Shown here: positions 1 through 64,000 of the stretch, in pieces
How the letters are laid out: the number at the start of each line of letters is the position of its first letter
Position numbering within the stretch: the stretch's first letter is position 1
Sequence record: PZ445432.1
Strand: one strand, 5' to 3'
Source of the DNA: a phage
Length of the DNA stretch: 64,000 nt
The notes under the pieces: generated by a model
What the model was told of the DNA's origin: nothing
The model's database searches: none
What the model saw: only the letters and a program-made list of their open reading frames with translations
Translations under genes and position numbers: made by a program

Positions 1-39
1 TTCTTGGCAACGTTTAATAAAGTCTTTTACATTAGTCAT

Positions 40-312
40 TTATTCTGCCTCATAGTACGTGGGTTGTCTGGTAGATCCGTGCCACGTATAATTTTTGCAA
101 AGATGCAAATATGTAGTTTTTACTAGCCTATCCGATAATGGAGAGTATATTTCAGCTATTAATACTTCTTTTTCGTAATAAAGTGAAATCAGTTTATACC
201 CAGCTCTAGTTTTAGTATACTTTTCCCCATTAATCTTTTCCTCCCACATGAGTATGAGAGGCTGTCCGATATATGGAAAAGGTTTAAGTGTACTTATATG
301 TATCTTTTTCAC
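40..312 (-). CDS. hypothetical protein
   Basis: ORF from track; conserved early promoter copy immediately upstream on minus strand (340-376). Confidence 0.5.
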   Translation of the reverse strand: MKKIHISTLKPFPYIGQPLILMWEEKINGEKYTKTRAGYKLISLYYEKEVLIAEIYSPLSDRLVKTTYLHLCKNYTWHGSTRQPTYYEAE

Positions 313-339
313 TTTGCAACCCTCTCATTAATTTATATA

Positions 340-376
340 AATATTATATAACAAAACTGAGTTGAAAGCAAATACA
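340..376 (-). promoter_or_regulatory. conserved early sigma70 promoter (TTGCTT -35 / TATAAT -10 family)
   Basis: minus-strand reading gives tatttgctttc ... tatataat upstream of ORF 40-312. Confidence 0.5.
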
Positions 377-398
377 TTTATAAAGAAAAAGCCAAGAA

Positions 399-707
399 CT
401 AGGCATTCTTGGCTTTGAGTTCTTCAGCTCGTTTCTGTACTTCATGTAAAACCTCAGATTCGCTAAGAATCTGTGTAAACGCATAGAAAAGCTGTGATGT
501 TGTTTCTAGGGTGTAAGGAAAAGAGAAGCCAGATTTCGTTGGAAACCATTCATCATTAATATCAAGAAGCCAGTAACGAATACCCATGTATAGATTCCCA
601 CGAAATTCAGATACTGTTAATCTTACTTGTTCCCCCTCCCTCTCCCAAAGTATGATGGACTGGTCATCAACGTGTCCTTCATAGTTTTGATTTACCTGTT
701 CGCTCAT
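399..707 (-). CDS. hypothetical protein
   Basis: ORF from track, same orientation as neighbours. Confidence 0.5.
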   Translation of the reverse strand: MSEQVNQNYEGHVDDQSIILWEREGEQVRLTVSEFRGNLYMGIRYWLLDINDEWFPTKSGFSFPYTLETTSQLFYAFTQILSESEVLHEVQKRAEELKAKNA

Positions 708-757
708 TTACATATCCCAAATACACAAAAAGCCCCATATAGGGGCTAATTGTTTTC

Positions 758-1054
758 TTATCGGCCTACTGGAGAAGCACGATCTAACTCTGATTGGAGG
801 CTAGTCACACGACGAACTTTCTCAACAGGAATAAAACGGAAGCTATCATTAGTACGAGAGAAGACAAGGATTTCGTCATCTTTTGGTTGACGGATACGTT
901 CGCGTTTAATACGCTCCGCCAGATATTTATCTTGGGCCGGATCAAATTCCATTGTACCCTGAAGATATGTGGTTCCTTTCTGACGAAGTTTCTCGTAATG
1001 AAGATAAAACTCACCAAATTTTTCACACTGTGCAATAATTTCAGCTTTAGTCAT
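758..1054 (-). CDS. hypothetical protein
   Basis: ORF from track; overlapping plus-strand ORFs judged spurious. Confidence 0.5.
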   Translation of the reverse strand: MTKAEIIAQCEKFGEFYLHYEKLRQKGTTYLQGTMEFDPAQDKYLAERIKRERIRQPKDDEILVFSRTNDSFRFIPVEKVRRVTSLQSELDRASPVGR

Positions 1055-1090
1055 AGCTATAGTTCCTTTTGTTGGTGGATTTATCTAAAA

Positions 1091-1501
1091 TTATTTAGTG
1101 ATGGCTCGAATTGCTTCTGCCAGATGAGCAGCCGCTTTACCGGTCAGTTTGTCGATAATTGCATCATCCAGAAAATCTGGTGCTAAGCCAGCGTCAGAGA
1201 ATGCTGAGCGAAGGTCAGCATGAGCTTGGGCTTTGGAGGTACGAGAACCACCAGAGGCTTTTTCTGCAGTAGATGCGCTAGATTTAGAAGCAGAGCCAGC
1301 AGCTTTCTTGATATACACACCTGCTTTAGTCAGCTTCATACGAAAACCGTTCGGAGTTACACCATTTTCCTGGGCAATTTCGCTAACAATTTCCATGCTA
1401 ACATTCGGACGTTCATCCTCTGGGAATTGCTCCATACGAGCAACGTATTCGGAAGACATTTTTTCGAACAGTTCATCAGTCCACTGAGTTGGAGTAGTCA
1501 T
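1091..1501 (-). CDS. hypothetical protein (Ser/Ala-rich linker)
   Basis: ORF from track. Confidence 0.5.
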   Translation of the reverse strand: MTTPTQWTDELFEKMSSEYVARMEQFPEDERPNVSMEIVSEIAQENGVTPNGFRMKLTKAGVYIKKAAGSASKSSASTAEKASGGSRTSKAQAHADLRSAFSDAGLAPDFLDDAIIDKLTGKAAAHLAEAIRAITK

Positions 1502-1604
1502 ATTTTATATTTCCTTAATTAAGAATTAAACAGAATAGTTCTTTCAAACTATGAGAATATTATATCAAGAATTATAGGATTAAGCAACTGAAATTTTTAA
1601 GTAG

Positions 1605-1880
1605 TTACTCCACCAGGCCAACAGCGAGCATATCATCAATGCTGGCAACCTCCCAATCGTCCGCAATAGCTTCGCATACTGTTAATGAAACAACCTCGCT
1701 ATATGGATAGTTACCGGCTACCCAGGTATGCTGAGTAGCTACATCTGAGTCAGCATCTAAAGTTAATAACACTAAGCCGTTATTATCGTTATCCCAGCTT
1801 CTACGATATAGCGTTTTTACTTCCCCATCTTTAAGTAAATCAGTTAGTCTACTCACTACGTTTTCCTTTTTCTTTATCAA
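1605..1880 (-). CDS. hypothetical protein
   Basis: ORF from track. Confidence 0.45.
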   Translation of the reverse strand: MIKKKENVVSRLTDLLKDGEVKTLYRRSWDNDNNGLVLLTLDADSDVATQHTWVAGNYPYSEVVSLTVCEAIADDWEVASIDDMLAVGLVE

Positions 1881-2553
1881 GTTTCAAGGCAGCCTTAACA
1901 GCTTCGTTAATCAGTGTGATAACTTCTTCCCGGGACCATTTATACCCCAGAGATTTTACGTCTACCCCCAGCTTTTCCAGATGCTTTACAGAAGCCAATT
2001 CATAATTCATATAATGAACGTTCTGTTGTTTGCCTTCTGATAGAAGCCATACACGGTAGCAACCAACAGGATTATCCATTGCTTTTTTGATTTCACCGAT
2101 ACACTGGTATCCAGGAACCCAAACAAGCTCACCTACCTCAAATTCTTCTGCTACAGCATCATCAGGAATAATTGGTGGATTCAATGGATCTACAATATCA
2201 TTCAAACGAAGCAGAGCACCATATCGTTCCAGAACAGATTTAACCATTGCTACAGAGCGGTAATTACGATCGGCAATCTCTTCAAAAGAATCGCCAGATA
2301 GATACTGTTCAATAACGTTGGCTAACTCAATACCTTCAATGAGTGTACCACGTTTCTTTTTCTTCATTTCGGCAACTTGAATCTGGCGGTCTTGCCACTC
2401 TTCAATCATCCTTTCCATAGTTGGATTGGATGATACACCGAGCATTTCACATGCTGCTTTCTTAGTACCACCGTTCTCCAGATGCTCTATAACTTTTTTA
2501 AAGACTTCATCCGGGATTTCATGGATGTGTTTCTTTCTGCGAGAACCAGCCAT
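1849..2553 (-). CDS. putative helix-turn-helix DNA-binding protein
   Basis: N-terminal HTH-like segment GGTKKAACEMLGVS; sits directly downstream of the PN25-like promoter. Confidence 0.55.
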   Translation of the reverse strand: MAGSRRKKHIHEIPDEVFKKVIEHLENGGTKKAACEMLGVSSNPTMERMIEEWQDRQIQVAEMKKKKRGTLIEGIELANVIEQYLSGDSFEEIADRNYRSVAMVKSVLERYGALLRLNDIVDPLNPPIIPDDAVAEEFEVGELVWVPGYQCIGEIKKAMDNPVGCYRVWLLSEGKQQNVHYMNYELASVKHLEKLGVDVKSLGYKWSREEVITLINEAVKAALKLDKEKGKRSE

Positions 2554-2577
2554 ATTTAAACTCCTCTCTCAAATTTA

Positions 2578-2625
2578 TGAATCTATTATACAGAAAAATT
2601 TTCCTGAAAGCAAATAAATTTTTTA
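2578..2625 (-). promoter_or_regulatory. strong early promoter, matches T5 PN25 as recalled
   Basis: minus strand reads aaaaatttatttgctttcaggaaaatttttctgtataatagattcataaatttgagagaggag. Confidence 0.7.
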
Positions 2626-2865
2626 TGATTCTTTGAGCAAAGAAGAAAGTTCAGCATATACTTTATCTAACTCAAACCCTATGCGAAGAGATACGTTAGT
2701 CCTCCGTTGTTTAAGTAACCACTCGGATATGTTAGGGATGCCAGCTAGTCTAGCAGGAACCACCCTACATAGCTTCTCCGAAGTATCATAAACAGGGACT
2801 TTACGTTCTTTTACTGGAAACTTCCTTGTTTCCCATTTTTTATTCTTCACTGTCATTTCTAGCAC
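2623..2865 (-). CDS. hypothetical protein
   Basis: ORF from track. Confidence 0.4.
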   Translation of the reverse strand: MLEMTVKNKKWETRKFPVKERKVPVYDTSEKLCRVVPARLAGIPNISEWLLKQRRTNVSLRIGFELDKVYAELSSLLKES

Positions 2866-5827
2866 CTAGCTCTGACATTGCTTCTTCTGCCATAGCCTTC
2901 TCTTCCTCTGTCATGAATTTGAAAGGAATTGGCATACACTCGATTTTACAATAGGTTCTGTACCAGTCTACGATATTCTCCGTGTTCATATCTTTACCAA
3001 TACCCATCATACCAAGATACATTCTAGCATATTTTGGGTTAGCACTCTGGCCTGTTTTAAGGAAGAAATCCTTTTTCTTACCTTTTAGAGCTTCTATGAA
3101 TGGTTTAATGGTTACATTTGAACACTTCTTAATGTCTTCCCAGAACATCTCGTGCATCTTATGAAAGAATGCAGCTCGATCATTTGGTTTATCTTTGATA
3201 TATTGTTCAACATGCTCAACTGTTACATCTTTAATAGACTCAAGATGATAATAGCGAACAATAAGTAGTTTAGCTTCATACGCATCAGCATGACGTGGAG
3301 CACAATAATCCGGAGTTGAATGTAGAATAGCTTTGATTCGCTCTTCTGTGTACTCTTTACCAGCACCTTCAATAGTTCCCCAGCTTTCACTGAAAATATC
3401 AATAGTTGCACCCTGATCAAGCAAGTAATAACGTAAAGTACTAGTATAGTTCCTAGATTCCAGCTCCCTGCGACGTGCGTATAATTGCTGTGCTAACTCC
3501 AGCCAACCCTCATCAATGTTATACTGTTCAGAACCTGCGGAGAATCCACTCGTAGATTTATCAATAAAATAATAAATGTTCTGAGCGCCACGGTCGCGCC
3601 TGATTGCTTGGAAACGCATGTTTGGCGCTTGATTACTGGTTCTAGTAATAACAAATACGTTATCAAAATAGTTGAAGTCAACTCCACTCGTTACGGATGG
3701 ACTACATAATAAGCAATCAATTTGTTGATCAATTAGCTCATTAGTTGTGTAATCCAGAATACGTCTAATATCCACATCTGATGTGGAGTTTGAGTGGATT
3801 TCCTTAACTAACGCACCAGTATTACGACGTAGTGCCATGCCCTTCTCATTCAGCTCATCAGGGCCACAATCAGATACTAGAATAGATTTCTCACCCATCT
3901 CTAGAGAAGTCTGAAGTGCAACCCAAATACTGGATTCATCGGGGAACTCATAAGCGTGAGCTTTTGACAGCATTTTACGGTGATGATTATAAAATGCTAC
4001 TGGTTTATCGAACTCAATCAAAGAACCATATGCTTCAATTGTTTCAGCACTAATATCACCATCGGATAGTATAATGATTTTTGCAGTTGCAAGAATATCA
4101 CGAAGAACCTGAATACACTCGCGACGTTGCTTAACAACTGGGGCGAATAATAGGTCATTCATTACTGCATCACATTCATCGATAAAGATTGCATCAATTT
4201 GACCAATAAAACTCTTAAACTTATGTAAAGAGTGGATAGTTGTGGACATACGGTCAATAGCACCACGCTTAAAATTAAGCATATCTACAGACTTATCATA
4301 TTGTCCTGCACTAAATTTCTTGGCATTTGAAGACACCAGTGCCCTAGTATTGGTAATTGCTAAGAAATTACCTTTAATAACTCCTGAATCTAACCAACGC
4401 ACAACTGCCGTGGTTTTACCTGTACCTAGACTTGCTTTTACAAAAGTCATATAACCTTCTGGTGGTACAGTGTTTAATTTCAAGAAGTTATCAGTTTCTA
4501 GAGAATTAGTTTCTAATTTTTTAAGTGGAACACCTTTTAATACTTCTGGGATCTCACGCTTAGAGTTATTAACAAAGGCTTTTAATGCCTGTTTTCGACC
4601 GTTATTAAAATAATCTTGAATATTACGACTATTATCTTTAGTTGCAATATACTCAGATAAAGCTGGGCGGATCTCCTTCTCTAGCCAACCAAAATCTACA
4701 CCATCCTCTAACGCTCGGTGATATAGCTTTGGAATAATACGTAGATATACACCATCCTCAGCCTCTTCTAACTCGCTAATGGTTTCTTCTACTTTATCAG
4801 AAGCAATCTTTTTGCCTTTAATTTGATCGAGTAAAGAGTAGAATTCCTCTTTAAACTCCCCTCTAGTTGTTTCATAGTCAACCAGATTATTAGGTAAATT
4901 TACTTTAGAACCCTTAACAAATACCAGACGTGAAGCACCCTCCGCTTTAAACGGATCAACTATACCATCAGTAAATAAAGGATCTGCAAAGTAATGGAGC
5001 TGTACGGAAGAGTAATAAGCTAAGTCGGCAATATCAAAGCCATACTTTTGTCTACTACTTTCATTGATAGATGTAAATAAGAACTTGATCTGACCCTGTG
5101 TAACTTTAACATTAGATTCTAGTATTAAGTGCATTCGGATACCTGGTTTTAGTCCAGCCGAAGACGATGCATGAGCAATAAACCCTGCATCAAGAGGAAA
5201 CATATCCTCACTAATACTATTCAACATTCTAATAATATGACGCGCCATGCCAACAAGATCAAACTTGTTACAACCTCCTGTATCTACAATACCATCCACG
5301 TCCATTGCAATTATATGACTTGGGTTAGATACATTAAAGTTGTCCTTCTTACGCCGCACATTATTTTTAGGTGCAAGACATCGACCTCGTACCGCAACGA
5401 TATGGGGGTCAGACGTTAAACGTCTCATAAGAGGGAGCATTTCTACTAGGGTTTGAGGATCAACTTCATCAATTACATCAAACTTGAAGGGCATTGAAGC
5501 TGGTTTACCTTCAGGATGCTTTGAGGAAAATCTTTTAGCAAAAAGATAATCTTCTGCTTTAACTTCTCGCCAATTGCCCGTGGCTAAATCGCGATGAAAT
5601 CCTGCATGACCTTGTAGGATTGAGAACACAACAATACTCCTGTGTTGGAAATGAAATAAGTTTTCTTTAGGACTATTCAGAAAGAATAGAACAACTGTTA
5701 CTGTCAATTTCTCAACAATTAATCGCAAATACTGAAGTGGGGTGGCAACTTCCACTTTCACGCTGCGCTGCTGCCTCATTATACCGCACAAATCCTTGAG
5801 GATGGCCGCTAAGCCGGATTTGCTCAC
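2840..5827 (-). CDS. putative SF2 helicase / replication origin-binding-like ATPase
   Basis: Walker A LGTGKTT, DExD-like IFIDECD, motif VI-like QAIRRDRG; N-terminal ~110 aa look non-protein-like, true start may be the internal ATG at 5494. Confidence 0.65.
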   Translation of the reverse strand: MSKSGLAAILKDLCGIMRQQRSVKVEVATPLQYLRLIVEKLTVTVVLFFLNSPKENLFHFQHRSIVVFSILQGHAGFHRDLATGNWREVKAEDYLFAKRFSSKHPEGKPASMPFKFDVIDEVDPQTLVEMLPLMRRLTSDPHIVAVRGRCLAPKNNVRRKKDNFNVSNPSHIIAMDVDGIVDTGGCNKFDLVGMARHIIRMLNSISEDMFPLDAGFIAHASSSAGLKPGIRMHLILESNVKVTQGQIKFLFTSINESSRQKYGFDIADLAYYSSVQLHYFADPLFTDGIVDPFKAEGASRLVFVKGSKVNLPNNLVDYETTRGEFKEEFYSLLDQIKGKKIASDKVEETISELEEAEDGVYLRIIPKLYHRALEDGVDFGWLEKEIRPALSEYIATKDNSRNIQDYFNNGRKQALKAFVNNSKREIPEVLKGVPLKKLETNSLETDNFLKLNTVPPEGYMTFVKASLGTGKTTAVVRWLDSGVIKGNFLAITNTRALVSSNAKKFSAGQYDKSVDMLNFKRGAIDRMSTTIHSLHKFKSFIGQIDAIFIDECDAVMNDLLFAPVVKQRRECIQVLRDILATAKIIILSDGDISAETIEAYGSLIEFDKPVAFYNHHRKMLSKAHAYEFPDESSIWVALQTSLEMGEKSILVSDCGPDELNEKGMALRRNTGALVKEIHSNSTSDVDIRRILDYTTNELIDQQIDCLLCSPSVTSGVDFNYFDNVFVITRTSNQAPNMRFQAIRRDRGAQNIYYFIDKSTSGFSAGSEQYNIDEGWLELAQQLYARRRELESRNYTSTLRYYLLDQGATIDIFSESWGTIEGAGKEYTEERIKAILHSTPDYCAPRHADAYEAKLLIVRYYHLESIKDVTVEHVEQYIKDKPNDRAAFFHKMHEMFWEDIKKCSNVTIKPFIEALKGKKKDFFLKTGQSANPKYARMYLGMMGIGKDMNTENIVDWYRTYCKIECMPIPFKFMTEEEKAMAEEAMSELGARNDSEE

Positions 5828-6330
5828 CTAATGCTTCATATACTAGCTCATACTAGATGCAATATAACTTACAGAATCACGTCTCGGTAGTTTTTCACTC
5901 CTCCCATCTCACTTCACAACCACCTCATACTAGGTTGCTTCGAGGCCTTACCAGGGTTCCTATGGGACGCAGATCGCTAAGTATTCTATTAACTATTTGT
6001 TTAAAAACTAACACGTAACAGTTAAAACAACCCTTAATGGGGCAGCCTAACTGTTCCGTATCGCGGATTGTAAACAAGAAAAAACTTTTTCGTAAAGCTC
6101 TAGCAACGTACCTTATGCAGCTATTTACGGGTCATCGATTCCTCTCGCCGTAAATCCATTGTCAGCTTCACTAAGAAAAATTAGCAAAATCAATTTTTAC
6201 TAATGTCTCTCAATTCAATATAAATATTATAGCAAGATTTTGAGCATCATGCAAGTAAATTTTTAAGGAGAATGCTATCAGTGTCTTTGAGCACAGTGAA
6301 AACCGAGCCAAAATGACTCGGTTATGTGGA

Positions 6331-6525
6331 TTAGACACTTAAAATACTTCTAATCTCTTCTATATACTTATCTACTTTTTTAGCATCTATTTTACTTAGT
6401 TTTCCTATATCAAAATCAGGATCAGTCAAATATCTTGCCATAAATTTTACTTGTTTAGCTGAAAGTTGACCCTTATTCCACTTTTTAATTTTACCATAAC
6501 ATACCCAATATTCTTTATTCATCAT
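6331..6525 (-). CDS. hypothetical protein
   Basis: ORF from track. Confidence 0.4.
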   Translation of the reverse strand: MMNKEYWVCYGKIKKWNKGQLSAKQVKFMARYLTDPDFDIGKLSKIDAKKVDKYIEEIRSILSV

Positions 6526-6907
6526 TTAGTCCCGAAACATAAATCCCAACACGGTTTAATTGTTCTTTGGCTTCTTTGAGAATATCTGGAGTGTACTCCC
6601 AAATATCATCTTCCACCTGTAAAAGATGGGGCGAACAACCGTCATCGGGCACACGACATATGGCCAAACCACGTGGATGGAACAAAGAGAAATTTAGTGC
6701 AACAATTAAACCCATAGCAGACAACTCATTCCAATCCAATTCCCATTCCCTAGCGTAGCCTGATAGGAAAACACCAATACAGGGATCGTCTATTTGCTGC
6801 TCCGGAAAAGTAAAGGAGGCTTGTCTTACCCCCAACCAACGTTGTAGCAGCTTCTCCGCACGCTTCACCAAACTAGGATCAATCTGACGCCAATATACTT
6901 GTTCCAT
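6515..6907 (-). CDS. hypothetical protein (paralog of 6917-7345)
   Basis: shares CIGVFL...W.EL.AMGL..ALN..LF.P block with the adjacent ORF. Confidence 0.5.
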   Translation of the reverse strand: MEQVYWRQIDPSLVKRAEKLLQRWLGVRQASFTFPEQQIDDPCIGVFLSGYAREWELDWNELSAMGLIVALNFSLFHPRGLAICRVPDDGCSPHLLQVEDDIWEYTPDILKEAKEQLNRVGIYVSGLNDE

Positions 6908-6916
6908 TGTGCCACC

Positions 6917-7345
6917 TTAGGCAGTTAAACCAGGAATTTGATAACCAAAACGACGAAGTTTCTGGATACCATCATTTACTTCTTCCGGTGAGTAAGACCA
7001 ACCGTAATGTTCATCAACTTGAAAGCCAGGAGATTCACTGGTTTTATAGTTAACAACAATACGGTGTTTATTGGGCATAAATAGCTTATAGTTTAATGCA
7101 AAAACCAACCCCATTTCATCCAGCTCTTTCCAGCCGACAATCTCTTCCAGACCATCCTCTACCTGCACAACTAGACCAATACACGGGGCCTCATCAATAT
7201 CATCTTTAAAAGCAAAGGAGATTTCATTATTTTCACACCATATTTTCAAGGAGTTAATAGTCTCATTATACAGGCTAGCTGGGAGAGTACGCCAGAAGTT
7301 AACCAAAATTGGATTAGCTTCTTTAGAGAATACATTATTGAACAT
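6917..7345 (-). CDS. hypothetical protein (paralog of 6515-6907)
   Basis: CIGLVVQ...WKELDEMGLVFALNYKLFMP similar to neighbour. Confidence 0.5.
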   Translation of the reverse strand: MFNNVFSKEANPILVNFWRTLPASLYNETINSLKIWCENNEISFAFKDDIDEAPCIGLVVQVEDGLEEIVGWKELDEMGLVFALNYKLFMPNKHRIVVNYKTSESPGFQVDEHYGWSYSPEEVNDGIQKLRRFGYQIPGLTA

Positions 7346-7347
7346 AT

Positions 7348-7854
7348 TTACACCTTAAGTTGTTGTAGGGCTTTACACATTTCAAGATCTGGACTAAATT
7401 CTAGCATATAGCTAACAGCCATTAAATCTTGAAGGTTTATTCCAGTTCTACCGTTGACTATAACCGTTGGATACTGGTACATCATAGCACCAGCGTCATC
7501 CAGCACACACCAATGTTTGAGCTTATGCTTTTCAACGAAGCGAAGAACAGAATTACCCCTAGATAGCCCACCACCAGTAAAATCCGTTGTACCAAGAAAA
7601 CGATCAATAAGATCTAATCTGGTCATAATCTGAACGTTCTCCATCTCATTCCTGACAGAGAACCATGAAGATACCCCAACAATCATTATTGGAGAAGGAC
7701 GAATAAAGTCCTGAAAAGCCTTGAGAAGCGGCTTAAAAACCCAGTCACTTCCAAAGAAAATCTTTTCATCATCAGGTGCATGATGGTGGGAGATGCTCGA
7801 ATTAAGCACCCCATCGATGTCTAGAAAAATAATTGGAGTATTACTTATTTCCAT
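7348..7854 (-). CDS. HAD-superfamily phosphatase-like protein
   Basis: N-terminal FLDIDGVL motif (DxDG nucleophile motif of HAD hydrolases). Confidence 0.55.
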   Translation of the reverse strand: MEISNTPIIFLDIDGVLNSSISHHHAPDDEKIFFGSDWVFKPLLKAFQDFIRPSPIMIVGVSSWFSVRNEMENVQIMTRLDLIDRFLGTTDFTGGGLSRGNSVLRFVEKHKLKHWCVLDDAGAMMYQYPTVIVNGRTGINLQDLMAVSYMLEFSPDLEMCKALQQLKV

Positions 7855-8023
7855 TTCTGTTCCTTTCTAAGAACGTATCATACTCAACCGTATCAACATA
7901 TATGACACCATAGTCATCGGATTTATAGTCCATTTCCCATAGCTCACATCGATAGCACCAACTACCATCCGCCCATACAAATATATCATCGGGATGTGTA
8001 TACACAGATTTAACTATGGACAT
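7841..8023 (-). CDS. hypothetical protein
   Basis: ORF from track. Confidence 0.35.
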   Translation of the reverse strand: MSIVKSVYTHPDDIFVWADGSWCYRCELWEMDYKSDDYGVIYVDTVEYDTFLERNRNGNK

Positions 8024-8838
8024 ATTTGTTTTCCCGGCATATAAGGTCTACCCTCTAGATGAGCTTCTACACGAGCAATAAAACCAGGATCACTGAAAGC
8101 ATCTACTGCACCTTTACTCCAGTAAGGAATACCACGATCTTCCAGTTGGTACATATCACTACGAGTCATACCTTGATAGCCTGGTTTCGACGCTAGGGCA
8201 CTATCATAGTAGTTAACTACCATAAGTTTCGCAGCAGTCCGATTAAGAACAGGGAATAGTTCCCAGTAGAAGTTAATTACTTGGTTAGAGCAACCAACTA
8301 CAACGATCATATCTTGACTGGTAATACCATCAAAAATATTGTACATTTCTGCGTACGCTGGAGCATGCTCACCAAAAAAGATTACATTAGGTTTAACCCA
8401 TTTATAATCATCTGGGTCAATAGAGTTATACCCAACATCAATAACCCGTTTATTACTACTATTGTAGCTATCAGCTACAACAACCTCTTTTAAATATCCG
8501 TGAATGTGCAGAATATCACTATGTGGAACGCCAGCACGCTCAATAAGGTCATCAACGTTGGTAGTCAAGTTTACTACTTGACCCGGATATTTCTTATACC
8601 ATTCACCAATACGCAAGTGTGCAAGATTAGGTTCAACAGTTTCTAACTCTTCACGCCGCTTGTTGTAAAACATATGGGTTTTATGATAAAAGTTACCACG
8701 AAAGGCGTGAATATTACATACTTCTTCTAGATCATAATCATCCCACAGTGCTTTACCACTAGCAGTATCGGTACGAAAAGCTCGTACACCACTTTCAACG
8801 CTCAAACCTGCACCGCTAATAATAATTAATCTACGCAC
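8014..8838 (-). CDS. Sir2-family NAD-dependent deacetylase-like protein
   Basis: GAGLSVESGVRAFR and TTNVDDL motifs characteristic of sirtuins. Confidence 0.7.
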   Translation of the reverse strand: MRRLIIISGAGLSVESGVRAFRTDTASGKALWDDYDLEEVCNIHAFRGNFYHKTHMFYNKRREELETVEPNLAHLRIGEWYKKYPGQVVNLTTNVDDLIERAGVPHSDILHIHGYLKEVVVADSYNSSNKRVIDVGYNSIDPDDYKWVKPNVIFFGEHAPAYAEMYNIFDGITSQDMIVVVGCSNQVINFYWELFPVLNRTAAKLMVVNYYDSALASKPGYQGMTRSDMYQLEDRGIPYWSKGAVDAFSDPGFIARVEAHLEGRPYMPGKQICP

Positions 8839-9032
8839 TATACGATTCCTCGCTTAAATCCTTCGATAATATTTCGGAGTAAAATTGCTTCCTCCGGGCG
8901 TACCTTCTCTTGCTTAATAAGCATATCCAATCCAGCAATACAACTAGTTACACCAGCATTATAACCAGAGTTCCATTGCTCAATGAGCATGTTTTCTAGA
9001 TTACTTTTTAGATTCTGATTCAAGAAGTCCAT
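8838..9032 (-). CDS. hypothetical protein
   Basis: ORF from track. Confidence 0.4.
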   Translation of the reverse strand: MDFLNQNLKSNLENMLIEQWNSGYNAGVTSCIAGLDMLIKQEKVRPEEAILLRNIIEGFKRGIV

Positions 9033-9225
9033 AAAGTTTCTCCTCTAGTCCCATAATACGATTTTCATAAGAAGCACGCAACTTTTCAATTGCCAGCGCA
9101 CGCACTGTAACCTCATTAGAATTAATAGCTAACTGGGCCAGATCTTCTGTTTCCATACGTCCGTTGTAAATTAAGCGATATTTAAGGTGTTTCACATTCT
9201 TGGTCATTATTAAACTCCACTGCAA
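9001..9225 (-). CDS. hypothetical protein
   Basis: ORF from track. Confidence 0.4.
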   Translation of the reverse strand: MQWSLIMTKNVKHLKYRLIYNGRMETEDLAQLAINSNEVTVRALAIEKLRASYENRIMGLEEKLYGLLESESKK

Positions 9226-9580
9226 CTGTTTCTAGGTCTTCGTCAAAAAAACTAGAGTATGTATCTTTAAGATACTGTTTAATACTCCAAGTAATATCTT
9301 CGTATCCATCTGGACTACGTTGGTATACTTTTAACACTCTATTATACACAAATTCAAGATTACATTTTACTTCATCTCTGTCTTCATCAAACAAGCAATA
9401 TGGGTTATATGGCGATACATCTAGATTTGTTTCCACCCAATCACCAATAACGGTGGGGTATCCAGCACCATCTATATGAGAGTAATCACCTGTGGCAGCA
9501 AAGACAGCCTCAGCAATATCATCCACGCCCAGATGGAAATCACCACATGTAGATTCAACTATATAGGGCTTTAATTCCAT
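9182..9580 (-). CDS. hypothetical acidic protein
   Basis: ORF from track; conserved promoter copy upstream at 9603-9648. Confidence 0.5.
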   Translation of the reverse strand: MELKPYIVESTCGDFHLGVDDIAEAVFAATGDYSHIDGAGYPTVIGDWVETNLDVSPYNPYCLFDEDRDEVKCNLEFVYNRVLKVYQRSPDGYEDITWSIKQYLKDTYSSFFDEDLETVAVEFNNDQECETP

Positions 9581-9602
9581 ATCTTTCTCCTCTCAAATTT
9601 AT

Positions 9603-9648
9603 AAATCTATTATACATAAATTTTTAGCTGAAAGCAAATAAAATAAAA
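9603..9648 (-). promoter_or_regulatory. conserved early sigma70 promoter
   Basis: minus strand: tatttgctttcagc ... tatgtataatagat. Confidence 0.5.
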
Positions 9649-9679
9649 GCCAGGTCGACTAGCAACCCGGCTGATTAGC

Positions 9680-11506
9680 TTACTTAAGATTTAAGTGTTT
9701 TACTCTACCAAGAACTTCTTTTTGTTTCCCAGAATTGAAAGGCCTACTGCTAGGGGATCCCAAGTACCCGCAAACCCTACGTGTAACCTCTATTTCTTCA
9801 GACCCACAACTCGGACATACAAACCCACGTTCAGAGGCAACAGATTCACCCATATACCCACAGTTGAAGCACTCATCAATTGGTATATTAACACCAATAT
9901 AATGGCTACATTCTAGCCCCTTATCCACCACATACTCAAGAGCTTTGTGGAACTTTTTCATTTGAGGTAGTTCCACAAATGATATATTACCACCATTAGC
10001 TATTTTGGTAAAATGAGCCTCGTACTCAAATTTAGTATCTGGGGCTACCTTCTCTCTTACGTCCAAATGGTGACTATTAGTGAGATAGCCTTTATCTGTT
10101 AGCCAAGAATACTCTGGGAATCTACGTTCTAGTAATTTATTAAAACGATTACATAGAGACTCACTAGGAGTAGCGTATAAGCTAAATCCAAGATTAGTCT
10201 CATTAGCTTTAACTTCGCAACGATTTTTTAGGTGAGTAAGAACTTCTTCTGTAAATTCAATACAATCCCTATGGGTTTGTGGTAGACCAAACATTATTTG
10301 GCACATCTCATAGACCCCAATGTATCCAAGAGATACAGAAGATCTACCCTCAAAAATAGGCCATACATACTCTTCCCCATCTAAACGCACACCAAAACCA
10401 CCGTGCATATAAAGAATAGGGGCTTGTTTAGCCTTAACTTTCTTCAGTCTGTTTAAGAAGAAGTCATGCGCTTCAAAAGCCTCATCCACATATTTGTCTA
10501 GAATATCCCAGAAATCTTCAAAAACCCCATCTGCCTCAGCAGCAACCATAGGTAGATTAATAGACACTACACCTAAATTATTGCGCCCTGCAATTTCTCC
10601 GGAGGGGATAGCAGATAAAAAGCTACGACAACCCATAGGTGCTTTAAAATCACCAGTAACAGCTACAACTTTCTCATAGCTTAAATAGTCCGGGTACATA
10701 CGGGTAGCAGAACACTCAAGTGCTAGCTGTTTTATATCGTAGTTAGGATCGCCTGGATTTTTATTTAACCCTTCTTTAACTGAGAATACTAGTTTAGGGA
10801 AGATAGGGGTTGACTCAGCAGCACCTAAACCTTTAATACGGTTTTGGAGGATGGCTTTCTGAATCATCCTTTCCTCCCACTCCTGTCCTAGCCCAAAGCC
10901 AAGCGTAACAAAAGGAGTCTGTCCATTAGAGTTAAATAATGAATTAGTTTCATACTCTAGGGCTTGGAATGCGTCATAACACTCTTTTTCAGTGAGTTCA
11001 GTAGCATATACAGCAGCTTTCCTTTCATCCTTGAGCCAACGTAGACCACGACCCAGGTGCTTATCATAAGACTTTCTGACATAAGGGGCTAAAACCTCAT
11101 CGATACGATCAATAGAAGTGCCACCATACTGAGCACCAGATACTTGGGCAATAATCTGAGCAGTGATTGCACATGCAGTAGTTATGGATTTAGGAGTTTC
11201 AATATTTGCATTACCAATTTTAGTACCATTCTTCAGCATGCCACCAAGGTCTACTAAACAACAGTTAGTGTATCCCTGTGCCCTGTAATCCATATCATGG
11301 ATGTGTATTTTACCTAGATTATGGGAGTCTAATAGATGTTTAGGTAATTCTTGTGCTACTAAATACTTGTTGATTTCTCCAGCTAATAAGTCTCTTTGGG
11401 TATGGAACATCTCACTAGGCTTATTAGCATTATTATGTTGTAAGTCCTTATCAGCAGTTAGAGTGAGCAGGCCTTTGCAATTCTCAATTAATTCATTCTC
11501 TGTCAT
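9680..11506 (-). CDS. nrdD: anaerobic ribonucleoside-triphosphate reductase
   Basis: C-terminal glycyl-radical motif RRVCGYLG and CxxC...CPSC zinc site; 608 aa. Confidence 0.9.
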   Translation of the reverse strand: MTENELIENCKGLLTLTADKDLQHNNANKPSEMFHTQRDLLAGEINKYLVAQELPKHLLDSHNLGKIHIHDMDYRAQGYTNCCLVDLGGMLKNGTKIGNANIETPKSITTACAITAQIIAQVSGAQYGGTSIDRIDEVLAPYVRKSYDKHLGRGLRWLKDERKAAVYATELTEKECYDAFQALEYETNSLFNSNGQTPFVTLGFGLGQEWEERMIQKAILQNRIKGLGAAESTPIFPKLVFSVKEGLNKNPGDPNYDIKQLALECSATRMYPDYLSYEKVVAVTGDFKAPMGCRSFLSAIPSGEIAGRNNLGVVSINLPMVAAEADGVFEDFWDILDKYVDEAFEAHDFFLNRLKKVKAKQAPILYMHGGFGVRLDGEEYVWPIFEGRSSVSLGYIGVYEMCQIMFGLPQTHRDCIEFTEEVLTHLKNRCEVKANETNLGFSLYATPSESLCNRFNKLLERRFPEYSWLTDKGYLTNSHHLDVREKVAPDTKFEYEAHFTKIANGGNISFVELPQMKKFHKALEYVVDKGLECSHYIGVNIPIDECFNCGYMGESVASERGFVCPSCGSEEIEVTRRVCGYLGSPSSRPFNSGKQKEVLGRVKHLNLK

Positions 11507-11696
11507 TGATTATTTCCTCAATAAACTTTATAGCTACTTTTGGTTCAATATTGAAGAATTCCGTAGCGCCGTCAAAATCTTTGTACTGGCAATTCTGCTC
11601 TTTAAAGTAGTTATGGGCTAATTTTTCTATTCGAACTGCACTACTATATTCTCCAATTTCAAATACTTTAATTTTTTCGGCATTACTCTTCTCCAC
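11493..11696 (-). CDS. hypothetical protein
   Basis: ORF from track, translationally coupled to nrdD; no radical-SAM Cys motif, so not NrdG. Confidence 0.45.
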   Translation of the reverse strand: MEKSNAEKIKVFEIGEYSSAVRIEKLAHNYFKEQNCQYKDFDGATEFFNIEPKVAIKFIEEIINDRE

Positions 11697-11869
11697 AGAA
11701 TTTTCACACCTATTATACTAAACATTATCCACTATGTCAATTAAAATTTTCTTTCGCCACCTAATACTGTAATATTCCGCGTATAAATAAATGATTATCT
11801 AATACCATACATTTCCCGTTAAAAGCAAGCAAATTTTTTATTTAAATGCAATATCATAGGCTTATTTAA

Positions 11870-11910
11870 AATTGTAGTTGCTTTTTACTGCATATACTGG
11901 TATAATATAT
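11870..11910 (+). promoter_or_regulatory. sigma70 promoter (TTGCTT, 17-bp spacer, extended TGgTATAAT)
   Basis: agttgctttttactgcatatactggtataat upstream of phoH. Confidence 0.5.
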
Positions 11911-11973
11911 TTGTAAGTTGATAAACAAGATCTCTTTGTTGATCCTCTGTTAGAAGCGAAGTACACTATAGGA

Positions 11974-12735
11974 GTGTTATGTATGGGAAAAGCACGTCAA
12001 AAAAGAGAGAACCGCAATGGTTCAAGAAAGCGTGGCAACAAATATGAGAATAACGTAATTCAGGCTGATTTTTCTAATGATTACGCTAACCCAGTTGCTA
12101 AATCCCTAGTAGGTAAAAACCGAGAGCAAAAATCATATATCAATATGATCAAGAACAACACAGTGACTGTGGGTATCGGTGAGCCAGGTACAGGTAAAAC
12201 CTTTATCCCGTCTGTTCTTGCAGCTCAGGAACTCGTAGACATTCACTCAGATATTGAGCAAGTGATCCTCGTACGTCCTAATGAACCTCTAGGTAAGTCT
12301 CTTGGTATGCTTCCTGGTGATCTAGCAGAAAAGCTAGAGCCTTGGTTGGAGCCAATAGCTGATGGTATGAAATGGGCCATCGGTGATCATGCCTATAGGG
12401 GATACGTCGAACGTCAGAAAATTAAATTTTTGGCTATCGAACATGCTCGTGGCAGAACTTTCAACAACTCCTATGTAATTGTCGATGAAGCTCAGAATAT
12501 TTCCGTTGAGGCAATGATTTGTCTCCTAACTCGTGTAGGACAAGACTGCCGTTTAATTATCTGCGGAGATATAGCTCAGAAAGACATTAAAGGTGACTCA
12601 GGTCTAGCACTCCTTATGGAAGTCTATGAGAAATACGAAAATGCCCCCTTCTCAATGATCGAATTGATTGATAACGTTCGTTCTGCTGAGTCTAAAGCAT
12701 TCTACGATATTTTTAAAGACATGGGGAAGGTGTAA
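11974..12735 (+). CDS. phoH: PhoH-like ATPase
   Basis: Walker A GEPGTGKT and PhoH-like length and pattern. Confidence 0.85.
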   Translation: MLCMGKARQKRENRNGSRKRGNKYENNVIQADFSNDYANPVAKSLVGKNREQKSYINMIKNNTVTVGIGEPGTGKTFIPSVLAAQELVDIHSDIEQVILVRPNEPLGKSLGMLPGDLAEKLEPWLEPIADGMKWAIGDHAYRGYVERQKIKFLAIEHARGRTFNNSYVIVDEAQNISVEAMICLLTRVGQDCRLIICGDIAQKDIKGDSGLALLMEVYEKYENAPFSMIELIDNVRSAESKAFYDIFKDMGKV

Positions 12736-12736
12736 T

Positions 12737-12934
12737 ATGGGAGACGTTGTACATCTACACCGAAAAACTAAAATACATCGTACTTCACTGAGTGCTGCTA
12801 ATATGATTACACGTAAGGAAGGGGAAGAAAGTCCTAAGACTACCCTAGCGTGGAAAATTGTAACCTCAAATCCAAATCGGCCCTTCAATTATAACGAACT
12901 AAGTACCTCAATAGATATTCTGCTGAGAACTTAA
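12737..12934 (+). CDS. hypothetical protein
   Basis: ATG one nt after phoH stop; the track ORF starting at 12668 overlaps phoH and is trimmed. Confidence 0.35.
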   Translation: MGDVVHLHRKTKIHRTSLSAANMITRKEGEESPKTTLAWKIVTSNPNRPFNYNELSTSIDILLRT

Positions 12935-13078
12935 GTGGCCAAAAACTAGACTGACAACACAGAAGGCCTGGGTATGAAAGTACTCGGGCCTTTTCTATCA
13001 GAAAATTTTATTTGCCAAATGACTGAGAATAAAGTAAACTATTTCCTAAATCCTGATAACTATAAAAAGGAAAGCCAA

Positions 13079-15412
13079 ATGAGCCATCGCATTGAAAAGG
13101 TAATTAAACGTGACGGTACTGTAGAAGACTTTGCTCCTGAAAAACTCAATGGTTGGGCAGAGTATGGTTGCAAAACAGTTGATGTAAGTTGGTCTGCCAT
13201 TACTATGGCTGCTCAAAAAACTCTGCCTAAAGGGGTTGTAGATTCCGACACTCTGATGGATGCGTTAATTAAAGCTGCTGAAAGTCTTATCAAAGATAAT
13301 CCAGCATACGACGTGCCAGCAAAGGAATTACGTCTTGCGCAGATGCGTAAACGCCTTTATGATTCCTTTGAACCACCTTCTCTACGCTTCTTCCACGATC
13401 ATATGGTTAGTGTAGGTGCATGGGAAGACATGAGTGCATGGATTACCGATGAGCAATTTGAAGCTCTGAATCAGGTTATCGACCATGATCGTGACCGTCT
13501 TTTCACTAGTGGAGGACTGAAACAATTCTTTGATAAGTATTCCCGTCGTAACATAGCCACCGGTGAAATTTATGAAACCCCGCAGTTTGCCTACATGGGT
13601 ATGGCAATGGCGATGCTATCTCAACCTAACTGGACAATTCTCGATGCAATCGACCTATACAACGCAATGTCACTCCACAAAATCAACGTTCCTACGCCGC
13701 CACTGGTTGGTCTGCGCTCTAGTGATCGTGGATTTGCTAGTTGTTGCCTCGTTGATTCCACTGACACATTGGATTCAATCGACACAGCCGAGCACATCGT
13801 TTTTAAAATGGTCGCAGCCAGAGCGGGAATCGGGTATCATCTTGAAAGCAGATCAATTGCTGATCCGGTGCGAAATGGGGCATTCCCGCATTCCGGAAAA
13901 CTGCCATATTATCGACACATTGACCGCTCAGTAAAGGCCAACACTCAGCAAACTCGTGGTGGTTCTGCTACAGTGTCTTATCCATACTTTGATCCTGAAA
14001 TCATTCAGTTGATGCAGGTTAAGCAACAACGTGCTACAGACGAGAATAAAATCGATAAGATGGATTATTCTCTGAGCTTCAACAATCTTTTGTTAAAACG
14101 TTATCTTAAAAATGAAGATATTACGCTAATGTCATACTTCTATGCTCCGGAAGTTCATGAAGCGTTTTATAGTGATGACGAGGCTAAATTTGAAGAAATC
14201 TATGTGGCAGCGGAGAAACGTGTGGCATCTCTTACAAAGATCGACCACGAAGGAAAAACAGTTCCAGCAGCTCCTAAAGTCTCTGCAAAAGAAATCCTAG
14301 ATACTTGGCTGCGTATCCGAATGGAAACAGGACGTATGTATGCCCACCACATTGGGGAATCTAATCGTCACGGTAACTTCCTTGATCCGATCCGTATGAC
14401 AAACCTTTGTGTTGAAATTACTCAGCCTACACGCCCGTTCCATCATATCACGGAACTGTATAAAACGAAAGAGCAGCTTGACCAAATGAAGCCGGAGGAT
14501 ATTGGGGAAGTATCTCTATGTAACTTAGGTGGTGTTGTACTAGGACGCATGGAATCTCTAGCTGAGTGGGAAAAAACTTGCTACATCCTCCTGAAATTCG
14601 TTGATACAATTATTGAAATTCAGGATTATCCGTTCCCAACTATGGAATATACGGCTAAGAAACGTCGTAATGTTGGTATTGGCCTGATGAACGCAGCAGG
14701 TGCAATGGCAGCAGAAGGTCTGGCTTATGAAGGTATTGAAGCCCGTAACTGGATTCACCGTGAGGCTGAAAAACTGTCTTACTTCCTGCATAAAGCCTCT
14801 GTACGCCTAGCTAAAGAACAGGGTGCATGTGAGTGGTTTGATCGTACTAAACCATCTAAAGGAATTCTGGTAATCGACACATACAAGAAAACTGTTGATG
14901 AGCTGGTATCCGTAGGTCTAGAAATGGATTGGGAATCTCTGCGTGCAGATATTCTGAAATACGGTATGCGTAACTCTGTTCTGACTGCGCAGATGCCTGG
15001 AGAAAGTTCCTCTGTACTATTGGGTGTTACCAACTCAATTGAGCCACCTCGTAGGATTGTATCTATCAAGGGTAGTGCAGTGAATAAAGTAATTGCAATT
15101 GCTCCGGGTGCAACTGATTGGGATACTCTCATGAGCTATAAACTGGCCTATGATATTGATCGCACTGAGTGGATCAAATGGAACGCCGTTTACCAAAAAT
15201 TCTTGAGCCAGTCATCAAGTTTCCAGATGTATTATGATTACTCTAAATTCGAGAATGAAATCATTCCTGGCCCAGTAGTAGTTCGTGACTTTATGACTGC
15301 GGTTAAGTATGGTATAAAGACCTGGTATTATGCTAACTTTAACACTGCGAATGGTGGAGGAGCTGGTGAAGAGGCGGCAACAGGTTGTGCATCAGGCGGT
15401 TGTCAGTTATAA
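13079..15412 (+). CDS. nrdA: ribonucleoside-diphosphate reductase large subunit (class Ia)
   Basis: ATP-cone start MSHRIEKVIKRDG preceded by AAGGAAAG RBS; catalytic-core motifs; track start 12974 judged too early. Confidence 0.9.
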   Translation: MSHRIEKVIKRDGTVEDFAPEKLNGWAEYGCKTVDVSWSAITMAAQKTLPKGVVDSDTLMDALIKAAESLIKDNPAYDVPAKELRLAQMRKRLYDSFEPPSLRFFHDHMVSVGAWEDMSAWITDEQFEALNQVIDHDRDRLFTSGGLKQFFDKYSRRNIATGEIYETPQFAYMGMAMAMLSQPNWTILDAIDLYNAMSLHKINVPTPPLVGLRSSDRGFASCCLVDSTDTLDSIDTAEHIVFKMVAARAGIGYHLESRSIADPVRNGAFPHSGKLPYYRHIDRSVKANTQQTRGGSATVSYPYFDPEIIQLMQVKQQRATDENKIDKMDYSLSFNNLLLKRYLKNEDITLMSYFYAPEVHEAFYSDDEAKFEEIYVAAEKRVASLTKIDHEGKTVPAAPKVSAKEILDTWLRIRMETGRMYAHHIGESNRHGNFLDPIRMTNLCVEITQPTRPFHHITELYKTKEQLDQMKPEDIGEVSLCNLGGVVLGRMESLAEWEKTCYILLKFVDTIIEIQDYPFPTMEYTAKKRRNVGIGLMNAAGAMAAEGLAYEGIEARNWIHREAEKLSYFLHKASVRLAKEQGACEWFDRTKPSKGILVIDTYKKTVDELVSVGLEMDWESLRADILKYGMRNSVLTAQMPGESSSVLLGVTNSIEPPRRIVSIKGSAVNKVIAIAPGATDWDTLMSYKLAYDIDRTEWIKWNAVYQKFLSQSSSFQMYYDYSKFENEIIPGPVVVRDFMTAVKYGIKTWYYANFNTANGGGAGEEAATGCASGGCQL

Positions 15413-15419
15413 TAAAAAC

Positions 15420-15448
15420 AAGGAGATCTTCGGGTCTCCTTTTTCTTT
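15420..15448 (+). terminator. rho-independent terminator
   Basis: ggagatcttcgggtctcc hairpin followed by tttttcttt. Confidence 0.6.
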
Positions 15449-15513
15449 GAAATTTTACTTGCTAATCGCTACCAGATTTGCTATAATATCTCCATTAGTT
15501 AAGGAGATTAGTT

Positions 15514-16029
15514 TTGATAACACAAGATGAATTAAAAAGGATTCTGGAGTATAATCCAGATGAAGGAACATTTACTTGGTTAAATAACCAGGAAGTACAC
15601 AATAAAGTAAGGGGACTACCTGCTGGCTGTTTAAAACCCCACTCAGTAGATCCTAACCGAAAAGACTTAGTAATACAAATCAAGGGTAAGAAGTATCCCG
15701 CACAAAATATTGCTTTCCTGTACATGACAGGAAACTTACCTAAAGTTATGGTTGACCATATAGATGGAGATTCACTAAACTATAAGTGGGCTAATCTAAG
15801 AGAAGCAGACTGGCAGTTAAATAGTCAAAATAGAAAAACTAGTAAAAACAATATATTGGGTACTAAGAATATTCGGAAGAAAGGGTCTGGATTTCAAGTT
15901 AGAAAATCCATTAACGGAAAAGAATATGTGAAAACTCTCCCAACTCTAGAAGAGGCGATAGAGTATCGAGATTCTTTAATCCTCTCTATAACCAAAGATC
16001 CAACACTACTTAGAAACACAGATAAATAG
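15514..16029 (+). CDS. HNH homing endonuclease
   Basis: HIDGDSLNYKWANLREA HNH signature; inserted between nrdA and nrdB. Confidence 0.75.
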   Translation: MITQDELKRILEYNPDEGTFTWLNNQEVHNKVRGLPAGCLKPHSVDPNRKDLVIQIKGKKYPAQNIAFLYMTGNLPKVMVDHIDGDSLNYKWANLREADWQLNSQNRKTSKNNILGTKNIRKKGSGFQVRKSINGKEYVKTLPTLEEAIEYRDSLILSITKDPTLLRNTDK

Positions 16030-16037
16030 GAGAACTA

Positions 16038-17183
16038 ATGACAACTTTACTTAACTTAAACTGGGATCATACCAATAAAGATCTATTTCTCGGTGATTCT
16101 CTTGGTATTGCAGATTATGTACGAGTAGCCCATCCAGAGCTGGAAAGGCTGGCGTTATTAGCTCGCTCTCAATTCTGGACTGAAACTGAAATCAGTCTGG
16201 AAGCAGATAAGAAACAATGGCCTAATCTCCCACGAGAAATTCAGGAAATTACCCTCCTGAATTTAGCATGGCAGACTCAAACTGATTCCTTTATCAGTCG
16301 AGCGCCTGAAGCAGCTATTATGCCACTTGTAAGTCGTCCAGAATTGGAAGGTATGCTAAAGCAGTGGAGCTACTTCGAAGACCTGCATAGTCGCGCCTAT
16401 AGCAATATTATTCGTAATGTGCTGACTGATCCAGCAGAATTTATTGATTCTGTAACCAAAAACCAGGAAGCATTCGCACGCATCGCTGATTCTGTTGAAC
16501 TGTTCGATGAACTGTATCAGTTAGGTCAGTATTTCCTCGCAGTACGCGATCATCGTGGTGACAATACATATCCAGAAACTGAGTTCCCTGAAGTTAAACG
16601 TGAAACTCAGGCTAAACTATTAGACGCTTACTTTGCGATCTATGGTCTGGAAGCAATGCAGTTTTACGCATCCTTTGCATGTACTTTTGCTCTAGCAGAG
16701 AACGATATTCTGCAAGGTATTGCTAAGAACCTGCAATTAATCGCTAAAGATGAGGCTCTGCACACCCAGATGTCTAAAGCAATCATCCAGATTATGTTCC
16801 AGCAGTTTGACAAAGATCTGGTAGATGAAGCAGTGGCTAAAGCACCAGCACAGCTCCTGAAAACTCTGAAAACTGAAATTGAATGGGGTCATTTCATTTT
16901 CAAAGGTCGTAGTCTGATTGGCTTGAATGCAGAACTTCTAGAAGAATATCTGTACTTTGTGGGGCGTAATGCATTTATGCACATCGGTGTAGAATGGCCT
17001 AGTCATTTACCAGTAATCACTAAGAACCCCATTCCGTGGATCATGAACTGGCTGGATACCACTTCTTTACAGCCTGCTCCACAAGAAATCCAGATTGGTG
17101 CAGCCTACCGTGTAGGTCAGGTAACTGAGACCTCTACTGATACTCTGAAAGATCTGGGTAATGAATTTGGAGATTTCTTATGA
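16038..17183 (+). CDS. nrdB: ribonucleoside-diphosphate reductase small subunit
   Basis: di-iron/tyrosyl-radical R2 fold motifs; 381 aa. Confidence 0.9.
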   Translation: MTTLLNLNWDHTNKDLFLGDSLGIADYVRVAHPELERLALLARSQFWTETEISLEADKKQWPNLPREIQEITLLNLAWQTQTDSFISRAPEAAIMPLVSRPELEGMLKQWSYFEDLHSRAYSNIIRNVLTDPAEFIDSVTKNQEAFARIADSVELFDELYQLGQYFLAVRDHRGDNTYPETEFPEVKRETQAKLLDAYFAIYGLEAMQFYASFACTFALAENDILQGIAKNLQLIAKDEALHTQMSKAIIQIMFQQFDKDLVDEAVAKAPAQLLKTLKTEIEWGHFIFKGRSLIGLNAELLEEYLYFVGRNAFMHIGVEWPSHLPVITKNPIPWIMNWLDTTSLQPAPQEIQIGAAYRVGQVTETSTDTLKDLGNEFGDFL

Positions 17184-17710
17184 TTACAGCAATGTATGCA
17201 GTTGGGCCGAATGGAGAGTTCGGCCTCCGAGGTAAACTTCCCTGGGGTTCCTTCAAAGAAGAGTTAGATGCTTTCTATTCTCAACTGGACGTGTTGAATC
17301 CAGATAACATCATCATTGGTGCGGGTACTTATTTAGCACTTCCAGAAGTTGTTAGGCAACGTATGATTGGAGAATCCGACCTCTTTATTCGTGCTGACCG
17401 ACCTCTGGCTGATAGCATCAAAGAAACTTACACTGCCATATCAAGGATAGGTGATACACTACCTACTTTCCTAAAAGATCAGCAAACAGTAGTTCTAGGC
17501 GGAGCTAATCTTCTCCTAGAAATGTATCAGCATGGGCATATAGAAAGTGCTTTTGTATCTACAATCTTTAGTGAGCAGAAGCTAGAGGCAGATACATACC
17601 TAGATAGTATGATACTGGATTATAACTATGAATCCACTCGATTAGTCTATGCAGTTGGCGCAAACAGTGATAACAGCCTGCGATTTGTACAGGAATTGGT
17701 TACTTATTAA
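17180..17710 (+). CDS. frd: dihydrofolate reductase
   Basis: MITAMYAVGPNGEFG...LPW DHFR N-terminus; overlaps nrdB stop. Confidence 0.85.
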   Translation: MITAMYAVGPNGEFGLRGKLPWGSFKEELDAFYSQLDVLNPDNIIIGAGTYLALPEVVRQRMIGESDLFIRADRPLADSIKETYTAISRIGDTLPTFLKDQQTVVLGGANLLLEMYQHGHIESAFVSTIFSEQKLEADTYLDSMILDYNYESTRLVYAVGANSDNSLRFVQELVTY

Positions 17711-18549
17711 TGCAACAATACTTAAAAATTTTGACAGATGTAATTTTACTAGGTGAACCCCGTAATGACCGTACAGGAACAGGCACAGTTTCAATTTTTG
17801 ATTCCTATGCTAAGTTCGATCTACGTGAGGGATTCCCTGCCGTAACCACTAAACGTCTAGCCTGGAAATCAGTAGTAGGAGAACTTTTATGGTTCTTGTC
17901 TGGTTCCACAAATCTTCATGATCTACGTGTATTCACATTTGGGCGTGACGAAGGACAGTGGACCATCTGGACTCCAAATTATGAAGACCAAGCTATAAGT
18001 ATGGGGTATGATAAGGGTAATCTAGGACCGGTATATGGTAAACAGTGGCGTAACTTTGGTGGGCGAGATCAGATTCTAGAACTTATTGAAGGACTCAAGA
18101 ATAATCCTCATGGCCGCAGACATCTAGTTTCTGCATGGAACGTAGCTGAACTTGATAAAATGGCATTACCGCCCTGCCACTACGGCTTCCAGTGCTATGT
18201 AAGTAACGATGGATACCTAGATCTTAAATGGACACAACGTTCTGTAGATTGTTTCCTCGGTTTACCCTTCAATATTGCTAGTTATGCTTTATTAACGCAT
18301 ATATTAGCAAAACTGACAGGATTAAAACCTCGTTATCTCATCTTTAGTGGTGGAGATACTCATATCTATAATGACCACATGGAACAGGTAGAAGAACAGG
18401 TAAAACGCAAGCCACGCCCTCTACCAACTCTAGTAATGCCAGAGTTTGTAGATCTTTACGATTTATTAGAAAATAATACGGCAGCTTGGTCCTTCCAGCT
18501 TGAAGGATATGATCCGCATCCGGCTCTTAAAGCTAAAATGTCTTCCTAA
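17710..18549 (+). CDS. thyA: thymidylate synthase
   Basis: RNDRTGTGT, ELLWFL and PPCH active-site region. Confidence 0.9.
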   Translation: MQQYLKILTDVILLGEPRNDRTGTGTVSIFDSYAKFDLREGFPAVTTKRLAWKSVVGELLWFLSGSTNLHDLRVFTFGRDEGQWTIWTPNYEDQAISMGYDKGNLGPVYGKQWRNFGGRDQILELIEGLKNNPHGRRHLVSAWNVAELDKMALPPCHYGFQCYVSNDGYLDLKWTQRSVDCFLGLPFNIASYALLTHILAKLTGLKPRYLIFSGGDTHIYNDHMEQVEEQVKRKPRPLPTLVMPEFVDLYDLLENNTAAWSFQLEGYDPHPALKAKMSS

Positions 18550-18553
18550 CTCA

Positions 18554-18585
18554 AATAGCCCTTCGGGGCTATTATATTTAAATTT
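18554..18585 (+). terminator. rho-independent terminator
   Basis: aatagcccttcggggctatt hairpin with T-rich tail. Confidence 0.55.
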
Positions 18586-18620
18586 CATTTGCTTATTTAG
18601 TGAAATTTAAATATAATATA
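18580..18620 (+). promoter_or_regulatory. conserved early sigma70 promoter
   Basis: catttgctta ...17 bp... tataat. Confidence 0.55.
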
Positions 18621-18642
18621 TTTTATAAATTGGAGGTATATA

Positions 18643-18924
18643 ATGATTTCAGCCAAAGAAGCTCAAGAACTTGCAGGATTAACAGAAGTACCCGCATTCC
18701 TAAAGTTTATAGAAGAAAAGATTGTAGAAGCTGCTAAGTCTGGAAATACAGAAGTAATTATTCGAGATAATCCTTACGCTAGGTGGCTATATAATCCTAG
18801 AGAAATGCCAGGAGCAGCTAAATCGGTACTAAAAACCTTATCGGATAAGGGGTATCACCTCTCACAATACTACCGAGAAGCCGCCTTTGTAGACATGGGT
18901 CTTAAAATTAGTTGGGAGGTATAA
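18643..18924 (+). CDS. hypothetical protein
   Basis: ORF with GGAGG RBS. Confidence 0.5.
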   Translation: MISAKEAQELAGLTEVPAFLKFIEEKIVEAAKSGNTEVIIRDNPYARWLYNPREMPGAAKSVLKTLSDKGYHLSQYYREAAFVDMGLKISWEV

Positions 18925-19400
18925 TGTCGGTTTTCCACATTTACACAGATGGTGCTTGTAAGTCTAACCCAGGTCCAGGTGCTTGGGGTTTTATTGTCTA
19001 TAATGATAACGACGATCGTTTAGGTTCTAAATCTGGTTATAATCCTAAAACTACAAATAATGAGATGGAACTCACAGCTATTGTAGAAGCTCTACGTTGG
19101 TCTGTTAAAAAAGATAATAGACCAATTGCTATCTATACTGATTCTGCTTATTGCAAAAATGGCATGGAAAGTTGGATGTTTTCTTGGCAAAGGAAAGGCT
19201 GGAAGAAAGCAGATGGTGAAGTTCCCCTTAATCTAGAACTTTGGCAGGAAGCATTTAAATTAACACAGCAGTATATCAACTTTCATAATATTAACCCTAC
19301 TTTTATTAAGGTTAAAGGACATTCTGGTATTAGTGGTAATGAAGCTGTAGACGCCTTATGTAACACAGTTATTACTGAGCAAGAACTTGCCGAGATGTGA
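18912..19400 (+). CDS. rnhA: ribonuclease HI
   Basis: YTDGAC, TDS and HSG...NE.D catalytic motifs. Confidence 0.85.
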   Translation: MGGIMSVFHIYTDGACKSNPGPGAWGFIVYNDNDDRLGSKSGYNPKTTNNEMELTAIVEALRWSVKKDNRPIAIYTDSAYCKNGMESWMFSWQRKGWKKADGEVPLNLELWQEAFKLTQQYINFHNINPTFIKVKGHSGISGNEAVDALCNTVITEQELAEM

Positions 19401-19409
19401 TAAGTAAAT

Positions 19410-19452
19410 TAAAAATTCAATTGCTTAAAGCCCTCTAATTTAGTATAATATT
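19410..19452 (+). promoter_or_regulatory. conserved early sigma70 promoter
   Basis: aaaaattcaattgcttaaag...tagtataat. Confidence 0.55.
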
Positions 19453-19476
19453 CGTATTGAAAGTGAGGAGGGCTTT

Positions 19477-19761
19477 ATGAGAATTTATAACTCAAATTCA
19501 TTAGGATTTAAACCATTGAGAAAACGTGCACAATCACCTCGTCAAATAAGAAAGGCTAATATTGGTGAACCAGAAACACGTCTTCCACCTCCTCCAGAAC
19601 AACGTTTAGTTTATCTGGACGAAGAATTAGCGGAACGCGAAAGAAAAGCTCAAGAAGAGATTAAGCATAAGAAAATGTGTACTGCTCCAGCCTACTCCAA
19701 AGGGGCTTATCAATATATCTATACAGCCGAGGAGGCTAAAGATGCGGGGCGTAAAAAATGA
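19477..19761 (+). CDS. hypothetical protein
   Basis: ORF from track. Confidence 0.5.
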   Translation: MRIYNSNSLGFKPLRKRAQSPRQIRKANIGEPETRLPPPPEQRLVYLDEELAERERKAQEEIKHKKMCTAPAYSKGAYQYIYTAEEAKDAGRKK

Positions 19762-20207
19762 AGATTACTGAATTTAAAGGTACTTATAGTTTTTTATCTA
19801 ACTTTTATTTATCACCAATTACTTTCGAATATCTAAATGAGATATGGCATGCTGATACTGTAGAACATGCTTTTCAGGCTATGAAATCCGACCAAAAAGA
19901 TGATGTAGCTCATGTGCTGCGCTCCCTAAATGCAGGAGTTGCCAAACGTAGAGGACGTAAATTAACTCTGCGCTCTGACTGGGATAAGGTAAAAGATGAT
20001 GTAATGTTAGAGCTTTTACGGTTAAAGTTTGCAATCCCTGATTTGAGGGACAAACTGTTAGCAACAAAAAATGCAACTTTGATCGAAGGAAATACCTGGG
20101 GAGATACATACTGGGGTGTTTGCCGAGGCATCGGGGATAATACTTTAGGAGTTCTTTTGATGCAGGTAAGGTCTGAAATTAAAAGAAGTTTACAGTTAAT
20201 AAATTAA
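19758..20207 (+). CDS. NADAR/YbiA-like (DUF1768) domain protein
   Basis: GTYSFLSNFY ... HAFQAMK ... GDTYWG pattern typical of the YbiA/NADAR family. Confidence 0.6.
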   Translation: MKITEFKGTYSFLSNFYLSPITFEYLNEIWHADTVEHAFQAMKSDQKDDVAHVLRSLNAGVAKRRGRKLTLRSDWDKVKDDVMLELLRLKFAIPDLRDKLLATKNATLIEGNTWGDTYWGVCRGIGDNTLGVLLMQVRSEIKRSLQLIN

Positions 20208-20246
20208 AAATTCATTTGCTAAACGCTTCAAATTCTAGTATAATAT
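20205..20246 (+). promoter_or_regulatory. conserved early sigma70 promoter
   Basis: aaaaattcatttgctaaacg...tagtataat. Confidence 0.55.
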
Positions 20247-20282
20247 ACTTCATAAATTGATAAACAAAAAGGAAAATAAATA

Positions 20283-20798
20283 ATGGCTAAGCAGAAAAAC
20301 GCAAAAACTCAAGCAGCAACTACAGTTAAAACTTTCCCTCAGACTGAGGCTAACCGCAAAGCTCGTCTGGAACGCCACCTGCGCAAGCATCCTACTGATG
20401 CTCAAGCTGCACAGGCACTGAATCGTCCGGCTCCGATTCGTCAAAAGCCGAAGGCTAAGAATGCTACTCGTTCTGTAACCCGCCTTGTGACCTATGTACA
20501 GGGTTATGGCCACAAATCTGTTCCAGTAACACTGAGTTTCAATGCTGGAGCTGAATTGTTCCCTCGTAATGGCATGGCCATGAAAGATTACGAGAAAGCA
20601 GTTAACCAGAAACGCAAGCCAACGGCAGATGTGCTTCGTGACACTCATGGACAGTTTGGCTCTGTTAAGCCAAATATCTTTGGCGTAGAGTATAGTAAAG
20701 ATAGTGTTCGTGCTCTGTGTTACGGTGTAGGCATTAAGTTCACTGGTGATTCTGCTCGTAAATCTGCTAAACCAGCTCGTAAACGTAAAGCGAAGTAA
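20283..20798 (+). CDS. hypothetical basic protein
   Basis: good RBS; plus strand consistent with operon; antisense ORF 20250-20825 rejected. Confidence 0.55.
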   Translation: MAKQKNAKTQAATTVKTFPQTEANRKARLERHLRKHPTDAQAAQALNRPAPIRQKPKAKNATRSVTRLVTYVQGYGHKSVPVTLSFNAGAELFPRNGMAMKDYEKAVNQKRKPTADVLRDTHGQFGSVKPNIFGVEYSKDSVRALCYGVGIKFTGDSARKSAKPARKRKAK

Positions 20799-20806
20799 TA
20801 GATAGG

Positions 20807-20830
20807 AGGGGCGAAAGCCCCTCATATTTT
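20807..20830 (+). terminator. hairpin terminator/attenuator
   Basis: aggggcgaaagcccct followed by catatttt. Confidence 0.45.
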
Positions 20831-20839
20831 GGAGAAACT

Positions 20840-21076
20840 ATGCGTAATTTTGTAGTAAAGAATGATTTTAACCGTGCTAGCACCCATAAGTCCGCTAGAG
20901 ATTATACACGACTTTCTAGTCATGAGGTAATGGATACCTGTTATGAAGAGCTGGAAGATAACTGGAATGAATGGCCAGACTTTTCTATGGAAGAAAACTG
21001 GGATGTTAGTGAAGATATGCTTCCTGGTTTTAAAGACCCCAAGAAGTGGGAGTCTATTAAAGAGACAGCTCTTTAA
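20840..21076 (+). CDS. hypothetical acidic protein
   Basis: ORF from track with GGAG RBS. Confidence 0.5.
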   Translation: MRNFVVKNDFNRASTHKSARDYTRLSSHEVMDTCYEELEDNWNEWPDFSMEENWDVSEDMLPGFKDPKKWESIKETAL

Positions 21077-21104
21077 TAGTTTTCTACACAATAAAGGATA
21101 AGTT

Positions 21105-21806
21105 ATGAAAGTAAAACCATTTGGTATGCTAGATATTGAATCTCTAGGAACTCCGGGGGATTGTGGTACTACTCATATCGCAATGCCTTCTTTCGCTTTT
21201 GTGGCTATGCATGGGATTGATAAAGACCCTGACTTAGTATTTGCTACTTTGGATGTGCAGGATCAGCTTAATTCTGGTGCCAAAGTTACAGCATCTACTC
21301 TAGCATTCTGGATGGATCAAGCTAAAAATAGCCCGTCTGCTATTCACATTATGGAAGCTATGAAGGAACGTAATCCAAAACTGATTGCCTTCCAAAATGG
21401 TAAACATCATTGCACTACTAAATTAGGCTCAAACTATGCTGCCTTCTCTATGGCTCAAAATATTATGGAGTTGGCTCTAGGCGAAAATGCTTTGTATTAT
21501 GGCAATGGCCCAGAGTTTGATATGACTATCTACTCTGCAAACACGTTCCATGCTGGAACCAATGAAGAGGTAGTTCCGTGGAAATTCTGGAATTTAGGCA
21601 ATGTTCGATCTCTTCGTAATCTCTGGATGCAAGCGGGTTATAGTTACAAAGATCTAGAGGCTGAAGGTATTAGCTGGGCAAAAGCTAAAATGGAGAAGAT
21701 GGACACCATTCGTTATGGGATCTATCCGGTTAAGCACGACCCAGCATTCGATGCCCTAGTTGAGGGCTATTGTGTTGCAGCTATGATCGAAAAAATGAAA
21801 ATTTGA
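21105..21806 (+). CDS. hypothetical protein (possible DEDD-type exonuclease, weak)
   Basis: N-terminal LDIESLG resembles exonuclease motif I; weak. Confidence 0.45.
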   Translation: MKVKPFGMLDIESLGTPGDCGTTHIAMPSFAFVAMHGIDKDPDLVFATLDVQDQLNSGAKVTASTLAFWMDQAKNSPSAIHIMEAMKERNPKLIAFQNGKHHCTTKLGSNYAAFSMAQNIMELALGENALYYGNGPEFDMTIYSANTFHAGTNEEVVPWKFWNLGNVRSLRNLWMQAGYSYKDLEAEGISWAKAKMEKMDTIRYGIYPVKHDPAFDALVEGYCVAAMIEKMKI

Positions 21807-21840
21807 TTTGCTTCCGGCTCCAAAATTCTGTATAATATAT
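21798..21840 (+). promoter_or_regulatory. conserved early sigma70 promoter
   Basis: atttgatttgcttccgg...ctgtataat. Confidence 0.55.
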
Positions 21841-21877
21841 TTATAAATTTGAGAAAACAATAAAAGGAAAAACAAAT

Positions 21878-22060
21878 ATGCCAGTATCTAAAAATGTTCG
21901 TAAAAATGGTAAGAAAGCTACTCGTAATCTGGGTATCCGTCGTATGGCCGAACGTCAATCAGGTGTCCAGAAAATCTTTGATCTGTTAAATCGTGCTAAT
22001 CCTAAAATTGATAACAGTAATGATACTGTTCTGCGCACTCTGCTGGCAATTGGTCTGTAA
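21878..22060 (+). CDS. hypothetical basic protein
   Basis: ORF from track. Confidence 0.45.
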   Translation: MPVSKNVRKNGKKATRNLGIRRMAERQSGVQKIFDLLNRANPKIDNSNDTVLRTLLAIGL

Positions 22061-22113
22061 TAGATCAAATTTAAACAAATTCAAATCTCAAACTTCATAT
22101 AAGGAAGCAAATA

Positions 22114-22752
22114 ATGACTACTCGTATTTCTAAAACTCGCGCTCTGGCAACTATCAAATCTCTGGAAGCTAAAATCCGTAAAGCTGCTGAACAGCAGGTT
22201 CTGATCGCTGTTGGTGAAGGTAAGGATAAAAATAAGGTTGTAGTTGGCGCTGCAATCGAAGTAGACGATCTGTCCGCCCGTATTAAGGCAGATTTCCAAT
22301 CTCTCCTGGATATGATGTCCCAGCGTGATCGTATCAAAGCTGCTCTGATTAAGAGCAATGCGGAAACAATCGTTGAGATTGGCTCTCGTAAGATGACTGT
22401 TGCGGAAGCAATTGAAGCTAAGCGTTCTATGGAACTTAAAGCCCAACTGCTGGCTAACATGCGTAAGCAGTTCCAAGCCGCTACGGCTAAGTTTAATACG
22501 CAGAAAGCACAGTTTGATGCTAAATATGAGCGTTTGCAGGATAGCATGGCTACCCGCGATAAGAAAACTTCCGAAGATGAAGTTAAAATGCAGCTCAACC
22601 TGCTGGAACTCAAGAATACTCCATTCTTGATTGATCCGCTGGAACTGGAGAAGCTGATTAAGCAGCATGACGAGGAATACCAGGACTTTGCAACAAATGT
22701 TGACTTTGTTCTGTCCGAGTCTAACGCCTCTACCTTCATTGAAGTAGAGTAA
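22114..22752 (+). CDS. hypothetical coiled-coil protein
   Basis: AAGGAAG RBS before the ATG; antisense ORFs rejected. Confidence 0.55.
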   Translation: MTTRISKTRALATIKSLEAKIRKAAEQQVLIAVGEGKDKNKVVVGAAIEVDDLSARIKADFQSLLDMMSQRDRIKAALIKSNAETIVEIGSRKMTVAEAIEAKRSMELKAQLLANMRKQFQAATAKFNTQKAQFDAKYERLQDSMATRDKKTSEDEVKMQLNLLELKNTPFLIDPLELEKLIKQHDEEYQDFATNVDFVLSESNASTFIEVE

Positions 22753-23124
22753 TAATTTAAAAGCTAGTAAATCGGTAGACGAAAGCCCAAGCATCTTACC
22801 TCGCAGCAGCGGTTGAAATACGAGGTTAAATAAGACCGCTGACCATACTATAAAGTATAATCTATTGGAGATTATGTTTATTACATCAGACATTTAATCT
22901 GACACGTAAAAACAAAGCGTCGTTGATATTACCGACACAACTTCAAAGATCAACATTTAAGTATGAAAGCTGAAAAGTTTAAAGAACTCAAACTTCTAAA
23001 CTTCTAAAGCTAAAAGATGCAAAGTATTCGTTGATGATTCAAACCCTAGATCAAAGGTACATGGCTCATAAGATATGGCCTGTGGCGCCTCTAGGCTGTT
23101 TATCGGTTTACTAGTTTCACAATT

Positions 23125-23166
23125 TAAAAATGTATTTGCTAATTTATTAAGTTATCTGTATAATAT
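23125..23166 (+). promoter_or_regulatory. conserved early sigma70 promoter
   Basis: aaaaatgtatttgctaattt...ctgtataat. Confidence 0.55.
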
Positions 23167-23194
23167 ATTTTTAAATTGATGAAACGAGGCTATT

Positions 23195-24016
23195 ATGGGT
23201 AAATTACAAAAACAAATACTACCATATATAGATTATATCCGAGAAATTATAGAGTATAATCCCTATACTGGTAAATTATTCTATAAGCCTAATAAATATA
23301 AGAATAAAACTTGGCATACTTTATATGCTGGGAGAGAAATATGTAGTAAGAACTCTGATGGGTACATCAGAGTTAGTTTGCTCTTAGATAATAAACCCAC
23401 AATTATTTATGGACACCGAATAGCGTGGCTCCTTCACTATGGGGAGGAACCACCTGCTATGATTGATCATATAAATACTATACCGTGGGATAATAGAATT
23501 ATTAACCTAAGAGAGACAAATTTTAAGTTAAACAGACTTAATACTAACAAAACGGTAGGTGTAGAGCTGCTGCCAGAAGGATTTGTGTACAGCATTACAT
23601 TAGGTGAAAAGTTTTTTGTATCCCCCGGCTTCCCCACTTTCGAACAAGCTAAAGTGGAAAGAGAAAAACTAGTAAATGGTTTATGTAATGCAGAAATTGG
23701 GAAGCAGACCAATATTCTAATAGACGATGTTAGAGATTTACCTGAAATGTCCATTATTTGTCGTACAGTTATAGGTGCGCTGGAACTATCAGATGTGTTT
23801 AGTTTCACAGGATCCTATTTATTTATGGACTCAGATTTAGGAGATTCAGAGGTACAAGGAAAAGATTTATTAGATCATATACTATTATTAGGTCAAAGAC
23901 CCCTAAAAGTGATTCTAGTAACATCTAATCCTGTTGACGCAGAGTACATGAGAGGTACTCTTACGTCTTATGGATACCGAGAAAATCCCAATAGATTAGA
24001 ATATGATCTATTTTAA
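23195..24016 (+). CDS. HNH homing endonuclease-like protein
   Basis: IDHINTIPWDNRIINLRE HNH signature; N-terminus paralogous to the other HNH ORFs. Confidence 0.65.
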   Translation: MGKLQKQILPYIDYIREIIEYNPYTGKLFYKPNKYKNKTWHTLYAGREICSKNSDGYIRVSLLLDNKPTIIYGHRIAWLLHYGEEPPAMIDHINTIPWDNRIINLRETNFKLNRLNTNKTVGVELLPEGFVYSITLGEKFFVSPGFPTFEQAKVEREKLVNGLCNAEIGKQTNILIDDVRDLPEMSIICRTVIGALELSDVFSFTGSYLFMDSDLGDSEVQGKDLLDHILLLGQRPLKVILVTSNPVDAEYMRGTLTSYGYRENPNRLEYDLF

Positions 24017-24028
24017 GGAGTAAAAAGA

Positions 24029-24478
24029 ATGAAGGCAGCTTTGCTTTTAGTAGCTGCCCTTACCTTCAGCTTCAATAGTCATGCGACCTACGACTCAAAG
24101 CAGATTGATTGCATTGCAAAAAATATCTACTTCGAAGCACGAGGTGAGGGCATAAAGGGAATGACGGCGATTGCACACGTTACTAAAAACCGTGTTAACT
24201 CTGGTACTTTTCCTGATTCTTACTGTAAAGTAGTATATCAGTCTAACCAGTTCTCTTGGGTATCTAAGAGACCAAAAGTTGATAAAACTGATGAGGCTTG
24301 GAAAACCGCCAAGAATTTAGCTAGAGTGATATACTACGTTGATTCACCACAAGATCCTACACATGGAGCGTTATACTTCCATAGTGGTAAAGATAAACCG
24401 CGCTGGACAAAGAAGTTTAAGAAAACAACTAAGATTGAGGGACATACATTTTATAAGCCTGTTGTCACTAAAACTTAA
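24029..24478 (+). CDS. secreted SleB/CwlJ-type cell-wall hydrolase
   Basis: signal peptide plus NIYFEARGE motif typical of the Hydrolase_2 family. Confidence 0.65.
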   Translation: MKAALLLVAALTFSFNSHATYDSKQIDCIAKNIYFEARGEGIKGMTAIAHVTKNRVNSGTFPDSYCKVVYQSNQFSWVSKRPKVDKTDEAWKTAKNLARVIYYVDSPQDPTHGALYFHSGKDKPRWTKKFKKTTKIEGHTFYKPVVTKT

Positions 24479-24517
24479 AAATTTATTTGCTTAAATACTT
24501 AAACTTCTGTATAATAC
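24478..24517 (+). promoter_or_regulatory. conserved early sigma70 promoter
   Basis: aaaatttatttgcttaaat...ctgtataat. Confidence 0.55.
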
Positions 24518-24546
24518 TTTCATAAATTAATGAGAGGAAGCGAAAT

Positions 24547-24717
24547 ATGAAAAACTTGATCGTCATTGGTGTTAACACTCGCGGTATTCGTACTACGAAA
24601 ACTGTTAAAACTTCTAACGTTGCTGAGATCACTACGAACCCTAAAAAGTTTGATTTCGCCAAAGTCTCAGCAGTTATGACAGAACAATCTTTTAACCAAG
24701 CGTTAGGAATGAAATAA
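24547..24717 (+). CDS. small hypothetical protein (56 aa)
   Basis: hand-translated MKNLIVIGVNTRGIRTTKTV...; stop overlaps next start (TAATG); absent from the >=60 aa track. Confidence 0.35.
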   Translation: MKNLIVIGVNTRGIRTTKTVKTSNVAEITTNPKKFDFAKVSAVMTEQSFNQALGMK

Positions 24718-25160
24718 TGGGAGAGAATATTTTAGATGTTTTGCGTAGAGCTTTGCAGGATTCTAAGTTTAATGGTTCTGATAAAGAAGTCGCTAAAAGC
24801 TATCAGACCATAATCGGGGATCTTCAGCGTATTGATAAAGATTTCATCACTTCTGAACAATTTGTGTCTTATCTCAAAGCTCAACTAAAAAGCATTAACC
24901 AGATGAAAGCTAAACTTCATGGTCAAGATCTTGATAGTTATAGCTTGCAGTCCGCTCAGTATGAATACATTCTAAATAAGTGGTTGCAGGAGTATCTGCC
25001 TCCTCAGTTATCTGATACTGAGATTCGTAAATACTTTGCAGAATTAGTTAAGCTAAACCCTGGAATTACAAAAGGTATGCTGATGAAAGCGATTAAGGAA
25101 GAATTTCCTGGGCGTTATGATGGTGGTACTGCTGCTCAGATTGCTGGCGAATTTAATTAA
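24717..25160 (+). CDS. hypothetical protein
   Basis: ORF from track. Confidence 0.5.
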   Translation: MGENILDVLRRALQDSKFNGSDKEVAKSYQTIIGDLQRIDKDFITSEQFVSYLKAQLKSINQMKAKLHGQDLDSYSLQSAQYEYILNKWLQEYLPPQLSDTEIRKYFAELVKLNPGITKGMLMKAIKEEFPGRYDGGTAAQIAGEFN

Positions 25161-25200
25161 AAATTTATTTGCTAAATGCCTATAAATTCTGTATAATATA
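25160..25200 (+). promoter_or_regulatory. conserved early sigma70 promoter driving an ORF-free region
   Basis: aaaatttatttgctaaatgcctataaattctgtataat. Confidence 0.55.
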
Positions 25201-25201
25201 T

Positions 25202-25993
25202 TAATAAATTAGAGAACAGCGGGCCGATTACGCTGAGTGCAGAATCCAAACCGGAGTGCATTGAATAGAGTCGGTGGGTTAGTTGTAAAACTAGTACACA
25301 GTGGGCGGCAATCCCGGTTAGTGGCTAGAACGTGTAAAATGGGGCGTCTGAAACCTCTCCCCTAAACTCTTCTCTAGTTTATAAATAGTGGGGTGTGGAA
25401 ATCACTTATGTAGTAACACTGCCGATCTAGTATAAACGGTATTATCAAGCCGTAACTGGTGGAAGATGTAGGTTCGAATCCTACGATCGGTAAGAACTGG
25501 ATAACTGGTGCTTTTAACGTAAAAGCTTCCGAGGTTAGTTGCGCACTGCCTAAACCACGCGGTAGTTGGTTCCAGACTAACCAACCAGTCTGCTGAATAG
25601 TTTTATTACGATTTAACTATGTCCAGGCTAAAGAAGAACTTTAGAAGGTATTCTAGGTGGTGAAGTTTTTCCTCCATATCGGAGTAGTTTTTCAAGCTAC
25701 CAACAAAGTGGGAAATGCTGACATGAGAGATGTCACTAATGGTGCACAATAGCACAGGTAATTCGCGATAACTCCTGTTGAGTAGCAGCAAAAGGCGGGA
25801 AGTCATGACCCCAAGCCTAACCGAGTCCTCAATATACCGCAGGACATAACCACTAAGTCACCCTGACTTAAACTGGAAAATAATAGACGTTACTGTATTT
25901 TGTCTTGAAATACTTAATGAGTGAGACTTATGACTCTCCCGGTATCGTCTGTATTTTTAAGAGTTTTTACGAGAGTTCTTAAAAATACTTAAA
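25202..25993 (+). ncRNA. candidate non-coding RNA region (ORF-free, promoter-driven)
   Basis: ~800 nt downstream of a consensus promoter with no plausible plus-strand ORF; contains hairpins and one tRNA-like element. Confidence 0.3.
25421..25492 (+). other. tRNA-like element (canonical T-arm and acceptor pairing, other arms unresolved)
   Basis: gtaggttcgaatcctac T-arm; gccgatc/gatcggt acceptor; D and anticodon arms did not fold canonically by hand. Confidence 0.35.
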
Positions 25994-26068
25994 CGGGGTG
26001 TAGTCTAAGGGAGAGGCAGGAGTCTTCTAAATTCCTTTATGCAGGTTCGAATCCTGTCACCTCGGCCA
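25994..26068 (+). tRNA. tRNA-Arg (anticodon UCU)
   Basis: hand-folded cloverleaf: acceptor cggggtg/cacctcg, D stem gtct/aggc, anticodon loop cTTCTaa, T-arm gcaggttcgaatcctgt, encoded CCA. Confidence 0.8.
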
Positions 26069-26102
26069 ATTTTATTAACTGTAACTAAAACAAAGGAAAT
26101 AT

Positions 26103-27050
26103 ATGTTTAATACTAAAAATATGAAAGAACTGACTTCTGAGCAAAAAGTAATTCGCACTATTAAACGTTGGGGTATTGGTTCTGTAGTTGGTTTAGCAGG
26201 TTTAATCCTAGCTTTTAATTCATATACTATTGTTTCTGATGGTACAGTTAAAACCCAAACATTTCTGGGTAAAGTAGATCCTAACCCAGTATTACCTGGT
26301 TTCCATCTTGTAAACCCATTTGCATCTTTCGATACTTTTAGTACAAAAGATATTGCTGTAAAATTAGATAAACTTCAGGTTCCTAGCCAGGATAAGTTTA
26401 AATCCACTGTTGACCTGACTGTTATGTTGCAGTTTGATGGTTCTAAGGCACCGATCAACCGTATTAATGCAGGTACTCAGGATCAGGCGTTAGACAAATA
26501 TGTTACTGAAAAATTACTGTCTACCATCCGTGAGTTTGGTAAGTCTGTACCTAAAGCACAAGATTTGTTTGATGCTAAAATTCAAGCACAATTACAAACT
26601 GCAATTCAACAGGAAGTTGAAGAGTATGCACGCCCTTATGGTTACACAGTTAAGCAAGTGTTCCTTCAGGATATTACATTGCCACCGGTAATTATGGAAC
26701 AGGTACAGAATACCAAAGTTCGTGAAGAACAAGTTAATGCTGCGAAAGCTGAATTGGCTCGTGTTGAACAAGAAGCACAGCAGAAGGTTAAACAAGCAGA
26801 AGCAGATCGTGAAGCTCGTAACAACCAAGCTATTGCAAACGAACGTGATGCAGATGCTAAACTGTATGCAGCTAAGAAAGAAGCCGAAGCTAACGCCGCT
26901 CTGCAACGTACTATTACTCCTGAGATGATTCGCTGGAAACAACTAGAAGTTGAAATGACTCGTGCTCAGAAGTATCAAGGTGGTGTGCCTCAGACTGTAG
27001 TAGGTACTGGTTACGATGGTCAAATGATCATGGATATGCGTAACAAGTAA
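26103..27050 (+). CDS. SPFH (band-7 / HflK/C-like) domain membrane protein
   Basis: N-terminal TM segment, SPFH-like core, C-terminal coiled-coil QEAQQKVKQAEADREARN. Confidence 0.65.
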   Translation: MFNTKNMKELTSEQKVIRTIKRWGIGSVVGLAGLILAFNSYTIVSDGTVKTQTFLGKVDPNPVLPGFHLVNPFASFDTFSTKDIAVKLDKLQVPSQDKFKSTVDLTVMLQFDGSKAPINRINAGTQDQALDKYVTEKLLSTIREFGKSVPKAQDLFDAKIQAQLQTAIQQEVEEYARPYGYTVKQVFLQDITLPPVIMEQVQNTKVREEQVNAAKAELARVEQEAQQKVKQAEADREARNNQAIANERDADAKLYAAKKEAEANAALQRTITPEMIRWKQLEVEMTRAQKYQGGVPQTVVGTGYDGQMIMDMRNK

Positions 27051-27073
27051 TAGTTACACGTAATCTTCGAAGT

Positions 27074-27114
27074 AAGCCCTGTGTTCCCTGGAGAGCGCAG
27101 GGCTTTTCTGTTTT
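27074..27114 (+). terminator. rho-independent terminator
   Basis: aagccctg...cagggctt hairpin followed by ttctgtttt. Confidence 0.65.
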
Positions 27115-27264
27115 AAGGTAGAGGATAAGTGTGTCTCTTTGGTCACTCAGCTATGACAAATACTTTACACTATATCACATTGAAAATCAAGTGGGGATAA
27201 CAATTTTGGGGTCTATCCACTTACCTGCTACCCTTAAGCATCCTGTTATTTTCCTCTAAAAAGT

Positions 27265-27308
27265 TAAAAAATTCAATTGCTTGAATGCTAAATTCTCTGT
27301 ATAATATA
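27265..27308 (+). promoter_or_regulatory. conserved early sigma70 promoter
   Basis: aaaaaattcaattgcttgaatg...ctgtataat. Confidence 0.55.
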
Positions 27309-27337
27309 CTTATAAATTTGAGAGAGAGGAATCTAGT

Positions 27338-27856
27338 ATGACTGTTGATGAACTAACAGAACATCTCTTATCTAGAGGGTTTGATACAGATAAGTATCAT
27401 TGCTGGTTAAGTCCGGAAGGATGGCTAACAGTCCCGTTGTATGACTTCTCTGGGATGTTGAGAGGCTATCAGACTTATAATCCTTCTGCTCCAAAAGGTC
27501 ATGGTAAGTGCCCCTTTGAAGCTAAATATTTTACTTATTCAACTACACAGTGTGTATGGGGATTAGAAACTCTCAATGGAGATGAAAAAGTAGTATTGAT
27601 TGCTGAATCTGTATTTAAGGCAGTTGCGTTACATAACGCTGGTTATCCAGCCCTGGCAATGTTGGGTTCTTCCCCCGGAAAAGCATTGTTAAAGCAATTG
27701 AAATTATTACCTTTTAAATTGGTAGCTGTCGGAGATAATGATCCTGCGGGTGAAAAATTTGCTAGAAAATTAAACGGCTTTGTTTCTCCTGTAGATGTAG
27801 ATGAGATGTCTACCGAAAACTTGAAAAATTTTCTTGCTATGAAGCTAAATTTCTAA
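27338..27856 (+). CDS. hypothetical protein
   Basis: ORF from track. Confidence 0.5.
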   Translation: MTVDELTEHLLSRGFDTDKYHCWLSPEGWLTVPLYDFSGMLRGYQTYNPSAPKGHGKCPFEAKYFTYSTTQCVWGLETLNGDEKVVLIAESVFKAVALHNAGYPALAMLGSSPGKALLKQLKLLPFKLVAVGDNDPAGEKFARKLNGFVSPVDVDEMSTENLKNFLAMKLNF

Positions 27857-27864
27857 TATAATAT
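27830..27864 (+). promoter_or_regulatory. sigma70 promoter for the tRNA cluster
   Basis: ttgcta, 17-bp spacer, tataat, embedded in the 3' end of the preceding ORF. Confidence 0.45.
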
Positions 27865-27876
27865 ATTTATAAATTC

Positions 27877-27965
27877 GGAAGAATAGCATAACGGTATTGC
27901 AGCAGATTGCTAATCTGTCGGTTTGAAATATAGCCTTGTGGGTTCGATTCCCACTTCTTCCGCCA
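27877..27965 (+). tRNA. tRNA-Ser (anticodon GCU), type II
   Basis: acceptor ggaagaa/ttcttcc, anticodon arm gcaga-ttGCTaa-tctgt, long variable arm, T-arm gtgggttcgattcccac, CCA. Confidence 0.8.
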
Positions 27966-27971
27966 AATTCT

Positions 27972-28049
27972 GGTTCTCAAGCTCATATGGTATGAGCACC
28001 CAGCTCATAACTGGAAGGTACGTAGGTTCGAATCCTCGGGGAGCCACCA
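27972..28049 (+). tRNA. tRNA with CAU anticodon (Met or Ile2)
   Basis: anticodon loop ctCATaa; D stem gctc/gagc; acceptor ggttctc/gggagcc with G-U pairs; T stem imperfect; CCA. Confidence 0.6.
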
Positions 28050-28068
28050 AATTAAATAAGGACAACTA

Positions 28069-28257
28069 ATGGAATTATTCATAGTTTCTGTTAAATTTGC
28101 ACAAGATAGAGAACGTTCGGATGAGTTTAAACAAGGGTACAGACTAGTAAAGGCTACATCTGAACTCCATGCTATGGACAAAGTAGTAGACTATATGTAT
28201 AATGTAGAAGATGTTTACTACGTCAATGCTTTAGAAGCCTCAAAAGTAATTGACTAA
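28069..28257 (+). CDS. hypothetical protein
   Basis: ORF from track. Confidence 0.45.
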   Translation: MELFIVSVKFAQDRERSDEFKQGYRLVKATSELHAMDKVVDYMYNVEDVYYVNALEASKVID

Positions 28258-28266
28258 GGAGACTAT

Positions 28267-28452
28267 ATGTCTAAGTTTCAAGAACTCAAGCAAGAGCTAG
28301 AAGAATGTGCCTGCCCTGAGTGTAGAGGAATTGGTGAAAGTTCTGATGCAGAAGCAGTGGATACTTTTTGCAATATCTGGGTTTGCCCAAATTGCAAGGG
28401 TACAGGTATTAATCCTAACTGTGGTATTTCTCTAGATATTGAAAGAGGATAA
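28267..28452 (+). CDS. small Cys-rich zinc-ribbon-like protein
   Basis: CACPEC...CNIWVCPNC paired Cys motifs. Confidence 0.45.
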   Translation: MSKFQELKQELEECACPECRGIGESSDAEAVDTFCNIWVCPNCKGTGINPNCGISLDIERG

Positions 28453-28552
28453 TACCTGTGAAACTAAAAGATTATTATATTGGTTGGTTTGTGGGACTAG
28501 TAGTAGGATTTTCACTAGGCTATAATATGTATCAACTAATAAACTGATTACA

Positions 28553-28627
28553 TGGGGGTGTAATCGAATTGGCATAGGTACTGTACTTAAAATTCAGGTT
28601 TTGTGGGTTCGAATCCCAGCGAGGCGT
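28553..28627 (+). other. tRNA-like element (unresolved fold)
   Basis: gtgggttcgaatcccag T-arm; no canonical acceptor partner found by hand. Confidence 0.3.
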
Positions 28628-28675
28628 AACTGCCTGGTGTGATAGAGGCATCATTCCACTAATATTGGAAAACTA

Positions 28676-28906
28676 ATGAAACGAAAATTAAAAAAATCTT
28701 ATATAATTAAGATAAATAAGCTAAGAAGTAGGGCAAAAGGATGGCCACTTCGGATATTAATTGCGGATAACCATATTAGATACCATGCGGAACAACGTCA
28801 TTATAAACAGTGGGAGTCATACTGCCGCTCAAAAGCAGGTCGTTTAGATGGATCTTATGAGTTTCTATTTGGTAAGAAGCCTACTAGAGTAGCTTTAGGT
28901 AATTAA
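28676..28906 (+). CDS. hypothetical basic protein
   Basis: ORF from track. Confidence 0.4.
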   Translation: MKRKLKKSYIIKINKLRSRAKGWPLRILIADNHIRYHAEQRHYKQWESYCRSKAGRLDGSYEFLFGKKPTRVALGN

Positions 28907-28992
28907 TACTTGGAAGAGCAAATCGAATTGGCGACGAAAACCGCTTGGAAAGTGGCTGACCGGTAAAACGGCTTGAGAGTTCAAATCTCTCC
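28902..28992 (+). tRNA. tRNA-Ser (anticodon GGA), type II
   Basis: acceptor ggaagag/ctcttcc, anticodon loop ttGGAaa, long variable arm, T-arm gagagttcaaatctctc, CCA. Confidence 0.8.
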
Positions 28993-29004
28993 TCTTCCGC
29001 CAAA

Positions 29005-29099
29005 CAATTTATATGGTAGGTCAATCCAACGGCTGGCGCTGGACTCCGACTTGAAATCGGTTGATCGTAGTGATACGGTGTAAGGGTTCGATCCCCTTA
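29005..29099 (+). tRNA. tRNA-Ser (anticodon UGA), type II
   Basis: acceptor ggtaggt/acctacc, anticodon loop cTTGAaa, long variable arm, T-arm aagggttcgatcccctt, CCA. Confidence 0.75.
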
Positions 29100-29465
29100 C
29101 CTACCTCCAAATCTTGAAGTATGCCGGAATCGGTAGACGGGGCTGCCTAAAAGGTTTATAGGGAACATCCACTCCCTGCAACATACCTCATAAAGCGGCT
29201 GAGATAAATGGTCTATCTCGTGAAGGTTCAAGTCCTTCTGCTTCTTGATACATCTATGGCTCAAAGTGTAACGGTGCTATTTGATGCTCTTGGTAAGACT
29301 TCCCCGACATGCGTTCGGGAGTAAGCTGCTAAGACTAGAGTAGAAGAGTTTCTGAGAGCCGCCACAATTGAAAATTCGTACTCGTCTTGAGCTGCGTGCA
29401 ATAGGAGATAACTTGATTAGTATTCTAGAACATGCTAATTGAGGATGGTTTCGCTAACCCTGCGA
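29100..29465 (+). ncRNA. candidate structured RNA region including a tRNA-like T-arm (29212-29228)
   Basis: ORF-free 365 nt between tRNAs; gaaggttcaagtccttc T-arm-like hairpin; 13-bp inverted repeat ccacaattgaaaa/ttttcaattgtgg (29353-29365 and 29457-29469). Confidence 0.3.
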
Positions 29466-29542
29466 GTTTTCAATTGTGGCTATATCATAATTGGTTAATG
29501 ATCCTGATTGTGAATCAGGCCTATGTGGATTCGAATTCCACT
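29466..29542 (+). tRNA. tRNA-His (anticodon GUG)
   Basis: acceptor gtggcta/tagccac, D stem tcat/atga, anticodon arm cctga-ttGTGaa-tcagg, T-arm gtggattcgaattccac, CCA. Confidence 0.8.
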
Positions 29543-29577
29543 AGCCACCCCAAATTAACTTAAATAGGAAATAAAAT

Positions 29578-29775
29578 ATGGCTGATTTCTGCAAACAATG
29601 CTCCATTGATATGTGGGGCAGAGATACTGGTGATCTTTCTGGTTTGATTACAGAAGCCGAAGTCAAAGAAGGTTATGGTGCAGTTGTGGTTTGCGAAGGA
29701 TGCGGAGTTATTCGAGTAGATCATGAAGGCAAACGTTTAGAAGAACCGGAAAATTTAGGAGAAACAAATGAGTAA
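29578..29775 (+). CDS. small zinc-ribbon-like protein
   Basis: CKQC ... CEGC paired Cys motifs. Confidence 0.45.
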   Translation: MADFCKQCSIDMWGRDTGDLSGLITEAEVKEGYGAVVVCEGCGVIRVDHEGKRLEEPENLGETNE

Positions 29776-30004
29776 TGCTTTAATTAGTGAAATTATGTTA
29801 ACACGTCTTGCAGAACTGCAAACTCTTCGAGATGAATCTCAGAATAACTTATCCTACCATAAACAGATGGTAGATACTCTTACTACTCGTATTGAAACTT
29901 ACGAGCGTGATATTGCAGCATTACAAGCTCTTTTCTCCGTATCAGCACCAGATACGTTAGAACAGCCTGCTGTATCTCAGCCAGTAGAGACAGCATCTAG
30001 TTAA
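29768..30004 (+). CDS. hypothetical coiled-coil protein
   Basis: ORF from track. Confidence 0.45.
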   Translation: MSNALISEIMLTRLAELQTLRDESQNNLSYHKQMVDTLTTRIETYERDIAALQALFSVSAPDTLEQPAVSQPVETASS

Positions 30005-30013
30005 TAGCATTTT

Positions 30014-30089
30014 TGGAGTGTAGATCAATTGGCAGATCGTCGGCCTCTGACTCCGAAGGTTCCTGGTTCGATCCCAGGCACTCCAGCCA
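30014..30089 (+). tRNA. tRNA-Gln (anticodon CUG)
   Basis: U1-A72 acceptor tggagtg/cactcca, D stem gatc/gatc, anticodon loop cTCTGac, T-arm cctggttcgatcccagg, CCA. Confidence 0.75.
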
Positions 30090-30095
30090 AATAAT

Positions 30096-30171
30096 TGGAG
30101 AGTAGTGTAACGGTTAGCACAACGGCCTTTGACTCCGTTAATGGTAGGTTCGATTCCTCCTTCTCCAGCCA
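30096..30171 (+). tRNA. tRNA-Gln (anticodon UUG)
   Basis: U1-A72 acceptor tggagag/ttctcca, anticodon loop cTTTGac, T-arm gtaggttcgattcctcc, CCA. Confidence 0.75.
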
Positions 30172-30178
30172 AAATAAT

Positions 30179-30253
30179 GCGTGATTAGTTCAGTGGCTAG
30201 AACAACTGGCTTCCAACCAGTAGACACGAGTTCGACTCTCGTATCCCGCACCA
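30179..30253 (+). tRNA. tRNA-Gly (anticodon UCC)
   Basis: anticodon arm actgg-cTTCCaa-ccagt, D stem gttc/gaac, T-arm acgagttcgactctcgt, CCA; one U-C mismatch in acceptor. Confidence 0.75.
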
Positions 30254-30267
30254 AATAAGGAATCTCT

Positions 30268-30519
30268 ATGCACGTTTTTGAGTTTCGTAATAAAAGTACC
30301 AATAAACGAGTTATTGTTATTGGGGAAACATATCGAGCATATGAACAAACTGACGGCTCTGTTATCTTGAATGATGAGAAAGGGGGTTTTAGCTTTTATC
30401 CAGAAGAACCTTATGAAGAGTTTCGAAAACAATTTAACCTAGACTGGAGAAAGCATTTAAACACTGTTGCTTCATCTGTAGTACTGCCAACTACCAGTAC
30501 TGTACTATCTAATGGCTGA
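30268..30519 (+). CDS. hypothetical protein
   Basis: ORF from track. Confidence 0.45.
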   Translation: MHVFEFRNKSTNKRVIVIGETYRAYEQTDGSVILNDEKGGFSFYPEEPYEEFRKQFNLDWRKHLNTVASSVVLPTTSTVLSNG

Positions 30520-30676
30520 TAACCTAAAAGTCAAGATCGACAAACAAAAGAAACGTGTAGAAGTAGAGATTGGTGAAGAACGTGTAGCCTTCACCTTTGA
30601 ATTTCTACAACAAATGGCAATGACAGTTATGACTGATAAGTCTCCTGTTATTGAAAAAGAAATCCCGTTGAAATAA
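30512..30676 (+). CDS. small hypothetical protein (54 aa)
   Basis: hand-translated MADNLKVKIDKQKKRVEVEIGEER...; followed by cccgttgaaataacggg hairpin. Confidence 0.3.
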   Translation: MADNLKVKIDKQKKRVEVEIGEERVAFTFEFLQQMAMTVMTDKSPVIEKEIPLK

Positions 30677-30684
30677 CGGGTTCT

Positions 30685-30771
30685 GCTGGGTTGGCAGAAT
30701 GGTTGAATGCACCTGATTTGTAATCAGGAGGAGTAATCCCGTTGCAGGTTCGAATCCTGTGCCCAGCACCA
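30685..30771 (+). tRNA. type II tRNA, anticodon read as UGU (identity uncertain)
   Basis: acceptor gctgggt/gcccagc, anticodon arm cctga-ttTGTaa-tcagg, 15-nt variable arm, T-arm gcaggttcgaatcctgt, CCA. Confidence 0.55.
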
Positions 30772-30785
30772 ATTTAAGGACTATT

Positions 30786-30953
30786 ATGTTTAAACTGTTA
30801 GTAGTTATCTGGTATAGTCAATCAAATAGAGCGAATACCTCCCACGTTATAGACTTTACTACTAAAAATGAAGCTGAAAAAGCATATGCTAATTTAATAG
30901 AACGCAATAAAGAATCTCGTAGTATAGTTTATGAAGTGACTAAACTTTATTAA
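30786..30953 (+). CDS. hypothetical protein
   Basis: internal ATG with AAGGA RBS; track ORF start 30759 overlaps the tRNA and is trimmed. Confidence 0.4.
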   Translation: MFKLLVVIWYSQSNRANTSHVIDFTTKNEAEKAYANLIERNKESRSIVYEVTKLY

Positions 30954-30992
30954 AAATTCATTTGCTTTCCCTCTTATTTATTGTTATAATAT
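30952..30992 (+). promoter_or_regulatory. conserved early sigma70 promoter
   Basis: aaaaattcatttgctttccc...ttgttataat. Confidence 0.55.
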
Positions 30993-31020
30993 TTATATAA
31001 ATTAATGAGAGGGAAACCAA

Positions 31021-31311
31021 ATGAAACGTTATCTTTCTGTTATGTTCCAAACCGGCGGCCAAAGATACACCTATGAATTTCCACCTTCCTGGAAAATCAG
31101 GGAAGGTGATCAAATAGTTGTGTTGACACCGCGTGAAGAATATAAAGTAGTGACGGTTAAACAAGTATTTCCAAAAGATCATGAACCAGCTATAGGCATC
31201 CGATATAAGATGATTCATGGCGTGGTTCGTCAAGTACCACGAACTGAGGTAGAAGTAGATAATACTGGAGAAACTAAATTCCATTATACTTCTTACTTAG
31301 ACAGTGTGTGA
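31021..31311 (+). CDS. hypothetical protein
   Basis: ORF from track. Confidence 0.5.
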   Translation: MKRYLSVMFQTGGQRYTYEFPPSWKIREGDQIVVLTPREEYKVVTVKQVFPKDHEPAIGIRYKMIHGVVRQVPRTEVEVDNTGETKFHYTSYLDSV

Positions 31312-31326
31312 TGTAAATATTTTAAT

Positions 31327-31403
31327 GCTTCGGTAGCTTAGCGATCTAAAGCACTCGGCTGATAACCGAGAGATCAGGGGTTTAAATCCCTCCCGGAGTA
31401 CCA
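31327..31403 (+). tRNA. tRNA-Ile (anticodon GAU)
   Basis: acceptor gcttcgg/ccggagt with G-U pairs, D stem gctt/aagc, anticodon arm ctcgg-ctGATaa-ccgag, T-loop tttaaat, CCA. Confidence 0.75.
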
Positions 31404-31499
31404 AATCTAGGAATTAAGACTATGCGTCCAGGAAAGTTTAAAAAAGCTAGTTGGTCTAAAGAGTACAAAGAATACTTACTTAGCCTAGTAAAACGTAAT

Positions 31500-31575
31500 A
31501 GTTAGTTGGCAGAGTGGTTATGCGCCTCCTTCATACGGAGCGACTACAGTGGTTCAAATCCACTACTAACTACCA
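31500..31575 (+). tRNA. tRNA with CAU anticodon (Met or Ile2)
   Basis: acceptor agttagt/actaact, anticodon loop ttCATac, T-arm agtggttcaaatccact, CCA. Confidence 0.7.
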
Positions 31576-31588
31576 AACAGGAGATCTA

Positions 31589-31957
31589 ATGAAAGCGTAT
31601 CAAAATCTTAAATCTGGCGTAATTAATATTGTTCATAATAATCAGATTATTCAACTGTACTCTAAAGATGGTGAACTTAAACAAAAGGTTCTAGTTGAAG
31701 ATCTAGATGGTATCACACCTCATTTTGACCCAGAATCCTTTCGTGAAGTCAAAGTGGAAGTCGCCCCTCAAATTGAAGGTGGTCAACACCTAAATGTCAA
31801 TGTGTTAAGTCGTGATCAGCTTTTGGATGCGCAGAAACATCCTGAAAAATACCCTCAATTAACTATCCGTGTTTCAGGGTACGCTGTGCGTTTTAACGCA
31901 CTGACGCGTGAACAGCAGAACGACGTTATTAGTCGTACATTTACTCAGGCGATGTAA
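31589..31957 (+). CDS. grcA: autonomous glycyl radical cofactor GrcA(YfiD)-like protein
   Basis: C-terminus [10 protein letters not shown]...[34 protein letters not shown] closely matches E. coli GrcA as recalled; AGGAG RBS; track start 31514 overlaps the tRNA. Confidence 0.8.
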
Positions 31958-32038
31958 TGGGGCTTGGATACGGTTTCTACGAACTACGTAAGGTAGTCGA
32001 GCAAACTCCATTTATCTCCCAAGTTTTAGGAGAAATGT

Positions 32039-32353
32039 GTGGATCGAGCATTAAGACGTCATCACCGGCAACGTGTAAAGAACAACCGCAAGAAGTATTG
32101 GACAGTCTTCCCACATGAAGAAAGCCCTAAACGGTTAGGTATTATCACTACTACTCCTTGTATCTGTTCTTGTTGGATGTGCGGGAACCCTCGCAAACAC
32201 TTTAAGAATAGTAAAGCAGGGATGAAAACCTCGGAGATTAGGAAAATGGAAGCAATGATTACGGATATTTCAAATGATGAATTTGATGGCTTCGTAGGAT
32301 TCGGGGAAGATATTAGCTCGGACTGTTTCGAAGATGAGCTCCCAGGTCTATGA
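32039..32353 (+). CDS. hypothetical basic Cys-rich protein
   Basis: GTG start with AGGAG RBS; CICSCWMCGNP cluster. Confidence 0.5.
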   Translation: MDRALRRHHRQRVKNNRKKYWTVFPHEESPKRLGIITTTPCICSCWMCGNPRKHFKNSKAGMKTSEIRKMEAMITDISNDEFDGFVGFGEDISSDCFEDELPGL

Positions 32354-32362
32354 TTAATAACA

Positions 32363-32398
32363 AACCCCAGCTATTGAATAAGTAGTCTGGGGTTTTTC
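32363..32398 (+). terminator. rho-independent terminator
   Basis: aaccccag...ctggggtt hairpin followed by tttt. Confidence 0.65.
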
Positions 32399-32474
32399 TG
32401 TATACAGGTAGATAATTTATGTATAATAAAATTCATCCACATTAGGTTAATTCAAAAGACTTAATGGAGGTAAT

Positions 32475-32822
32475 ATGAGCCGTACTTATCGTAGACAAAC
32501 TGGTGATCAGTGGTGGAAGTCTAAAGCTAATTACACCCAGGGATATACTTTCCTCAAAGCAAGTGACTACTACATTCGTGTTACTTATGCTAAATCCTGG
32601 GATGAGGTAGAACAGGAAATGGAAGAAGCAACCATTCGTAATGAGAAAAAGGATGGTTATAGCTGGAATTCTGTTAGTAAGAATGTTAAGTGGCATTCTA
32701 ATAAAATGGTTCGTCAAGGAAATCGTCAAGAACTCCACCGCGTGATGAAAGACCCAGAAAATTACGACTATAATCGCGATCATGACATGCGTAAGCGTGG
32801 GTTACGGTGGTGCTATGACTAA
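32475..32822 (+). CDS. hypothetical protein
   Basis: GGAGG RBS. Confidence 0.5.
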   Translation: MSRTYRRQTGDQWWKSKANYTQGYTFLKASDYYIRVTYAKSWDEVEQEMEEATIRNEKKDGYSWNSVSKNVKWHSNKMVRQGNRQELHRVMKDPENYDYNRDHDMRKRGLRWCYD

Positions 32823-32829
32823 ATTCTGA

Positions 32830-32870
32830 AATAATTCATTTGCTAAACCTCTCTTTTCTTGCTATAATAT
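32830..32870 (+). promoter_or_regulatory. conserved early sigma70 promoter
   Basis: aattcatttgctaaacc...gctataat. Confidence 0.55.
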
Positions 32871-32898
32871 ATTTATAAATTGATGAGAGAGGTTTGAA

Positions 32899-33180
32899 AT
32901 GAAAACTCGTCTAGACTGTGCTGTTCATGTTCTTGAACATGATGTTGTGGGAACCTGTATGTCTTATCACGAAGCAGGTCGTTTAATTAAAGAACGTGTG
33001 GCAGATGTATGTGGGTTGAAGATTACTGCTGAGGAAGCTGATGATCTTCTAGACCAGGCACTGGGGAAAACAGAAATATTCCTCTGCGATTCCTGCTCCT
33101 GGTGGTGTGAAGCTCACGAACATTCCTTCAACGATTATGATGTATGCCGTGACTGTAATGAGGGGGACCATGATGAATAA
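32899..33180 (+). CDS. hypothetical Cys-rich protein
   Basis: ORF from track; C...CDSCSWWC...CRDC. Confidence 0.5.
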   Translation: MKTRLDCAVHVLEHDVVGTCMSYHEAGRLIKERVADVCGLKITAEEADDLLDQALGKTEIFLCDSCSWWCEAHEHSFNDYDVCRDCNEGDHDE

Positions 33181-33472
33181 GTTTATTGTTGCACTGATGG
33201 TTTCAGCAGTTAGTTTCGGTTCTCTAGCATCTACCAAAGTTTTTATGAAAAACGGTAATGTTAGGGTACAACAGAATGGTATTATTACCGAGTATGGTAA
33301 AGTGCGTGATATTAAAGAACGTAATGGCAAAGTAGAAATATATACTAATAAAAACTTCTCTACTCCAGCCGTTACTGTTAGCAAACGCGGTGAAATAACC
33401 ACTCAACGTACTAATAGCTCTAGTTCTTTTACTTGTCGTTATGATTGCGACTTTGAAGGTGAAGATGAATAA
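33170..33472 (+). CDS. secreted hypothetical protein
   Basis: signal-peptide-like MMNKFIVALMVSAVSFGSLAS; track start 33107 trimmed to the internal ATG. Confidence 0.5.
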   Translation: MMNKFIVALMVSAVSFGSLASTKVFMKNGNVRVQQNGIITEYGKVRDIKERNGKVEIYTNKNFSTPAVTVSKRGEITTQRTNSSSSFTCRYDCDFEGEDE

Positions 33473-33815
33473 TTTAGATCCTAGAATTAAATTTGCAATT
33501 ACAGAAATCCAAGATCAAATTGATGAAGACTTCACTGTTTGGTCAAGGTCCGGTAACGGGGAATACTGCCAGCTTTATAGCATGAAAATGGGTATCTCAA
33601 TTGAGCTTAATATCAACTCTGAAGGTAGAGTAGAAGCCCAACCCATGTTCAGTGTTCCAGGCTTCTCTGGATTTGTTGCAGGTATGAAATTGTGTCTACC
33701 AAATAACCATCTTCATCGAGTTATTTGTCAACTAGAGACTATTAAACACTTCTTGCCAGAAGGTAATATTAATGACTACTACCATGAAGTTGTAGCAGCT
33801 CATATGATGAAATAA
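33465..33815 (+). CDS. hypothetical protein
   Basis: internal ATG with GAAGG RBS. Confidence 0.5.
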   Translation: MNNLDPRIKFAITEIQDQIDEDFTVWSRSGNGEYCQLYSMKMGISIELNINSEGRVEAQPMFSVPGFSGFVAGMKLCLPNNHLHRVICQLETIKHFLPEGNINDYYHEVVAAHMMK

Positions 33816-33837
33816 TGCAAACGTCGGAGAGAAGAAC

Positions 33838-34134
33838 GTGAAAAGACTAAACATCAACAGCACAGTGCAGATTCCAGCAACTAAGGATATTTTAACCTTC
33901 CTACGGAGTGAAAACGCTCAGTTTTGGCATGATCATGTTGTAAAGAACGGTAGTACTCCAGATGTAGTTGCCTTTGCTAAAAAACGTATCGAGGAGTACA
34001 AAGATCCAGAGATTAAAGATGGTATGATTACTATGCAGTTGTGGGTAGCTATGCAAACCTTTGGCCCCACCATGTGTTTAGGAAATACTCCATTATTTAC
34101 AAATATTTTAATTAATGAAAAGGATTTGAAATGA
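33838..34134 (+). CDS. hypothetical protein
   Basis: ORF from track. Confidence 0.5.
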   Translation: MKRLNINSTVQIPATKDILTFLRSENAQFWHDHVVKNGSTPDVVAFAKKRIEEYKDPEIKDGMITMQLWVAMQTFGPTMCLGNTPLFTNILINEKDLK

Positions 34135-34415
34135 TTGTTTCTCCATTTGCTCTTTGGTTCGTCATTGGGTCTATAGTTGCTATTTATAGTCTAATAGATG
34201 ATTTATTCATCTCCAAGAATAAAGATGTGTTCTTATATGTTGCACACAAAACACGCCCATCAGACCTAGCACCTCTTGATGATAAAACGCTACTAAGATG
34301 TGCTAGAGCTGCAATATTTATTATGGATATTCTGCTAGGACCAGCATCTGTATTTTTCTATTACCGAAAAACTCGTAATATGAAAAAATTTAAAGCAGAA
34401 ATGCAGAATAACTAA
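34131..34415 (+). CDS. small membrane protein
   Basis: hydrophobic N-terminal helix. Confidence 0.5.
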   Translation: MIVSPFALWFVIGSIVAIYSLIDDLFISKNKDVFLYVAHKTRPSDLAPLDDKTLLRCARAAIFIMDILLGPASVFFYYRKTRNMKKFKAEMQNN

Positions 34416-34489
34416 AGAACTCGCGTAGGACCGAGTTGCGTCACCTGCAACTGTTACGGATAAGGGAGTCGTGCCCCTTAGTGCGGTAA

Positions 34490-34870
34490 GTGGTGAGTTG
34501 GTCGCTGACCCTAACTGGAGATGATATGACTATATTACTAATTCTTGTTACTACCTGGTTTTTAATCGGTGCTGGATATGCAATAGCTATTATTAGACAT
34601 TTGGATGAACATTCTGCTGAATGGTTTGTTAAATATCTACGTATAGACAACAAGGATCACGAGTTTAAAGATGAAAAGCAGAAAAAAGCAGTTGAAGAAA
34701 TGACAGGCGAAGAATGTTTATTCTATATGCGTGCAATAGGATTCTTAGGATTATTTAGTGCTGGCCCACTAGGTTTTACCATAGCTCCTTATAAAGAAAC
34801 AGTAGACGATATTAAGTTATGGAGAAATGCAGGGGTACTACGCAAAGCTAGAGAAACTAATATTACATAA
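34490..34870 (+). CDS. membrane protein
   Basis: two hydrophobic segments. Confidence 0.5.
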   Translation: MVSWSLTLTGDDMTILLILVTTWFLIGAGYAIAIIRHLDEHSAEWFVKYLRIDNKDHEFKDEKQKKAVEEMTGEECLFYMRAIGFLGLFSAGPLGFTIAPYKETVDDIKLWRNAGVLRKARETNIT

Positions 34871-34913
34871 GATTGACACTAAGTCAGCTTACTAGCAAAA
34901 GCAAATAATGACA

Positions 34914-34950
34914 AAGCCCAGCCTGCACTTTTGCAACTGGGCTATTTTTA
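34914..34950 (+). terminator. rho-independent terminator
   Basis: aagcccag...ctgggct hairpin followed by attttta. Confidence 0.6.
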
Positions 34951-34954
34951 TAAT

Positions 34955-34995
34955 AAAATTTTAGTTGCTTAGATGCCCAAACTTTTGTATAATAT
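34955..34995 (+). promoter_or_regulatory. conserved early sigma70 promoter
   Basis: aaaattttagttgcttagatg...tgtataat. Confidence 0.55.
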
Positions 34996-35024
34996 GTTTA
35001 TAGATTGAGGCAAGAGGATTAAAT

Positions 35025-35705
35025 ATGAGGATTATTTCTAAGTTCGCCGATGTGTATGATCTGCAGAACAGTTTGTTTGACCCAGATCGTGTGTGGGAAC
35101 GTAAAACTGAAGAGCTAACAATAAAAGCCCCAGATGATGACAACTATACGATCATGCAAGAACGTAGGATTGCTCGTATTGAGGGAAAGATTGGTTACTT
35201 TAAAATTTTGCCTTTCTTCCTAGCTGGGGAGATTTACTGGTTATACCACATTGATGTACTGGATACCCAAGTAAAAACCTTCAGTTTGGACGAGGCGTTA
35301 GAAATTTTGGAGGAGAAGGGATGGTCAACAGGGTTTTCTTTGCTAGACATAAATAGGGGGAAGCCAAAAGAGTCTATCTTAGCATGGCAAGAAGAAGTTA
35401 CCCCCAAAGCTAAAGAAGCCTTAACTGAGTTAAGAGTACCCTTAGCAATTCTAGACTCAGTAGTTCCAAATGATAAAGATAACAATAAATACTTCAAGGT
35501 TATAACTAATCCACGCCTACACCTATCAGGAATACCGTGGCAGAGTGTGGAACCTAACTTATATCGACTGCACCAAAGAATCGAGCAGTATATTTGGGGT
35601 GTACTAGGAACTGGTGAGCCTGATATGATTACTGTGTCAGATAAAGACCGCCTAGCAGCACATGGATTTGATACGGTTACGTCATTCAGGAATATGAAAA
35701 GATGA
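35025..35705 (+). CDS. hypothetical protein
   Basis: ORF from track. Confidence 0.55.
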   Translation: MRIISKFADVYDLQNSLFDPDRVWERKTEELTIKAPDDDNYTIMQERRIARIEGKIGYFKILPFFLAGEIYWLYHIDVLDTQVKTFSLDEALEILEEKGWSTGFSLLDINRGKPKESILAWQEEVTPKAKEALTELRVPLAILDSVVPNDKDNNKYFKVITNPRLHLSGIPWQSVEPNLYRLHQRIEQYIWGVLGTGEPDMITVSDKDRLAAHGFDTVTSFRNMKR

Positions 35706-36145
35706 TAAAAAACTTTATTAGTTCTCTATGGCAAGGTAAATGGTATATCCTGGGAGCAGGTCTAGCGATAGGCATCGGATTCGGTGCTTATCACTTAGTA
35801 GATAAAGTGGAGACTTTAGCAGGAGATCTTGCGGTAGCTACTAAAAAGATTTCTTCCCTAGAAACTTCCCTCAATAAGGTGAAAGCTGAAAGCGAACTTC
35901 GTGAGACTAGAATGAATCAGTATTTCACAATGAATAATATTTCGCAAGCAGATCTAGACAAAAAGATTAAGCAGTTAGATAAAGCTCTTAGTCGCCAAGA
36001 TATTATAGCTGCAAAGCCTGGATTGGTAACATTAATTGCTAAAAAGCAGAGTAAAGAATTTGAGGAGAGATTAGCATGTCTTTCTGGAAGTGTGGAATAC
36101 TGCTCGCAGCCGCAATCACAATCACAGGCTGTGCACAAGAAATAA
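35702..36145 (+). CDS. membrane-anchored coiled-coil protein
   Basis: N-terminal TM helix then heptad-like region. Confidence 0.5.
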   Translation: MIKNFISSLWQGKWYILGAGLAIGIGFGAYHLVDKVETLAGDLAVATKKISSLETSLNKVKAESELRETRMNQYFTMNNISQADLDKKIKQLDKALSRQDIIAAKPGLVTLIAKKQSKEFEERLACLSGSVEYCSQPQSQSQAVHKK

Positions 36146-36429
36146 AGCCAGAGCCCTCTCATGAGCTACCAACAGCTCACGTAGATTGGCCTAAAGGACT
36201 TCAACCTTGTAGCTTTGACTTTAAGTTTGAAAAGAAAGTAGCTACAAATGGAGAAGAGGGCGTAGTAGTTGTTGTACCATATAAAGATTGGAATATGTTG
36301 GCAAAATGCCGTGAGGCAGAATATTCCTTTATTTCACGACTGACTAGTATGGTTTGCTTCTATCGCCAAGATTTACAAGAAAAACGTTGCTTAATTTACT
36401 ATCCACCCATTAACAGTAGGAAAGATTAA
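36076..36429 (+). CDS. putative lipoprotein
   Basis: signal peptide with lipobox-like ITGC; overlaps the preceding ORF in another frame. Confidence 0.45.
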   Translation: MSFWKCGILLAAAITITGCAQEIKPEPSHELPTAHVDWPKGLQPCSFDFKFEKKVATNGEEGVVVVVPYKDWNMLAKCREAEYSFISRLTSMVCFYRQDLQEKRCLIYYPPINSRKD

Positions 36430-37181
36430 TGTCAGTATTAGTAGGTTTACATGGCGAGGCAGGTGCAGGAAAAGATACCGTTGCAAAATTAATTATCGAT
36501 TGGTGTAATGACACGTATCCAACGTGTTTACCACGTCGTTACAGTTTTGCTAAACCAGTTTATGAGCTTGCATCCGTAATCCTCGGGGTAACTCCAGAGT
36601 TTCTAGGAGAGCGCAGGGGAAAAGAAATTGACCAATGGTTTACGGTCACACAATCTCAATTGGAGCGAGCTAGAGACGTATGGTTTAAATATGGTATCGA
36701 TAAGTTTGAAGACTTCTCGTACGTTTGGCCGATTTTTGAGGAAAAATATCTTAATCCTCAACAACTTATCTCAGAGAATAAAGAAGACGGACTTTATAGT
36801 TTATTTATTTCTCCGAGAAAAATGTTACAGCTCGTAGGAACAGAGCTAGGAAGGCAGCTGGTACATGAACGCATTTGGCTCATAATTCTGGAGCAATCCA
36901 TCGCTAAAGACGACCCAGATGTCGCCGTAATAACAGATGTGAGATTCCCCAATGAAGGAGAGTTACTCAGAGAAACGAACCATTTAGATATGGATTCTTT
37001 ACTAATAAATGTAGTGCCCGCTGAGCAGAAGTTCACTATTAAATCAGATCATCCATCTGAAAGTGGTATTCCTACAAAATATATCACTCACGAATTAGTT
37101 AATAAATTCGATGGTATCAATAACCTTAAACTAGAAGTGTATAACTTCTGTGACTTAGAGCTAGAACCACTAGTTGGATAA
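36429..37181 (+). CDS. dnk: deoxynucleoside monophosphate kinase
   Basis: P-loop GEAGAGKDT; size and position consistent with T5 dNMP kinase. Confidence 0.7.
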   Translation: MSVLVGLHGEAGAGKDTVAKLIIDWCNDTYPTCLPRRYSFAKPVYELASVILGVTPEFLGERRGKEIDQWFTVTQSQLERARDVWFKYGIDKFEDFSYVWPIFEEKYLNPQQLISENKEDGLYSLFISPRKMLQLVGTELGRQLVHERIWLIILEQSIAKDDPDVAVITDVRFPNEGELLRETNHLDMDSLLINVVPAEQKFTIKSDHPSESGIPTKYITHELVNKFDGINNLKLEVYNFCDLELEPLVG

Positions 37182-37193
37182 TCAAGGATTGCT

Positions 37194-37787
37194 ATGGCTA
37201 ATAAAAAAGAAGAAAAGACTAACCTGTTTCACTCCATTCGCCAATCTAACGAGTATACCTTTTTCTTTGATGAAGAACTTGGTCCGCCTGATGAATACCG
37301 TGATTTATCAATGGTACTTATGCAGGCAAATGAGGACGACGAAATTAATCTGATGATTAATGGCCCTGGTGGCTATGTTGATACCGCTGCACAGTTATCT
37401 AACTTAATTGCCAATTGCCGTGGAACAGTTATAGGACATCTGATTGGTCCTAGTGCTTCTGCTTATTGCACAATTTTCCTATCCTGTCATAGATGGGTAG
37501 TACATCCACATGCTACGCTAATGGGACACACGTTCTCTGGCGGATTCTGTGAGAAAGGTCAAGAAATCAAGAAAGCCTATGAATCTTACAACAAGTTTGT
37601 AGAAGATATGATGCTAGATGTCTACTATCCGTTCTTCTCAATAGATGAAATCGACGAGATGGTAAAAGACAACAAAAATATCTATCTAGATAGCAAGGAA
37701 ATTCATAAGCGTATTGAAATCTTGGCAAAATATCGATCTGAGCAATATAATAAAGCCCAGTTACCTCAATCCTGGGGGCACAACTAA
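37194..37787 (+). CDS. ClpP-like serine protease
   Basis: INGPGGYVDTAAQ and GPSASAY...H.H...MGH resemble ClpP catalytic-core motifs. Confidence 0.55.
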   Translation: MANKKEEKTNLFHSIRQSNEYTFFFDEELGPPDEYRDLSMVLMQANEDDEINLMINGPGGYVDTAAQLSNLIANCRGTVIGHLIGPSASAYCTIFLSCHRWVVHPHATLMGHTFSGGFCEKGQEIKKAYESYNKFVEDMMLDVYYPFFSIDEIDEMVKDNKNIYLDSKEIHKRIEILAKYRSEQYNKAQLPQSWGHN

Positions 37788-37803
37788 GAGTAAGTAGTTT
37801 TAA

Positions 37804-37835
37804 GCCAGGGTTTAACGACCCTGGCCTTTCTTTTA
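37804..37835 (+). terminator. rho-independent terminator
   Basis: gccagggtttaacgaccctggc followed by ctttctttt. Confidence 0.65.
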
Positions 37836-37905
37836 TCTAAAATTCTTCTTGACAACGACATAATTTTGTGCTCCAAGTGTAACGTTTAAAAACCAATTGA
37901 AATTT

Positions 37906-37936
37906 TCCTCCAAAATTAGTATAATGGTACTGGTTA
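37906..37936 (+). promoter_or_regulatory. sigma70 promoter (TTGAAA, 17-bp spacer, TATAAT)
   Basis: ttgaaattttcctccaaaattagtataat. Confidence 0.5.
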
Positions 37937-37950
37937 GAGGAGGTTACAAA

Positions 37951-38607
37951 TTGGAAAAGTTCTTACAATTATTAACAGTACTGCTCCAAGAAGCGAAAGA
38001 CCCAGCATCGCTTCTTAAACGTCTGCTAACTATCTTAGTTGCTGTCATTATTTTCTTATTTGTTAGTAATACTAGTGAGGTGATGTCATTCTTAAAGACT
38101 TTCTCCACGTCTGCGGTTCTACAGGATGTTCAAACTCAAAGGATAAGTAATTTTCCTAACGTAGCTAGAGAAAAGAGCATGGTGCTTTTTTCCCAAACGG
38201 GTGCGGATGCTGTTTTTGTAGTCAAGTATAAACCCGATGCCATTAATGATTATTCTAACATTATTGCATGGGAAAGCAATGCGCAATTAGATAGGGCTGA
38301 CTTGGCTGATAAAGCGGTAAATAAGACGTCTGAGCTATATAGACGTCACTTAGACGGCTTTAACTACGCATCGGATTTAAGTGTAAAAGTAAATAAATAC
38401 ATGGGGTTAAATATACCTGCGTTTAAGAACGTTACTTTTAATTACATATACACTTGTCCGTATTTCAATCTAAACAATATCTATGCTGGATATATTGGTA
38501 TTGCTTGGAAAGATAATCCTGTAGATACAGCTGATTCTGAACAGTTCAAGGAATATTTAGCAAAGCTCTGTTCCCCACAACAGAGATCTTTAGGTAGGTC
38601 AATATGA
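37951..38607 (+). CDS. holin-like membrane protein
   Basis: TTG start 7 nt after GAGGAGG; TM helix LLTILVAVIIFLFV; immediately upstream of and overlapping the endolysin gene. Confidence 0.5.
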   Translation: MEKFLQLLTVLLQEAKDPASLLKRLLTILVAVIIFLFVSNTSEVMSFLKTFSTSAVLQDVQTQRISNFPNVAREKSMVLFSQTGADAVFVVKYKPDAINDYSNIIAWESNAQLDRADLADKAVNKTSELYRRHLDGFNYASDLSVKVNKYMGLNIPAFKNVTFNYIYTCPYFNLNNIYAGYIGIAWKDNPVDTADSEQFKEYLAKLCSPQQRSLGRSI

Positions 38608-39017
38608 GTTTTAAATTTAGTAAAAGAAGTTTAGATAGATTAAAGGGTGTTCATCCAGATTTAGTAAAAGTAACTCATAGAGCTTTAGAATTAAGCCCAT
38701 ATGATTTTACTATTACAGAAGGATTACGTTCCTTAGAACAAAGCGCCCAAAATATTAAGAATGGAACCTCGTTTTTAAAAGACCCGAGCAAGTCAAAACA
38801 CGTACAAGGGCTGGCTGTTGACTTTGCTCCTCTTAAAAATGGGGAGATTGATTGGAATGATTTAGAATCATTCAAATTAGTGGCAGATGCCTTCTTTAAG
38901 GCAGCAGAAGAGCTAGGAGTAAAGATTAGATGGGGTGGTGATTGGAACCAGAACGGAAGTTATAAGGATGAAATCCAACGTGGTACTTTTGATGGCCCAC
39001 ATATAGAATTGATTTAA
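38604..39017 (+). CDS. lys: endolysin, L-alanyl-D-glutamate peptidase (M15-like)
   Basis: 137 aa; H..GLAVDF and DGPHIEL zinc-peptidase motifs; matches T5 endolysin size and family. Confidence 0.8.
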   Translation: MSFKFSKRSLDRLKGVHPDLVKVTHRALELSPYDFTITEGLRSLEQSAQNIKNGTSFLKDPSKSKHVQGLAVDFAPLKNGEIDWNDLESFKLVADAFFKAAEELGVKIRWGGDWNQNGSYKDEIQRGTFDGPHIELI

Positions 39018-39026
39018 GTAAAATAC

Positions 39027-39051
39027 GGCGGGAATACTCCCGCCTTTTTAG
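39027..39051 (+). terminator. rho-independent terminator
   Basis: ggcgggaatactcccgcc followed by ttttt. Confidence 0.7.
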
Positions 39052-39092
39052 GCAAAGGGGGCTTTAATAACTTTTGAAGATAGGAGAAAGCC

Positions 39093-39509
39093 ATGTTTGC
39101 AGAACTATTCACTACGATGCTGCTAGGTATCTGGAAAATAAGTCTAGTAGTATTCGTTTTAATAATAGTCTTTACTATCCTTGCACTAACTACCAGAAAT
39201 ATCTTATTAATAAAGATTACTCATGGACTAGAGTATATAATTATGGGTTCATTCGGCGTTTGTAAATGCAATTGCCATAGAGATACGAAATATTGTTGGT
39301 TATGGATGGAACTAGAGAATCCTATATCCATAGCTTTGGCTGTTTCATTCGGTATGATTCTTATGGCCCTTACTCTAGCATTAATACCTTTGATGTTAGC
39401 TGGGGGAGTTACAGCGTATTTCACCCTTTTATCCCCGATACTTATGTACTCAATTTACCCAATAACTATGTATCTAGTTAGGAAAAGATTTATACATGCA
39501 GTAGATTAA
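39093..39509 (+). CDS. multi-pass membrane protein
   Basis: several hydrophobic helices; AGGAG RBS. Confidence 0.5.
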   Translation: MFAELFTTMLLGIWKISLVVFVLIIVFTILALTTRNILLIKITHGLEYIIMGSFGVCKCNCHRDTKYCWLWMELENPISIALAVSFGMILMALTLALIPLMLAGGVTAYFTLLSPILMYSIYPITMYLVRKRFIHAVD

Positions 39510-39514
39510 GATAA

Positions 39515-39553
39515 AAAAGTAGTTGACTTTTAGCCCTAGTTATTATATAATAT
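39515..39553 (+). promoter_or_regulatory. sigma70 promoter (TTGACT, TATAAT)
   Basis: agttgacttttagccctagttattatataat. Confidence 0.5.
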
Positions 39554-39584
39554 ATACATAAATTAGTTAAGAGAGGTATATATT

Positions 39585-39992
39585 ATGTCTGATCGTTTCT
39601 ATACTCAAATGGCGGAACATTATAACATGGCTCCATATGAGTTGAACATCGCATTACGTGACCTCGATTCACCAGAGCGTAAAAAACTTGAGAAGAAGGC
39701 AGGAACTACTATGTCTAAAGGCAAAAAGTTAACTCGTCTTGATCTTAATAAAATTTTAACTGAACTTTTGGGTACTGATATTGAAGGTGCTAAATTACCG
39801 CTTCTTGTACTAGAGACTATGATTAAAAAGGTCAAAAATAAAGAATATAAGAAGGTAGAAGTCCCAGAAGGCAGATTAAAGGCTCCTTATCAGGAAGCAT
39901 TAACCGAGTGTTTGGGTGTAAATCTTGATCTGAGCACCGCAACCGTAAAAACTATGAAAAACTTCTTAGAGGCCATTAATAACTATGAGTAA
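39585..39992 (+). CDS. hypothetical protein
   Basis: ORF from track. Confidence 0.5.
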   Translation: MSDRFYTQMAEHYNMAPYELNIALRDLDSPERKKLEKKAGTTMSKGKKLTRLDLNKILTELLGTDIEGAKLPLLVLETMIKKVKNKEYKKVEVPEGRLKAPYQEALTECLGVNLDLSTATVKTMKNFLEAINNYE

Positions 39993-40275
39993 ATTAGTAT
40001 ATCTATTAAAAGGTTCCACGTGTCGTCCTTGTGCTCTTTTCGAGCCAGTATTTGATAAAGTAGTCAATGAGTATAATTTGGAAGTCCATAAAGAGACTGA
40101 TAATACAGAATTAATGCAGAAATTTGGCGTACGCCAAGTTCCTGTAGTAGTTCTGGCGGATCGCTTACCTAATGGTCGAGTAGAAGCTAATCATATTTTG
40201 ATTGGACGTCAGCTTCGTAAAGAAACTATGCACGAAGCTATTAAAAATTTCCTGGATGATAATCCAGAAGGTTAA
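39985..40275 (+). CDS. thioredoxin/glutaredoxin-like (NrdH-like) protein
   Basis: CRPC redox motif near the N-terminus, ~96 aa. Confidence 0.55.
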   Translation: MSKLVYLLKGSTCRPCALFEPVFDKVVNEYNLEVHKETDNTELMQKFGVRQVPVVVLADRLPNGRVEANHILIGRQLRKETMHEAIKNFLDDNPEG

Positions 40276-40281
40276 TAAACC

Positions 40282-40315
40282 AAGCCTGATCTTAGCGGAT
40301 CAGGCTTTTATTTTA
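40282..40315 (+). terminator. rho-independent terminator
   Basis: aagcctgatc...gatcaggctt hairpin followed by ttatttt. Confidence 0.65.
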
Positions 40316-40347
40316 CTTGCTTTTTGCTAAAAATTTTGGTATAATAC
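40310..40347 (+). promoter_or_regulatory. conserved early sigma70 promoter
   Basis: acttgctttttgctaaaaattttggtataat. Confidence 0.5.
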
Positions 40348-40402
40348 TTATATAAATTGATAAGAAGGCTATCTACGCACTACAAAAAATAGGAGTATTC
40401 CA

Positions 40403-40780
40403 ATGAACTATGCATATCTAATTATTAATAATAACGTAGTTTGTGGTACTCGCGCTGTTGAGATGGGTATTACAGAAGAAGAGTATAAGTCACTTCCAGA
40501 AAAGGAACAACAATATTATGTTGAAGAAGCTGCTTGGGAGTATGCTGAGGTTTATCCCGAACAACGTGAAGATCGCGTTACTATTGTTGTTTCTTTGGGG
40601 CTGGTTGGCTGTGATACCGAAGTTGATACAGACCTAGAGACTTTAGAGGAGTGGGAAGAGTTAGATATTTCAGCTAAAAACTCCTTAATCCGTGAAGCCT
40701 TTTGGGAAGCTGTAGATTGCCACGTAGTATTTGAGCCTAATGATGAAGAGGCTGAAAAACATACTAACCATTGGAGATAA
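40403..40780 (+). CDS. hypothetical acidic protein
   Basis: ORF from track. Confidence 0.5.
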   Translation: MNYAYLIINNNVVCGTRAVEMGITEEEYKSLPEKEQQYYVEEAAWEYAEVYPEQREDRVTIVVSLGLVGCDTEVDTDLETLEEWEELDISAKNSLIREAFWEAVDCHVVFEPNDEEAEKHTNHWR

Positions 40781-40784
40781 TTAA

Positions 40785-41030
40785 ATGTTAGCAGAGCGAG
40801 CAAAACGTTTAGCTAGGGTTAATAGAGCTGCTCTTCTCAAGAGCAGGAAGAAATCATATAAGTATGTTAAAAGACGGATTATAGCTTCTGTAGAGGCTGG
40901 AGGTTCTTATGTGCAGTTTAACCGTGACGAAATTAGTTATGAAGCTATAAAAGCCCTCAATAAAGATGGTTATACTCTCAAACTATCTAATGAGTATGGC
41001 ACAACTATTTTAACTGTTATTTGGGAATAA
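40785..41030 (+). CDS. hypothetical protein
   Basis: ORF from track. Confidence 0.45.
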   Translation: MLAERAKRLARVNRAALLKSRKKSYKYVKRRIIASVEAGGSYVQFNRDEISYEAIKALNKDGYTLKLSNEYGTTILTVIWE

Positions 41031-41032
41031 TT

Positions 41033-41884
41033 ATGAAAAAAGAATTTAATGTACATAAAACTCTAGTAGTGCCAGATGATGCCAACTTGTTTTTCGTTGG
41101 TGATATTCATGGGTGCAACGATTTGCTAGAAGATGCACTACAATTAGCTGGCTATAACGGCAAGAAAGATTGCGTTGTATGCGTAGGGGATTTAATTGAC
41201 CGAGGCACGCAGAACCTACAAGTTTTAGCCAAATTCCTGTATAATCCACGCTTTATCAGTGTCCGTGGTAATCATGACCAATTTATGATTGTGGGAGATT
41301 GGGCTAACTGGATGTATAACGGTGGTATGTGGGCTATGAATGAACTAGATGCAGATACCATTAAAAATATTGCCGAAGACATGGCTGAAAAAATGCCAGT
41401 ATTCCTAACTGTTAAACATCGTGGCAAGAAGTATGGTGTTGTTCACGGTGCGGTTCCCTACAGGCATAAAGGGGATAATAACATATCTAAAATCCCAAAT
41501 TGGGACACTCTTATTCTGGAGGCAGAGCAGGCCAAAGGGCTTGATTTAGCAGATATTATAGACGATGCTCTATGGGATAGGGATGTGATCCAAGATGTAT
41601 TTTCCCATATGTCTGAGGATGCTGACCACCCGTATTTTCAAAGATATGCTGGACTTCCAGAAAACTTAATTAATCACATTCCTAAGGTAGAAGGAGTAGA
41701 ATTCGTATTTCACGGGCATACTGGAGTTCCTTACCCAATATTATATAAGAACCGTGTCTATCTTGATACTGGCGGTGTTTTCAACGGGCAGTTGACGGTT
41801 GCGCAGGTTAATGATGAAACTGGCAAAATCACCACATTTACCACAGACAAAAATGATAGCTGCGGTGTACAGAGGGTTCTTTAA
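41033..41884 (+). CDS. Ser/Thr protein phosphatase (calcineurin-like metallophosphoesterase)
   Basis: GDIHG, GDLIDRG and GNHD motifs. Confidence 0.75.
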   Translation: MKKEFNVHKTLVVPDDANLFFVGDIHGCNDLLEDALQLAGYNGKKDCVVCVGDLIDRGTQNLQVLAKFLYNPRFISVRGNHDQFMIVGDWANWMYNGGMWAMNELDADTIKNIAEDMAEKMPVFLTVKHRGKKYGVVHGAVPYRHKGDNNISKIPNWDTLILEAEQAKGLDLADIIDDALWDRDVIQDVFSHMSEDADHPYFQRYAGLPENLINHIPKVEGVEFVFHGHTGVPYPILYKNRVYLDTGGVFNGQLTVAQVNDETGKITTFTTDKNDSCGVQRVL

Positions 41885-42171
41885 TGAATGATAGAATGAA
41901 AGAAGTACAAGAAGAGTTACGAGCAATGCGTATTGATGCCCTTCGTTGGAGGGCATTAGTTAATGCTTTCGTAAAAGGAGATACCGGAGTAATATATTCT
42001 GGAATAGCAGTCAATTTTTGTTTTAATTCTCCTGCTGAAATAGAGATAGAAACAAGGCTTACTACCTTCCTTAATGAGGTAGACCTTAAGGAAGGAGAGA
42101 CTCCCGAGGAGTTTAAAACTAGAGTATTAACTACCTGGGTTGATAATTTAATACAAAAAAGGAGTAAGTGA
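41884..42171 (+). CDS. hypothetical protein
   Basis: ORF from track. Confidence 0.45.
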   Translation: MNDRMKEVQEELRAMRIDALRWRALVNAFVKGDTGVIYSGIAVNFCFNSPAEIEIETRLTTFLNEVDLKEGETPEEFKTRVLTTWVDNLIQKRSK

Positions 42172-42761
42172 TGAGGGTTAAATTCTGGTCAGACTTGCAC
42201 TTAGACCACCCTGGAGCACTACGTTTCCGTCCGTGGTTTAAGAACATGAAAGAGCACGATGAGTATATTCTAGATACTTTGTCCAAGCATATTGGTAAAC
42301 GAACAAAACTTATTTTGCTAGGAGATATTGCAGTAGGTCGTGAAGGTCTGGCCAAATTAAAGTCGGTTATCCACAATGTCCCTAATCAACTCATTATGGG
42401 TAATCATGATGCGGAGCGTCAAGGACTGAGTATTAGGGACTTAGCGGAAGTTTATGACGATATTCAAGCTCTAGGCAAACAGACTGGAGGTGGCAAAAAG
42501 TTTTGGCTATCTCATTGCCCTTTGCACCCCAATGAGCTTCGGGGCAAATTAAATATTCACGGACACGTACATGCTACTTCTATACGTGACCCTCGTTACA
42601 TCAATGTCTCATTTGAAATGAGCAAAACTCCTATTCCTCTAGAAGATATTGTATCAGGTAAGTTTACTAGCTATGATAGAGTAGTTAATTGTACTACTGG
42701 CGAAGTATTACAAATAGGGGAAGATGTAGCTGCTGTATTACGTGGCGATATAAATGTCTAA
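42168..42761 (+). CDS. calcineurin-like metallophosphoesterase
   Basis: SDLHLD, GDIA and GNHD motifs. Confidence 0.65.
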   Translation: MMRVKFWSDLHLDHPGALRFRPWFKNMKEHDEYILDTLSKHIGKRTKLILLGDIAVGREGLAKLKSVIHNVPNQLIMGNHDAERQGLSIRDLAEVYDDIQALGKQTGGGKKFWLSHCPLHPNELRGKLNIHGHVHATSIRDPRYINVSFEMSKTPIPLEDIVSGKFTSYDRVVNCTTGEVLQIGEDVAAVLRGDINV

Positions 42762-42849
42762 GTATATAGCTGGGGCTATAATTAAACGAGTCATACAAGC
42801 AGTAGCAATACTTATAATCATTTGTATTGCTATTGGTACAGGACTAGGC

Positions 42850-42890
42850 ATTTTAATTAAAAGTTTTATTTGCTAAAATGCCTAAGTTTC
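42850..42890 (+). promoter_or_regulatory. conserved early sigma70 promoter
   Basis: aaaagttttatttgctaaaatg...ctgtataat. Confidence 0.55.
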
Positions 42891-42928
42891 TGTATAATTA
42901 CTTTATAAATTGATGAGAGGGAAACAAA

Positions 42929-43360
42929 ATGAACAAAGTAGATAAAGCTCTAGTTTTTGCAGCAGCAGATAAGTTTGAACAAGTTAAAGCTACTTTCCGA
43001 ACCCTGTTCCAGTCTTACGTTCAGGATAAGTCTAATCCTATTTCTGAACGCTTGATGGTTTGGGAGTGTCATGCTTGCAATGCCTTGCTAATTGCTGATT
43101 ACCGTAGTGATATAGATAAAGATCTTTGTGAAATCCTTATCCCCGAGGAAGCAGAACGTTATCAGTTAATCTCTTTTCAAGATTTAGCAGAACAGATCAT
43201 CCCTGATGATCTTTGGGACAAGTATTATGGTGATCCTGAAGACGAAGGAATGACTCCAGAAGCATGTATTGAACTGATCTGCAAAGATCATCCTGAAATT
43301 GCAGAAAAATTTGAGAAAGTTTTTGTTTCTGAGTTCTCCGGTGTTGTTAACGATTGGTAA
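42929..43360 (+). CDS. hypothetical protein
   Basis: ORF from track. Confidence 0.5.
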   Translation: MNKVDKALVFAAADKFEQVKATFRTLFQSYVQDKSNPISERLMVWECHACNALLIADYRSDIDKDLCEILIPEEAERYQLISFQDLAEQIIPDDLWDKYYGDPEDEGMTPEACIELICKDHPEIAEKFEKVFVSEFSGVVNDW

Positions 43361-43367
43361 GTAATTA

Positions 43368-43408
43368 AAAAATTCAGTTGCTTCAAGCCTTAAAATTCTG
43401 TATAATAA
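43368..43408 (+). promoter_or_regulatory. conserved early sigma70 promoter
   Basis: aaaaaattcagttgcttcaag...ctgtataat. Confidence 0.55.
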
Positions 43409-43438
43409 GTTCATAAATTAATGAGAGAGGAAATTCTA

Positions 43439-43717
43439 ATGGAAAACATGACTAAAGACTTCGACGCCTCTAACCTTACCAAGACTGAAATGGCCAATGT
43501 ATTAGCAATTCTCCTCGACATGCAAGGATTTGAGGGGCAACTGATGAAAATGTCTATTCCGGCGATGAAGAAGATGTATGATTCTCTTAACAAGAACGCC
43601 ATGGCCTTTAACTTAGCAAAACAAGAGGCACGCTTTGCTAAGGAGCACCAAGCAGTGGCAGAACGCCGAGCAGCTAGCTTTGAGCGTGAAGTTAAGCAAT
43701 TAAAGAAAAAATGCTAA
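43439..43717 (+). CDS. hypothetical protein
   Basis: second ATG directly after GAGAGAGG RBS. Confidence 0.5.
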   Translation: MENMTKDFDASNLTKTEMANVLAILLDMQGFEGQLMKMSIPAMKKMYDSLNKNAMAFNLAKQEARFAKEHQAVAERRAASFEREVKQLKKKC

Positions 43718-44247
43718 CACAAGAAAGATTAAAAGAGCTATTTGAATACCGCCCGGAAACGGGCGAGTTTATTAGATTAGTAAGTATAGGTAATCAAAAA
43801 GCTGGTAGTACTGCTGGCTGTCTAAGAAAGACTGGGTATATAGAAATAAGAGTAGATAAAGTAGGCTACAAAGCACATCGACTAGCCTTCCTCTATATGG
43901 AAGGTTATATTCCCGAAGTAATAGACCACGTAAATCGTATACGGAGTGATAATAGGTGGGCTAACCTTAGAGAATCTAATAACCAAGAAAATTCTAGAAA
44001 TAGAACAGCAAGGAGCAAATCATGGTATTTGGGAATCTTTTGGCATAAACAAAAGCAAAAATGGGAAGTAAGGGTTGTAGATTCGTACAAAAAGTTAGTG
44101 CATGGTGGGTATTTTGATTTTCTAGATCTAGAATTAGCGGTTCAAAGAGCTAATGAACTACGTTTAGAACTACATGGGCCTAACGCTGTTATAGAAACTT
44201 TTGATCATACAAAACCCTTACCTACTTTAGAGGAATTAAATAAATGA
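43711..44247 (+). CDS. HNH homing endonuclease
   Basis: IDHVNRIRSDNRWANLRE HNH signature; N-terminus paralogous to ORFs at 15514, 23195 and 59791. Confidence 0.7.
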   Translation: MLTQERLKELFEYRPETGEFIRLVSIGNQKAGSTAGCLRKTGYIEIRVDKVGYKAHRLAFLYMEGYIPEVIDHVNRIRSDNRWANLRESNNQENSRNRTARSKSWYLGIFWHKQKQKWEVRVVDSYKKLVHGGYFDFLDLELAVQRANELRLELHGPNAVIETFDHTKPLPTLEELNK

Positions 44248-44525
44248 TTACAGAAATTCTTATTGGGTTACTAGTTCTTACTACACTAGTAGCGATTGGC
44301 GGAGTTATTGGGATTGTGAATGCACGAAAAAACATGGAAAATATGCTCATTACTAATGATGGGCTACACCACCGCTTGCTAGAGCAAGAGCAGGATATTG
44401 AACTAGCACAGAGACGCTCAGATATTCTTAAAGAAAAATTAAATAATATAGAAGCAATAGTTGGGAATAATAAATTACCTGCTAAAGTAATGCGTACACA
44501 GATAATTACGGAGATTAAAAAATGA
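44244..44525 (+). CDS. membrane-anchored hypothetical protein
   Basis: N-terminal TM helix. Confidence 0.45.
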   Translation: MITEILIGLLVLTTLVAIGGVIGIVNARKNMENMLITNDGLHHRLLEQEQDIELAQRRSDILKEKLNNIEAIVGNNKLPAKVMRTQIITEIKK

Positions 44526-44764
44526 TGTTTATTCTAGCGTTTTATTTGATTGTGGTAGGAGTTCTGGTTACTAAGTACCATACATGGGCACCAAAGAATG
44601 TAGCTAAGGTAGCACTATTTGTTATCCCAGTTCCACTTATTATACTTTCTATGTTACTGGTGATGTTAATCGGTAAAGTGACGAAGACCGATATTAAGCG
44701 CATTGCTGACGAATTGCAACAGTCCTGTGATATGATTGAGGATATTATTAAAGATGAAACTTAA
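44522..44764 (+). CDS. small membrane protein
   Basis: two hydrophobic segments. Confidence 0.45.
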   Translation: MMFILAFYLIVVGVLVTKYHTWAPKNVAKVALFVIPVPLIILSMLLVMLIGKVTKTDIKRIADELQQSCDMIEDIIKDET

Positions 44765-45080
44765 TTTCAATGAGTTAAATACCTTGCATGAGCTGTTACA
44801 GTTTGTAAATAATAATATTAGTATTCCAGCTGACACACTAGAAGTTCTCACGGTAATCGAGAAAAAGGTAGGAATTGAAATTGAGGACTCTTGGAAACCA
44901 CTTTCTGTATTAACGCCACTCAATATGAAAGTGATTGTTAAAAATATCAATACCGGAGAAGAACGTGAGATGGTTCGTACAGAACTGGCTGATAGTTACT
45001 CTCCAACGTCTGTAGTGATGCAACATGATGGTGTTTCTGAAGTTCTACAGACAGCTAATTACGTATGGCGTCTCCCATGA
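44754..45080 (+). CDS. hypothetical protein
   Basis: internal ATG chosen. Confidence 0.45.
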   Translation: MKLNFNELNTLHELLQFVNNNISIPADTLEVLTVIEKKVGIEIEDSWKPLSVLTPLNMKVIVKNINTGEEREMVRTELADSYSPTSVVMQHDGVSEVLQTANYVWRLP

Positions 45081-45179
45081 TTGATCTAGTACCAATTACT
45101 GCGGGACTAATAGCACTATTAGTGCTCGCAGTTTTCATTATTGTGGAGCAGGCCAAAGTAATAAGGAGACTTAAAAACA

Positions 45180-45380
45180 ATGATAAAACGTCTTGTTTAT
45201 CAGACACCAAAGATTGTAACTGAGTATTTTGTATTACTGCCTCAAATTGTATTTCTAACAGCATTATTTAATATACTTTTTCGACATCTAGGAATAACAG
45301 AAAATATATTCTATACTTCTGGGTTACTTCCTTTTATGTACGAAGGCATCATTATGGCGATTAACGGGGTTCGTAAATGA
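45180..45380 (+). CDS. small membrane protein
   Basis: ORF from track. Confidence 0.35.
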   Translation: MIKRLVYQTPKIVTEYFVLLPQIVFLTALFNILFRHLGITENIFYTSGLLPFMYEGIIMAINGVRK

Positions 45381-45844
45381 CAGCGCTACAACAACTACAG
45401 AATTACTGGTTTGATAACCAATTTAACGATCTTTTCATCCAGTTGTTTGTCGAAACGAACGGACGCTTCAACTACCGATTCTTTAATAAGTTTCATGAAA
45501 CAAAATTCTCACATACAGAAATTAATGCAGCGATCCAAGACCTAACTGGTTCTAAAGTAATTCAATATCGCGAAGTAGACTTTACACCAGATTGTTTTGG
45601 GTTTGAATTGTTTAAGAAAGCATATAAGTTTGGTAAGTTTGAAGATGCTCGTCAATGGGTTCACGATTTTTGGTATAACACCGATATTGTTCCTAGTCGC
45701 GTGCTGATTCTTAACTGGATTGCTAAGCAACATCCACCTAAAATGCAATCATCCTTCTTACCGACTGCCACAGGAAACCTCTACCATGACAGAAAAGAAG
45801 AATCCATTATTGGAGCAGATGAAGGAGTGGGAGAGCAATATTGA
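45377..45844 (+). CDS. hypothetical protein
   Basis: ORF from track. Confidence 0.5.
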   Translation: MTALQQLQNYWFDNQFNDLFIQLFVETNGRFNYRFFNKFHETKFSHTEINAAIQDLTGSKVIQYREVDFTPDCFGFELFKKAYKFGKFEDARQWVHDFWYNTDIVPSRVLILNWIAKQHPPKMQSSFLPTATGNLYHDRKEESIIGADEGVGEQY

Positions 45845-46157
45845 ATCTGGTCTAATAGACGGTGAAGATATTGTTAATTCCATGTTAGAAGTAACAGTAG
45901 ATAATATTAATCCTATTTTGGAGGGAGAAACCTCAGATCTTATAGGACTCTCTAGCACATTTGATTCTTTGGCTAAATTAGCTTTAGACGATGAAGAGAT
46001 AACCAAAGAAGATCTCGCTACAGCTATGAATATGGCTATTAATGCTTACATCGGTAAACGTACTGATGAACTTGGTAAACAGATCAAAAAGCGTGATGCT
46101 ACGCTAGGTCTTATGGAAACGGCCACTATGTTACGAAGTGGTAAACAACTTCATTAA
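45786..46157 (+). CDS. hypothetical acidic protein
   Basis: internal ATG chosen; overlaps upstream ORF end. Confidence 0.5.
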   Translation: MTEKKNPLLEQMKEWESNIESGLIDGEDIVNSMLEVTVDNINPILEGETSDLIGLSSTFDSLAKLALDDEEITKEDLATAMNMAINAYIGKRTDELGKQIKKRDATLGLMETATMLRSGKQLH

Positions 46158-46164
46158 TTTTAGG

Positions 46165-46200
46165 GGGCCAGGGCTTAACTGTTCTGGCCTTTTATGTTTT
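46165..46200 (+). terminator. rho-independent terminator
   Basis: ggccagggcttaactgttctggcc followed by ttttatgtttt. Confidence 0.65.
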
Positions 46201-46213
46201 CAAGGAAATTCAA

Positions 46214-46417
46214 ATGCAAGTATATGTCCTTACTAGAGATATAAATGAGTATAATCAGGATGGTGAGTATTTTGTAAAAGTATTCGCTGAAAAGCCAAGT
46301 AAACAACAATTATTAGATGTTGGAGTACCGGAAGACCAGGCTAAGTGTTTATTACAGGATAAAGAGTTTACTGGAGATGCTTACGAATGTTTCCACCTTA
46401 GCTGTGAGACTATTTAG
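46214..46417 (+). CDS. hypothetical protein
   Basis: ORF from track. Confidence 0.45.
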   Translation: MQVYVLTRDINEYNQDGEYFVKVFAEKPSKQQLLDVGVPEDQAKCLLQDKEFTGDAYECFHLSCETI

Positions 46418-46418
46418 T

Positions 46419-46865
46419 ATGAGAGAAAAAGTAAATGAATTATTAATCGAGGAAGCTAACAACTTTCCAATAAATAGGTTCGTCAAATCAGATGGGTCTA
46501 TTAATAGAACTAAGATTAAGCAGCTACACCCCGACTTCCAGCAAGAAGCGCTAAACCTTATCTTTATCAAGAAAGCCATTGCAGCTCACGGGGCTTTCTT
46601 TGGGTATGAGCGTGTAAATTATAAAACAATGCAGCAGCAAGTCGAGATCTATTGTCCAGACCATGATGGTTATTACTGGCAAACTGCTAGATCTCATTTA
46701 GAAGGGCATGGATGTCGACTGTGCGCACACAAGGTTGTGCAGCGTGTCACGGATTATGGAACTTATACCGTACCAGCATGTTACCATAAATTTGTAATTG
46801 ACGATAATCACATAGTTTGGTATAATAAGTTTTCAAAGTTAAGAATGGAGATAAGTAGTGAGTAG
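46419..46865 (+). CDS. hypothetical Cys/His-rich protein (possible nuclease-associated domain)
   Basis: CPDHDGYYW...HLEGHGCRLC cluster; start at ATG overlapping upstream stop. Confidence 0.45.
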   Translation: MREKVNELLIEEANNFPINRFVKSDGSINRTKIKQLHPDFQQEALNLIFIKKAIAAHGAFFGYERVNYKTMQQQVEIYCPDHDGYYWQTARSHLEGHGCRLCAHKVVQRVTDYGTYTVPACYHKFVIDDNHIVWYNKFSKLRMEISSE

Positions 46866-47148
46866 CTATATTGTATGGTCAAACCCACTAGCAGCACTTA
46901 GTAACAAACTATTTAAAACAACGTGGGGGTATAATGAAATAGACTTAGGTAGTCACCCAATACCAAACAAACATCCCTTAGTTCCAGAGCTGTATAGGGT
47001 AGTGATAAATGGCGCGGAGTATTTGGTTGATAAATTTGACAGAAAACGTTTACTAGAGGGTATCTACGATAATTCTACATCAATAAATGAATTAGTAGAA
47101 CATGCCCAAATATATGATAAAAGCTGGATGTTAATATGGAGATCATAG
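46858..47148 (+). CDS. hypothetical protein
   Basis: ORF from track. Confidence 0.45.
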   Translation: MSSYIVWSNPLAALSNKLFKTTWGYNEIDLGSHPIPNKHPLVPELYRVVINGAEYLVDKFDRKRLLEGIYDNSTSINELVEHAQIYDKSWMLIWRS

Positions 47149-47360
47149 TAATTATTTTAGCAGTTATGTTGTTTATTGTAACATTTGTATCATTTGCTAT
47201 TATGCGCAGAGCTAGAGAACTAGCGGAAGATATAACAAAATTACGTGGTGAGTTGGCTGCCCTTAAACTACAGCGCGAGGCTTTAAAGTTATTTGTGGTT
47301 CAAGTAGCGTGGAGCATACAACAGAAGACTTCATCACGTATCTCAAACATTACATGGTAA
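47136..47360 (+). CDS. small membrane protein
   Basis: N-terminal TM helix. Confidence 0.4.
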   Translation: MEIIVIILAVMLFIVTFVSFAIMRRARELAEDITKLRGELAALKLQREALKLFVVQVAWSIQQKTSSRISNITW

Positions 47361-47367
47361 TTAAATA

Positions 47368-47553
47368 ATGGAAACTCTTTTTCTTTTAATGCTTGTAGGT
47401 TCCCTGCTAGTCATATTAGCACTTCTACTAATCTGCAATATTCTTAATAATAAGAATTTAGAGTTAAAGTGTGAGAACCAAATCCTTAATCGTGAACTTA
47501 AACAATATAATCTAGCAGCTCATAAACTGCTAGACAAACTGGAGAATAAATAA
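47368..47553 (+). CDS. small membrane protein
   Basis: N-terminal TM helix. Confidence 0.4.
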   Translation: METLFLLMLVGSLLVILALLLICNILNNKNLELKCENQILNRELKQYNLAAHKLLDKLENK

Positions 47554-48161
47554 TGTTTACACAACAACCTATTCAAGTAGTACCAGATCATGAACTGAAT
47601 ACATGGGATTATAGCTTTAAAGATTTAACTGCTACTGTACAATTCAAATCTATGAAGCTAACCTTTGCACACACTAATATTAAAGCATGTAAAGATTTTG
47701 AAGGTAGGCTCAACAACGCTCGTAAGATTTTTGGTACGGCTCGGATTCCAGCTGATAACCTTATTAACGCATTAATAGATGCGGGCTATAAACTCGTGAA
47801 GGCTGAGGTGAACCGCCCTAGTACTCCAGTAACTGTTAGTGATCCGTGGCAGTCAGGGCCAATTATAAGGTGGAACAGTCCTAAAATAACGTCGGATTTG
47901 CACAATGTTCCATGCGGTGGTGCGCTGTCGTCTAATCAGTCCTATCGAGTTGGGGAAGATTATGGGCCTTCTGCACAGTTGAAACATACTCAAGAAGCTT
48001 TTGAATCTGACATGAAAAGCGTAGCACCTGCAGATGCTGGAGTTTCTAGGAGTTCTGTTTGTACTATTCATTTTAATAATCCTAGTAAACATGGAAGTCT
48101 AGAAGATGCTATTATGGGGGCGTTGGGAGCTGCTCTTAATGAAGATAAGAGAGGTAATTAA
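47553..48161 (+). CDS. hypothetical protein
   Basis: ORF from track. Confidence 0.5.
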   Translation: MFTQQPIQVVPDHELNTWDYSFKDLTATVQFKSMKLTFAHTNIKACKDFEGRLNNARKIFGTARIPADNLINALIDAGYKLVKAEVNRPSTPVTVSDPWQSGPIIRWNSPKITSDLHNVPCGGALSSNQSYRVGEDYGPSAQLKHTQEAFESDMKSVAPADAGVSRSSVCTIHFNNPSKHGSLEDAIMGALGAALNEDKRGN

Positions 48162-48886
48162 TGAGTATTAAAAAGAATTTAGCAGAGATTATTAAATTAG
48201 CTAGAGCTTGTAATGGAAAATGTGTTTCTCAACTTAATGAACTAGAGGCACATGCAGTAGCGTTTTGTGCAGAGTTTTATCCTGCATATATTAACGCTAG
48301 TGGACAGCCGAAATATAATAAAGATGCAGAAGAAGTTACGTTAGCTCCTTCGTATATTAGTATACGTCGTCTGATTCAAACTGTTGACCCTAATATTAAA
48401 GGATTTTCAGCAGATTCATTCCATGTTTTTGCGGATAAAGAACTCCCACATTTTAAAGAAGGAAGTGCAAAGACAGCCCTAGAATGTTATCCTAATATTT
48501 TGATGATTCCACCTAAGCAATGTAAGTATGATCATCTTCCTAGACTTACAAAGAAAGTAGAACCACCTTATTCTTCTCTATCTGAATTAAAGCTAGGAAT
48601 TGTATCTACACTTGCGCAGGTTCATCTAAGTATAGTTGACGACTCAACAACATCTAATCCAGTCTTAGATGCTGCACATTATGAAATTTTACGTGACCCT
48701 GAACAGGCTAGAAAAGTTGCGAAGTCTGTTAAGTTTGACATCTCAACAATTCTTGATACGATGCAAGATACGAGACCTAGAGGAAGTGTAGATTATTCTG
48801 CGCTAAATTCCGAGTCATCTTACCTAGCAACATTCCTTTTCATGGCATCGAAGGGAATCATACTCAAAGTCAATCACGATGTATAA
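48161..48886 (+). CDS. hypothetical protein
   Basis: ORF from track. Confidence 0.5.
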   Translation: MSIKKNLAEIIKLARACNGKCVSQLNELEAHAVAFCAEFYPAYINASGQPKYNKDAEEVTLAPSYISIRRLIQTVDPNIKGFSADSFHVFADKELPHFKEGSAKTALECYPNILMIPPKQCKYDHLPRLTKKVEPPYSSLSELKLGIVSTLAQVHLSIVDDSTTSNPVLDAAHYEILRDPEQARKVAKSVKFDISTILDTMQDTRPRGSVDYSALNSESSYLATFLFMASKGIILKVNHDV

Positions 48887-48902
48887 ACGTTAACAAAATC
48901 TT

Positions 48903-48931
48903 CTTGACATTATTTGAGCTGTATGTTATAA
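48903..48931 (+). promoter_or_regulatory. perfect-consensus sigma70 promoter (TTGACA, 17 bp, TATAAT)
   Basis: ttgacattatttgagctgtatgttataat; no ORF for ~1.7 kb downstream. Confidence 0.6.
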
Positions 48932-49225
48932 TAATCTCATAGATTAAAAACATCAACTTGTTTTTACCTCTAGGCCGTAGATTTACATCATTCCTCGTAG
49001 GAAAACACTTGATGACGGTTCTGTTCGCAGGTTCTCGTCAATTGTTCTTCCTCCCCGAGACTCAGGAGGATGTATCAAATCGCACGCGCCTAGAGGGGCT
49101 AACTCTCATGAAATGGGGGTATATTAACTTTTAAATAACTGATAAATATTTAAAGGCAATATCTGTGTTCAAGATGATACACCTGTTGCCGCTCATCTGC
49201 TAGGATGGCACAACACTTTCTTCTA

Positions 49226-50065
49226 GACTCCTAAGTTTCTAGGAAATTGATAAGCACAAATTCTAGAGATCGCACAAAAATATTCATCGGATTTGCACAT
49301 ATTCTAGGAAATTGATAAGTACAAAAATATTCATCGGATTTGCACATATTCTAGGGCAGTTTCTCTCAAACGTTACACATACTAGGCGGTTAATATAGGG
49401 CGGTTATAGGGAGGGCGGTTATTTCTAGGAGACATTTTTTGAAAACACATTTCTGGATTTTACTGTCGGATTTGCACACTGCATTTCTAGAAATTTATGG
49501 TCGGATTTGCACAAACGCCTAAGTTTTTAGGAACATATAATCTCTTGAAAATGGCAGCATTATTTCGGGCCGAAGGCCCATGATTGCCTGAGTTTTTAGA
49601 GCCACAGGAATTTTCACTTGTCAAGCTATTTTGCCCCATTTTGCTAATAAAATTTTACTTTTTCTGCACCTATCTCAAATTTCCCCAAATTATCTCAACT
49701 CTTCCCCAAAACCCCGCAAATCAGGTGCTCCGCACCAATCCTGCGCCCACACCATTCTAGCCTCCCAAATTTCTCTCGCTCTCTCATCTTCTCCTCAAAC
49801 CTATACAATCACACACCCTCTCATCGAAGTCACAAAAATTTCATCGGATTCGCACAAATAAACCCATGTCGGATTTGCACATATTCTAGCTAATTCCACA
49901 GGATTGATGCGCAGCATCGGATTGCTGGAGTTTTTGGGAAAATTCGTCGTCGGATTCGCACATCACAAAAGTTTTTAGGGTCGGATTTGCACACTACCAA
50001 AAATTGTCGGATTCGCACATACACGCCCGCACGTAACACCCGTGGAGCAATGTCGGATTTGCACA
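49226..50065 (+). repeat. array of ~12 direct copies of core tcggat(t/c)(t/c)gcaca, some inside longer ~50-bp repeat units
   Basis: repeated atcggatttgcacatattctag, gtcggatttgcacactgc, gtcggattcgcacat and similar, all on one strand. Confidence 0.7.
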
Positions 50066-50071
50066 AAAGCG

Positions 50072-50089
50072 CAGGGCAATTGCCCTGCG
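50072..50089. repeat. 18-bp perfect palindrome gcagggcaattgccctgc
   Basis: read directly. Confidence 0.7.
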
Positions 50090-50094
50090 ACTTT

Positions 50095-50335
50095 GAATGA
50101 GAATCATTATCATTTAAGAAGTGGAATGCAAATGATAATTATTCTCATTTAAGAAGTGGAATGATTCTCATTTAATAAGTGGAATGCAAATGATAATTAT
50201 TCTCATTTAAGAAGTGGAATGAGAACTATTCAAGAAGTGAAACGATTCTCATTAAAGAAGCGAAACGATTCTCATCCTAGAAAGGGAATGCAAATGATAA
50301 TGATTCTCATTTAAAAACGGAAGTGAGAAACACTG
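50095..50335 (+). repeat. tandem degenerate repeats of (g)attctcatttaagaagtggaatg
   Basis: about 8 copies with variants aagaagtgaaacg / aagaagcgaaacg / aaaaacggaagtg. Confidence 0.7.
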
Positions 50336-50344
50336 TTATTTAAG

Positions 50345-50452
50345 TTATCCACAGACTTATTAACAGCACGATTTGACTTGACAGAATCCTAGCCATTTTG
50401 AGGCGTTATCCACAGACTTATCCACAGCTTATTCTACTGTATAAATATACAG
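50345..50452. repeat. left inverted module with three DnaA-box 9-mers (TTATCCACA) and 16-bp palindrome ctgtataaatatacag
   Basis: ttatccaca at ~50345, ~50406 and ~50418; palindrome at 50437-50452. Confidence 0.7.
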
Positions 50453-50648
50453 TATTCCTACGCAGTGAATAATTCTAATATAGGCCTAAAACGTCCTGAA
50501 TCGCATTCTAGCGCGTTTTATTTTGGCGGGGATACTAAAACAAGGGCAAAACTGGAGGAGGCTTAGAAATTAGTTAGCTCGCTAACGATCACACAAGGCG
50601 ACACGTAACACCCTAATCATTAGCAGGCTAACCATCGCGGGCGCGGTC

Positions 50649-50669
50649 AAATGAGAATCATTCTCATTT
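50649..50669. repeat. 21-bp palindrome aaatgagaatcattctcattt
   Basis: read directly; related to the gattctcattt repeat unit. Confidence 0.6.
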
Positions 50670-50709
50670 GAGGATTGGGGGCACTTCCTGATAATTGCCC
50701 CCGTGATTA

Positions 50710-50904
50710 TTAGTCCGGTAATTGATGCGTGATCTTCTCCTCTTCCCCGTAGGAATCGACTAAATGCTGATAATAACCATCATGATCATAAATGACTTTA
50801 TCATATTCGCCCAGCTCGACCGCTTGCCGGTTTTCCGGAGTATCGGGCACATAAAAAACGTCAACCATTGTGGTAGTTTTGGTCACAATAATTTTATCGC
50901 TCAT
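50710..50904 (-). CDS. hypothetical protein
   Basis: ORF from track. Confidence 0.45.
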   Translation of the reverse strand: MSDKIIVTKTTTMVDVFYVPDTPENRQAVELGEYDKVIYDHDGYYQHLVDSYGEEEKITHQLPD

Positions 50905-50919
50905 AATAACGCCCCGTTA

Positions 50920-51114
50920 TTAGTTGACTATCTCAAAGATAGCGTTCTCAAGTGTCGCCCTTAGGATCCCATCGCGCCCTACTACGGAATACTTGAGATC
51001 AGGTATTTTGTAACGCTCAATTGCTTTGAGTAATTGATCTTTTTGGGCTTTATATTTTTGCCCTTCTCGCGCTATCGTGTCGCCTTCGGCTTTAATGCAA
51101 ATCAGTGTAACCAT
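50920..51114 (-). CDS. hypothetical protein
   Basis: internal ATG preceded by AGGGGG RBS; track ORF extends to 51201. Confidence 0.45.
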   Translation of the reverse strand: MVTLICIKAEGDTIAREGQKYKAQKDQLLKAIERYKIPDLKYSVVGRDGILRATLENAIFEIVN

Positions 51115-51396
51115 AATAATCCCCCTAGTAAATATATTTTTGCCAATAGCGGCGAACGTTATCGCCACCAGCGGAATCATTAGCTGCCTTACTATTACCA
51201 ACGAAAATATATAATCTCATTAGTATTATTTTCCCCGCATTAATTTATACATAACTAACATCCCGCAAAACTGACCTAAGATAGTGCAGACAACAAGGGA
51301 TAACACAATATTGCCTATGGTGTTATAAGTAACCACACCAACAATAAGGGATAATGCATACCCTAGCAGGGCAATATAAACAGCCATATTATTTAC

Positions 51397-51732
51397 CTAT
51401 TTTCGAAACGCTGTTTCAATACTATCAGCCGTGGATTGAATATACGCGCCTTTCATTATCAGGCGCTCGGTGCATACTTTGCGAAAAATATTAATAAAAT
51501 CATCTTCATTTTCTGCGATTAACGCCTCCCCCATGACCTGAATATCACACGATGCAAAGGTCAAAAATTGAAACGCTAGTTCACGGGCGACGACCGCATT
51601 AATTTTATAATGCGCCTTTCCATCGTAAATATTAACAACGCCCTTATATTCAGGCGAAAGCTGATTTAAGTAGTTTGCTAATAATCCCGGGCGGCAATTA
51701 GTAACAAAGCGATTCCCTTCATAAATTACCAT
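51397..51732 (-). CDS. hypothetical protein
   Basis: ATG preceded by GGGAGG RBS. Confidence 0.5.
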   Translation of the reverse strand: MVIYEGNRFVTNCRPGLLANYLNQLSPEYKGVVNIYDGKAHYKINAVVARELAFQFLTFASCDIQVMGEALIAENEDDFINIFRKVCTERLIMKGAYIQSTADSIETAFRK

Positions 51733-51855
51733 TTTATAACCTCCCAATCAGATAGCCAGATAAAAGCATAAAAATCCCCAGCGAACTAGGGTCATTCTTA
51801 AACAAGGTGGCGGTAAAACCGCCAACCATTGCAAGGATAACAACAATAACGCTTT

Positions 51856-52068
51856 TCATAGTACCCCACGAAACGCAGCGTAAAAGGTGGCAAAGTGTCT
51901 AACCGTTTCAGCTATCACGTTGCCGCGCTTATCGAATTTTTTCTCGGTAACACGAAAGGCGTTTTTATTCCGTGCTACATATTCGATTTTACAATCTTCC
52001 CGCTCGAACGTGTTAACGTCCACCAGCTTAAAGCCTTTGGAACGAGCAAGGGAAACATTACGAATCAT
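51856..52068 (-). CDS. hypothetical protein
   Basis: ORF from track. Confidence 0.45.
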   Translation of the reverse strand: MIRNVSLARSKGFKLVDVNTFEREDCKIEYVARNKNAFRVTEKKFDKRGNVIAETVRHFATFYAAFRGVL

Positions 52069-52070
52069 TT

Positions 52071-52259
52071 TTATTCTCCTTTACTATTCATGCAGCCCAG
52101 CAGATAAGAAAATACAGCGACACCCGCGCCAATAATAACCATAGGTTTAGTATTTGCTAAACTGCAATAAGAATCCTGAATACCATAAGCGGTGGCGAAA
52201 AGAGTCAAAATAGCGCCCAAGATACCTGCTAAAAAAGCCCGAAAAATAACCATTTTCAT
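52071..52259 (-). CDS. small membrane protein
   Basis: two hydrophobic helices. Confidence 0.4.
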   Translation of the reverse strand: MKMVIFRAFLAGILGAILTLFATAYGIQDSYCSLANTKPMVIIGAGVAVFSYLLGCMNSKGE

Positions 52260-52299
52260 TCTCCTAGTTAGTGGGGCGAAAGTAGCGCCCCGTTATTAC

Positions 52300-52530
52300 T
52301 TACATTAAAACGATTTTGGCGGCTTGTTTTTTGGTGCAATGTTCTGCTTTCAGGGTATCCAGCAAAAAGCCCGCCGTTTGCTGATCGATTTGATCATTAT
52401 CATAAAGCGCCTGAATGGTAGTGTAAGTTTTAGCAATGCCGTATTCTTGCACCATTTCTTGAATGATCCAGCGATTTGATACCCAGCCTTTTCCAGTGAA
52501 AAGATGACTAGCAGAAGAATAAGCAACCAT
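52300..52530 (-). CDS. hypothetical protein
   Basis: ORF from track. Confidence 0.45.
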   Translation of the reverse strand: MVAYSSASHLFTGKGWVSNRWIIQEMVQEYGIAKTYTTIQALYDNDQIDQQTAGFLLDTLKAEHCTKKQAAKIVLM

Positions 52531-52648
52531 TATAAGCCTCCAAAATTTTTTGGGAAATTTTCAACCGTCCTCAAACGGTGTAAGGGCATTATAACAAAAA
52601 GGCCGCCATAATCGGCGACCTTTACAAAACTTTACATTAGATTATTTA

Positions 52649-53641
52649 TTACTCGTTTTCGGTGTTAGTGGTAAAAGTAGAAATATCGATACCTTTTACC
52701 ATTTCATCAATCATCTCAGCGATGTTAAAACTTTGCACCATTTCCAACATTGCCGCTTCCATAGCCGCTCCTGCTACCGCTTTCGCTTTCTGGTTATTCG
52801 GGGCGTACTGGTCAACCGCTACACTCAGCAGGTTAGCGATCACTACTCGACCGATCGGCGTATCAATATAGCCTTTAATCATAAATGGCGCTTTTTTAGC
52901 CGCTACTTTCGTGATTTGAGTTAGTGCAATTTTACCCGCTTCCAGTTTTGCAGCATTTACAACAGCGGATTTATTAGCGGCAACGATGTTAGCGATCTTA
53001 GTCATGGTATTTTTTCCTTTGTTTTCAGTGGTTTGAGTGTTAACGCTTTGAGTGTTAGAATTTACAGCATGTTTTTCTATATTGTCAATAGGCTGATCTT
53101 CATCTTTCCAGAAAGAAAAGCCCGCGCTTTCTATATCCCCATCGTATACGTATGGGTATACTTCCGACGGTAGCAAAAAATTGCCATCATCATCAAAGGC
53201 CATTACAGCCGCCAGACGATACCCGTCACCGATTGACCGATTCCAGCCAACTGATAAATAACGCCAAAATGAATCAAGAAAGTTTTCAACGTCATAAAGA
53301 TCCTTATCATAAGGCTCATAATTTTCTATTGAAAAAACTTCTAAGCCCGCCCCAGCATCATAGGCTTTTACTGTGCTACCTTTTACGATTATGAAATCAG
53401 TGTCCGGCCCCCTACTAGTAAGCAGGTGATTATCCCTATTATATAAGATAATAGTTGCCCCTTGCTTATATAATGGTAGAAAACTACTCATATCATAGGC
53501 GTCGAAATCATCAAAAAAATTCTGGTGAATATCTTCGGCCTTGTTAACAAAGTGCTTAATGCTGGTTGTTCTGCTACCGTCCAGCAGGTTGCGCAGCGCA
53601 CCTTTTAAGACGGTTGCGTTATCTGGTTTATATAGCCTCAT
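52649..53641 (-). CDS. hypothetical protein (330 aa)
   Basis: ORF from track; largest gene in the inverted-repeat-bracketed block. Confidence 0.55.
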   Translation of the reverse strand: MRLYKPDNATVLKGALRNLLDGSRTTSIKHFVNKAEDIHQNFFDDFDAYDMSSFLPLYKQGATIILYNRDNHLLTSRGPDTDFIIVKGSTVKAYDAGAGLEVFSIENYEPYDKDLYDVENFLDSFWRYLSVGWNRSIGDGYRLAAVMAFDDDGNFLLPSEVYPYVYDGDIESAGFSFWKDEDQPIDNIEKHAVNSNTQSVNTQTTENKGKNTMTKIANIVAANKSAVVNAAKLEAGKIALTQITKVAAKKAPFMIKGYIDTPIGRVVIANLLSVAVDQYAPNNQKAKAVAGAAMEAAMLEMVQSFNIAEMIDEMVKGIDISTFTTNTENE

Positions 53642-53907
53642 TTGTTGGCCTCCCTCGTTAATCGGTGAGTGAATGATAAAGGCAATTTTCTAGCATAGGC
53701 AAATATTATTTTACCTTTTTATTTTCCTTGCCTAGCGCCTAGTTTTATGCTAACCGCGCAGCGGTACAGTAAAGAGCAAAACACGGTGAAGCCACCAGGC
53801 CGACGCGTTGAGGCTTTACTTTAATATTACCCCACTGCGTTTAGCTCGTTAGAAAGCGATTTAGGCCGCTTAAAATTGATTGCAGTTGTTAACACTACCT
53901 TTTTACC

Positions 53908-54015
53908 CTGTATATTTATACAGTAGGATAACCTGTGGATAAGTCTGTGGATAAGCCCTTATATCGCCGCCTATTGTGTCAAATCATTTTGTGCTGTGAT
54001 TAAGTCTGTGGATAA
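53908..54015. repeat. right inverted module with three DnaA-box 9-mers on the opposite strand and palindrome ctgtatatttatacag
   Basis: tgtggataa at 53934, 53946 and 54007; palindrome at 53908-53923; reverse complement matches the left module. Confidence 0.7.
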
Positions 54016-54039
54016 CTTAAATGATAGTTTTTCTCACTT

Positions 54040-54420
54040 AGGCCGATAGTTTCTTATAGTGATTATTTTTATAGTGATTATTTTTATAGTTATTATTTCT
54101 CATTAATTTATATGTATATTATATAATATGAAATAGTTAGTTGGCTAATGAGATTTTACGGGATTAGTAGTCTGCTAATGGTTCAGGCTGTTACAATCCA
54201 CCAGCACGATTATCATTCTAGTAATTATTAGTCTGCTATCTTTCTAATACACAACAACAAATAAAAGTCAATTAATTAATTTTATAAAATAACTCATTTA
54301 GTCTTGATTTTTAAAAGTCAATACCTTTTACAACTATTTTTCAATTTTGCTTTTATTAAATATTTGTTAAGTCGAAAATAAGCCGCCTAAAACGCCCTAG
54401 AAAGCGGTAAAATTTTCAGG
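54040..54420. repeat. AT-rich region with short direct repeats (ttatagtgattattttta copies; agtctgctaa copies)
   Basis: read directly; adjacent to the DnaA-box module. Confidence 0.55.
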
Positions 54421-54765
54421 TATCCCATCATAAGGGGATAGCCCGTTTATCGTCACCTGATGGATTCTAGAAAAATCAAGTAGGGCAAGGCAAATATAAG
54501 TGAAAAAATTACTTGCCTATCTGCTATGTTTTGTGGTATCCGCGCGCCCGTTTCCTTTAAACTTGGGCAATCGCCGGACACCTTGCTTTCTTTACATTTC
54601 TTTACAAAAATAAGGTTGCGCCATTTTTGGTATTTGCTATTATTTACCTCGTAGGGCGGCAATGACGAACTACACGGCGGGAAGTTTACCGCCGCGCTCT
54701 TTAAAAATTGGGTATATCTTAAAGTCTATCGGCGGCAAACTTATACATTATAAGGAATCGCAGAT

Positions 54766-54969
54766 ATGAAACAAACTTTATTGATCACTGGCAAGCCAGC
54801 TAAAAAACTGGATGGCAATACTAGAAAGCTGTTGACAGTAGCGCAAAGATCAGTAAAATATCGATTTAAGCAGTACAAGAAAGGCCGCCAGCAAGGTCTA
54901 GAAATGATCTGGCGAAATATTATGATCGACCTAAAGGAAAATCATAAAAAACTGCAAAAAATTGTTTGA
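54766..54969 (+). CDS. hypothetical basic protein
   Basis: AAGGA RBS. Confidence 0.45.
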   Translation: MKQTLLITGKPAKKLDGNTRKLLTVAQRSVKYRFKQYKKGRQQGLEMIWRNIMIDLKENHKKLQKIV

Positions 54970-55134
54970 CAACCTAGCCGATAGGCTTTAAGATGTACCC
55001 AGTTCGATAAGAGCGATAACTTGATACAATTTGACGGCCGGTACTTGCCATAATGTGCCCCGCCCCCTAACTGGGATATAGCGGCCCGCGTGGAGTTCTT
55101 TAAATTGATTATATTGGCAAGCGGATTTTTTCTT

Positions 55135-55160
55135 ATTACCTGCTAGAAAGTAGCAGGTAA
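55135..55160. promoter_or_regulatory. palindromic operator-like site ttacctgctagaaagtagcaggtaa
   Basis: perfect 11-bp arms around a 4-bp centre, ~40 bp upstream of ORF 55198. Confidence 0.4.
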
Positions 55161-55197
55161 TGCGGAACAATCCACTAAATAAACTGGAGTTTATACT

Positions 55198-55449
55198 ATG
55201 CAAAACATTACTAATGCGCCGAAAGTTGGTCAATCCGTTTTTATCCCTTTCGTTACTAAAACGGACGAGGCAACCGGAAAGGCCGAACGCATCAAAGGCG
55301 CGGCGCTTATGCCGTTTGATGTGATTGATGCGGTATACGCTGAAACGGAACAGAGTAACAACGGGAAAACCGTTTTTAGCGTTCGCGTTAAATCCGGCGA
55401 CGTTGTAAAGGTTGCCCAGCGTAACGAAAAATGGGAAGCTGTAGCGTAA
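55198..55449 (+). CDS. hypothetical protein
   Basis: GGAG RBS. Confidence 0.5.
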   Translation: MQNITNAPKVGQSVFIPFVTKTDEATGKAERIKGAALMPFDVIDAVYAETEQSNNGKTVFSVRVKSGDVVKVAQRNEKWEAVA

Positions 55450-55552
55450 TATAGTGTTAACTTTATATTCCCCCAGTAGTTCGGGGGGAATATAACGATT
55501 AACATTATGTTAATCATTTAATCCCTTAAATTAAATCGATAGGAGCTATATC

Positions 55553-55969
55553 ATGACTAACGTTAAAGCCGAAAAATCCGCAAAATTTGCTTGGAATGAA
55601 GAAAACACCCAGCAGGCGGTTACTATGTATCAGCAGTTAATTAATGAAAACGGATTAGATTTTGCAAATAGCGACGGTTTAAAAGAGATTGCGAAAGCAG
55701 TTGGCGCGGCTTCTCCCGTGTCCGTTCGGTCAAAATTGACCAGCGCGAAAGCCTATCAAAAAAGCGATAAGCCGCGCAAAGTTGGCGGCGGCAGTTCAAT
55801 CCGCAAAGCGCATTACGTGCGCGTTATTGCAAAACATGCCATCGATTCCGGCATTATCAAGGACGCCGATGATCTGGCATCACTGGAAAGCGCAAAATTA
55901 GAAACGTTGGACGTCGTGGCGCAGATGTTAGGCGTTGCCGATGAAGTAAAACAAGCCGCAGGCGAATAA
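55553..55969 (+). CDS. hypothetical protein
   Basis: ORF from track. Confidence 0.5.
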   Translation: MTNVKAEKSAKFAWNEENTQQAVTMYQQLINENGLDFANSDGLKEIAKAVGAASPVSVRSKLTSAKAYQKSDKPRKVGGGSSIRKAHYVRVIAKHAIDSGIIKDADDLASLESAKLETLDVVAQMLGVADEVKQAAGE

Positions 55970-56058
55970 TAGTTATATCTTGCCCCTTCTAGCGAGGGGG
56001 CAATAATATAACTGTTTAGCGATAGTTATTTTCTTCCCCTAAATCAGGAGTTTTAAAA

Positions 56059-56256
56059 ATGATCTTTTACCCTACTGAATCGCTCATTCTAGGATTATTT
56101 ATTATGGCGGCCTCATTATTGTTTGCTTATTTCCAAAATGATCTGGATTCGTATTATTTTAAGCGCAAAGCTAAATTAGCAAAGCGGTTGGGCTTACTTT
56201 GCTTAATTGCCGCCGTTGCTTGTGGTGTTAGTTCTAGCCTGATGCCGATTAGTTAA
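56059..56256 (+). CDS. small membrane protein
   Basis: two hydrophobic helices. Confidence 0.4.
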   Translation: MIFYPTESLILGLFIMAASLLFAYFQNDLDSYYFKRKAKLAKRLGLLCLIAAVACGVSSSLMPIS

Positions 56257-56353
56257 ATATCGCAAGTTATAACGCCTATTATTTAAGGCGTTATATCTGG
56301 CAATATTGCCAATAACAAACGTTTTTTAATCCCTTTAATGGAGTTTTATTATT

Positions 56354-58024
56354 ATGGTTATTTCCGCAGAAAAACAAACCCAGATCCTCAACCTTGCCGC
56401 TGATTTCAATTTCTATGGTAAACGTCTGCGCGCTACTAAGCTGGAAGTTTGTGACGATATTTCAAAAGCTGTTTATGATACGCCGAAACATTCCACCGCT
56501 ATTTGTGACTGGTTGGAAGCAAATAAACCAGCGAAACCGAAAGCGGCGAAAGTAGCAAAAGCCATAAAAAACGATGACCGCCCTGAAGCCGCTGGAGTTA
56601 TTTCTAGCACGGTGGAGCAATGGGAAGTAAAACAAGGCAAACGCTTTATCATTACATCGATTCAGAATAATACTTTCCCGCATAAAAACTTTTTGGCCGC
56701 GCTTGAACAATATGCCCAATTTATTGGAGCTGATTTGCTGGTTAGCAAGTATATTTATAATAAAAACGGTTTTCAAAATGGGGAAGGGGCAGACGGAATC
56801 AAATATGATTCTGCATTTGACAAATATATTTGCAGCAAAAACGTGTTTTTAAATAACCGCCGCTTTGCTTTCATGGCTGAAATTAATGTTTTGCCAACCG
56901 CAGATTATCCGCTATCTGGATTTGCTGAAACTGCAACCGCGCTTAATCTGGAAGGTCTGGCAATTGGTCACGCTAAAATCACCGCCGAAAGCGTGCCAGC
57001 TTTAAAAGGTGAAGTAGTGCGCCGCATGTATTCAACCGGAACGGCAACGCTAAAAAATTACATTCAGCAGAAGGCAGGGCAAAAAGCGGAAGCGTTACAT
57101 AATTTTGGTGCGCTGATTGTCGAGTTCGACGAGGACGGAGAATTTTTTGTTCGCCAGCTTGAAACGATGGACGAAAGCGGCGTTTTTTACGATTTGAATA
57201 TTTGCGCCACTCCCACCGGATGCTATGAAACAACGGGGCACGTTTTAGGTTTACAGTATGGTGACATCCACGCTGAAAAATTAGATGAAGAGTGCGCCGC
57301 TGCATCATGGGGGCATGGTGATACCTATGGGCTTGTGGATATTCTCAAACCAAAATATCAATTCGTCCATGACGTGCATGATTTTACATCACGCAACCAT
57401 CACAACCGCGCCTCCGGTGTATTCCTAGCAAAACAGTACGCCGCCGGACGTGATAAGGTTCTGGATGATCTTATCGATACGGGGCGCGTACTGGAAGCAA
57501 TGGAGCGTGATTTCTCTCAAACAATCATTGTTGAATCGAATCACGATCTGGCGTTATCCCGCTGGCTTGATGATCGTAATGCTAACATTAAAGACGACCC
57601 AGCAAACGCGGAACTATATCACCGCCTGAATGCCGCGATTTACGGAGCTATCGCAGAAAAAGACGAAACCTTCAACGTGCTTGATTATGCGTTGCGCAAG
57701 GTTGCAGGTTGCGAGTTTAACGCCATTTTCCTAACGACTGACCAATCTTTCAAGATTGCAGGCATTGAATGCGGCGTACACGGTCACAATGGCATTAACG
57801 GGAGTCGTGGCAATCCTAAACAGTTTAAGAAATTGGGCAAATTAAACACGGGGCATACTCATACGGCAAGCATTTACGGCGGTGTATATACCGCTGGCGT
57901 TGCTGGTAGTCTGGACATGGGTTACAACGTTGGCGCGTCAAGCTGGACGCAAACGCATATTATTACCTATGTAAACGGTCAGCGCACTTTGATTGACTTT
58001 AAGAATGGTAAATTTTTCGCATAA
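56354..58024 (+). CDS. A1: pre-early protein A1-like (metallophosphatase-like motifs)
   Basis: 556 aa as recalled for T5 A1; GDIHAE and GHNG...GHTHTA motifs; synteny with A2-like and dmp-like genes. Confidence 0.7.
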   Translation: MVISAEKQTQILNLAADFNFYGKRLRATKLEVCDDISKAVYDTPKHSTAICDWLEANKPAKPKAAKVAKAIKNDDRPEAAGVISSTVEQWEVKQGKRFIITSIQNNTFPHKNFLAALEQYAQFIGADLLVSKYIYNKNGFQNGEGADGIKYDSAFDKYICSKNVFLNNRRFAFMAEINVLPTADYPLSGFAETATALNLEGLAIGHAKITAESVPALKGEVVRRMYSTGTATLKNYIQQKAGQKAEALHNFGALIVEFDEDGEFFVRQLETMDESGVFYDLNICATPTGCYETTGHVLGLQYGDIHAEKLDEECAAASWGHGDTYGLVDILKPKYQFVHDVHDFTSRNHHNRASGVFLAKQYAAGRDKVLDDLIDTGRVLEAMERDFSQTIIVESNHDLALSRWLDDRNANIKDDPANAELYHRLNAAIYGAIAEKDETFNVLDYALRKVAGCEFNAIFLTTDQSFKIAGIECGVHGHNGINGSRGNPKQFKKLGKLNTGHTHTASIYGGVYTAGVAGSLDMGYNVGASSWTQTHIITYVNGQRTLIDFKNGKFFA

Positions 58025-58079
58025 TTAAATTATTCCCTAGCGGCTTGAAATATAGCCGCTATTACAGGAGCCACAAAAA

Positions 58080-58370
58080 ATGAAAATTAATTTACCTAGC
58101 AATGAATTTTCCCCTAAAACTTCTTTACTAGATGATATTTCTTATCAAGATGCTTATATAAATGAGGAAGTATATCGCGCTTGTTCTGACCTCCTAGAAT
58201 ATCCCGATTATCCAATCTATAAAGGTGATTTCATTATACCCGTTTATAATGGTGTGCTAGTAGTAGGCAAAGCTGGGGTTATTGTTATAGATAGTTGTAC
58301 ATTGTCACAAGAAACGTTTAAAGTGCCACTAGAGTTAACTAATTATTCTCCTAGTATTACAGTACAATAA
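58080..58370 (+). CDS. hypothetical protein
   Basis: ORF from track. Confidence 0.45.
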   Translation: MKINLPSNEFSPKTSLLDDISYQDAYINEEVYRACSDLLEYPDYPIYKGDFIIPVYNGVLVVGKAGVIVIDSCTLSQETFKVPLELTNYSPSITVQ

Positions 58371-58407
58371 ATTAAGTCCCTTATTAAACTAATTGGAGTT
58401 TATAAAT

Positions 58408-58800
58408 ATGAAAAAGCAAAATATCCCATTCGATCGCGCTCAGTCTTCTATCGTTCTGGTTTATTCTAATGGTGCGCGGTATCACGTCGAGGCCGGTCAC
58501 GTTGTCGATGACTTAATCGAGTTTAATGACGTTTTGCAGGTTACTACTTTCGCCTATACCACGGGCAAGCTATCCAGCCGCATCAAGGCGAAAGGCGTTC
58601 ACATTGACACGATGAAACAAGAAACCATCATTATTGACGCGGTAAAATCCGGCCTAGCCTTTGCAGTTGTCGCGCCTTGCCCCGCTTGCCTTGATGATCA
58701 GCTAATGAGCGCAAAAGTATTTACTTGTGCGGGGATTCGTTCCGATGTATCAGGTGAAGATATTAGTTTTATCGCTGATGCGCTGGCTTATGGTCTTTGA
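58408..58800 (+). CDS. A2: pre-early protein A2-like
   Basis: ~130 aa between A1 and dmp; start at ATG after GGAG RBS. Confidence 0.5.
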   Translation: MKKQNIPFDRAQSSIVLVYSNGARYHVEAGHVVDDLIEFNDVLQVTTFAYTTGKLSSRIKAKGVHIDTMKQETIIIDAVKSGLAFAVVAPCPACLDDQLMSAKVFTCAGIRSDVSGEDISFIADALAYGL

Positions 58801-58880
58801 TAGTTGATTTATTATTGCCCGCTGATAAATAGCGGGCAATGCTGGATAAACTAAATCCCTTTAATGGAGAACGTAACAAA

Positions 58881-59615
58881 ATGAATCAAGTTAAAACGAA
58901 TATTACCCGTAATTTCCCGCATGTTTCCCGCGTCATGATCTGGGATCTGGATGGCACTATCGTTAACTCATTCCATCGCGTAGCGCCTTGCTTTGATAGT
59001 GATGGTAATCTAGATCTGAATAAGTATAAAAATGAAGCGTGCAAACATGATTTAATAATGCAAGATACTTTATTGCCGCTTGTTACATATATGCGCCAAT
59101 GCATGAATGACGCAAATACTTTAAACATTATTTGTACCGCTCGACTGATGAGCAAGTCGGACTATTATTATTTGCGCAAACAAGGCTTGCGAGGGCGTGG
59201 GAATAGCAATATCCGTGTATTTTCCCGCGATACACTGCATAAGTATTTTGAAGCTGATAAAGTTAGCGAAATATACCACAGTAAGGACGCAGTTTATAAA
59301 AGCCACTACTTTGAGTTATTTAAGCAGTTATATCCGAACGCTGATTTCACGATGATAGACGATCATAAAGGTGTGCTAGCAGCGGCGGCATCATACGGAT
59401 TTAAAACGTTGGACGCGCAAGCCGTTAACGATATTCTATCAATCGGTGTTACATTGATAGGCGAAACCTTTATCGACGAATCTCTTGAGGATGATAATGA
59501 TTATCAGTTCCTAGTCGATCGCTTGCAATTATGTTGGGAAAGTATGACCGAGGAAGAACGCGCAGAATATAGTTGCAGCCCGCAACAATATATCGAGAAA
59601 CTAAAAGTTGCATAG
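58881..59615 (+). CDS. dmp: 5'-deoxyribonucleotidase (HAD family)
   Basis: MIWDLDGTIVNS HAD motif I; 244 aa from the internal ATG with GGAG RBS. Confidence 0.7.
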   Translation: MNQVKTNITRNFPHVSRVMIWDLDGTIVNSFHRVAPCFDSDGNLDLNKYKNEACKHDLIMQDTLLPLVTYMRQCMNDANTLNIICTARLMSKSDYYYLRKQGLRGRGNSNIRVFSRDTLHKYFEADKVSEIYHSKDAVYKSHYFELFKQLYPNADFTMIDDHKGVLAAAASYGFKTLDAQAVNDILSIGVTLIGETFIDESLEDDNDYQFLVDRLQLCWESMTEEERAEYSCSPQQYIEKLKVA

Positions 59616-59630
59616 TAATTAAAGTTGATA

Positions 59631-59670
59631 TTGTTTCACCTTGCAATTAAAATGGTTGCAAGGTGAAACA
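59631..59670. terminator. 15-bp perfect inverted repeat hairpin between convergent genes
   Basis: tgtttcaccttgcaa ...10 nt... ttgcaaggtgaaaca; no T-tract. Confidence 0.45.
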
Positions 59671-59790
59671 GTTAGCATGATAATAGTAACGGGGGTGGCG
59701 GTTAGCAGACTAAGTATTTTCGCCCAGCCCACTGCACCCACCCACGCGTACGTAATCCAAAGAATTTGGCAAAAGTCATTTTAGCGCTAA

Positions 59791-60330
59791 TTACCTGTTT
59801 AATTGGGCAACGTCTGGTATACTTCCTTTGAACATCTCCTGTATTGCAAAGTCACCATGAAATGTCCTTCTTAGTAAATTTGCATAATTTACGGCATCTT
59901 CTAATTCGCTATAGGGAAAGTACTTAGTAGTGCCCCTTATCAGCCCCTGTTTATCGTGTAATCTTACCATCCACTTCTGAAGTTCTTTATGCCATGTAAC
60001 ATTTAGATAGCCTGATGATGCTCTTGAGATTCTGCCATTATGATTATTCTCTGTAATTGAAGCCTCTCTTAAATTTGACCATCTATTATTTAGTTTATTC
60101 CTATCTATGTGGTCTACACATTCCTCTGGCCATCTATTCTCCATAATAACAAAAGCTACTTGATGTGCATAAGCTTTAAACCCTCGATACTTGAGCTGCC
60201 TATATCCCCTATTTAAAGTACCTGCTTCTTTACCCTTACGATTGCCGCTTTTCCAGGTAAAAACTCCAGTTTCGGGGTCATAAGCAAATACTTCTTGTAT
60301 TTCCTGTATATTTAGATTATTCTTCACCAT
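59791..60330 (-). CDS. HNH homing endonuclease
   Basis: VDHIDRNKLNNRWSNLRE HNH signature; N-terminus paralogous to the other HNH ORFs. Confidence 0.7.
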   Translation of the reverse strand: MVKNNLNIQEIQEVFAYDPETGVFTWKSGNRKGKEAGTLNRGYRQLKYRGFKAYAHQVAFVIMENRWPEECVDHIDRNKLNNRWSNLREASITENNHNGRISRASSGYLNVTWHKELQKWMVRLHDKQGLIRGTTKYFPYSELEDAVNYANLLRRTFHGDFAIQEMFKGSIPDVAQLNR

Positions 60331-60372
60331 GAACCTCCATGTGTAATCTTATGAAATTTGGCAAAAGTCAAA

Positions 60373-60618
60373 TTAGTGCATAGAAGGGTCATCAAACCTG
60401 TGTTCTGGTCTAAACTCACGGAATCTCTTCCGCGACGCCCGAGAACCATCATTCCACTCCCGTTCAAACTCCGCACGTTTCTCATCGAACTTCCGCTCCC
60501 TTTCCGCAATCTCCCGCGATACTTCCGCAATATATTTACGATGCCTGTCGATAGCCGCAGTCATCCCGAAAACTCCCGCAAGTACCCCGATAATAAAAGC
60601 AATTATAATACTAAACAT
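60373..60618 (-). CDS. membrane-anchored hypothetical protein
   Basis: N-terminal TM helix then charged region. Confidence 0.4.
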   Translation of the reverse strand: MFSIIIAFIIGVLAGVFGMTAAIDRHRKYIAEVSREIAERERKFDEKRAEFEREWNDGSRASRKRFREFRPEHRFDDPSMH

Positions 60619-60805
60619 CTAATTCCCTCTCAATTTGCAGAATACGGGTGCTACCACAACGTTGCAGTAGTACTAGCTTTTCTAGAGCAACTTGTTGTTG
60701 TTTTACTTGAGCTTCTAGAGTTTTTAGGCGAACATACGCGTTATAAGAAACAATGAAAGTTGCCCAGACTAGTATTACTATTAGTGTAGCTACTATTTCC
60801 ATCAT
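60611..60805 (-). CDS. small TM/coiled-coil peptide (tandem paralog family)
   Basis: MEIVATLIVILVW... TM helix followed by LEAQVKQQQ coiled-coil. Confidence 0.4.
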   Translation of the reverse strand: MMEIVATLIVILVWATFIVSYNAYVRLKTLEAQVKQQQVALEKLVLLQRCGSTRILQIERELDV

Positions 60806-60908
60806 TTACGCTTCTCCGTTAATAAGGTTTCAATTCTAGCTAAGTGATTATCTAAAATACATTGCCCGATAATCACAATCCCTAGTAGTGCAATAATTAC
60901 CCATTCCA

Positions 60909-61094
60909 TTATTTACGCTCCTCTAATAAAGTTTCAATTCTAGATAATCTATTGCTCAACTGCATTAATTTAACCTCTACTTGGGTTACAGAGGTATCTA
61001 TTACACGTAAGCCTACAAAGAGAAGTATTAGTAAGACGAATATGCCAATAATTACCCATTCCATTAAATCCACCCCGCCATAGCTGCTAACCAA
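60909..61094 (-). CDS. small TM/coiled-coil peptide (tandem paralog family)
   Basis: MEWVIIGIFVLLILLFVG... then RLSRIETLLEERK; a third 35-aa copy lies at ~60808-60910. Confidence 0.4.
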   Translation of the reverse strand: MVSSYGGVDLMEWVIIGIFVLLILLFVGLRVIDTSVTQVEVKLMQLSNRLSRIETLLEERK

Positions 61095-61368
61095 AAACCT
61101 ACGAAAATAAAGAATAGAATAGTTCCGAATCCAAAGCTATTAATCCAGCTATCGTACACTTCCCCACGTCTACTTTTTCTTCTGTTTGACATATCTTTCA
61201 TGCTCCTATAAGTGCGGTATTTGAAATATTCTATAACTTGTGCACAACCAACCGTGCCTATGAACTCCTAGAAGGACTTCTACTTTTCCTACCTAGTGGT
61301 TTCTGCCAGTACACCATCCGAGAAATAAAAAATTTAGTTTACTTGGATGTCTTTTTGCTTTATACTAA

Positions 61369-61635
61369 TTACAGGTAGTTAGATTGCTCTAGTTTAAATT
61401 TACAATCACCGTATTTAAGATCAAACTGACTGAGATCCCACCACCCAAACTTAGTACGGAGCTGTACTACTGGAAAGCGATCTCCCTTAATACGAACTTT
61501 TTGAACCTTGAGGCCGTAATGCTCCTCCCCAGCACCGCCAAAAGATTTTACAAATCCCGTACAAAATGGTTTGGGAGCAGGTGCACAACCAGATAACATA
61601 GCTGCGGCAACTAGTGCAATTACAAACTTTTTCAT
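61369..61635 (-). CDS. llp: Llp-like lipoprotein (receptor-blocking superinfection exclusion candidate)
   Basis: lipoprotein signal with lipobox LSGC; divergent from and adjacent to the putative receptor-binding protein gene. Confidence 0.6.
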   Translation of the reverse strand: MKKFVIALVAAAMLSGCAPAPKPFCTGFVKSFGGAGEEHYGLKVQKVRIKGDRFPVVQLRTKFGWWDLSQFDLKYGDCKFKLEQSNYL

Positions 61636-61659
61636 ATTTATCTCTCCATTTCTAATTTA

Positions 61660-61702
61660 TGAATCTATTATAGCAAAATAGAGGGATGAAAGCAAATACA
61701 TT
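61660..61702 (-). promoter_or_regulatory. conserved early sigma70 promoter driving the llp-like gene
   Basis: minus strand: aaaaatgtatttgctttcatcc ... gctataat. Confidence 0.55.
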
Positions 61703-61720
61703 TTTATAATAGGAGATTAT

Positions 61721-63508
61721 ATGGGTTTTTTCGCTGGAAAATATAGTGATGGTAAAACTGTATTATCACTAAACAAGGTGAATGGGGGGGATATTAATGC
61801 TCACAAAACTCCTAACGCCAATACTATATTTCATTCTGACATGCCATTTGTTCTAGTTGAGAGTACGTATGAGAGTGCGTTAAGTAGTGCTGGTAATGGG
61901 TTCTTTGTATGTCAAATGCCTTCTGATATAGCTAATTTAAAGAGCAACGACCCTGGTAGAGTTATACTAACCGCTGTTGAGATAAACGGTACACATAGAG
62001 CTTTTCTTAATGGTACTCAATCCCAGGTTGGGCAGTTCTCAGCATTTTTCGAGGATTTTGCTAGTGGTAGGGCTGGTGCTGAATTATCTGTAACATCTGC
62101 TTTTGCGATCGGTGATAGTTTAGCACACGGTACTTATACTTATAACTCTGGTTTAGGCCATGAGGAATCTATTGCTCGACAAGGTTCTGGGGGCAGTTTA
62201 CTACAGGCCTCTGGGTTCCTGATCTATAGACCTGGTGGTGTTTCTGCTGGTGAAGCCATTTCCAGAGCCTGGAATCTTATGGGTTTTCCAGCGGGTGTCT
62301 CTACTGTTCCTTTAGATAGTAATCACGCAGATTATTGGGAGCCTAACTGGCAGGCACCTATTGGGTCTGCTGGTAGAGGTCACAATTGGTTTTATGTTTG
62401 TAACTCCAATATTCGTGGCTTTGCAGGTAAGAAAGGTGTATTACCAAATAACGTAAACGTTATTTATAAATCCCCCGCATACCCAGAAAAAATCTATGTT
62501 TGTAGAGGTTCTACCTCTAACTTAGCGAATCAAAGTGCTAAAAAAATGATTGTACAAGATAATTTTAATGTAACTCCAACTAAGGTTATTTGGTACGTAT
62601 TGAATCTTAAGTACTCTAATGGGGGTATGAGTGTTGCTAGTAATCCCTTTACTGGATCCGATATTCATATAAGTCCATCTAACTTTACTATAAAAGGTGT
62701 TAGTCTTCCAAACACTAGCTACAAATTCATTAATCAGAATGCTTTTGGTAATTTAGCGTCTAGACCTGATATGGAGTATGTTGGTAATAACGCTGCGTAT
62801 ACCGGAGTTTTTGGTGATAATACTGCAAGATGTGAAATTGTAGGTTCTAATAAAGGCTCTTTATGGTCTCCAGTAGATTATGGTGGTTCTAAGTCTCAGA
62901 TAAGTATTTACAAATTCTCTGCTGGTAAGCAATGGTATGTTAATTCCAACAATAATACTATAGGTAATGAGCATGGAGTTGTTTGGGGACCCTCTTCAGT
63001 ACCTTTACGATTACTACCAAATAACGTAGCCAGTACTTATATAGGTGATGACATAAACCCTTCTTACCCGGGTACAGGTAACAAGTATGTAGCCTTATCC
63101 ACAGTAAGTCTTGGACTACCAAATGCAAACTCTACAGTAATCCTAACTACTGAAGTAGTTGCTGGAAATCTTAATACTGCTGGAATGCCTGTGCGTACTT
63201 ACAGTGGTAGCGCTTGGCAGGTACAAGGTAGACGTAAACAAAGTTACACAGCTGGTGATGGCATATTCCATCAAATATTAACTTTACCACCCAACCATCT
63301 AGTACCATTCCATACTACAGCTTCCTATAGCTATGCACAAACTCAGGCTAGTAGGCCTGATGATTTAACATTTACTAGAAATGGGTTTATTTATACTATT
63401 AAAAATTTGGGTAACGGTAACGTTGAGTTGGGTGTAGTTATACATGCTGCGGAAGCGGCAGCTGTTTTCTTACCAAGACTACGTGTAACAGTTCAACGCC
63501 TTACCTAA
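61721..63508 (+). CDS. putative receptor-binding tail protein (pb5/Oad-like)
   Basis: 595 aa; placed divergently next to the llp-like gene as in T5; Gly/Ser/Asn-rich beta-type composition. Confidence 0.55.
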
Positions 63509-63518
63509 AGGAGGAAAT

Positions 63519-64000
63519 ATGGCAAATGATGTATTAGTACCAGATCTTATGTCCCCTGAAGGGATGGATGTAATTGAAGCATATTTACAGTGTGGCAGCG
63601 ATGTGCCTTCTGCCGCACGTAGTCTTGGAATGTCTGAAATTGCTTTCCGAGATATTATGAATCGTAGCGAAGTTAAAAACTACTTAAATGATATTTTTAT
63701 GGAGAGTGGTTTCCGTAATAGAGATCGTTTATTTGGTGTTCTAGATGAAGTTATTAAGCGTAAACTAGAGGAACTGGAAGAAACTGGCATGGGTTCTGAC
63801 CAAGATATTATGGATATTCTCTGGAAAGCACATAAAATGAAAATGGAAGAAATGAAAATGATGGTAGAACTGGAGAAAGTGAAGGCAGCAGCCCGCACTC
63901 CAGCTAACCAGACCAACATCCAGAATAATATTATTGCTGGAGCTGGGGATCAAAACTACATGGACTTAATTACTTCCCTAGCTACTGGAGGTAAGAAGTA
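63519..64000 (+). CDS. hypothetical protein, partial (runs off window end; HTH-like N-terminus)
   Basis: GGAGG RBS; [20 protein letters not shown]-like segment; 3' end truncated. Confidence 0.45.

Follow-up and report, generated by a model that had tools for sequence, protein, structure and literature searches.

The interval between the tRNA-Ser(UGA) and tRNA-His genes of a T5-like phage (Tequintavirus) contains orthologues of three T5 RNAs, RNA1, RNA I and RNA III, arranged as three separate modules rather than one single structure. In the preferred reading, the interval would yield three co-transcribed small stable RNAs cut from the polycistronic tRNA precursor of the phage, and a conserved helix upstream of tRNA-His would direct part of the processing. 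The probability that this reading is right, including the processing scheme, is put at roughly 0.8. The three RNAs are already known from T5, are rarely annotated and are dispensable on laboratory hosts, given that laboratory E. coli supports growth of T5 mutants from which the region is deleted (PMC11464382). The present analysis adds better-defined structures and a processing logic. A literature search found no paper describing the T5 stable RNAs, in a coverage that lacked the primary papers of the 1980s.

Location and boundaries

The window (the whole stretch of DNA analysed, 64,000 nt) belongs to a T5-like phage. Over the stretch of the gap it is 100% identical to phage HildyBeyeler, and its best-matching record is MZ501074, where RNA1, RNA I and RNA III carry no annotation. 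The gap measures 366 nt (29110-29475). The first-pass annotation had recognised it, although at 29100-29465, and the motifs noted there all exist at sites about 9-10 nt further downstream. The upstream limit is a tRNA-Ser(UGA) that ARAGORN missed at 29015-29109; this element is annotated in MZ501074 as tRNA-Ser (TCA), and it matches the tRNA-Sec model of Rfam at 38 bits (29015-29105). tRNA-Ser(GGA), tRNA-Ser(UGA), RNA1, RNA I, RNA III and tRNA-His follow one another on one strand (Table 1), the phage tRNAs neighbouring the gap have their CCA encoded, and a strong sigma-70-like promoter lies at 28175-28203. No significant terminator was found within the gap region when the terminator scan was compared with shuffles. 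Folding of the full 371 nt returns z = -3.84, beyond chance, and the strongest support for structure comes from covariation among relatives.

The gap is orthologous to three misc_RNA genes of the T5 record AY543070 (rna1, rnaI and rnaIII). It had been described as a single unresolved structured region; however, the T5 and DT57C records already annotate these RNAs there, and three modules take the place of the one. The earlier failure to fold a canonical cloverleaf was borne out, as ARAGORN called neither a tRNA nor a tmRNA over 29110-29475 and Rfam returned no match contained in 29113-29474 at the gathering threshold or at E<=10. Since both programs call nothing in the gap, the reservation that software might fold it into standard tRNAs missed by hand does not apply. 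The sole overlapping Rfam match is SNORA52 (29426-29559; 12 bits, E=8.9), which is at chance level and rides on tRNA-His.

Four possibilities had been offered for the region, namely a structure for processing, a tRNA carrying an insertion, a degenerate tRNA and some other RNA, and each of them suits a different part. The RNA that holds the T-arm-like hairpin (RNA1) is tRNA-Leu-like and fits a tRNA with an insertion, because an extended arm replaces its anticodon loop. The inverted repeat is a conserved helix of the processing type, and two more RNAs that are not tRNAs lie between the T-arm RNA and the helix.

Table 1. Positions of the three RNAs, their structural elements and the flanking tRNA genes in the window.
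Feature	Position	Strand	Description and basis
tRNA-Ser(UGA)	29015..29109	+	CCA encoded; upstream limit, context only
RNA1	29113..29257	+	tRNA-like, orthologue of T5 rna1; AY543070 boundaries via alignment A1
RNA1 acceptor-like stem	29116..29121, pairs with 29239-29244	+	Alignment A2, columns 6-11 / 129-134
RNA1 D arm	29124..29140	+	tRNA-Leu type, CCG-GAAUCGGUAGA-CGG; invariant in 20 sequences
RNA1 extended arm	29142..29199	+	In place of anticodon stem-loop; 58 nt, three stacked helices
RNA1 long variable arm	29201..29219	+	GAGAUA-AAUGGUC-UAUCUC; 100% paired, loop invariant
RNA1 T arm	29222..29238	+	GAAGG-UUCAAGU-CCUUC; 100% paired
RNA I	29258..29364	+	Rod-like hairpin, orthologue of T5 rnaI; AY543070 boundaries; 107 nt
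Helix 5' arm	29361..29380	+	RNA I GCCA, CAAU spacer and first 12 nt of RNA III
RNA III	29369..29474	+	Structured insert, orthologue of T5 rnaIII; AY543070 boundaries; 106 nt
Helix 3' arm	29461..29480	+	Last 14 nt of RNA III, U-1 (29475) and tRNA-His G1-C5
tRNA-His(GUG)	29476..29552	+	C73, CCA encoded; called by ARAGORN and Rfam; context only

RNA1, a tRNA-Leu-like RNA

RNA1 is 85.4% identical to T5 rna1 over 144 aligned positions (alignment A1), and the covariance model built for it (R1) scores 171.5 bits on the window at 29111-29251. Its structure is a cloverleaf supported by covariation: in the structural alignment (A2), 94.2% of cells are paired, compared with at most 50% when the partners are slid, and 15 pairs show compensatory changes. 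On four of five measures the observed values were reached by none of 500 shuffles; the fifth, the pair-type count, was reached by 111 of 500. The same arms were recovered independently by RNAalifold, except for the D arm, for which an alternative hairpin was drawn. The G.U pairs and fold energies fit the plus strand. Thermodynamic z-scores are unremarkable for RNA1 alone (-1.89) and RNA I alone (-1.40), and the evidence for both is therefore comparative.

The tRNA-type features of RNA1 comprise a D arm, a T arm with a UUCAAGU-type loop and an acceptor helix. The identical D arm is also found in ordinary phage tRNA-Leu genes at two other loci (L046 and L052). In the acceptor helix, four of the seven pairs (A2 columns 5-11/129-135) have changed on both sides, and position 1-72 (29115/29245) is a U.U mismatch. 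Below it, the leader (29111-29113) pairs with the trailer (29247-29249), and these pairs covary in Klebsiella phages (UA to GC, AU to CG). A single-stranded discriminator followed by CCA is absent; the acceptor strand is followed by UUGAUAC. Two of the hairpins noted at first pass belong to this tRNA-like body. The T-arm-like hairpin (GAAGGTTCAAGTCCTTC) is present, though at the T-arm site of Table 1 and not at 29212-29228, and the 6-bp hairpin is the stem of the variable arm (GAGATA 29201-29206, TATCTC 29214-29219), which has one compensatory pair (AU/UA/CG).

A canonical 7-nt anticodon loop is also absent from RNA1, and the equivalent of U33 is not conserved. In its place stands the 58-nt arm of three helices (29142-46/29195-99, 29152-55/29185-88 and 29159-64/29173-78), which have three, two and three pairs with compensatory changes, respectively. 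The arm ends in an 8-nt apical loop (ACAUCCAC) inside the nearly invariant motif GAACAUCCACUC, and the loop is kept in Tequintavirus, Epseptimavirus, Klebsiella and Pectobacterium phages. Throughout RNA1 the loops are invariant and the stems covary, which argues for purifying selection on a folded RNA. When the conserved loops were compared by eye with tRNA-His, RNA I and RNA III, the only match was one of 6 nt to the T arm of tRNA-His. Pairing between the two was rejected, given that the T5 loop reads ACAUCCGC and the match is not kept.

The best non-self matches of model R1 are tRNA-Leu genes (L046 61 bits, L052 49, T5 tRNA-Leu 39 and T4 tRNA-Leu 37), and RNA1 derives from a class-II tRNA(Leu) gene. 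Of its ancestor it has retained the acceptor-type helix, the D and T arms and the long variable arm, and with them the elbow and general shape of a tRNA. The two working ends, in contrast, are disabled: the anticodon loop is replaced, and the acceptor lacks CCA, has U.U at 1-72 and is closed by leader-trailer pairing. RNA1 is therefore unable to decode and very probably cannot be aminoacylated. Judging from its architecture, RNA1 would most likely act by occupying or titrating a factor that recognises the tRNA shape.

RNA I

RNA I is 91.6% identical to T5 rnaI over 107 aligned positions (alignment A1), with a direct match on the rnaI feature. Its terminal stem consists of 5 bp (GGCUC/GAGCC) and is followed at the 3' end by a GCCA tail. 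The terminal stem and NCCA tail occur in all copies, and the junction AU|GG, which places U at -1 and G at +1, is found in 30 of 30 recovered copies. The discriminator before CCA is G in all but one of these 30 and A in the remaining one. The fold has covariation support only in its apical hairpin and its terminal stem; the central domain varies by genus. A common fold for all RNA I copies was rejected, as the central domains of Tequintavirus and Epseptimavirus are structurally unalignable.

RNase P uses an acceptor-like stem, G+1, U-1 and a 3' RCCA, and RNA I has all four. Its short stem, the U(-1)/G(+1) at the junction and the tail of (G/A)CCA imitate an acceptor end. From these consensus features we infer that RNase P would cut at the 5' end of RNA I, a cut that would also create the 3' end of RNA1.

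RNA III and the closing helix

RNA III is 100% identical to T5 rnaIII over 106 aligned positions (alignment A1), again with a direct match on the annotated feature. Its fold is a three-way junction that includes an internal hairpin of 12 bp. Its interior offers almost no informative variation because all copies are at least 95% identical.

RNA III is enclosed by the inverted repeat that the first-pass annotation had described as 13 bp long. The repeat is real and longer than that, with arms of 18 nt in the inverted repeat search (29361-29378 / 29463-29480, 94% complementary) and 20 bp in the minimum-free-energy fold. The 13-nt pair first noted (CCACAATTGAAAA/TTTTCAATTGTGG) lies at 29362-29374 / 29467-29479 instead of the sites given for it. 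The overlap with the start of tRNA-His was correctly seen; the helix covers the first 5 nt of the tRNA and also the 3' GCCA of the RNA upstream. Helix and insert together fold with z = -6.67, and none of 200 shuffles was as stable.

Among the relatives, five unrelated inserts (33, 68, 111, 122 and 138 nt) occupy the space between RNA I and tRNA-His, and the closing stem is kept in all five types. It comprises 12-21 uninterrupted bp overall, 14-21 in four of the five and 20-21 in three. The 33-nt insert has 14 bp; in the 138-nt insert a 1x1 internal loop separates 12 bp from 7 more. Across the five types 97.1% of cells are paired, and compensatory changes occur in 10 of 20 pairs. Eight pairs are invariant, all in columns 2-11, nearest the helix base.

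The covariation-supported length of 18-20 bp corresponds to the approximately two turns (roughly 20 bp) of an RNase III-type double-stranded RNA. Furthermore, when the RNA III ends annotated in the T5 GenBank record are mapped on the helix, 29369 pairs with 29472 and 29474 with 29367, leaving 2-nt 3' overhangs on both products. Such overhangs would be the geometry expected of RNase III, and the most likely mechanism that we infer from it is staggered cleavage by RNase III, between 29368 and 29369 and between 29474 and 29475. This cut would release RNA III and leave RNA I with a 4-nt tail, then trimmed to CCA. In addition, it would give tRNA-His a 5'-phosphorylated U-1 without an encoded G-1. 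RNase III participates in the maturation of phage T4 tRNAs (McClain 1979, as cited in PMC4810235).

Position -1 of tRNA-His in the window is U and not G. T5-type tRNA-His has U at -1, in contrast to five unrelated tRNA-His genes of phages, of which four have G there, and T5 tRNA-His is annotated as 78 nt with the -1 nucleotide included. The scheme is testable: one conserved helix would set both the CCA end of RNA I and the unusual -1 nucleotide of tRNA-His.

Distribution and possible roles

RNA1 is present in 493 phage records at 78-100% identity, from phages of Escherichia, Salmonella, Klebsiella, Pectobacterium and other hosts. RNA III is present in 283 phage records, all at least 95% identical, and among T5-like phage genomes about 490 carry RNA1, against about 300 for RNA I and RNA III. 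The modules are dispensable or separable, as DT57C lacks RNA1 and Klebsiella phages have RNA1 without RNA I. Almost none of the carrier genomes has the three RNAs annotated: rna1, rnaI and rnaIII are marked in AY543070 and AY692264, and rnaI and rnaIII in DT57C (KM979354). The comparison exposes this annotation gap, with some records placing spurious "hypothetical protein" CDSs over the RNAs. For RNA1, a model backed by covariation is now available, that of a tRNA-Leu mimic whose functional ends are both disabled.

Recent work connects the tRNA region of T5 with escape from PARIS, a tRNA-cleaving defence (PMC11464382, PMC12409363), which makes the tRNA-like RNAs nearby reasonable candidates for follow-up; nothing in the present analysis ties RNA1, RNA I or RNA III to defence. 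A broader proposal, to which only a small probability is given, is that RNA1 is the small T5-group representative of a broader class of phage RNAs, as yet undescribed, in which class-II (Leu-type) scaffolds carry a multi-helix arm for the anticodon loop and possibly serve as decoys. Relatives found in the tRNA clusters of much larger phage contigs, of up to about 330 kb, measure 126-185 nt, mostly around 160-170 nt. Strong covariation was observed among eight of these aligned elements, and Rfam assigned the longer elements from other phages to no family. If this proposal holds, RNAs of this class would keep the elbow and long variable arm, be unable to decode, and act as decoys for host factors that recognise the tRNA shape, e.g. 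tRNA-targeting anti-phage nucleases or sensors. Such RNA-based counter-defence would work alongside the nuclease-resistant tRNAs already in T5.

Alternative explanations

The three elements might be decaying tRNA-gene debris or spacers without a function of their own, their structure reflecting tRNA descent or the survival of hairpins. Single modules are missing in some relatives, the region can be deleted in T5, five unrelated inserts occupy the slot before tRNA-His, and the T5 records speak of "unknown functions". However, debris would hardly account for an RNA1 kept across hosts in all of its 493 records, with invariant loops and compensating stems. Neither would it explain the near-identity of the 283 copies of RNA III, nor the compensation that maintains the helix around every type of insert. 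We consider this explanation unlikely.

A slightly lower probability falls to readings in which the helix is no RNase III site: it might act as an attenuator or intrinsic terminator, or it might have been left by a recombination or mobile element that inserted upstream of tRNA-His. The scan does flag a hairpin at 29450-29466 followed by TTTTCAATTG, yet terminator-like matches are at shuffle level (2 found, 2.1 expected), and on this ground the hairpin was rejected as a terminator. Moreover, tRNA-His and more tRNAs lie directly downstream with no intervening promoter. A variable insert flanked by inverted repeats would suit a mobile element, as would the many homing endonucleases and the deletion-prone nature of the T5 tRNA region (T5 record; PMC12483538). 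Against both versions, the limits of the helix are always exactly the CCA of RNA I and the 5' strand of tRNA-His, the compensatory changes keep it paired, and the RNA III ends, as annotated in T5, would have 2-nt overhangs of the RNase III type.

RNA1 as an intron-containing tRNA-Leu gene, with the extra arm spliced out to leave a working tRNA, is very improbable. The additional 42-48 nt do sit exactly at the anticodon-loop site, in a body that is nearest to tRNA-Leu, and bacterial tRNA-Leu(UAA) genes are a classic home of group I introns. However, about 48 nt is far below a group I core (P3-P9, more than about 200 nt), Rfam at E<=10 reported neither an intron nor a ribozyme, and a bulge-helix-bulge motif is absent. 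The arm is not flanked by anticodon-loop-like sequence: the U33 equivalent is U, G or C, the 3' flank varies (CAUAAA, UA-AAA, GAAAAC, GA-CGG), and removal of the arm leaves 11 nt and not 7. Furthermore, the product would still have no CCA and a closed acceptor end, and the stable species in the T5 annotation is the 144-nt form, where "stable", for RNA1 as for RNA I and RNA III, is the wording of the T5 record only. The intron was rejected on size, the lack of a match to intron models and the non-conserved flanks.

Least probable of all is that the stretch encodes small proteins, as the "hypothetical protein" CDSs annotated in Sepoy, gmork, Tennessee and other records would have it: in line with the earlier remark that the gap holds no ORF, only ORFs of 38-55 aa overlap it and none reaches 60 aa, single-base indels separate close relatives in RNA1 (A2 column 81) and RNA I (L044), substitutions are paired across helices and not codon-periodic, and the annotated CDSs vary in frame and position among records.

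Comparison with known systems

T5 itself offers the closest parallel, with RNA1, RNA I and RNA III in the same slot between tRNA-Ser(UGA) and tRNA-His and in the same order and lengths as in the window. The T5 genome differs in having a 174-nt ORF (T5.063) between tRNA-Ser and RNA1, which the window lacks.

Class-II tRNA-Leu, of bacterial or phage type, shares with RNA1 the D arm GCCGGAAUCGGUAGACGG, the T arm, the long variable arm and the acceptor helix. Unlike tRNA-Leu, RNA1 has no 7-nt anticodon loop and no CCA, carries U and not A at position 73 and a U.U mismatch at 1-72, and has its terminal helix lengthened by leader-trailer pairing. As a canonical tRNA it is called by neither ARAGORN nor the Rfam tRNA model RF00005 (E<=10). 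The tRNA-like domain of tmRNA and the bacterial Y RNA YrlA likewise keep the elbow and replace the anticodon arm with a longer helix. However, the ends of RNA1 lie in the acceptor helix, unlike those of YrlA, to which there is no Rfam match, and RNA1 has neither the CCA nor the coding region of a tmRNA. No tmRNA was detected by ARAGORN in the window or by Rfam in the gap region.

The T4 species 1 and species 2 RNAs (rnaC and rnaD) also form a pair of stable RNAs of about 120-140 nt in a phage tRNA cluster, one with a tRNA-type T arm and an acceptor-like end and the other ending in ACCA. No homology was detectable: the RNA1 model reaches 13.3 bits on rnaC with filters off, under many ordinary tRNAs, and the T4 RNAs are analogues of the T5-type RNAs and not members of the family.

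Hairpin substrates of RNase P exist, e.g. the 4.5S RNA precursor. RNA I resembles them in being a long hairpin of irregular shape, whose terminal stem is short and which has G+1, U-1 and a 3' RCCA. Neither its sequence nor Rfam relates it to SRP/4.5S or another family. Finally, the helices cut by RNase III in rRNA operons, in T7 early mRNA and in the T4 precursor upstream of tRNA-Gln are similarly helices of about two turns formed from sequences that flank the product. Compared with these, the helix of the gap, as a putative RNase III site, is unusual in taking in both one RNA's CCA end and five bases at the start of a tRNA.

Identity of the RNAs in the tRNA cluster

The gap between tRNA-Ser(UGA) and tRNA-His, described in the first-pass annotation as an unresolved structured region, corresponds to an interval that T5 records annotate as three misc_RNA genes: rna1 (144 nt, "tRNA-like stable RNA with unknown functions"), rnaI (107 nt) and rnaIII (106 nt; both "stable RNA with unknown functions"), the last with a 78-nt tRNA-His immediately 3'. 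The genes rnaI and rnaIII are also annotated in phage DT57C. Boundaries in the window were carried over from the T5 annotation by alignment of the two sequences (Table). Judged from sequence, the elements in the gap are almost certainly members of the T5 RNA1, RNA I and RNA III families (probability about 0.95). The feature is real and already known, and the finding as first posed is of low novelty; the closest record of the window, MZ501074, leaves all three RNAs unannotated. The additions made here are covariation-backed structures, a tRNA-Leu origin for RNA1 and a testable link between a helix and tRNA-His 5'-end formation.

The gap does lack an ORF, as first reported, with overlapping frames of only 38-55 aa. 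No tRNA, tmRNA or Rfam family was found inside 29113-29474 by ARAGORN or by Rfam even at E ≤ 10, in agreement with the earlier failure to fold a canonical cloverleaf; the sole Rfam overlap, to SNORA52 (12 bits, E = 8.9, 29426-29559), is at chance level and rides on tRNA-His. All motifs originally quoted are present, but 9-10 nt downstream of where they had been placed. The inverted repeat likewise exists, but its 13 bp was an underestimate: it covers 18 nt with 94% complementarity, and 20 bp in the minimum-free-energy fold. The proposed readings (a processing structure, a tRNA with an insertion, a degenerate tRNA, another RNA) were individually apt but incomplete.

Coordinates of features in the window and of long tRNA-like elements in other phage contigs (L-numbers)
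Feature	Position	Strand	Remarks
RNA1	29113-29257	+	85.4% identity to T5 rna1
RNA I	29258-29364	+	91.6% identity to T5 rnaI
CAAU spacer	between RNA I and RNA III		
RNA III	29369-29474	+	100% identity to T5 rnaIII
T-arm-like hairpin	29222-29238		re-located
GAGATA / TATCTC	29201-29206 / 29214-29219		re-located
Inverted-repeat arms, as first quoted	29362-29374; 29467-29479		CCACAATTGAAAA; TTTTCAATTGTGG
Inverted repeat, 18 nt	29361-29378 with 29463-29480		
tRNA-His	29476-29552	+	ARAGORN and Rfam
tRNA-Ser(GGA), long-arm	~28913-29001	+	Rfam; annotated in MZ501074 and T5; missed by ARAGORN
tRNA-Ser(UGA), long-arm	29015-29109	+	Rfam; annotated in MZ501074 and T5; missed by ARAGORN
tRNA-Thr(UGU)	30685-30771		87 nt
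Odd tRNA-like call	25420-25493		ARAGORN tRNA-Ser, anticodon ACT
Odd tRNA-like call	27972-28046		38-bit tRNA, Rfam alone
Odd tRNA-like call	28559-28621		23-bit partial tRNA match, model positions 6-65, without acceptor stem
Sigma-70-like promoter	28175-28203		strong
Long tRNA-like element, L049	879-1045		
Long tRNA-like element, L050	8201-8367		
Long tRNA-like element, L051	7427-7594	-	
Long tRNA-like element, L076	3640-3806		
Long tRNA-like element, L079	13875-14059		
Long tRNA-like element, L068	5028-5193	-	
Long tRNA-like element, L081	3959-4125	-	
Long tRNA-like element, L034	2480-2647	-	
Long tRNA-like element, L016	1665-1829		

The site lies in a phage tRNA cluster. Over 28900-29560 the window shows 100% identity to Escherichia phage HildyBeyeler (MZ501074; Demerecviridae, Tequintavirus) and 98-99% identity to many T5-like phages of Salmonella and Escherichia. 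Unbroken 100% identity to HildyBeyeler runs only from ~28598 onward; upstream of this point, sequence of the window aligns elsewhere in the HildyBeyeler record or to other phages. The tRNA-Ala and tRNA-Leu annotations of HildyBeyeler are therefore not transferable to window positions 28391-28551. Both long-arm tRNA-Ser genes score below or near the Rfam threshold (21.7 bits with the tRNA model, 38 bits with the tRNA-Sec model). The tRNA-Thr(UGU) has a long, class-II-like variable arm (GGAGGAGUAAUCCCGUU), whereas T5 tRNA-Thr is a different sequence of 75 nt. Three odd tRNA-like calls may be candidate counterparts of the remaining tRNA-like stable RNAs of T5 (RNA2, RNA3 and RNA2H). The strong promoter, together with a terminator scan of the region that gave nothing above chance, is consistent with co-transcription of the RNAs with the flanking tRNAs.

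Structure and origin of RNA1

RNA1 relatives were gathered from IMG/VR by a D-arm pattern and from GenBank phages, giving an alignment of 20 distinct sequences from Tequintavirus, Epseptimavirus, Klebsiella phages and a Pectobacterium-phage-like contig. The cloverleaf tested on it comprises a 6-bp acceptor-type helix, to which position 1-72 adds a U.U mismatch, a D stem of 3 bp, an arm of three helices where the anticodon stem-loop would be, a variable arm of 6 bp and a T arm. With this structure 94.2% of cells were paired, compared with 39-50% when partners were slid by 1-3 columns, and 15 pairs carried compensatory (both-side) changes. Shuffled controls reached the observed value in 0/500 cases for four of five measures, and in 111/500 for the count of further pair types. 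RNAalifold recovered the arms unaided except the D arm, where an alternative hairpin was drawn. The stems change by compensation, whereas the alignment shows little or no variation in the D loop, in the variable-arm loop AAUGGUC or in the apical motif GAACAUCCACUC; of the seven T-loop positions, three are variable.

The RNA1 covariance model scored 171 bits on the window. Because its top non-self matches are phage tRNA-Leu genes (61, 49, 39 and 37 bits), RNA1 is, on this comparison, a derivative of tRNA-Leu. It is not a working tRNA, since the residues flanking its extra arm lack anticodon-loop conservation across the alignment, CCA is absent whereas the neighbouring tRNAs encode it, position 73 is U, and the end of the molecule is closed by three base pairs between leader and trailer (pairs that covary in Klebsiella phages). 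As a tRNA, an intron-containing tRNA or a tmRNA, RNA1 failed the defining tests by ARAGORN, Rfam, alignment and covariation.

RNA I, RNA III and a proposed processing helix

All 30 copies of RNA I (24 distinct sequences) start with G(+1) after U(-1) and end with (G/A)CCA after a 5-bp terminal stem. The RNA, 107 nt in Tequintavirus and 100 nt in Epseptimavirus, is predicted to fold as an irregular rod; both types have the 5' block GUAACGGUGC and the 3' block GAGUUUC, whereas their central domains differ, and covariation support is confined to the terminal stem and apical hairpin. The terminal stem, U-1/G+1 and RCCA match the features that RNase P recognises, and an RNase P cut at the RNA I 5' end would also set the RNA1 3' end.

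Among relatives, the interval from the RNA I CCA to tRNA-His is occupied by one of five unrelated inserts, which measure 33, 68, 111 (RNA III type), 122 and 138 nt. In folds of all five, a closing stem runs from the G before the RNA I CCA to base 5 of tRNA-His, uninterrupted over 14-21 bp in four of them and built of 12 bp, a 1x1 internal loop and 7 bp around the 138-nt insert. In its 20-bp register, this putative processing helix has 97.1% of cells paired against 32-43% with slid partners, and compensatory changes at half of its pairs (10/20); the fold of helix plus RNA III has a z-score of -6.67 for the + strand, compared with -3.77 for the - strand. The structures of the helix and of RNA1 are very probably correct as modelled.

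On the helix, the T5-annotated RNA III 5' end (29369) pairs with 29472, and the annotated 3' end (29474) gives a 2-nt 3' overhang; from the annotated ends, 29368 would be the last base of one complementary product and 29475 the first base of the other, with a 2-nt overhang again. A stagger with 2-nt 3' overhangs is the signature geometry of RNase III. Such a cut would release RNA III at its annotated ends and start tRNA-His at U-1, the annotated RNA I end (29364) implying that CAAU would be trimmed back to the CCA. The 78-nt T5 tRNA-His annotation takes in exactly this -1 nucleotide. T5-type tRNA-His genes have U at -1 and C73, whereas four of five tRNA-His genes of unrelated phages have G at -1. 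From this difference and the helix geometry, and taking T5 feature coordinates as annotated, we infer that the helix would let the phage make tRNA-His with the extra 5' nucleotide through an RNase III cut, in place of the RNase P cut that G-1/C73 usually guides. As a precedent, PMC4810235 cites a part played by RNase III in the maturation of T4 tRNAs. On balance, we lean slightly towards the combined RNase III and RNase P scheme.

RNA III is at least 95% identical in all 283 phage records carrying it, among them Epseptimaviruses that show much greater divergence in RNA1 and RNA I. Either the full sequence is under strong constraint, or RNA III has recently spread laterally along with tRNA-His. 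Because the helix is kept around unrelated inserts, RNA III may arise mostly as a by-product of it, with near-invariance leaving room for a role of its own.

Distribution and dispensability

The three modules are separable. Among phage records, 493 carry RNA1, 71 of them Klebsiella phages without RNA I, and 306 carry window-type RNA I. In DT57C (KM979354, 26408-26725), which lacks RNA1 but has RNA III, just 6 nt separate tRNA-Ser(UGA) from an RNA I that matches that of the window at 100% identity. Some Epseptimaviruses have just a 33-nt hairpin in place of RNA III. In records L008 and L030 (Salmonella phage LVR16A), RNA1 and RNA I are separated by an extra structured insert of ~130 nt, and the place of RNA III is taken by a different insert of 138 nt. 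Small structured RNA modules appear to accumulate at this locus. Deletion of 29191-32442 (T5 coordinates), a segment that spans these genes, leaves T5 mutants viable on laboratory E. coli (PMC11464382).

Longer tRNA-Leu-like RNAs in other phages

Of the loose ends, the most interesting concerns DNA beyond the window: long tRNA-like elements of 126-185 nt (mostly ~160-170 nt) found in tRNA clusters of larger phage contigs; these contigs range from 8 to ~330 kb, several being cut by the contig end. The elements have in common with RNA1 the start acceptor-UG-CCG-GAAYUGGUAKA-CGG, and reach 32-44 bits with the RNA1 covariance model. In place of the anticodon loop they have an elaborate arm of several helices (GGUGUGG...CCACC, hairpin loop UAAUGCUAAUA); their T arm is normal and their variable arm, with the loop CAGYRCAACGYAA, is long; A occupies position 73 in several. 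Covariation was strong in an eight-sequence alignment, where 22 of 38 predicted pairs showed compensatory changes. The elements received no ARAGORN or Rfam call, no Rfam family covers them, and they may form an undescribed RNA class. Looser relatives occur in contigs L038, L043, L071 and L013. GOLLD RNA (RF02032, 163-168 bits) lies a few kb from such elements in the metagenomic phage contigs L051 (4887-5350, - strand) and L079 (11234-11702).

Function and comparison with known systems

The T5 records assign no role to these stable RNAs, and a literature search found nothing newer. Anatomy limits the options for each: RNA1 keeps the tRNA elbow and class-II variable arm and has lost the decoding and charging ends, and RNA I presents an acceptor-like end. 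RNA1 is most plausibly a mimic of, or competitor for, something that reads tRNA shape; any specific biological role put forward for these RNAs is unlikely to be the right one. Homology to T4 rnaC or rnaD was not detectable. The T4 species 1 and 2 RNAs (rnaC, rnaD), a ~139-nt RNA with a T arm and a ~119-nt RNA ending in ACCA, are positional and formal analogues of the T5-type stable RNAs.

Follow-up and report, generated by a model that had tools for sequence, protein, structure and literature searches.

A threonine tRNA gene with a long variable arm in the T5-like Escherichia phage HildyBeyeler

The stretch of phage DNA analysed here (the window, 64,000 nucleotides) comes from the T5-like Escherichia phage HildyBeyeler (Bas33). 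It carries a long-armed, genuine threonine tRNA gene rather than a mis-read tRNA-Tyr, and at the fixed locus that it occupies in their tRNA region, T5-like phages carry either this allele or a second one. On the whole of the evidence, we consider it probable that the allele encodes a functional tRNA that reads ACA, is charged with threonine and has a class II body, the long arm of which would serve to evade a nuclease. In the textbook classification of bacterial tRNAs, a long variable arm is reserved for Ser, Leu, Tyr and Sec. Here a threonine identity set sits on a class II body, and about 100 T5-like phages have conserved the combination. The literature searched contained no account of such an arm on a Thr or Asn tRNA from a phage or a bacterium.

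Structure and register of the tRNA gene

The GenBank record of HildyBeyeler annotates positions 30685-30771 of the plus strand as tRNA-Thr (feature bas33_0122). The sequence is GCTGGGT-TG-GCA-GAATGGTTGAA-TGC-A-CCTGA-TTTGTAA-TCAGG in its 5' part and continues with AGGAGTAATCCCGTT-GCAGG-TTCGAAT-CCTGT-GCCCAGC-A-CCA. Its elements, together with the hairpin that precedes it, are the following:

30664..30680, plus strand: conserved hairpin CCCGUU-GAAAU-AACGGG, just upstream of the tRNA (terminator scan, minus-strand detection)
30685..30771, plus strand: complete tRNA gene of 87 nt, class II, anticodon UGU, CCA end encoded (ARAGORN; Rfam RF00005; bas33_0122)
30685..30691, plus strand: 5' strand of the acceptor stem, GCUGGGU, 7 bp, with G1, C2, G4 and G5; pairs with 30761-30767
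30694..30710, plus strand: D-arm with a 3-bp stem GCA/UGC and an 11-nt loop GAAUGGUUGAA; tRNA-Ser-type class II geometry
30712..30728, plus strand: anticodon arm CCUGA-UUUGUAA-UCAGG, matching that of E. coli thrU at 14 of its 17 positions
30719..30721, plus strand: anticodon UGU, positions 34-36, reads ACA (ARAGORN; Rfam alignment)
30729..30743, plus strand: variable arm of 15 nt, consisting of A, a 3-bp stem, a tetraloop and a linker (sequence; covariation)
30730-30732 with 30737-30739, plus strand: variable-arm stem GGA/UCC, 100% paired in homologues
30733-30736, plus strand: GUAA tetraloop of the variable arm (sequence)
30740-30743, plus strand: 3' linker CGUU of the variable arm, 4 nt; its final U is the partner of A15 in the tertiary (Levitt) pair 15-48
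30744..30760, plus strand: T-arm GCAGG-UUCGAAU-CCUGU with a 5-bp stem (Rfam alignment; covariation)
30761..30768, plus strand: 3' strand of the acceptor stem, GCCCAGC, followed by discriminator A73 at 30768 (sequence; covariation)

A preliminary description, made from the sequence alone, had reported that the acceptor, D, anticodon and T arms pair well, and both the Rfam RF00005 match (58.9 bits with the gathering threshold at 29; E = 5.5e-11; match spanning model positions 1-71 of 71) and the covariation among homologues agree with it. The 15-nt variable arm that it recognized is likewise treated by the Rfam alignment as an insertion of extra bases in the variable region. The anticodon arm stands as it was parsed (cctga-tttgtaa-tcagg), with a 7-nt loop containing U33 and A37, and therefore in the standard register. 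ARAGORN calls a tRNA-Thr with tgt at position 35, and the Rfam alignment places U-G-U at 34-36, so that the parsed UGU of threonine was correct. As one of two options, the same description considered a register slip of one nucleotide that would hide the tyrosine anticodon GUA. Such a slip would break the 5-bp anticodon stem, and the GenBank record lists another gene of this phage, bas33_0095, as an ordinary tRNA-Tyr(GTA). The tRNA-Tyr(GUA) reading was consequently rejected: two independent programs set the UGU register, and G34 and U35 are absent. In addition, alignment with the tRNA-Tyr genes of T5 and HildyBeyeler gave only 65% identity, which argues against tyrosine. The suggested alignment with the T5 tRNA-Thr found a different, ordinary 75-nt tRNA-Thr(UGU) at the locus, with 62% identity. 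The other option offered in that description, an unusual tRNA, is the one that held, as a threonine anticodon and a threonine acceptor stem sit on a class II body; in a literal sense the software does assign a conventional isotype (Thr) in the standard register, but the oddity of the body remains.

The class II nature of the gene is evident from a variable region of more than 10 nt with a helix of its own, the 3-bp D stem, the enlarged D-loop and the 15-48 pair. The body is a mixture, in which a tRNA-Ser-type D-arm is joined to a short, tRNA-Tyr-like variable arm (3 bp, GNRA tetraloop, 4-nt linker). The D-arm shares 13 of its 17 bases with E. coli serT vs 8 of 17 with tyrU, its loop lacks nucleotide 17, and 92 of the 107 tRNAs called at matches of the D-arm motif in viral contigs were tRNA-Ser. 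Thermodynamic folding predicted a pairing probability of about 0.87 for the variable-arm helix. The cloverleaf had an energy of -28.4 kcal/mol vs -30.7 for the minimum-energy fold, which lacks the D and T arms; minimum-energy folds that miss cloverleaf arms are common for unmodified tRNA sequences, and this fold was left out as evidence in either direction.

The gene is the sole tRNA-Thr in the 64,000-nt window and in the 12.7-kb tRNA region of the HildyBeyeler record. Among the threonine codons in the long ORFs of the window, ACU accounts for 46% and ACA for 24%, with an ACA usage of 12.9 per thousand. From what is established for E. coli tRNA-Thr(UGU), the UGU anticodon would probably read ACU and ACG as well, provided that U34 carries the host modification.

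Selection on the structure

Across 16 distinct homologues, 98.4% of the cells were paired, and two-sided changes were found at 16 of the 24 pairs. The observed covariation score was reached by none of 500 shuffles, and control structures slid by 1-3 columns paired to only 30-42%. In the variable-arm helix all three pairs showed two-sided changes with 100% pairing, and columns 15 and 48 covaried as well (G-C in 11 sequences, A-U in 5). These comparisons demonstrate that the cloverleaf with its extra helix is under selection. The 3-bp D stem did not vary and is hence uninformative for covariation. Acceptor pairs 1-72 and 2-71 were invariant in all 16 homologues, which represent at least eight lineages, while pairs 3-7 covaried, with 4-69 and 5-68 differing in lineages from other hosts. 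The loop YUUGUAA was also invariant, the UGU anticodon was kept throughout, and most homologues had A as the discriminator, against U in two lineages. An alignment of mixed isotypes gave the same covariation picture. The layout of the variable arm (1 nt, 2-4 bp, a mostly GNRA-type loop, 3-4 unpaired nt) is common to independent lineages and isotypes.

Amino-acid identity

The identity elements were read against the bacterial table for the Thr, Ser, Tyr and Leu sets (PMC9976931). The full bacterial threonine set of this table is present, namely G1-C72, C2-G71, G4-C69, G5-C68, G35 and U36. This shows the ThrRS set to be complete and conserved, and a good inferential case exists that the host ThrRS charges the tRNA with threonine. 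The class I body with a variable loop of 4-5 nt, which is typical of tRNA-Thr although it is no identity element, is absent here. Class II synthetases, ThrRS included, generally approach the tRNA from the side of the variable loop, and a long arm could interfere.

Judged by the same sets, the features needed by SerRS and TyrRS are demonstrably absent. Instead of the serine determinants G73 and G2-C71, the gene has A73 and C2-G71, the latter being an antideterminant against E. coli SerRS (PMC9976931). In 59 of 61 distinct tRNA-Ser genes that share this D-arm, the variable arm had a stem of 4-7 bp and one unpaired 3' nucleotide, compared with 3 bp and 4 unpaired 3' nucleotides in the long-armed tRNA-Thr (2-4 bp and 3-4 nt in its homologues). 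C11-G24 and G30-C40, which are serine features, are present; they are shared elsewhere and insufficient for serine identity. From the tyrosine set A73 is present, but U34 and G35 replace the required G34 and U35. As for leucine, A73 and A15-U48, two of the E. coli determinants, occur in the T5-like lineage; the D-loop, where a leucine tRNA has A20a and its own placement of G18-G19, has the serine layout without nucleotide 17 and with U at 20a, and other lineages have G15-C48 or U73.

The sister isotypes with a long arm follow the same rule. The Trp tRNAs combine A1-U72, G2-C71, G3-C70 and G73 with a CCA anticodon, the Cys tRNAs U73 with GCA, and the Asn tRNAs G73 with GUU. Such agreement of acceptor and discriminator features with the anticodon would be unexpected if one class II synthetase served all of these tRNAs.

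Alleles and distribution

In the T5 reference, the same site holds an unrelated, ordinary tRNA-Thr(UGU) of 75 nt (T5t03) behind the same hairpin. This hairpin, which overlaps the stop codon that ends the small ORF before it, is unchanged among T5, STG2 and HildyBeyeler, the tRNA after it differs, and it marks the 5' edge of the allele-specific segment. The two genes share locus, upstream hairpin, anticodon, G1-C72, C2-G71 and A73, whereas T5t03 is class I, 62% identical, and carries U39-to-G at the cut site of the PARIS nuclease AriB. About 310 phage records had the T5 type I allele (at least 90% identity) vs about 100 with the long-armed one (at least 94%). The tRNA-Asn is split in the same way into type I and long-armed alleles, and its long-armed version was found in about 600 phage records.

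Other phages have long-armed Thr(UGU) genes too, as do large tRNA arrays from metagenomes and the chromosomes of Rhodospirillales. Two of the arrays (L371 and L381) have the long-armed gene as their only UGU isoacceptor, beside ordinary Thr(GGU) and Thr(CGU), so that within arrays the long arm is limited to UGU among the Thr isoacceptors. Besides Thr, there are long-armed Asn, Trp and Cys tRNAs. The copies in Rhodospirillales MAGs sit amid housekeeping genes, according to Pfam scans of the flanks in three contigs, and a distribution restricted to phages was rejected on these grounds; the chromosomal copies imply that the architecture can exist without phage-host conflict. The viral and metagenome collections were scanned with a stricter pattern than TGAATGCANNNNNYTTGTAA, and the bacterial genomes with the loose pattern TGAATGCANNNNNYTTGTAA itself, by which the bacterial distribution is under-sampled. 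The loose pattern gave at least 120 matches per collection, nearly all by chance; among the matches listed, 12 of 240 were tRNAs, and 3 of these 12 came from the bacterial genome collection.

With respect to origin, the 87-nt gene had no blastn match in 5,426 E. coli genomes, even at E = 10, and capture from the host was rejected on this basis. Descent from the class II tRNAs of the phage itself was rejected too, because no special similarity to the Tyr, Ser and Leu genes of HildyBeyeler was seen.

Likeness to known tRNAs

The gene resembles E. coli thrU in its UGU anticodon, its anticodon arm, the motif U36-A-A-U-C-A41, G1-C72, C2-G71, A73 and the encoded CCA end. The body of thrU is class I and 76 nt long, its variable loop having 5 nt and its D stem 4 bp; the long-armed gene differs by its 3-bp D stem, Ser-type D-loop and 15-nt variable arm, and the overall identity is 67%. 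With bacterial tRNA-Ser it shares the geometry and sequence of the D-arm and a GNRA-capped arm as in E. coli tRNA-Ser, and with E. coli tRNA-Tyr the layout of the variable arm (1 nt, 3 bp, 3-4 unpaired nt); unlike both, it has the acceptor stem, discriminator and anticodon of threonine.

A long variable arm combined with an anticodon other than Ser, Leu or Tyr is also found in allo-tRNAs and nev-tRNAs, the latter being eukaryotic and charged with leucine. The allo-tRNAs have an 8/4 or 9/3 layout of acceptor and T stems and serine identity elements, consisting of the arm together with G73 or U73; they are putatively charged by SerRS (Mukai et al. 2017, PMC5389517). The long-armed tRNA-Thr, unlike them, has the canonical 7/5 layout and an identity set in agreement with its own anticodon. 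A review of allo-tRNAs from 2020 mentions neither phages nor class II Thr or Asn tRNAs (Krahn et al., PMC7609411).

PARIS AriB and the proposed role of the long arm

The host counterpart with the same anticodon, tRNA-Thr(UGU), is a target of AriB, which cuts it at U36-A-A-U-C|A41, between positions 40 and 41 (PMC12409363). An AlphaFold 3 model and mutagenesis indicate that AriB also reads U16-U17 of the D-loop and other distal parts (PMC12409363). Restoring the E. coli cut site in the T5 tRNA-Lys did not bring cleavage back and a U16-to-C change impaired it (PMC12409363), which together imply that distal parts of the tRNA matter for AriB. In the published PARIS rescue, Bas33, that is HildyBeyeler, was rescued by the T5 tRNA-Lys alone and T7 required Lys and Thr, which speaks indirectly for evasion by the long-armed gene; against it, T5Mos is unprotected by its own tRNA-Thr. 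The allele behind this rescue, and behind the amber-suppressor tests in GenBank, is T5t03, for which the T5 record notes that an anticodon change yields no amber suppressor. Neither that note nor the rescue by "T5 tRNA-Thr(UGU)" was accepted as evidence on the long-armed gene, the T5 gene being an unrelated type I tRNA.

The two kinds of allele differ in what they preserve. In the long-armed tRNA-Thr the cut site U36-A-A-U-C|A41 is that of the host, without base changes (Thr UAAUC|A), and the long-armed Asn allele keeps the host motif as well (UAAUC|C). The T5 type I alleles are altered at this site (Thr UAAGC|A, Asn UAAGU|U). The anticodon arm matches that of the host at 14/17 positions in the long-armed Thr and 16/17 in the long-armed Asn allele, vs 11/17 and 9/17 in the T5 alleles. 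A precedent is the anti-PARIS tRNA-Lys(UUU) of T5, also a phage copy of a host tRNA destroyed by AriB and encoded in the same T5-like tRNA region. Its resistance involves U39 to A and A41 to C at and near the cut site and U16 to C in the D-loop (Burman et al. 2024, PMC11464382; Belukhina et al. 2025, PMC12409363). In the long-armed tRNA-Thr, by contrast, the cut site is untouched and the architecture is changed, and resistance is putative.

We propose as a hypothesis that the long arm serves nuclease evasion. The starting point is that the host tRNA-Thr(UGU) is a prime target of AriB. The reference T5 may escape by mutation of the cut site, U39 to G. The long-armed allele may instead keep a host-like anticodon arm, which would favour ThrRS, the enzymes that modify A37 and decoding, and place its changes in the D-loop and variable region, where they would prevent a nuclease that reads the shape of the tRNA from fitting.

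Another explanation, which we regard as unlikely although it deserves serious weight, is that the gene is a genuine threonine tRNA with a functionless arm. A class II scaffold of Ser or Tyr type would have acquired threonine identity through an altered acceptor stem and anticodon, the arm would be tolerated by ThrRS and the ribosome alike, and the two alleles would reflect ordinary mosaic exchange. The standard tRNA-Ser D-arm fits this explanation, as do the Trp and Cys anticodons on the same body, without known link to AriB, the housekeeping contexts of the Rhodospirillales copies, and the lack of an E. coli counterpart, which points to a gene that was imported and not derived from a host tRNA. 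A useless arm should decay, however, and this one is maintained, with compensatory changes in 3/3 helix pairs and a layout common to independent lineages and isotypes. Neutrality also predicts neither the pairing of an altered body with an intact site and of an ordinary body with a mutated site, seen for both Thr and Asn, nor the confinement to the UGU isoacceptor in arrays. That the tRNA acts chiefly as a decoy for AriB or another nuclease of its kind, or inhibits the enzyme by competition, with decoding secondary, seems very improbable to us. The intact cut site would then be offered on a body that is bound but not productively cleaved, or the tRNA would soak up cleavage, and the exact retention of the host motif UAAUC|A is consistent with it; competition for AriB has been suggested for some viral tRNAs under overexpression (PMC12409363). 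The conserved ThrRS set, the encoded CCA end and its place as the only Thr(UGU) of full tRNA sets argue instead for a translating tRNA, and the bacterial chromosomal copies are left unexplained by a decoy.

Mischarging by LeuRS, TyrRS or SerRS, by which ACA codons would be translated as Leu, Tyr or Ser, appears improbable. It has precedents in the nematode nev-tRNAs (reported) and the bacterial allo-tRNAs (proposed), the gene has a class II architecture and an A73 that both LeuRS and TyrRS require, and the anticodon is ignored by SerRS and LeuRS. Serine is nevertheless opposed by the lack of G73, the C2-G71 antideterminant and an arm that is too short with a long 3' linker; tyrosine by the missing G34 and critical U35; and leucine by the Ser-type D-loop without nucleotide 17, the U at 20a and G15-C48 in other lineages. 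The U73 of two lineages suits none of the three enzymes, whereas the ThrRS-determinant pairs 1-72 and 2-71 are invariant. Moreover, the gene is the sole tRNA-Thr in the window and the 12.7-kb region and the sole UGU isoacceptor in complete arrays, and systematic mistranslation would be costly at a codon use of 12.9 per thousand. A tRNA-Tyr in the wrong register, or a decayed class II pseudogene, has in our opinion a negligible probability: a shift of one base downstream from UGU does give GUA, and the geometry of the variable arm is Tyr-like, but the register is set by a 7-nt loop that has U33 and A37, the phage record has its distinct tRNA-Tyr(GTA), the tRNA-Tyr genes of T5 and HildyBeyeler are only 65% identical to it, and an invariant YUUGUAA loop with compensatory changes in every varying stem excludes decay.

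Implications

If ThrRS charges the long-armed tRNA, it must tolerate a class II body, which would be useful for tRNA engineering and for the rules of tRNA identity. Discrimination by AriB beyond the cut site becomes directly testable through natural matched sets, in each of which a host tRNA stands beside two phage alleles, one of type I that is mutated at the site and one of type II that keeps it intact.

More speculatively, the long-armed bodies of Thr(UGU), Asn(GUU), Trp and Cys, along with an arm-stripped tRNA-Leu, might represent a general way, in phages and some bacteria, of hiding from defence nucleases or toxins that read tRNA shape, an idea that we put forward tentatively. The amino-acid identity would be retained and the anticodon arm would stay untouched for synthetases, modification enzymes and the ribosome while the architecture shifts. 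If true, this would be a structural second escape route beside the known mutations of anticodon loop and cut site, with PARIS AriB as the first testable case.

Two further points may be added. The occurrence of long-armed Trp and Cys tRNAs makes the evasion idea unspecific to AriB, as we know of no AriB target among these isotypes. Finally, the naming of tRNAs by anticodon only in genome annotation conceals long-armed architecture.

Sequence and Register of the Long-Arm tRNA-Thr Gene

The window corresponds to Escherichia phage HildyBeyeler (Bas33, MZ501074), a Tequintavirus of the T5 group, and has a G+C content of 39%. The gene under study, named tRNA-Thr (bas33_0122) in GenBank, lies downstream of two small ORFs and a conserved hairpin:

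30664-30680, conserved hairpin
30685-30771 (+), long-arm tRNA-Thr gene, 87 nt: GCUGGGU-UG-GCA-GAAUGGUUGAA-UGC-A-CCUGA-UUUGUAA-UCAGG-AGGAGUAAUCCCGUU-GCAGG-UUCGAAU-CCUGU-GCCCAGC-A-CCA
30789-30818, promoter-like site, matching T5 promoter P11 in position

The preliminary description had parsed the anticodon as UGU, with a one-base shift to GUA (Tyr) as the alternative. ARAGORN called the isotype as tRNA-Thr with anticodon UGU, and the Rfam tRNA model matched the gene with 58.9 bits (threshold 29, E = 5.5e-11), placing U-G-U at positions 34-36 and treating the surplus bases as a variable-region insertion. The seven-base anticodon loop includes U33 and A37; therefore, the UGU parse is correct. The GUA register would disrupt the anticodon stem and a tRNA-Tyr(GUA) was discarded. 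A separate, ordinary tRNA-Tyr(GTA) is found in MZ501074, within a stretch of ~5 kb absent from the window.

A U34 tRNA-Thr, if modified as in the host, would also serve ACU. Since ACA and ACU represent 24 and 46% of the threonine codons in the long ORFs of the window, such a tRNA would cover most of them, provided that its modification is host-like.

Conservation of the Structure

Homologues were taken from annotated phage records, IMG/VR viral contigs, metagenomes and bacterial genomes. At least eight lineages contributed to the 16 distinct sequences of long-arm Thr(UGU), which were easily aligned. In this alignment 98.4% of the cells were paired, 16 of the 24 pairs had changes on both sides, and none of 500 shuffles reached the covariation score; when the 3' partners were shifted by 1-3 columns, pairing fell to 30-42%. 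The variable-arm helix was 100% paired, with compensatory changes in all three of its pairs, while the tertiary 15-48 pair was G-C in 11 sequences and A-U in five. Therefore, the extra arm is a maintained structural element and not a decaying insertion. A second alignment, including long-arm Trp, Asn and Cys tRNAs, gave the same result.

Amino-Acid Identity

Identity elements were compared with those of E. coli K-12 host genes, which were fetched, and with a published table (PMC9976931). The threonine set is complete (G1-C72, C2-G71, G4-C69, G5-C68, G35, U36); pairs 1-72 and 2-71 are invariant in all 16 homologues, and pairs 3-7 all covary. Judged from its sequence, the body is a hybrid, because the D-arm resembles that of E. 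coli serT (13/17 positions identical) and the anticodon arm that of thrU (14/17). For serine, G73 and G2-C71 are missing, and the table lists C2-G71 as an antideterminant against SerRS (PMC9976931). The 61 distinct tRNA-Ser genes with an identical D-arm have variable stems of 4-7 bp, with one unpaired 3' base in 59 of them and G73 also in 59, whereas the long-arm Thr, Trp and Cys tRNAs have stems of 2-4 bp, 3-4 unpaired 3' bases and a discriminator that fits each one's own anticodon. The arm thus has the wrong geometry for serine. It does suit tyrosine, as the arm of E. coli tyrU is 13 nt long, with 3 bp and 3 unpaired nt, and A73 is also compatible, but the gene has neither G34 nor the critical U35. 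Leucine is compatible with A73 and, only in the T5-like lineage, with A15-U48, but not with the D-loop layout nor with position 20a. In addition, two long-arm Thr lineages carry U73, unsuited to Ser, Leu and Tyr alike. The metagenomic tRNA arrays L371 and L381 (21-35 tRNAs) have no UGU isoacceptor other than the long-arm gene, and their Thr(GGU) and Thr(CGU) are ordinary, with 74-75 nt. We infer that charging by ThrRS, the best-supported reading, is quite probable.

Alleles and Distribution

Reference T5 (NC_005859) carries, after an identical upstream hairpin, a 75-nt class I tRNA-Thr(UGU), T5t03. Alignment of both genes, suggested in the preliminary description as a check, gave 62% identity, and they are unrelated in sequence. 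The T5-type allele was found in ~310 phage records (at least 90% identity) and the long-arm allele in ~100 (at least 94%), while the sequence flanking the locus was present in 427 records. It must be noted that the type I allele, and not the long-arm gene, is the subject of the GenBank comment that altering the T5t03 anticodon gives no amber suppressor, and also of the published experiments in which "T5 tRNA-Thr(UGU)" rescued cells from PARIS toxicity.

Within the 64-kb window there are exactly two copies of the 10-mer AATCCCGTTG, the first in the upstream hairpin (30661-30670) and the second at the junction of variable arm and T-stem (30735-30744). Because the second copy is altered in some T5-like variants, the pair may be due to chance or be a trace of allele-exchanging recombination.

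Long-arm Thr(UGU) is carried by T5-like phages and by the T4-like Aeromonas phages PX29 and Ah1. A viral contig that is unclassified (L029) and several metagenomic tRNA arrays have it too. MAGs of Acetobacteraceae and Rhodospirillaceae also carry it, with lon, a dinB-type polymerase, a GlmU-like transferase, cytochrome b561, a DAO oxidoreductase, a glyoxalase and DctP as flanking genes; these neighborhoods are housekeeping, not prophage. Rhodospirillales MAGs and metagenome contigs (L271, L254, L336, L367) carry a long-arm tRNA-Thr(UGU) 84% identical to the phage gene. Given such surroundings, this architecture seems to be in chromosomal use in a bacterial lineage. Its spread over bacterial chromosomes is under-sampled because the bacterial genomes were scanned with a loose pattern, and since every search pattern demanded the TGAATGCA D-arm, long-arm tRNAs with different D-arms were missed.

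Other isotypes have the long arm as well:

Trp(CCA), 87 nt, L003:1492-1578 and L004:1492-1578 (Erwinia phages); A1-U72, G2-C71, G3-C70 and G73; found in IT22, Hena1 and pEa_SNUABM_56
Cys(GCA), 85-86 nt, viral contigs L054 and L100; U73
Asn(GUU), 86 nt, L001:1062-1147 (HildyBeyeler record, in the stretch absent from the window); G73

The Trp and Cys genes have the D-arm, the T-arm and a short GNRA-capped variable arm in common with the Thr gene, each with acceptor features suited to its own anticodon. Long-arm Asn(GUU) genes of 83-86 nt matched 594 phage records over at least 80% of their length, in T5-like, Klebsiella, Enterobacter, Proteus and Providencia phages. The reference T5 tRNA-Asn has 78 nt and a diverged anticodon stem, in contrast to the near-asnT anticodon arm of HildyBeyeler's.

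In many records the long-arm Thr gene is already named tRNA-Thr, on its anticodon only. As for the nearest described cases, nematode nev-tRNAs are eukaryotic and leucine-charged. Allo-tRNAs differ from the long-arm Thr gene in their 8/4 or 9/3 layout and serine identity (Mukai et al., 2017; PMC5389517). A class II Thr or Asn tRNA is unmentioned in the PARIS papers, in the study on phage anticodon-loop mutations (PMC10264068), in the identity review and in the 2020 review of non-canonical tRNAs (Krahn et al., PMC7609411), where the word "phage" is absent; older T5 literature may differ.

Cut Sites and Possible Evasion of AriB

AriB, the nuclease of the bacterial defence PARIS, cuts host tRNA-Thr(UGU) between positions 40 and 41. 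Changes U39 to A, A41 to C and, in the D-loop, U16 to C impair cleavage (Belukhina et al., PMC12409363). Giving T5 tRNA-Lys the E. coli cut site did not bring cleavage back, and therefore AriB also reads parts of the tRNA distant from the cut; an AlphaFold 3 model places a second AriB subunit on D-loop bases 16-17 (PMC12409363). The word "variable" is absent from that paper.

Cut sites and anticodon arms of phage Thr and Asn tRNAs
T5 type I Thr: UAAGC-cut-A (U39 to G); anticodon arm 11/17 as in host
Long-arm Thr: UAAUC-cut-A, identical to host; 14/17 as in host
T5 type I Asn: UAAGU-cut-U; 9/17 as in asnT
HildyBeyeler long-arm Asn (86 nt): UAAUC-cut-C, identical to host; 16/17

In both isotypes the phages thus show two solutions: an altered cut site in the type I alleles of T5 and, in the long-arm alleles, an unaltered one together with a different D-loop and variable region. 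One experimental result bears, indirectly, on the long-arm Thr gene itself. Bas33, which encodes Thr(UGU) without Lys(UUU), is rescued from PARIS by T5 tRNA-Lys alone; T7, without tRNAs, requires Lys and Thr. From the cut sites and this rescue we therefore propose the class II body as a shape change putatively defeating AriB-like recognition, which we regard as possible rather than probable: AriB is not known to target the Trp and Cys tRNAs that have the long arm, bacterial chromosomes carry copies, and the own tRNA-Thr of T5Mos gives no protection.

Other tRNAs and tRNA-Like Sequences

Several further tRNA or tRNA-like sequences lie in the window and in the HildyBeyeler record:

25420-25493, 74-nt "tRNA-Ser" with unusual anticodon ACU (ARAGORN); Rfam, 39 bits, anticodon arm unaligned
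27972-28046, tRNA-like, missed by ARAGORN; Rfam, 38.2 bits
28553-28630, broken chimeric tRNA-Leu(UAA); Rfam match partial, 23 bits
28912-29002, tRNA-Ser(GGA) in GenBank, missed by ARAGORN
29015-29109, tRNA-Ser(UGA) in GenBank, missed by ARAGORN; 38.3 bits on the selenocysteine-tRNA model, under its threshold
L001:4076-4152, HildyBeyeler tRNA-Leu(UAG), 77 nt
L365:303-379, HildyBeyeler tRNA-Leu(UAA), 77 nt, its 5' part being window 28553-28618

The T5 equivalent of 25420-25493 lies inside the annotated stable RNA "RNAX" (L364:15432-15505, T5 sequence), so it is probably a tRNA-like domain of an RNAX-type RNA and not a decoding tRNA. Given the ARAGORN misses and Rfam scores, the serine tRNAs of HildyBeyeler also seem structurally atypical.

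The window lacks ~5.0 kb of MZ501074 (record ~71667-76685), holding Tyr, Glu, Trp, Phe, Cys, long-arm Asn, Asp, Lys(CUU), Pro, Ala and Leu(UAG) tRNAs. The junction (~28598-28618), which produced the chimeric gene, falls in the T-arm sequence GGGTTCGAATCCCA, common to tRNA-Leu(UAA) and a tRNA-like remnant. The loss looks like recombination between tRNA genes, and the T5 deletion variants T5123 and T5Mos are comparable cases (PMC12409363).

Both 77-nt Leu tRNAs have a 5-nt variable loop instead of a long arm, and keep A73 and a Leu-type D-loop; T5 tRNA-Leu(UAG), in contrast, has 85 nt. Arrays L371 and L381 hold four 77-nt Leu tRNAs and one of 87 nt. Finally, putative suppressor tRNAs accompany the long-arm Thr gene in three arrays, with anticodon UUA (reading UAA) in L368 and CUA (reading UAG, labeled "Pyl" by ARAGORN) in L371 and L381.

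Follow-up and report, generated by a model that had tools for sequence, protein, structure and literature searches.

The window analyzed here, a stretch of 64,000 nucleotides of phage DNA (sequence record PZ445432.1), contains, between positions 48,887 and 61,720, pre-early genes of the T5 type and a repeat-rich tract, with early genes on one side and genes for a receptor-binding protein (RBP) and an Llp-like lipoprotein on the other. This arrangement raises the question whether a terminal repeat is represented only once, with the physical ends of the virion DNA falling inside the window, and, if so, at which bases. The original prediction was that both ends do fall here, with a 15-bp hairpin at 59631-59670 and the edge of the repeat region near 48.9 kb as candidate boundaries.

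Source of the DNA and form of the record

The source of the DNA is the T5-like coliphage HildyBeyeler: the window is 100% identical to Escherichia phage HildyBeyeler (Bas33, MZ501074.1, Tequintavirus), apart from one ~5-kb deletion (5,041 bp, within the tRNA cluster). The deletion is unrelated to the terminal-repeat finding; the window is not colinear with the GenBank record. Within the full record of 111,607 bp, the 10,140-bp pre-early block is present once, the remaining matches being short internal repeats only, and the record length is close to that of T5 minus one repeat (121,750 - 10,219 = 111,531).

The present analysis itself shows which phage this is, that its record holds one copy of the block, that the genes follow the T5 order, that injection-stop repeats of the T5 type are present, and that the block edges are homologous to mapped ends of relatives; the assembly procedure and the coverage are taken from the literature. 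According to the depositors (PMC8594841), repeated genome ends were fused into circular contigs that were linearized at the small terminase gene, and among the Markadamsvirinae genomes listed there, the terminal repeat appears twice only in the T5 reference. The read-coverage check proposed with the original prediction has been published for Bas33 (PMC13250531, 2026): Nanopore coverage is approximately doubled over the pre-early region and falls off sharply at each boundary. Together with the single block copy, these two reports bear out the claim that the repeat is represented once and that the genome ends lie inside the window. The arbitrary record start corresponds to position 63518/63519 of the window, at the following gene; the oad and small terminase genes of T5 are natural neighbors.

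63519-64000, plus strand: small terminase gene, 5' part (bases 1-482 of the GenBank record)

The form of the record is best explained by the structure of the virion DNA of T5-like phages, which is linear, with the same ~10-kb pre-early (first-step-transfer) block at each end. Short-read assembly merges the two copies, so that the contig closes into a circle shorter than the genome by one repeat, and this circle was then opened by the depositors at the small terminase gene. The left-to-right layout would accordingly consist of the unique early region (to 49598), the merged repeat copy (49599-59738), the unique late side (HNH, small ORFs, llp and RBP) and the terminase gene. That the window holds a single-copy repeat and both physical ends in a permuted record, resulting from a collapsed assembly opened at the terminase gene, is in our judgment nearly certain. 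The opposite reading, in which the genome is circularly permuted or has short ends, with no terminal redundancy and the observed order contiguous in every virion, draws on the GenBank entry itself, a linear 'complete genome' of 111,607 bp without a repeat feature. Its probability appears negligible, given the circularization via repeated ends reported by the depositors, the sharp-edged twofold coverage, and the terminal repeats of 8.4-10.2 kb that cover the same genes in all characterized close relatives.

A collapsed-repeat junction of this kind is ordinary and already documented, and the junction itself implies no new biology. It matters mainly for bookkeeping, whenever the record is used to derive genome length, numbers of restriction sites, the copy number of genes, synteny or terminus-dependent biology. 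With a collapsed repeat, the virion DNA would be ~10.1 kb longer than the record (~121.7 kb), and ~18 pre-early genes would be diploid in the virion.

Gene order and repeats of the pre-early block

The genes and repeats from the early side to the RBP gene are as follows.

48161-48886, plus strand: last unique-early ORF, T5.018-like, bas33_0167 (phrog_8993, E 8e-115)
48887-49598, no strand: unique non-coding spacer on the early side, outside the repeat (homologous to T5 10220-10608, outside the T5 left repeat)
49599-59738, no strand: putative single copy of the long direct terminal repeat, ~10,140 bp (colinear with T5 left repeat 10219..1, 78-93% identity)
49844-50330, no strand: repeat arrays within the terminal repeat, from repeat families and pattern positions (T5 'Repeat Region 3')
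50321-50452, no strand: 132-nt inverted repeat, arm 1 (equivalent to T5 IRD'-spacer-IRC', T5 coordinates 9332-9462)
50710-53641, minus strand: nine small-to-medium pre-early ORFs, T5.011 to T5.017-like (annotation, T5 homology)
53908-54039, no strand: 132-nt inverted repeat, arm 2 (equivalent to T5 IRC-spacer-IRD)
55553-55969, plus strand: A2, DNA-binding protein required for second-step transfer (93% identical to T5 A2; phrog_1725)
56354-58024, plus strand: A1, DNA transfer protein (phrog_1745, E 5e-244; annotated A1)
58393-58800, plus strand: T5.002-like ORF, 135 aa (85% identical to T5.002; phrog_4576)
58881-59615, plus strand: dmp, deoxynucleoside-5'-monophosphatase (96% identical to T5 dmp)
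59791-60330, minus strand: HNH homing endonuclease (PF13392, phrog_99)
60373-61192, minus strand: five small ORFs of the unique late side, T5.159 to T5.162-like (annotation bas33_0187 to bas33_0191)
61369-61635, minus strand: Llp/Cor-like receptor-blocking lipoprotein (phrog_1119, LPAM_1 lipobox; annotated superinfection exclusion protein)
61721-63508, plus strand: receptor-binding tail-tip protein, pb5-type (phrog_4815, E 2e-268; annotation)

The RBP gene, the llp-like gene, the repeat-rich non-coding region, and the tRNA and replication genes named in the original prediction are each present, the tRNA genes at 25-31 kb and the replication genes further left. The repeat is bordered, as in T5-type genomes, by the early region at one edge and, on the left-end-copy side, by llp and the RBP gene. 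The three genes dmp, A2 and A1 are likewise present, but the order proposed for them is incorrect in detail; the actual order is dmp, T5.002-like, T5.003-like, A1, T5.005-like, A2, in the same order and orientation as T5 1-4134. A2 lies beyond A1, and the T5.002-like ORF between dmp and A1 was probably mistaken for A2. The HNH gene, the five small ORFs between dmp and llp, and the nine minus-strand pre-early ORFs, which include a DUF7566 protein gene (52649-53641; PF24450, phrog_4263), were missing from that description.

The repeats make up a T5-type injection-stop architecture, namely, a ~131-nt inverted repeat pair, eight paired DnaA-type boxes and DRD-type repeats (ten copies of TCGGATTYGCACA). 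Four of the ten clustered TCGGATTYGCACA copies are located in the spacer, which also contains a perfect sigma-70 consensus site (48904-48932) and in which T5 homology starts at 49168 (T5 position 10608); the other six, at 49844-50065, are followed by tandem 23/35/58-nt repeats of CAAATGATAATTATTCTCATTTAAGAAGTGG at 50083-50330. The arrays at 49844-50330 fit Davison's description of the DRD, DRE and DRB repeats of T5. The inverted repeat arms are 83% complementary and carry two pairs of DnaA-type boxes each, with the members of a pair 3 bp apart; six boxes match the consensus (50345, 50406 and 50418 in arm 1; 53934, 53946 and 54007, on the minus strand, in arm 2) and two are variants. The T5 equivalent of arm 1, IRD'-spacer-IRC', is a proposed injection stop signal.

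Predicted physical ends and the hairpin downstream of dmp

The block 49599-59738, colinear with the T5 left repeat, should occur at both virion DNA ends. The ends were placed by homology to T5 and BF23, of which the BF23 ends have been read-mapped with PhageTerm; exact base positions are accordingly predictions from homology. The T5 orientation is the reverse complement of the window, with the left end at 59737/59738 and the right end at 49599.

49599-49617, plus strand: first repeat bases GAGCCACAGGAATTTTCAC, homologous to the position at which T5 and BF23 DNA have their right physical end
59632-59670, plus strand: conserved stem-loop of 15-17 pairs, 17 nt past the dmp stop and 68 nt inside the repeat end
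59728-59738, plus strand: left-end motif CCCACTGCAC(C), homologous to the left, first-injected physical end

T5 position 10219 (= 121750) and the PhageTerm-derived BF23 end at 114544 both align to 49599, and the HdH2, X5 and NBSal003 records start or end at the homologous base, suggesting that the right virion end lies at 49599. Sources differ on the length of the T5 repeat, 10,139 bp versus 10,219 bp; 49599 is preferred because AY543070 is self-consistent at 10,219 and BF23 agrees, and an uncertainty of 80 bp, up to 49679, remains. At the other edge, T5 position 1 and BF23 104801, where the right repeat of BF23 begins, align to 59738; the records of SP15, GEC_vB_N3/N5, Spc35, AKFV33 and 3sent1 begin 0-3 nt from this position, where relatives have CCACTGGAC(A) or GGCAGTGGACA, and contigs end 109-123 nt past the dmp stop. 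The left, first-injected end would thus lie at 59737/59738, 122-123 nt past the dmp stop codon, with dmp as the last gene before it. The last 13 nt inside this end are unlike T5 and BF23 and resemble NBSal003 and Kenya-K18. These two coordinates are a concrete prediction for end mapping. In T5, a CCAC(A/T)G-like string occurs 4-9 nt from each 5' end, and related strings are seen by eye in HildyBeyeler; as a motif common to both termini, this string was rejected, since its short length and its variability among relatives leave it indistinguishable from chance.

Placing the edges of the collapsed repeat at the hairpin and near 48.9 kb, for a repeat of ~10.7 kb, is very unlikely. The repeat-rich non-coding tract does start at 48887, and records of the chee24 group annotate the left repeat from 16 nt past the dmp stop, that is, at the hairpin. 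The 48.9-kb edge, though, is the stop codon of the T5.018-like ORF, that is, the end of the last early ORF, and the T5 and BF23 ends map 712 nt inside it and 68 nt beyond the hairpin; more than 10 other records and contigs end at the T5/BF23-homologous bases, and the repeat-rich tract of T5 is itself known to run past the repeat edge into unique DNA. The passages found of the chee24 paper do not mention terminus mapping. The annotated repeats of the Kenya phages fall short by 33 nt on the left and 19-101 nt on the right; like that of chee24, their extents were set aside as the main guide, because they disagree with the ends of T5 and BF23 as well as with the majority of the other records.

The hairpin itself is real. 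Its arms (59632-59646 and 59656-59670) form 15 perfect pairs (z = -3.9 against shuffles), and the 130-nt stretch containing it folds as DNA at -23.9 kcal/mol. Across 23 relatives, 97.8% of the cells are paired, compared to 33-51% with the partners slid; in 9 of the 17 pairs both partners have changed, and the dmp-sense strand shows G-U wobbles. This behavior of a conserved structured element suggests that the hairpin probably belongs to the 3' end of the dmp transcript and does not mark a genome boundary. As a rho-independent terminator it was rejected: a stable, G+C-containing stem-loop is present, but the stem is followed by GTTAGCATGATAATAG, without a T/U run 3' of it, and a terminator scan made no call on either strand. 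An Rfam scan of 48800-61800 gave no match at E <= 0.1. Between the hairpin and the left end, a conserved segment (59697-59737) comprises a second small stem and a CCACTG-type motif. It is conceivable, albeit doubtful, that this segment and the stem-loop, 68-106 nt from the left end, constitute an undescribed cis-acting signal beyond a passive mRNA 3' hairpin; if so, the T5-type terminase might recognize the left terminus by this signal, or the signal might protect or terminate first-step-transfer transcripts running toward the free DNA end.

The HNH gene is inserted 53 nt outside the predicted left end, at a site where T5 and BF23 have none, and a shifted cut site is therefore possible. The left cut site might have moved in HildyBeyeler such that the collapsed repeat extends past 59738 and includes the HNH cassette, to ~60.33 kb. 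The ~50 nt that lie just outside the T5/BF23 terminus are duplicated around the HNH gene (59738-59787 and 60333-60379); because these diverged copies bracket the cassette, the outside context of the cut site is present twice. The inside-terminus motif CCCACTGCAC, in contrast, is found once only, at 59728-59737; Kenya-K18 carries the same HNH insertion outside its annotated repeat; and the contig of NBSal003, with the same cassette, ends at the homologous base before the HNH gene. We consider such a shift highly improbable and retain the collapsed repeat with its predicted left end at 59737/59738.

Comparison with T5, BF23 and other tequintaviruses

T5 (AY543070 / NC_005859) shares with HildyBeyeler the order dmp, T5.002, T5.003, A1, T5.005, A2, T5.007, T5.008, followed by the block of T5.011 to T5.017. 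The two also have the injection-stop layout in common, in which DnaA boxes are paired within a 131/132-nt inverted repeat and DRD repeats extend beyond the edge of the terminal repeat. In both, the repeat lies between llp and pb5 at one edge and T5.018 at the other, and T5 positions 1 and 10219 correspond to the HildyBeyeler edges in a base-for-base alignment. Several differences are apparent: the block is present once in the HildyBeyeler record because the assembly collapsed; the T5 HNH gene hegG (T5.010) is absent, leaving a gap between 54179 and 54267, whereas a different HNH gene is located just outside the left end; and the RBP is of the BF23/BtuB type, 595 aa compared to 640 aa in T5.

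BF23 (OR083247.1) has PhageTerm-mapped terminal repeats of 9,743/9,744 bp, with edges that align to the same positions as those of T5, and its RBP and receptor-blocking lipoprotein genes are of the same lengths as in HildyBeyeler (595 and 88 aa). The BF23 record contains both repeat copies and no HNH gene beside the left end, where the last 13 nt differ. In other Tequintavirus records deposited from an arbitrary start, such as SE11, OSYSP, GSP044 and Salten, one repeat copy is likewise internal, between the RBP/llp and early genes; these records differ from that of HildyBeyeler only in the chosen start point and strand.

Gene order and copy number of the terminal repeat

A megablast search against phage records identified Escherichia phage HildyBeyeler (Bas33, MZ501074.1/NC_105119.1), a Tequintavirus from the BASEL collection with a 111,607-bp record, as a 100% match to window positions 48000-64000; from window position 28619 onward, the record position equals the window position plus 48089. 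Window 63518 is the last base of the GenBank record; the remaining 63519-64000 corresponds to record bases 1-482, where the small terminase gene begins. Because the end and the start of the record both fall inside the window, the record's own ends are arbitrary, and the window derives from a copy that had been circularised or rotated differently. Across 63518/63519, the window passes from the end of the receptor-binding protein (RBP) gene to base 1 of the small terminase gene. In T5, these two genes (the RBP gene is oad) adjoin each other naturally, and the join is not a physical end.

The record annotation and the searches performed here agree on the genes around the junction (see list). The original prediction gave the order of the pre-early genes as dmp, A2, A1; these genes are all present, but A2 was misplaced: the neighbour of dmp is a T5.002-like ORF, and A2 lies past A1, as in T5.

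Genes around the junction (window coordinates; strand where assigned)
61721-63508, +, RBP
61369-61635, -, Llp/Cor-like lipoprotein
60373-61192, -, five small ORFs
59791-60330, -, HNH homing endonuclease
58881-59615, +, dmp (96% identity to T5 dmp)
58393-58800, T5.002-like ORF of 135 aa, adjoining dmp (85% identity to T5.002)
58080-58370, T5.003-like ORF
56354-58024, A1
56059-56256, small membrane ORF
55553-55969, A2 (93% identity to T5 A2)

Several lines of evidence support the interpretation that the terminal repeat is represented once and that the genome ends lie inside the window. When the whole GenBank record was rebuilt from three pieces and searched with the 10,140-bp block that we take to be the repeat, a single occurrence was found, all other matches being short internal repeats, the longest of them a 132-nt inverted repeat. 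The record length is close to that of T5 minus one repeat (121,750 - 10,219 = 111,531 bp), and the depositors of the Bas33 record also state that only one copy is listed (PMC8594841). The coverage analysis proposed with the original prediction has already been published for Bas33: Nanopore coverage is approximately twofold over the pre-early region, with sharp boundaries, which the authors attribute to a direct terminal repeat (PMC13250531). The homology to the T5 and BF23 ends described below points in the same direction. Thus, the interpretation is supported, and the underlying observation is confirmed in part, given the misplacement of A2.

In the linear molecule, both junctions seen in the window would be real, one leading from the left repeat into the early genes and the other from the llp side into the right repeat; the artefact of representation would be the single repeat copy flanked by both. 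The same arrangement would be expected in a replicative circle or concatemer, which corresponds to the genome minus one repeat. The single-copy layout is an assembly and deposition convention that many Tequintavirus records share; it is already known and reflects neither misassembly nor anything new.

Separately, 5,041 bp of the record (MZ501074.1 71,667-76,707), within the tRNA cluster, are missing from the window; this stretch holds approximately 13 annotated tRNA genes, and ARAGORN detects only 10 tRNAs in the window. The deletion junction, at window 28604-28618, falls within 15 identical nucleotides (GGGTTCGAATCCCA-type T-arm sequence) that tRNA-Leu(TTA) has in common with a tRNA-like sequence lying 5 kb downstream, and leaves a chimeric tRNA-like gene; the intact junction was found in no phage record. 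Another laboratory's Bas33 stock is reported to carry a different deletion at this locus (69,093-78,836), and similar deletions have been reported in T5 variants (PMC13250531).

Probable positions of the physical ends

The T5 reference annotation places the left repeat at 1-10219 and the right repeat at 111532-121750, and the record is self-consistent inasmuch as its last 551 bases are identical to 9669-10219. For BF23, repeats of 9,743/9,744 bp were obtained from reads with PhageTerm. On the right side, window 49599 (the G of GAGCCACAGGAATTTTCAC) aligns with T5 10219 and with the right end of BF23, and the records of HdH2, vB_SpuM_X5 and NBSal003 end or start at the same base. On the left side, window 59738, located 123 nt past the dmp stop codon, aligns with T5 position 1 and with the first base of the BF23 right repeat. 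Six records (SP15, GEC_vB_N3, GEC_vB_N5, Spc35, AKFV33 and 3sent1) start 0-3 nt from the equivalent of 59738, and several of these starts may simply reflect T5-based orientation. Contigs that encode a dmp relative and end downstream of it mostly do so 109-123 nt past the stop codon, with ...CCACTGGAC(A) or ...GGCAGTGGACA as their last bases; indels account for the 13-14 fewer intervening bases in the 109-nt group, whose ends are therefore at the homologous position. The HildyBeyeler equivalent of this string is CCCACTGCAC(C), ending at 59737/59738.

Given the alignment of the T5 and BF23 ends to 49599 and 59738, we infer that the repeat spans window 49599-59738 (approximately 10,140 bp), so that the virion DNA would be approximately 121.7 kb. 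In the orientation of the window, the molecule would start at 49599 and end at 59738 after one full turn plus the repeat, the latter end corresponding to the T5 'left' end, the first to enter the cell. These end positions carry some uncertainty. One source gives a T5 repeat of 10,139 bp instead of 10,219 bp, which would place the right edge at 49679, 80 bp further in. In the Kenya phage records, the annotated repeats fall short by 33 nt on the left and by 19-101 nt on the right, and the chee24 group annotation starts the repeat 16 nt after dmp; terminus mapping does not figure in the searched passages of the chee24 paper.

Positions 49599 and 59737/59738 replace the two boundaries proposed originally, a 15-bp hairpin at 59631-59670 and an edge near 48.9 kb. 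The latter corresponds simply to the last early ORF's stop codon, and the following 712 nt (48887-49598) are unique DNA. Directly after this ORF, facing the non-coding repeats and the terminal repeat, there is a perfect sigma-70 consensus (48904-48932, +; TTGACA, 17 nt, TG-extended TATAAT; 12/12 matches).

The HNH homing endonuclease gene is inserted 53 nt outside the putative left genome end, and its flanks (59738-59787 and 60333-60379) are two diverged copies of the approximately 50 nt located beyond the terminus in T5 and BF23. This cassette is shared with NBSal003 and Kenya-K18 but is absent from T5 and BF23. A further source of uncertainty in the left end position is that the 13 nt just inside it match the NBSal003/Kenya-K18 type and differ from T5 and BF23.

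The hairpin downstream of dmp

The predicted 15-bp hairpin is present (arms 59632-59646 and 59656-59670, z = -3.9); it is unlikely to be a genome boundary, as it lies 68 nt from the end of the putative repeat, on the inner side. In the 23 relatives compared, two unrelated sequence classes form the stem in the same alignment columns. Across these relatives, 97.8% of the stem cells are paired, compared to 33-51% with partners slid by 1-3 columns, and 9 of the 17 stem pairs show changes on both sides. The covariation score was matched by none of 500 shuffles, a control that takes no account of sequence relatedness; much of the signal arises from the difference between the two classes, with further compensatory changes within each.

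At several stem positions, G-U wobbles occur on the dmp-sense strand only, where the opposite strand would have A-C mismatches; this points to an element acting in the dmp transcript. The stem is not followed by a T-run, the hairpin yielded neither a call in the terminator scan nor an Rfam match, and it is not annotated in the examined stretches of the T5, BF23 and HildyBeyeler records. It is probably a hairpin that stabilises or terminates the 3' end of the pre-early dmp message. Between this hairpin and the terminus, a second small stem (GGCGGTTAGCAGACTAAGTATTTTCGCC) lies at 59697-59724; the other class carries TAATGAGACTCATT at the equivalent position, and, because both are self-complementary, there may be a second conserved structure beside the left end.

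Comparison of the repeat with that of T5

The repeat-rich non-coding tract noted originally is present and, as in T5, runs past the edge of the repeat. Ten clustered, same-strand copies of TCGGATTYGCACA occupy 49287-50065, four of them outside the putative repeat and six inside; elsewhere in the 64-kb window, there is only one copy, at 47892. The block is colinear with positions 10219..15 of the T5 left repeat, sharing 78-93% identity, with the exception of the T5 homing endonuclease hegG (T5.010, T5 5411-5929), which is absent from HildyBeyeler: at window 54179-54267, the homology skips from T5 6018 to T5 5419 over 88 nt. The 132-nt inverted repeat, with arms at 50321-50452 and 53908-54039, is the counterpart of IRD'-spacer-IRC' and IRC-spacer-IRD of T5. 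It contains eight DnaA-type boxes, six conforming to the consensus and two variant, arranged as four pairs with 3-bp spacing. At the sequence level, this organization agrees with Davison's account of the proposed injection stop signal of T5.
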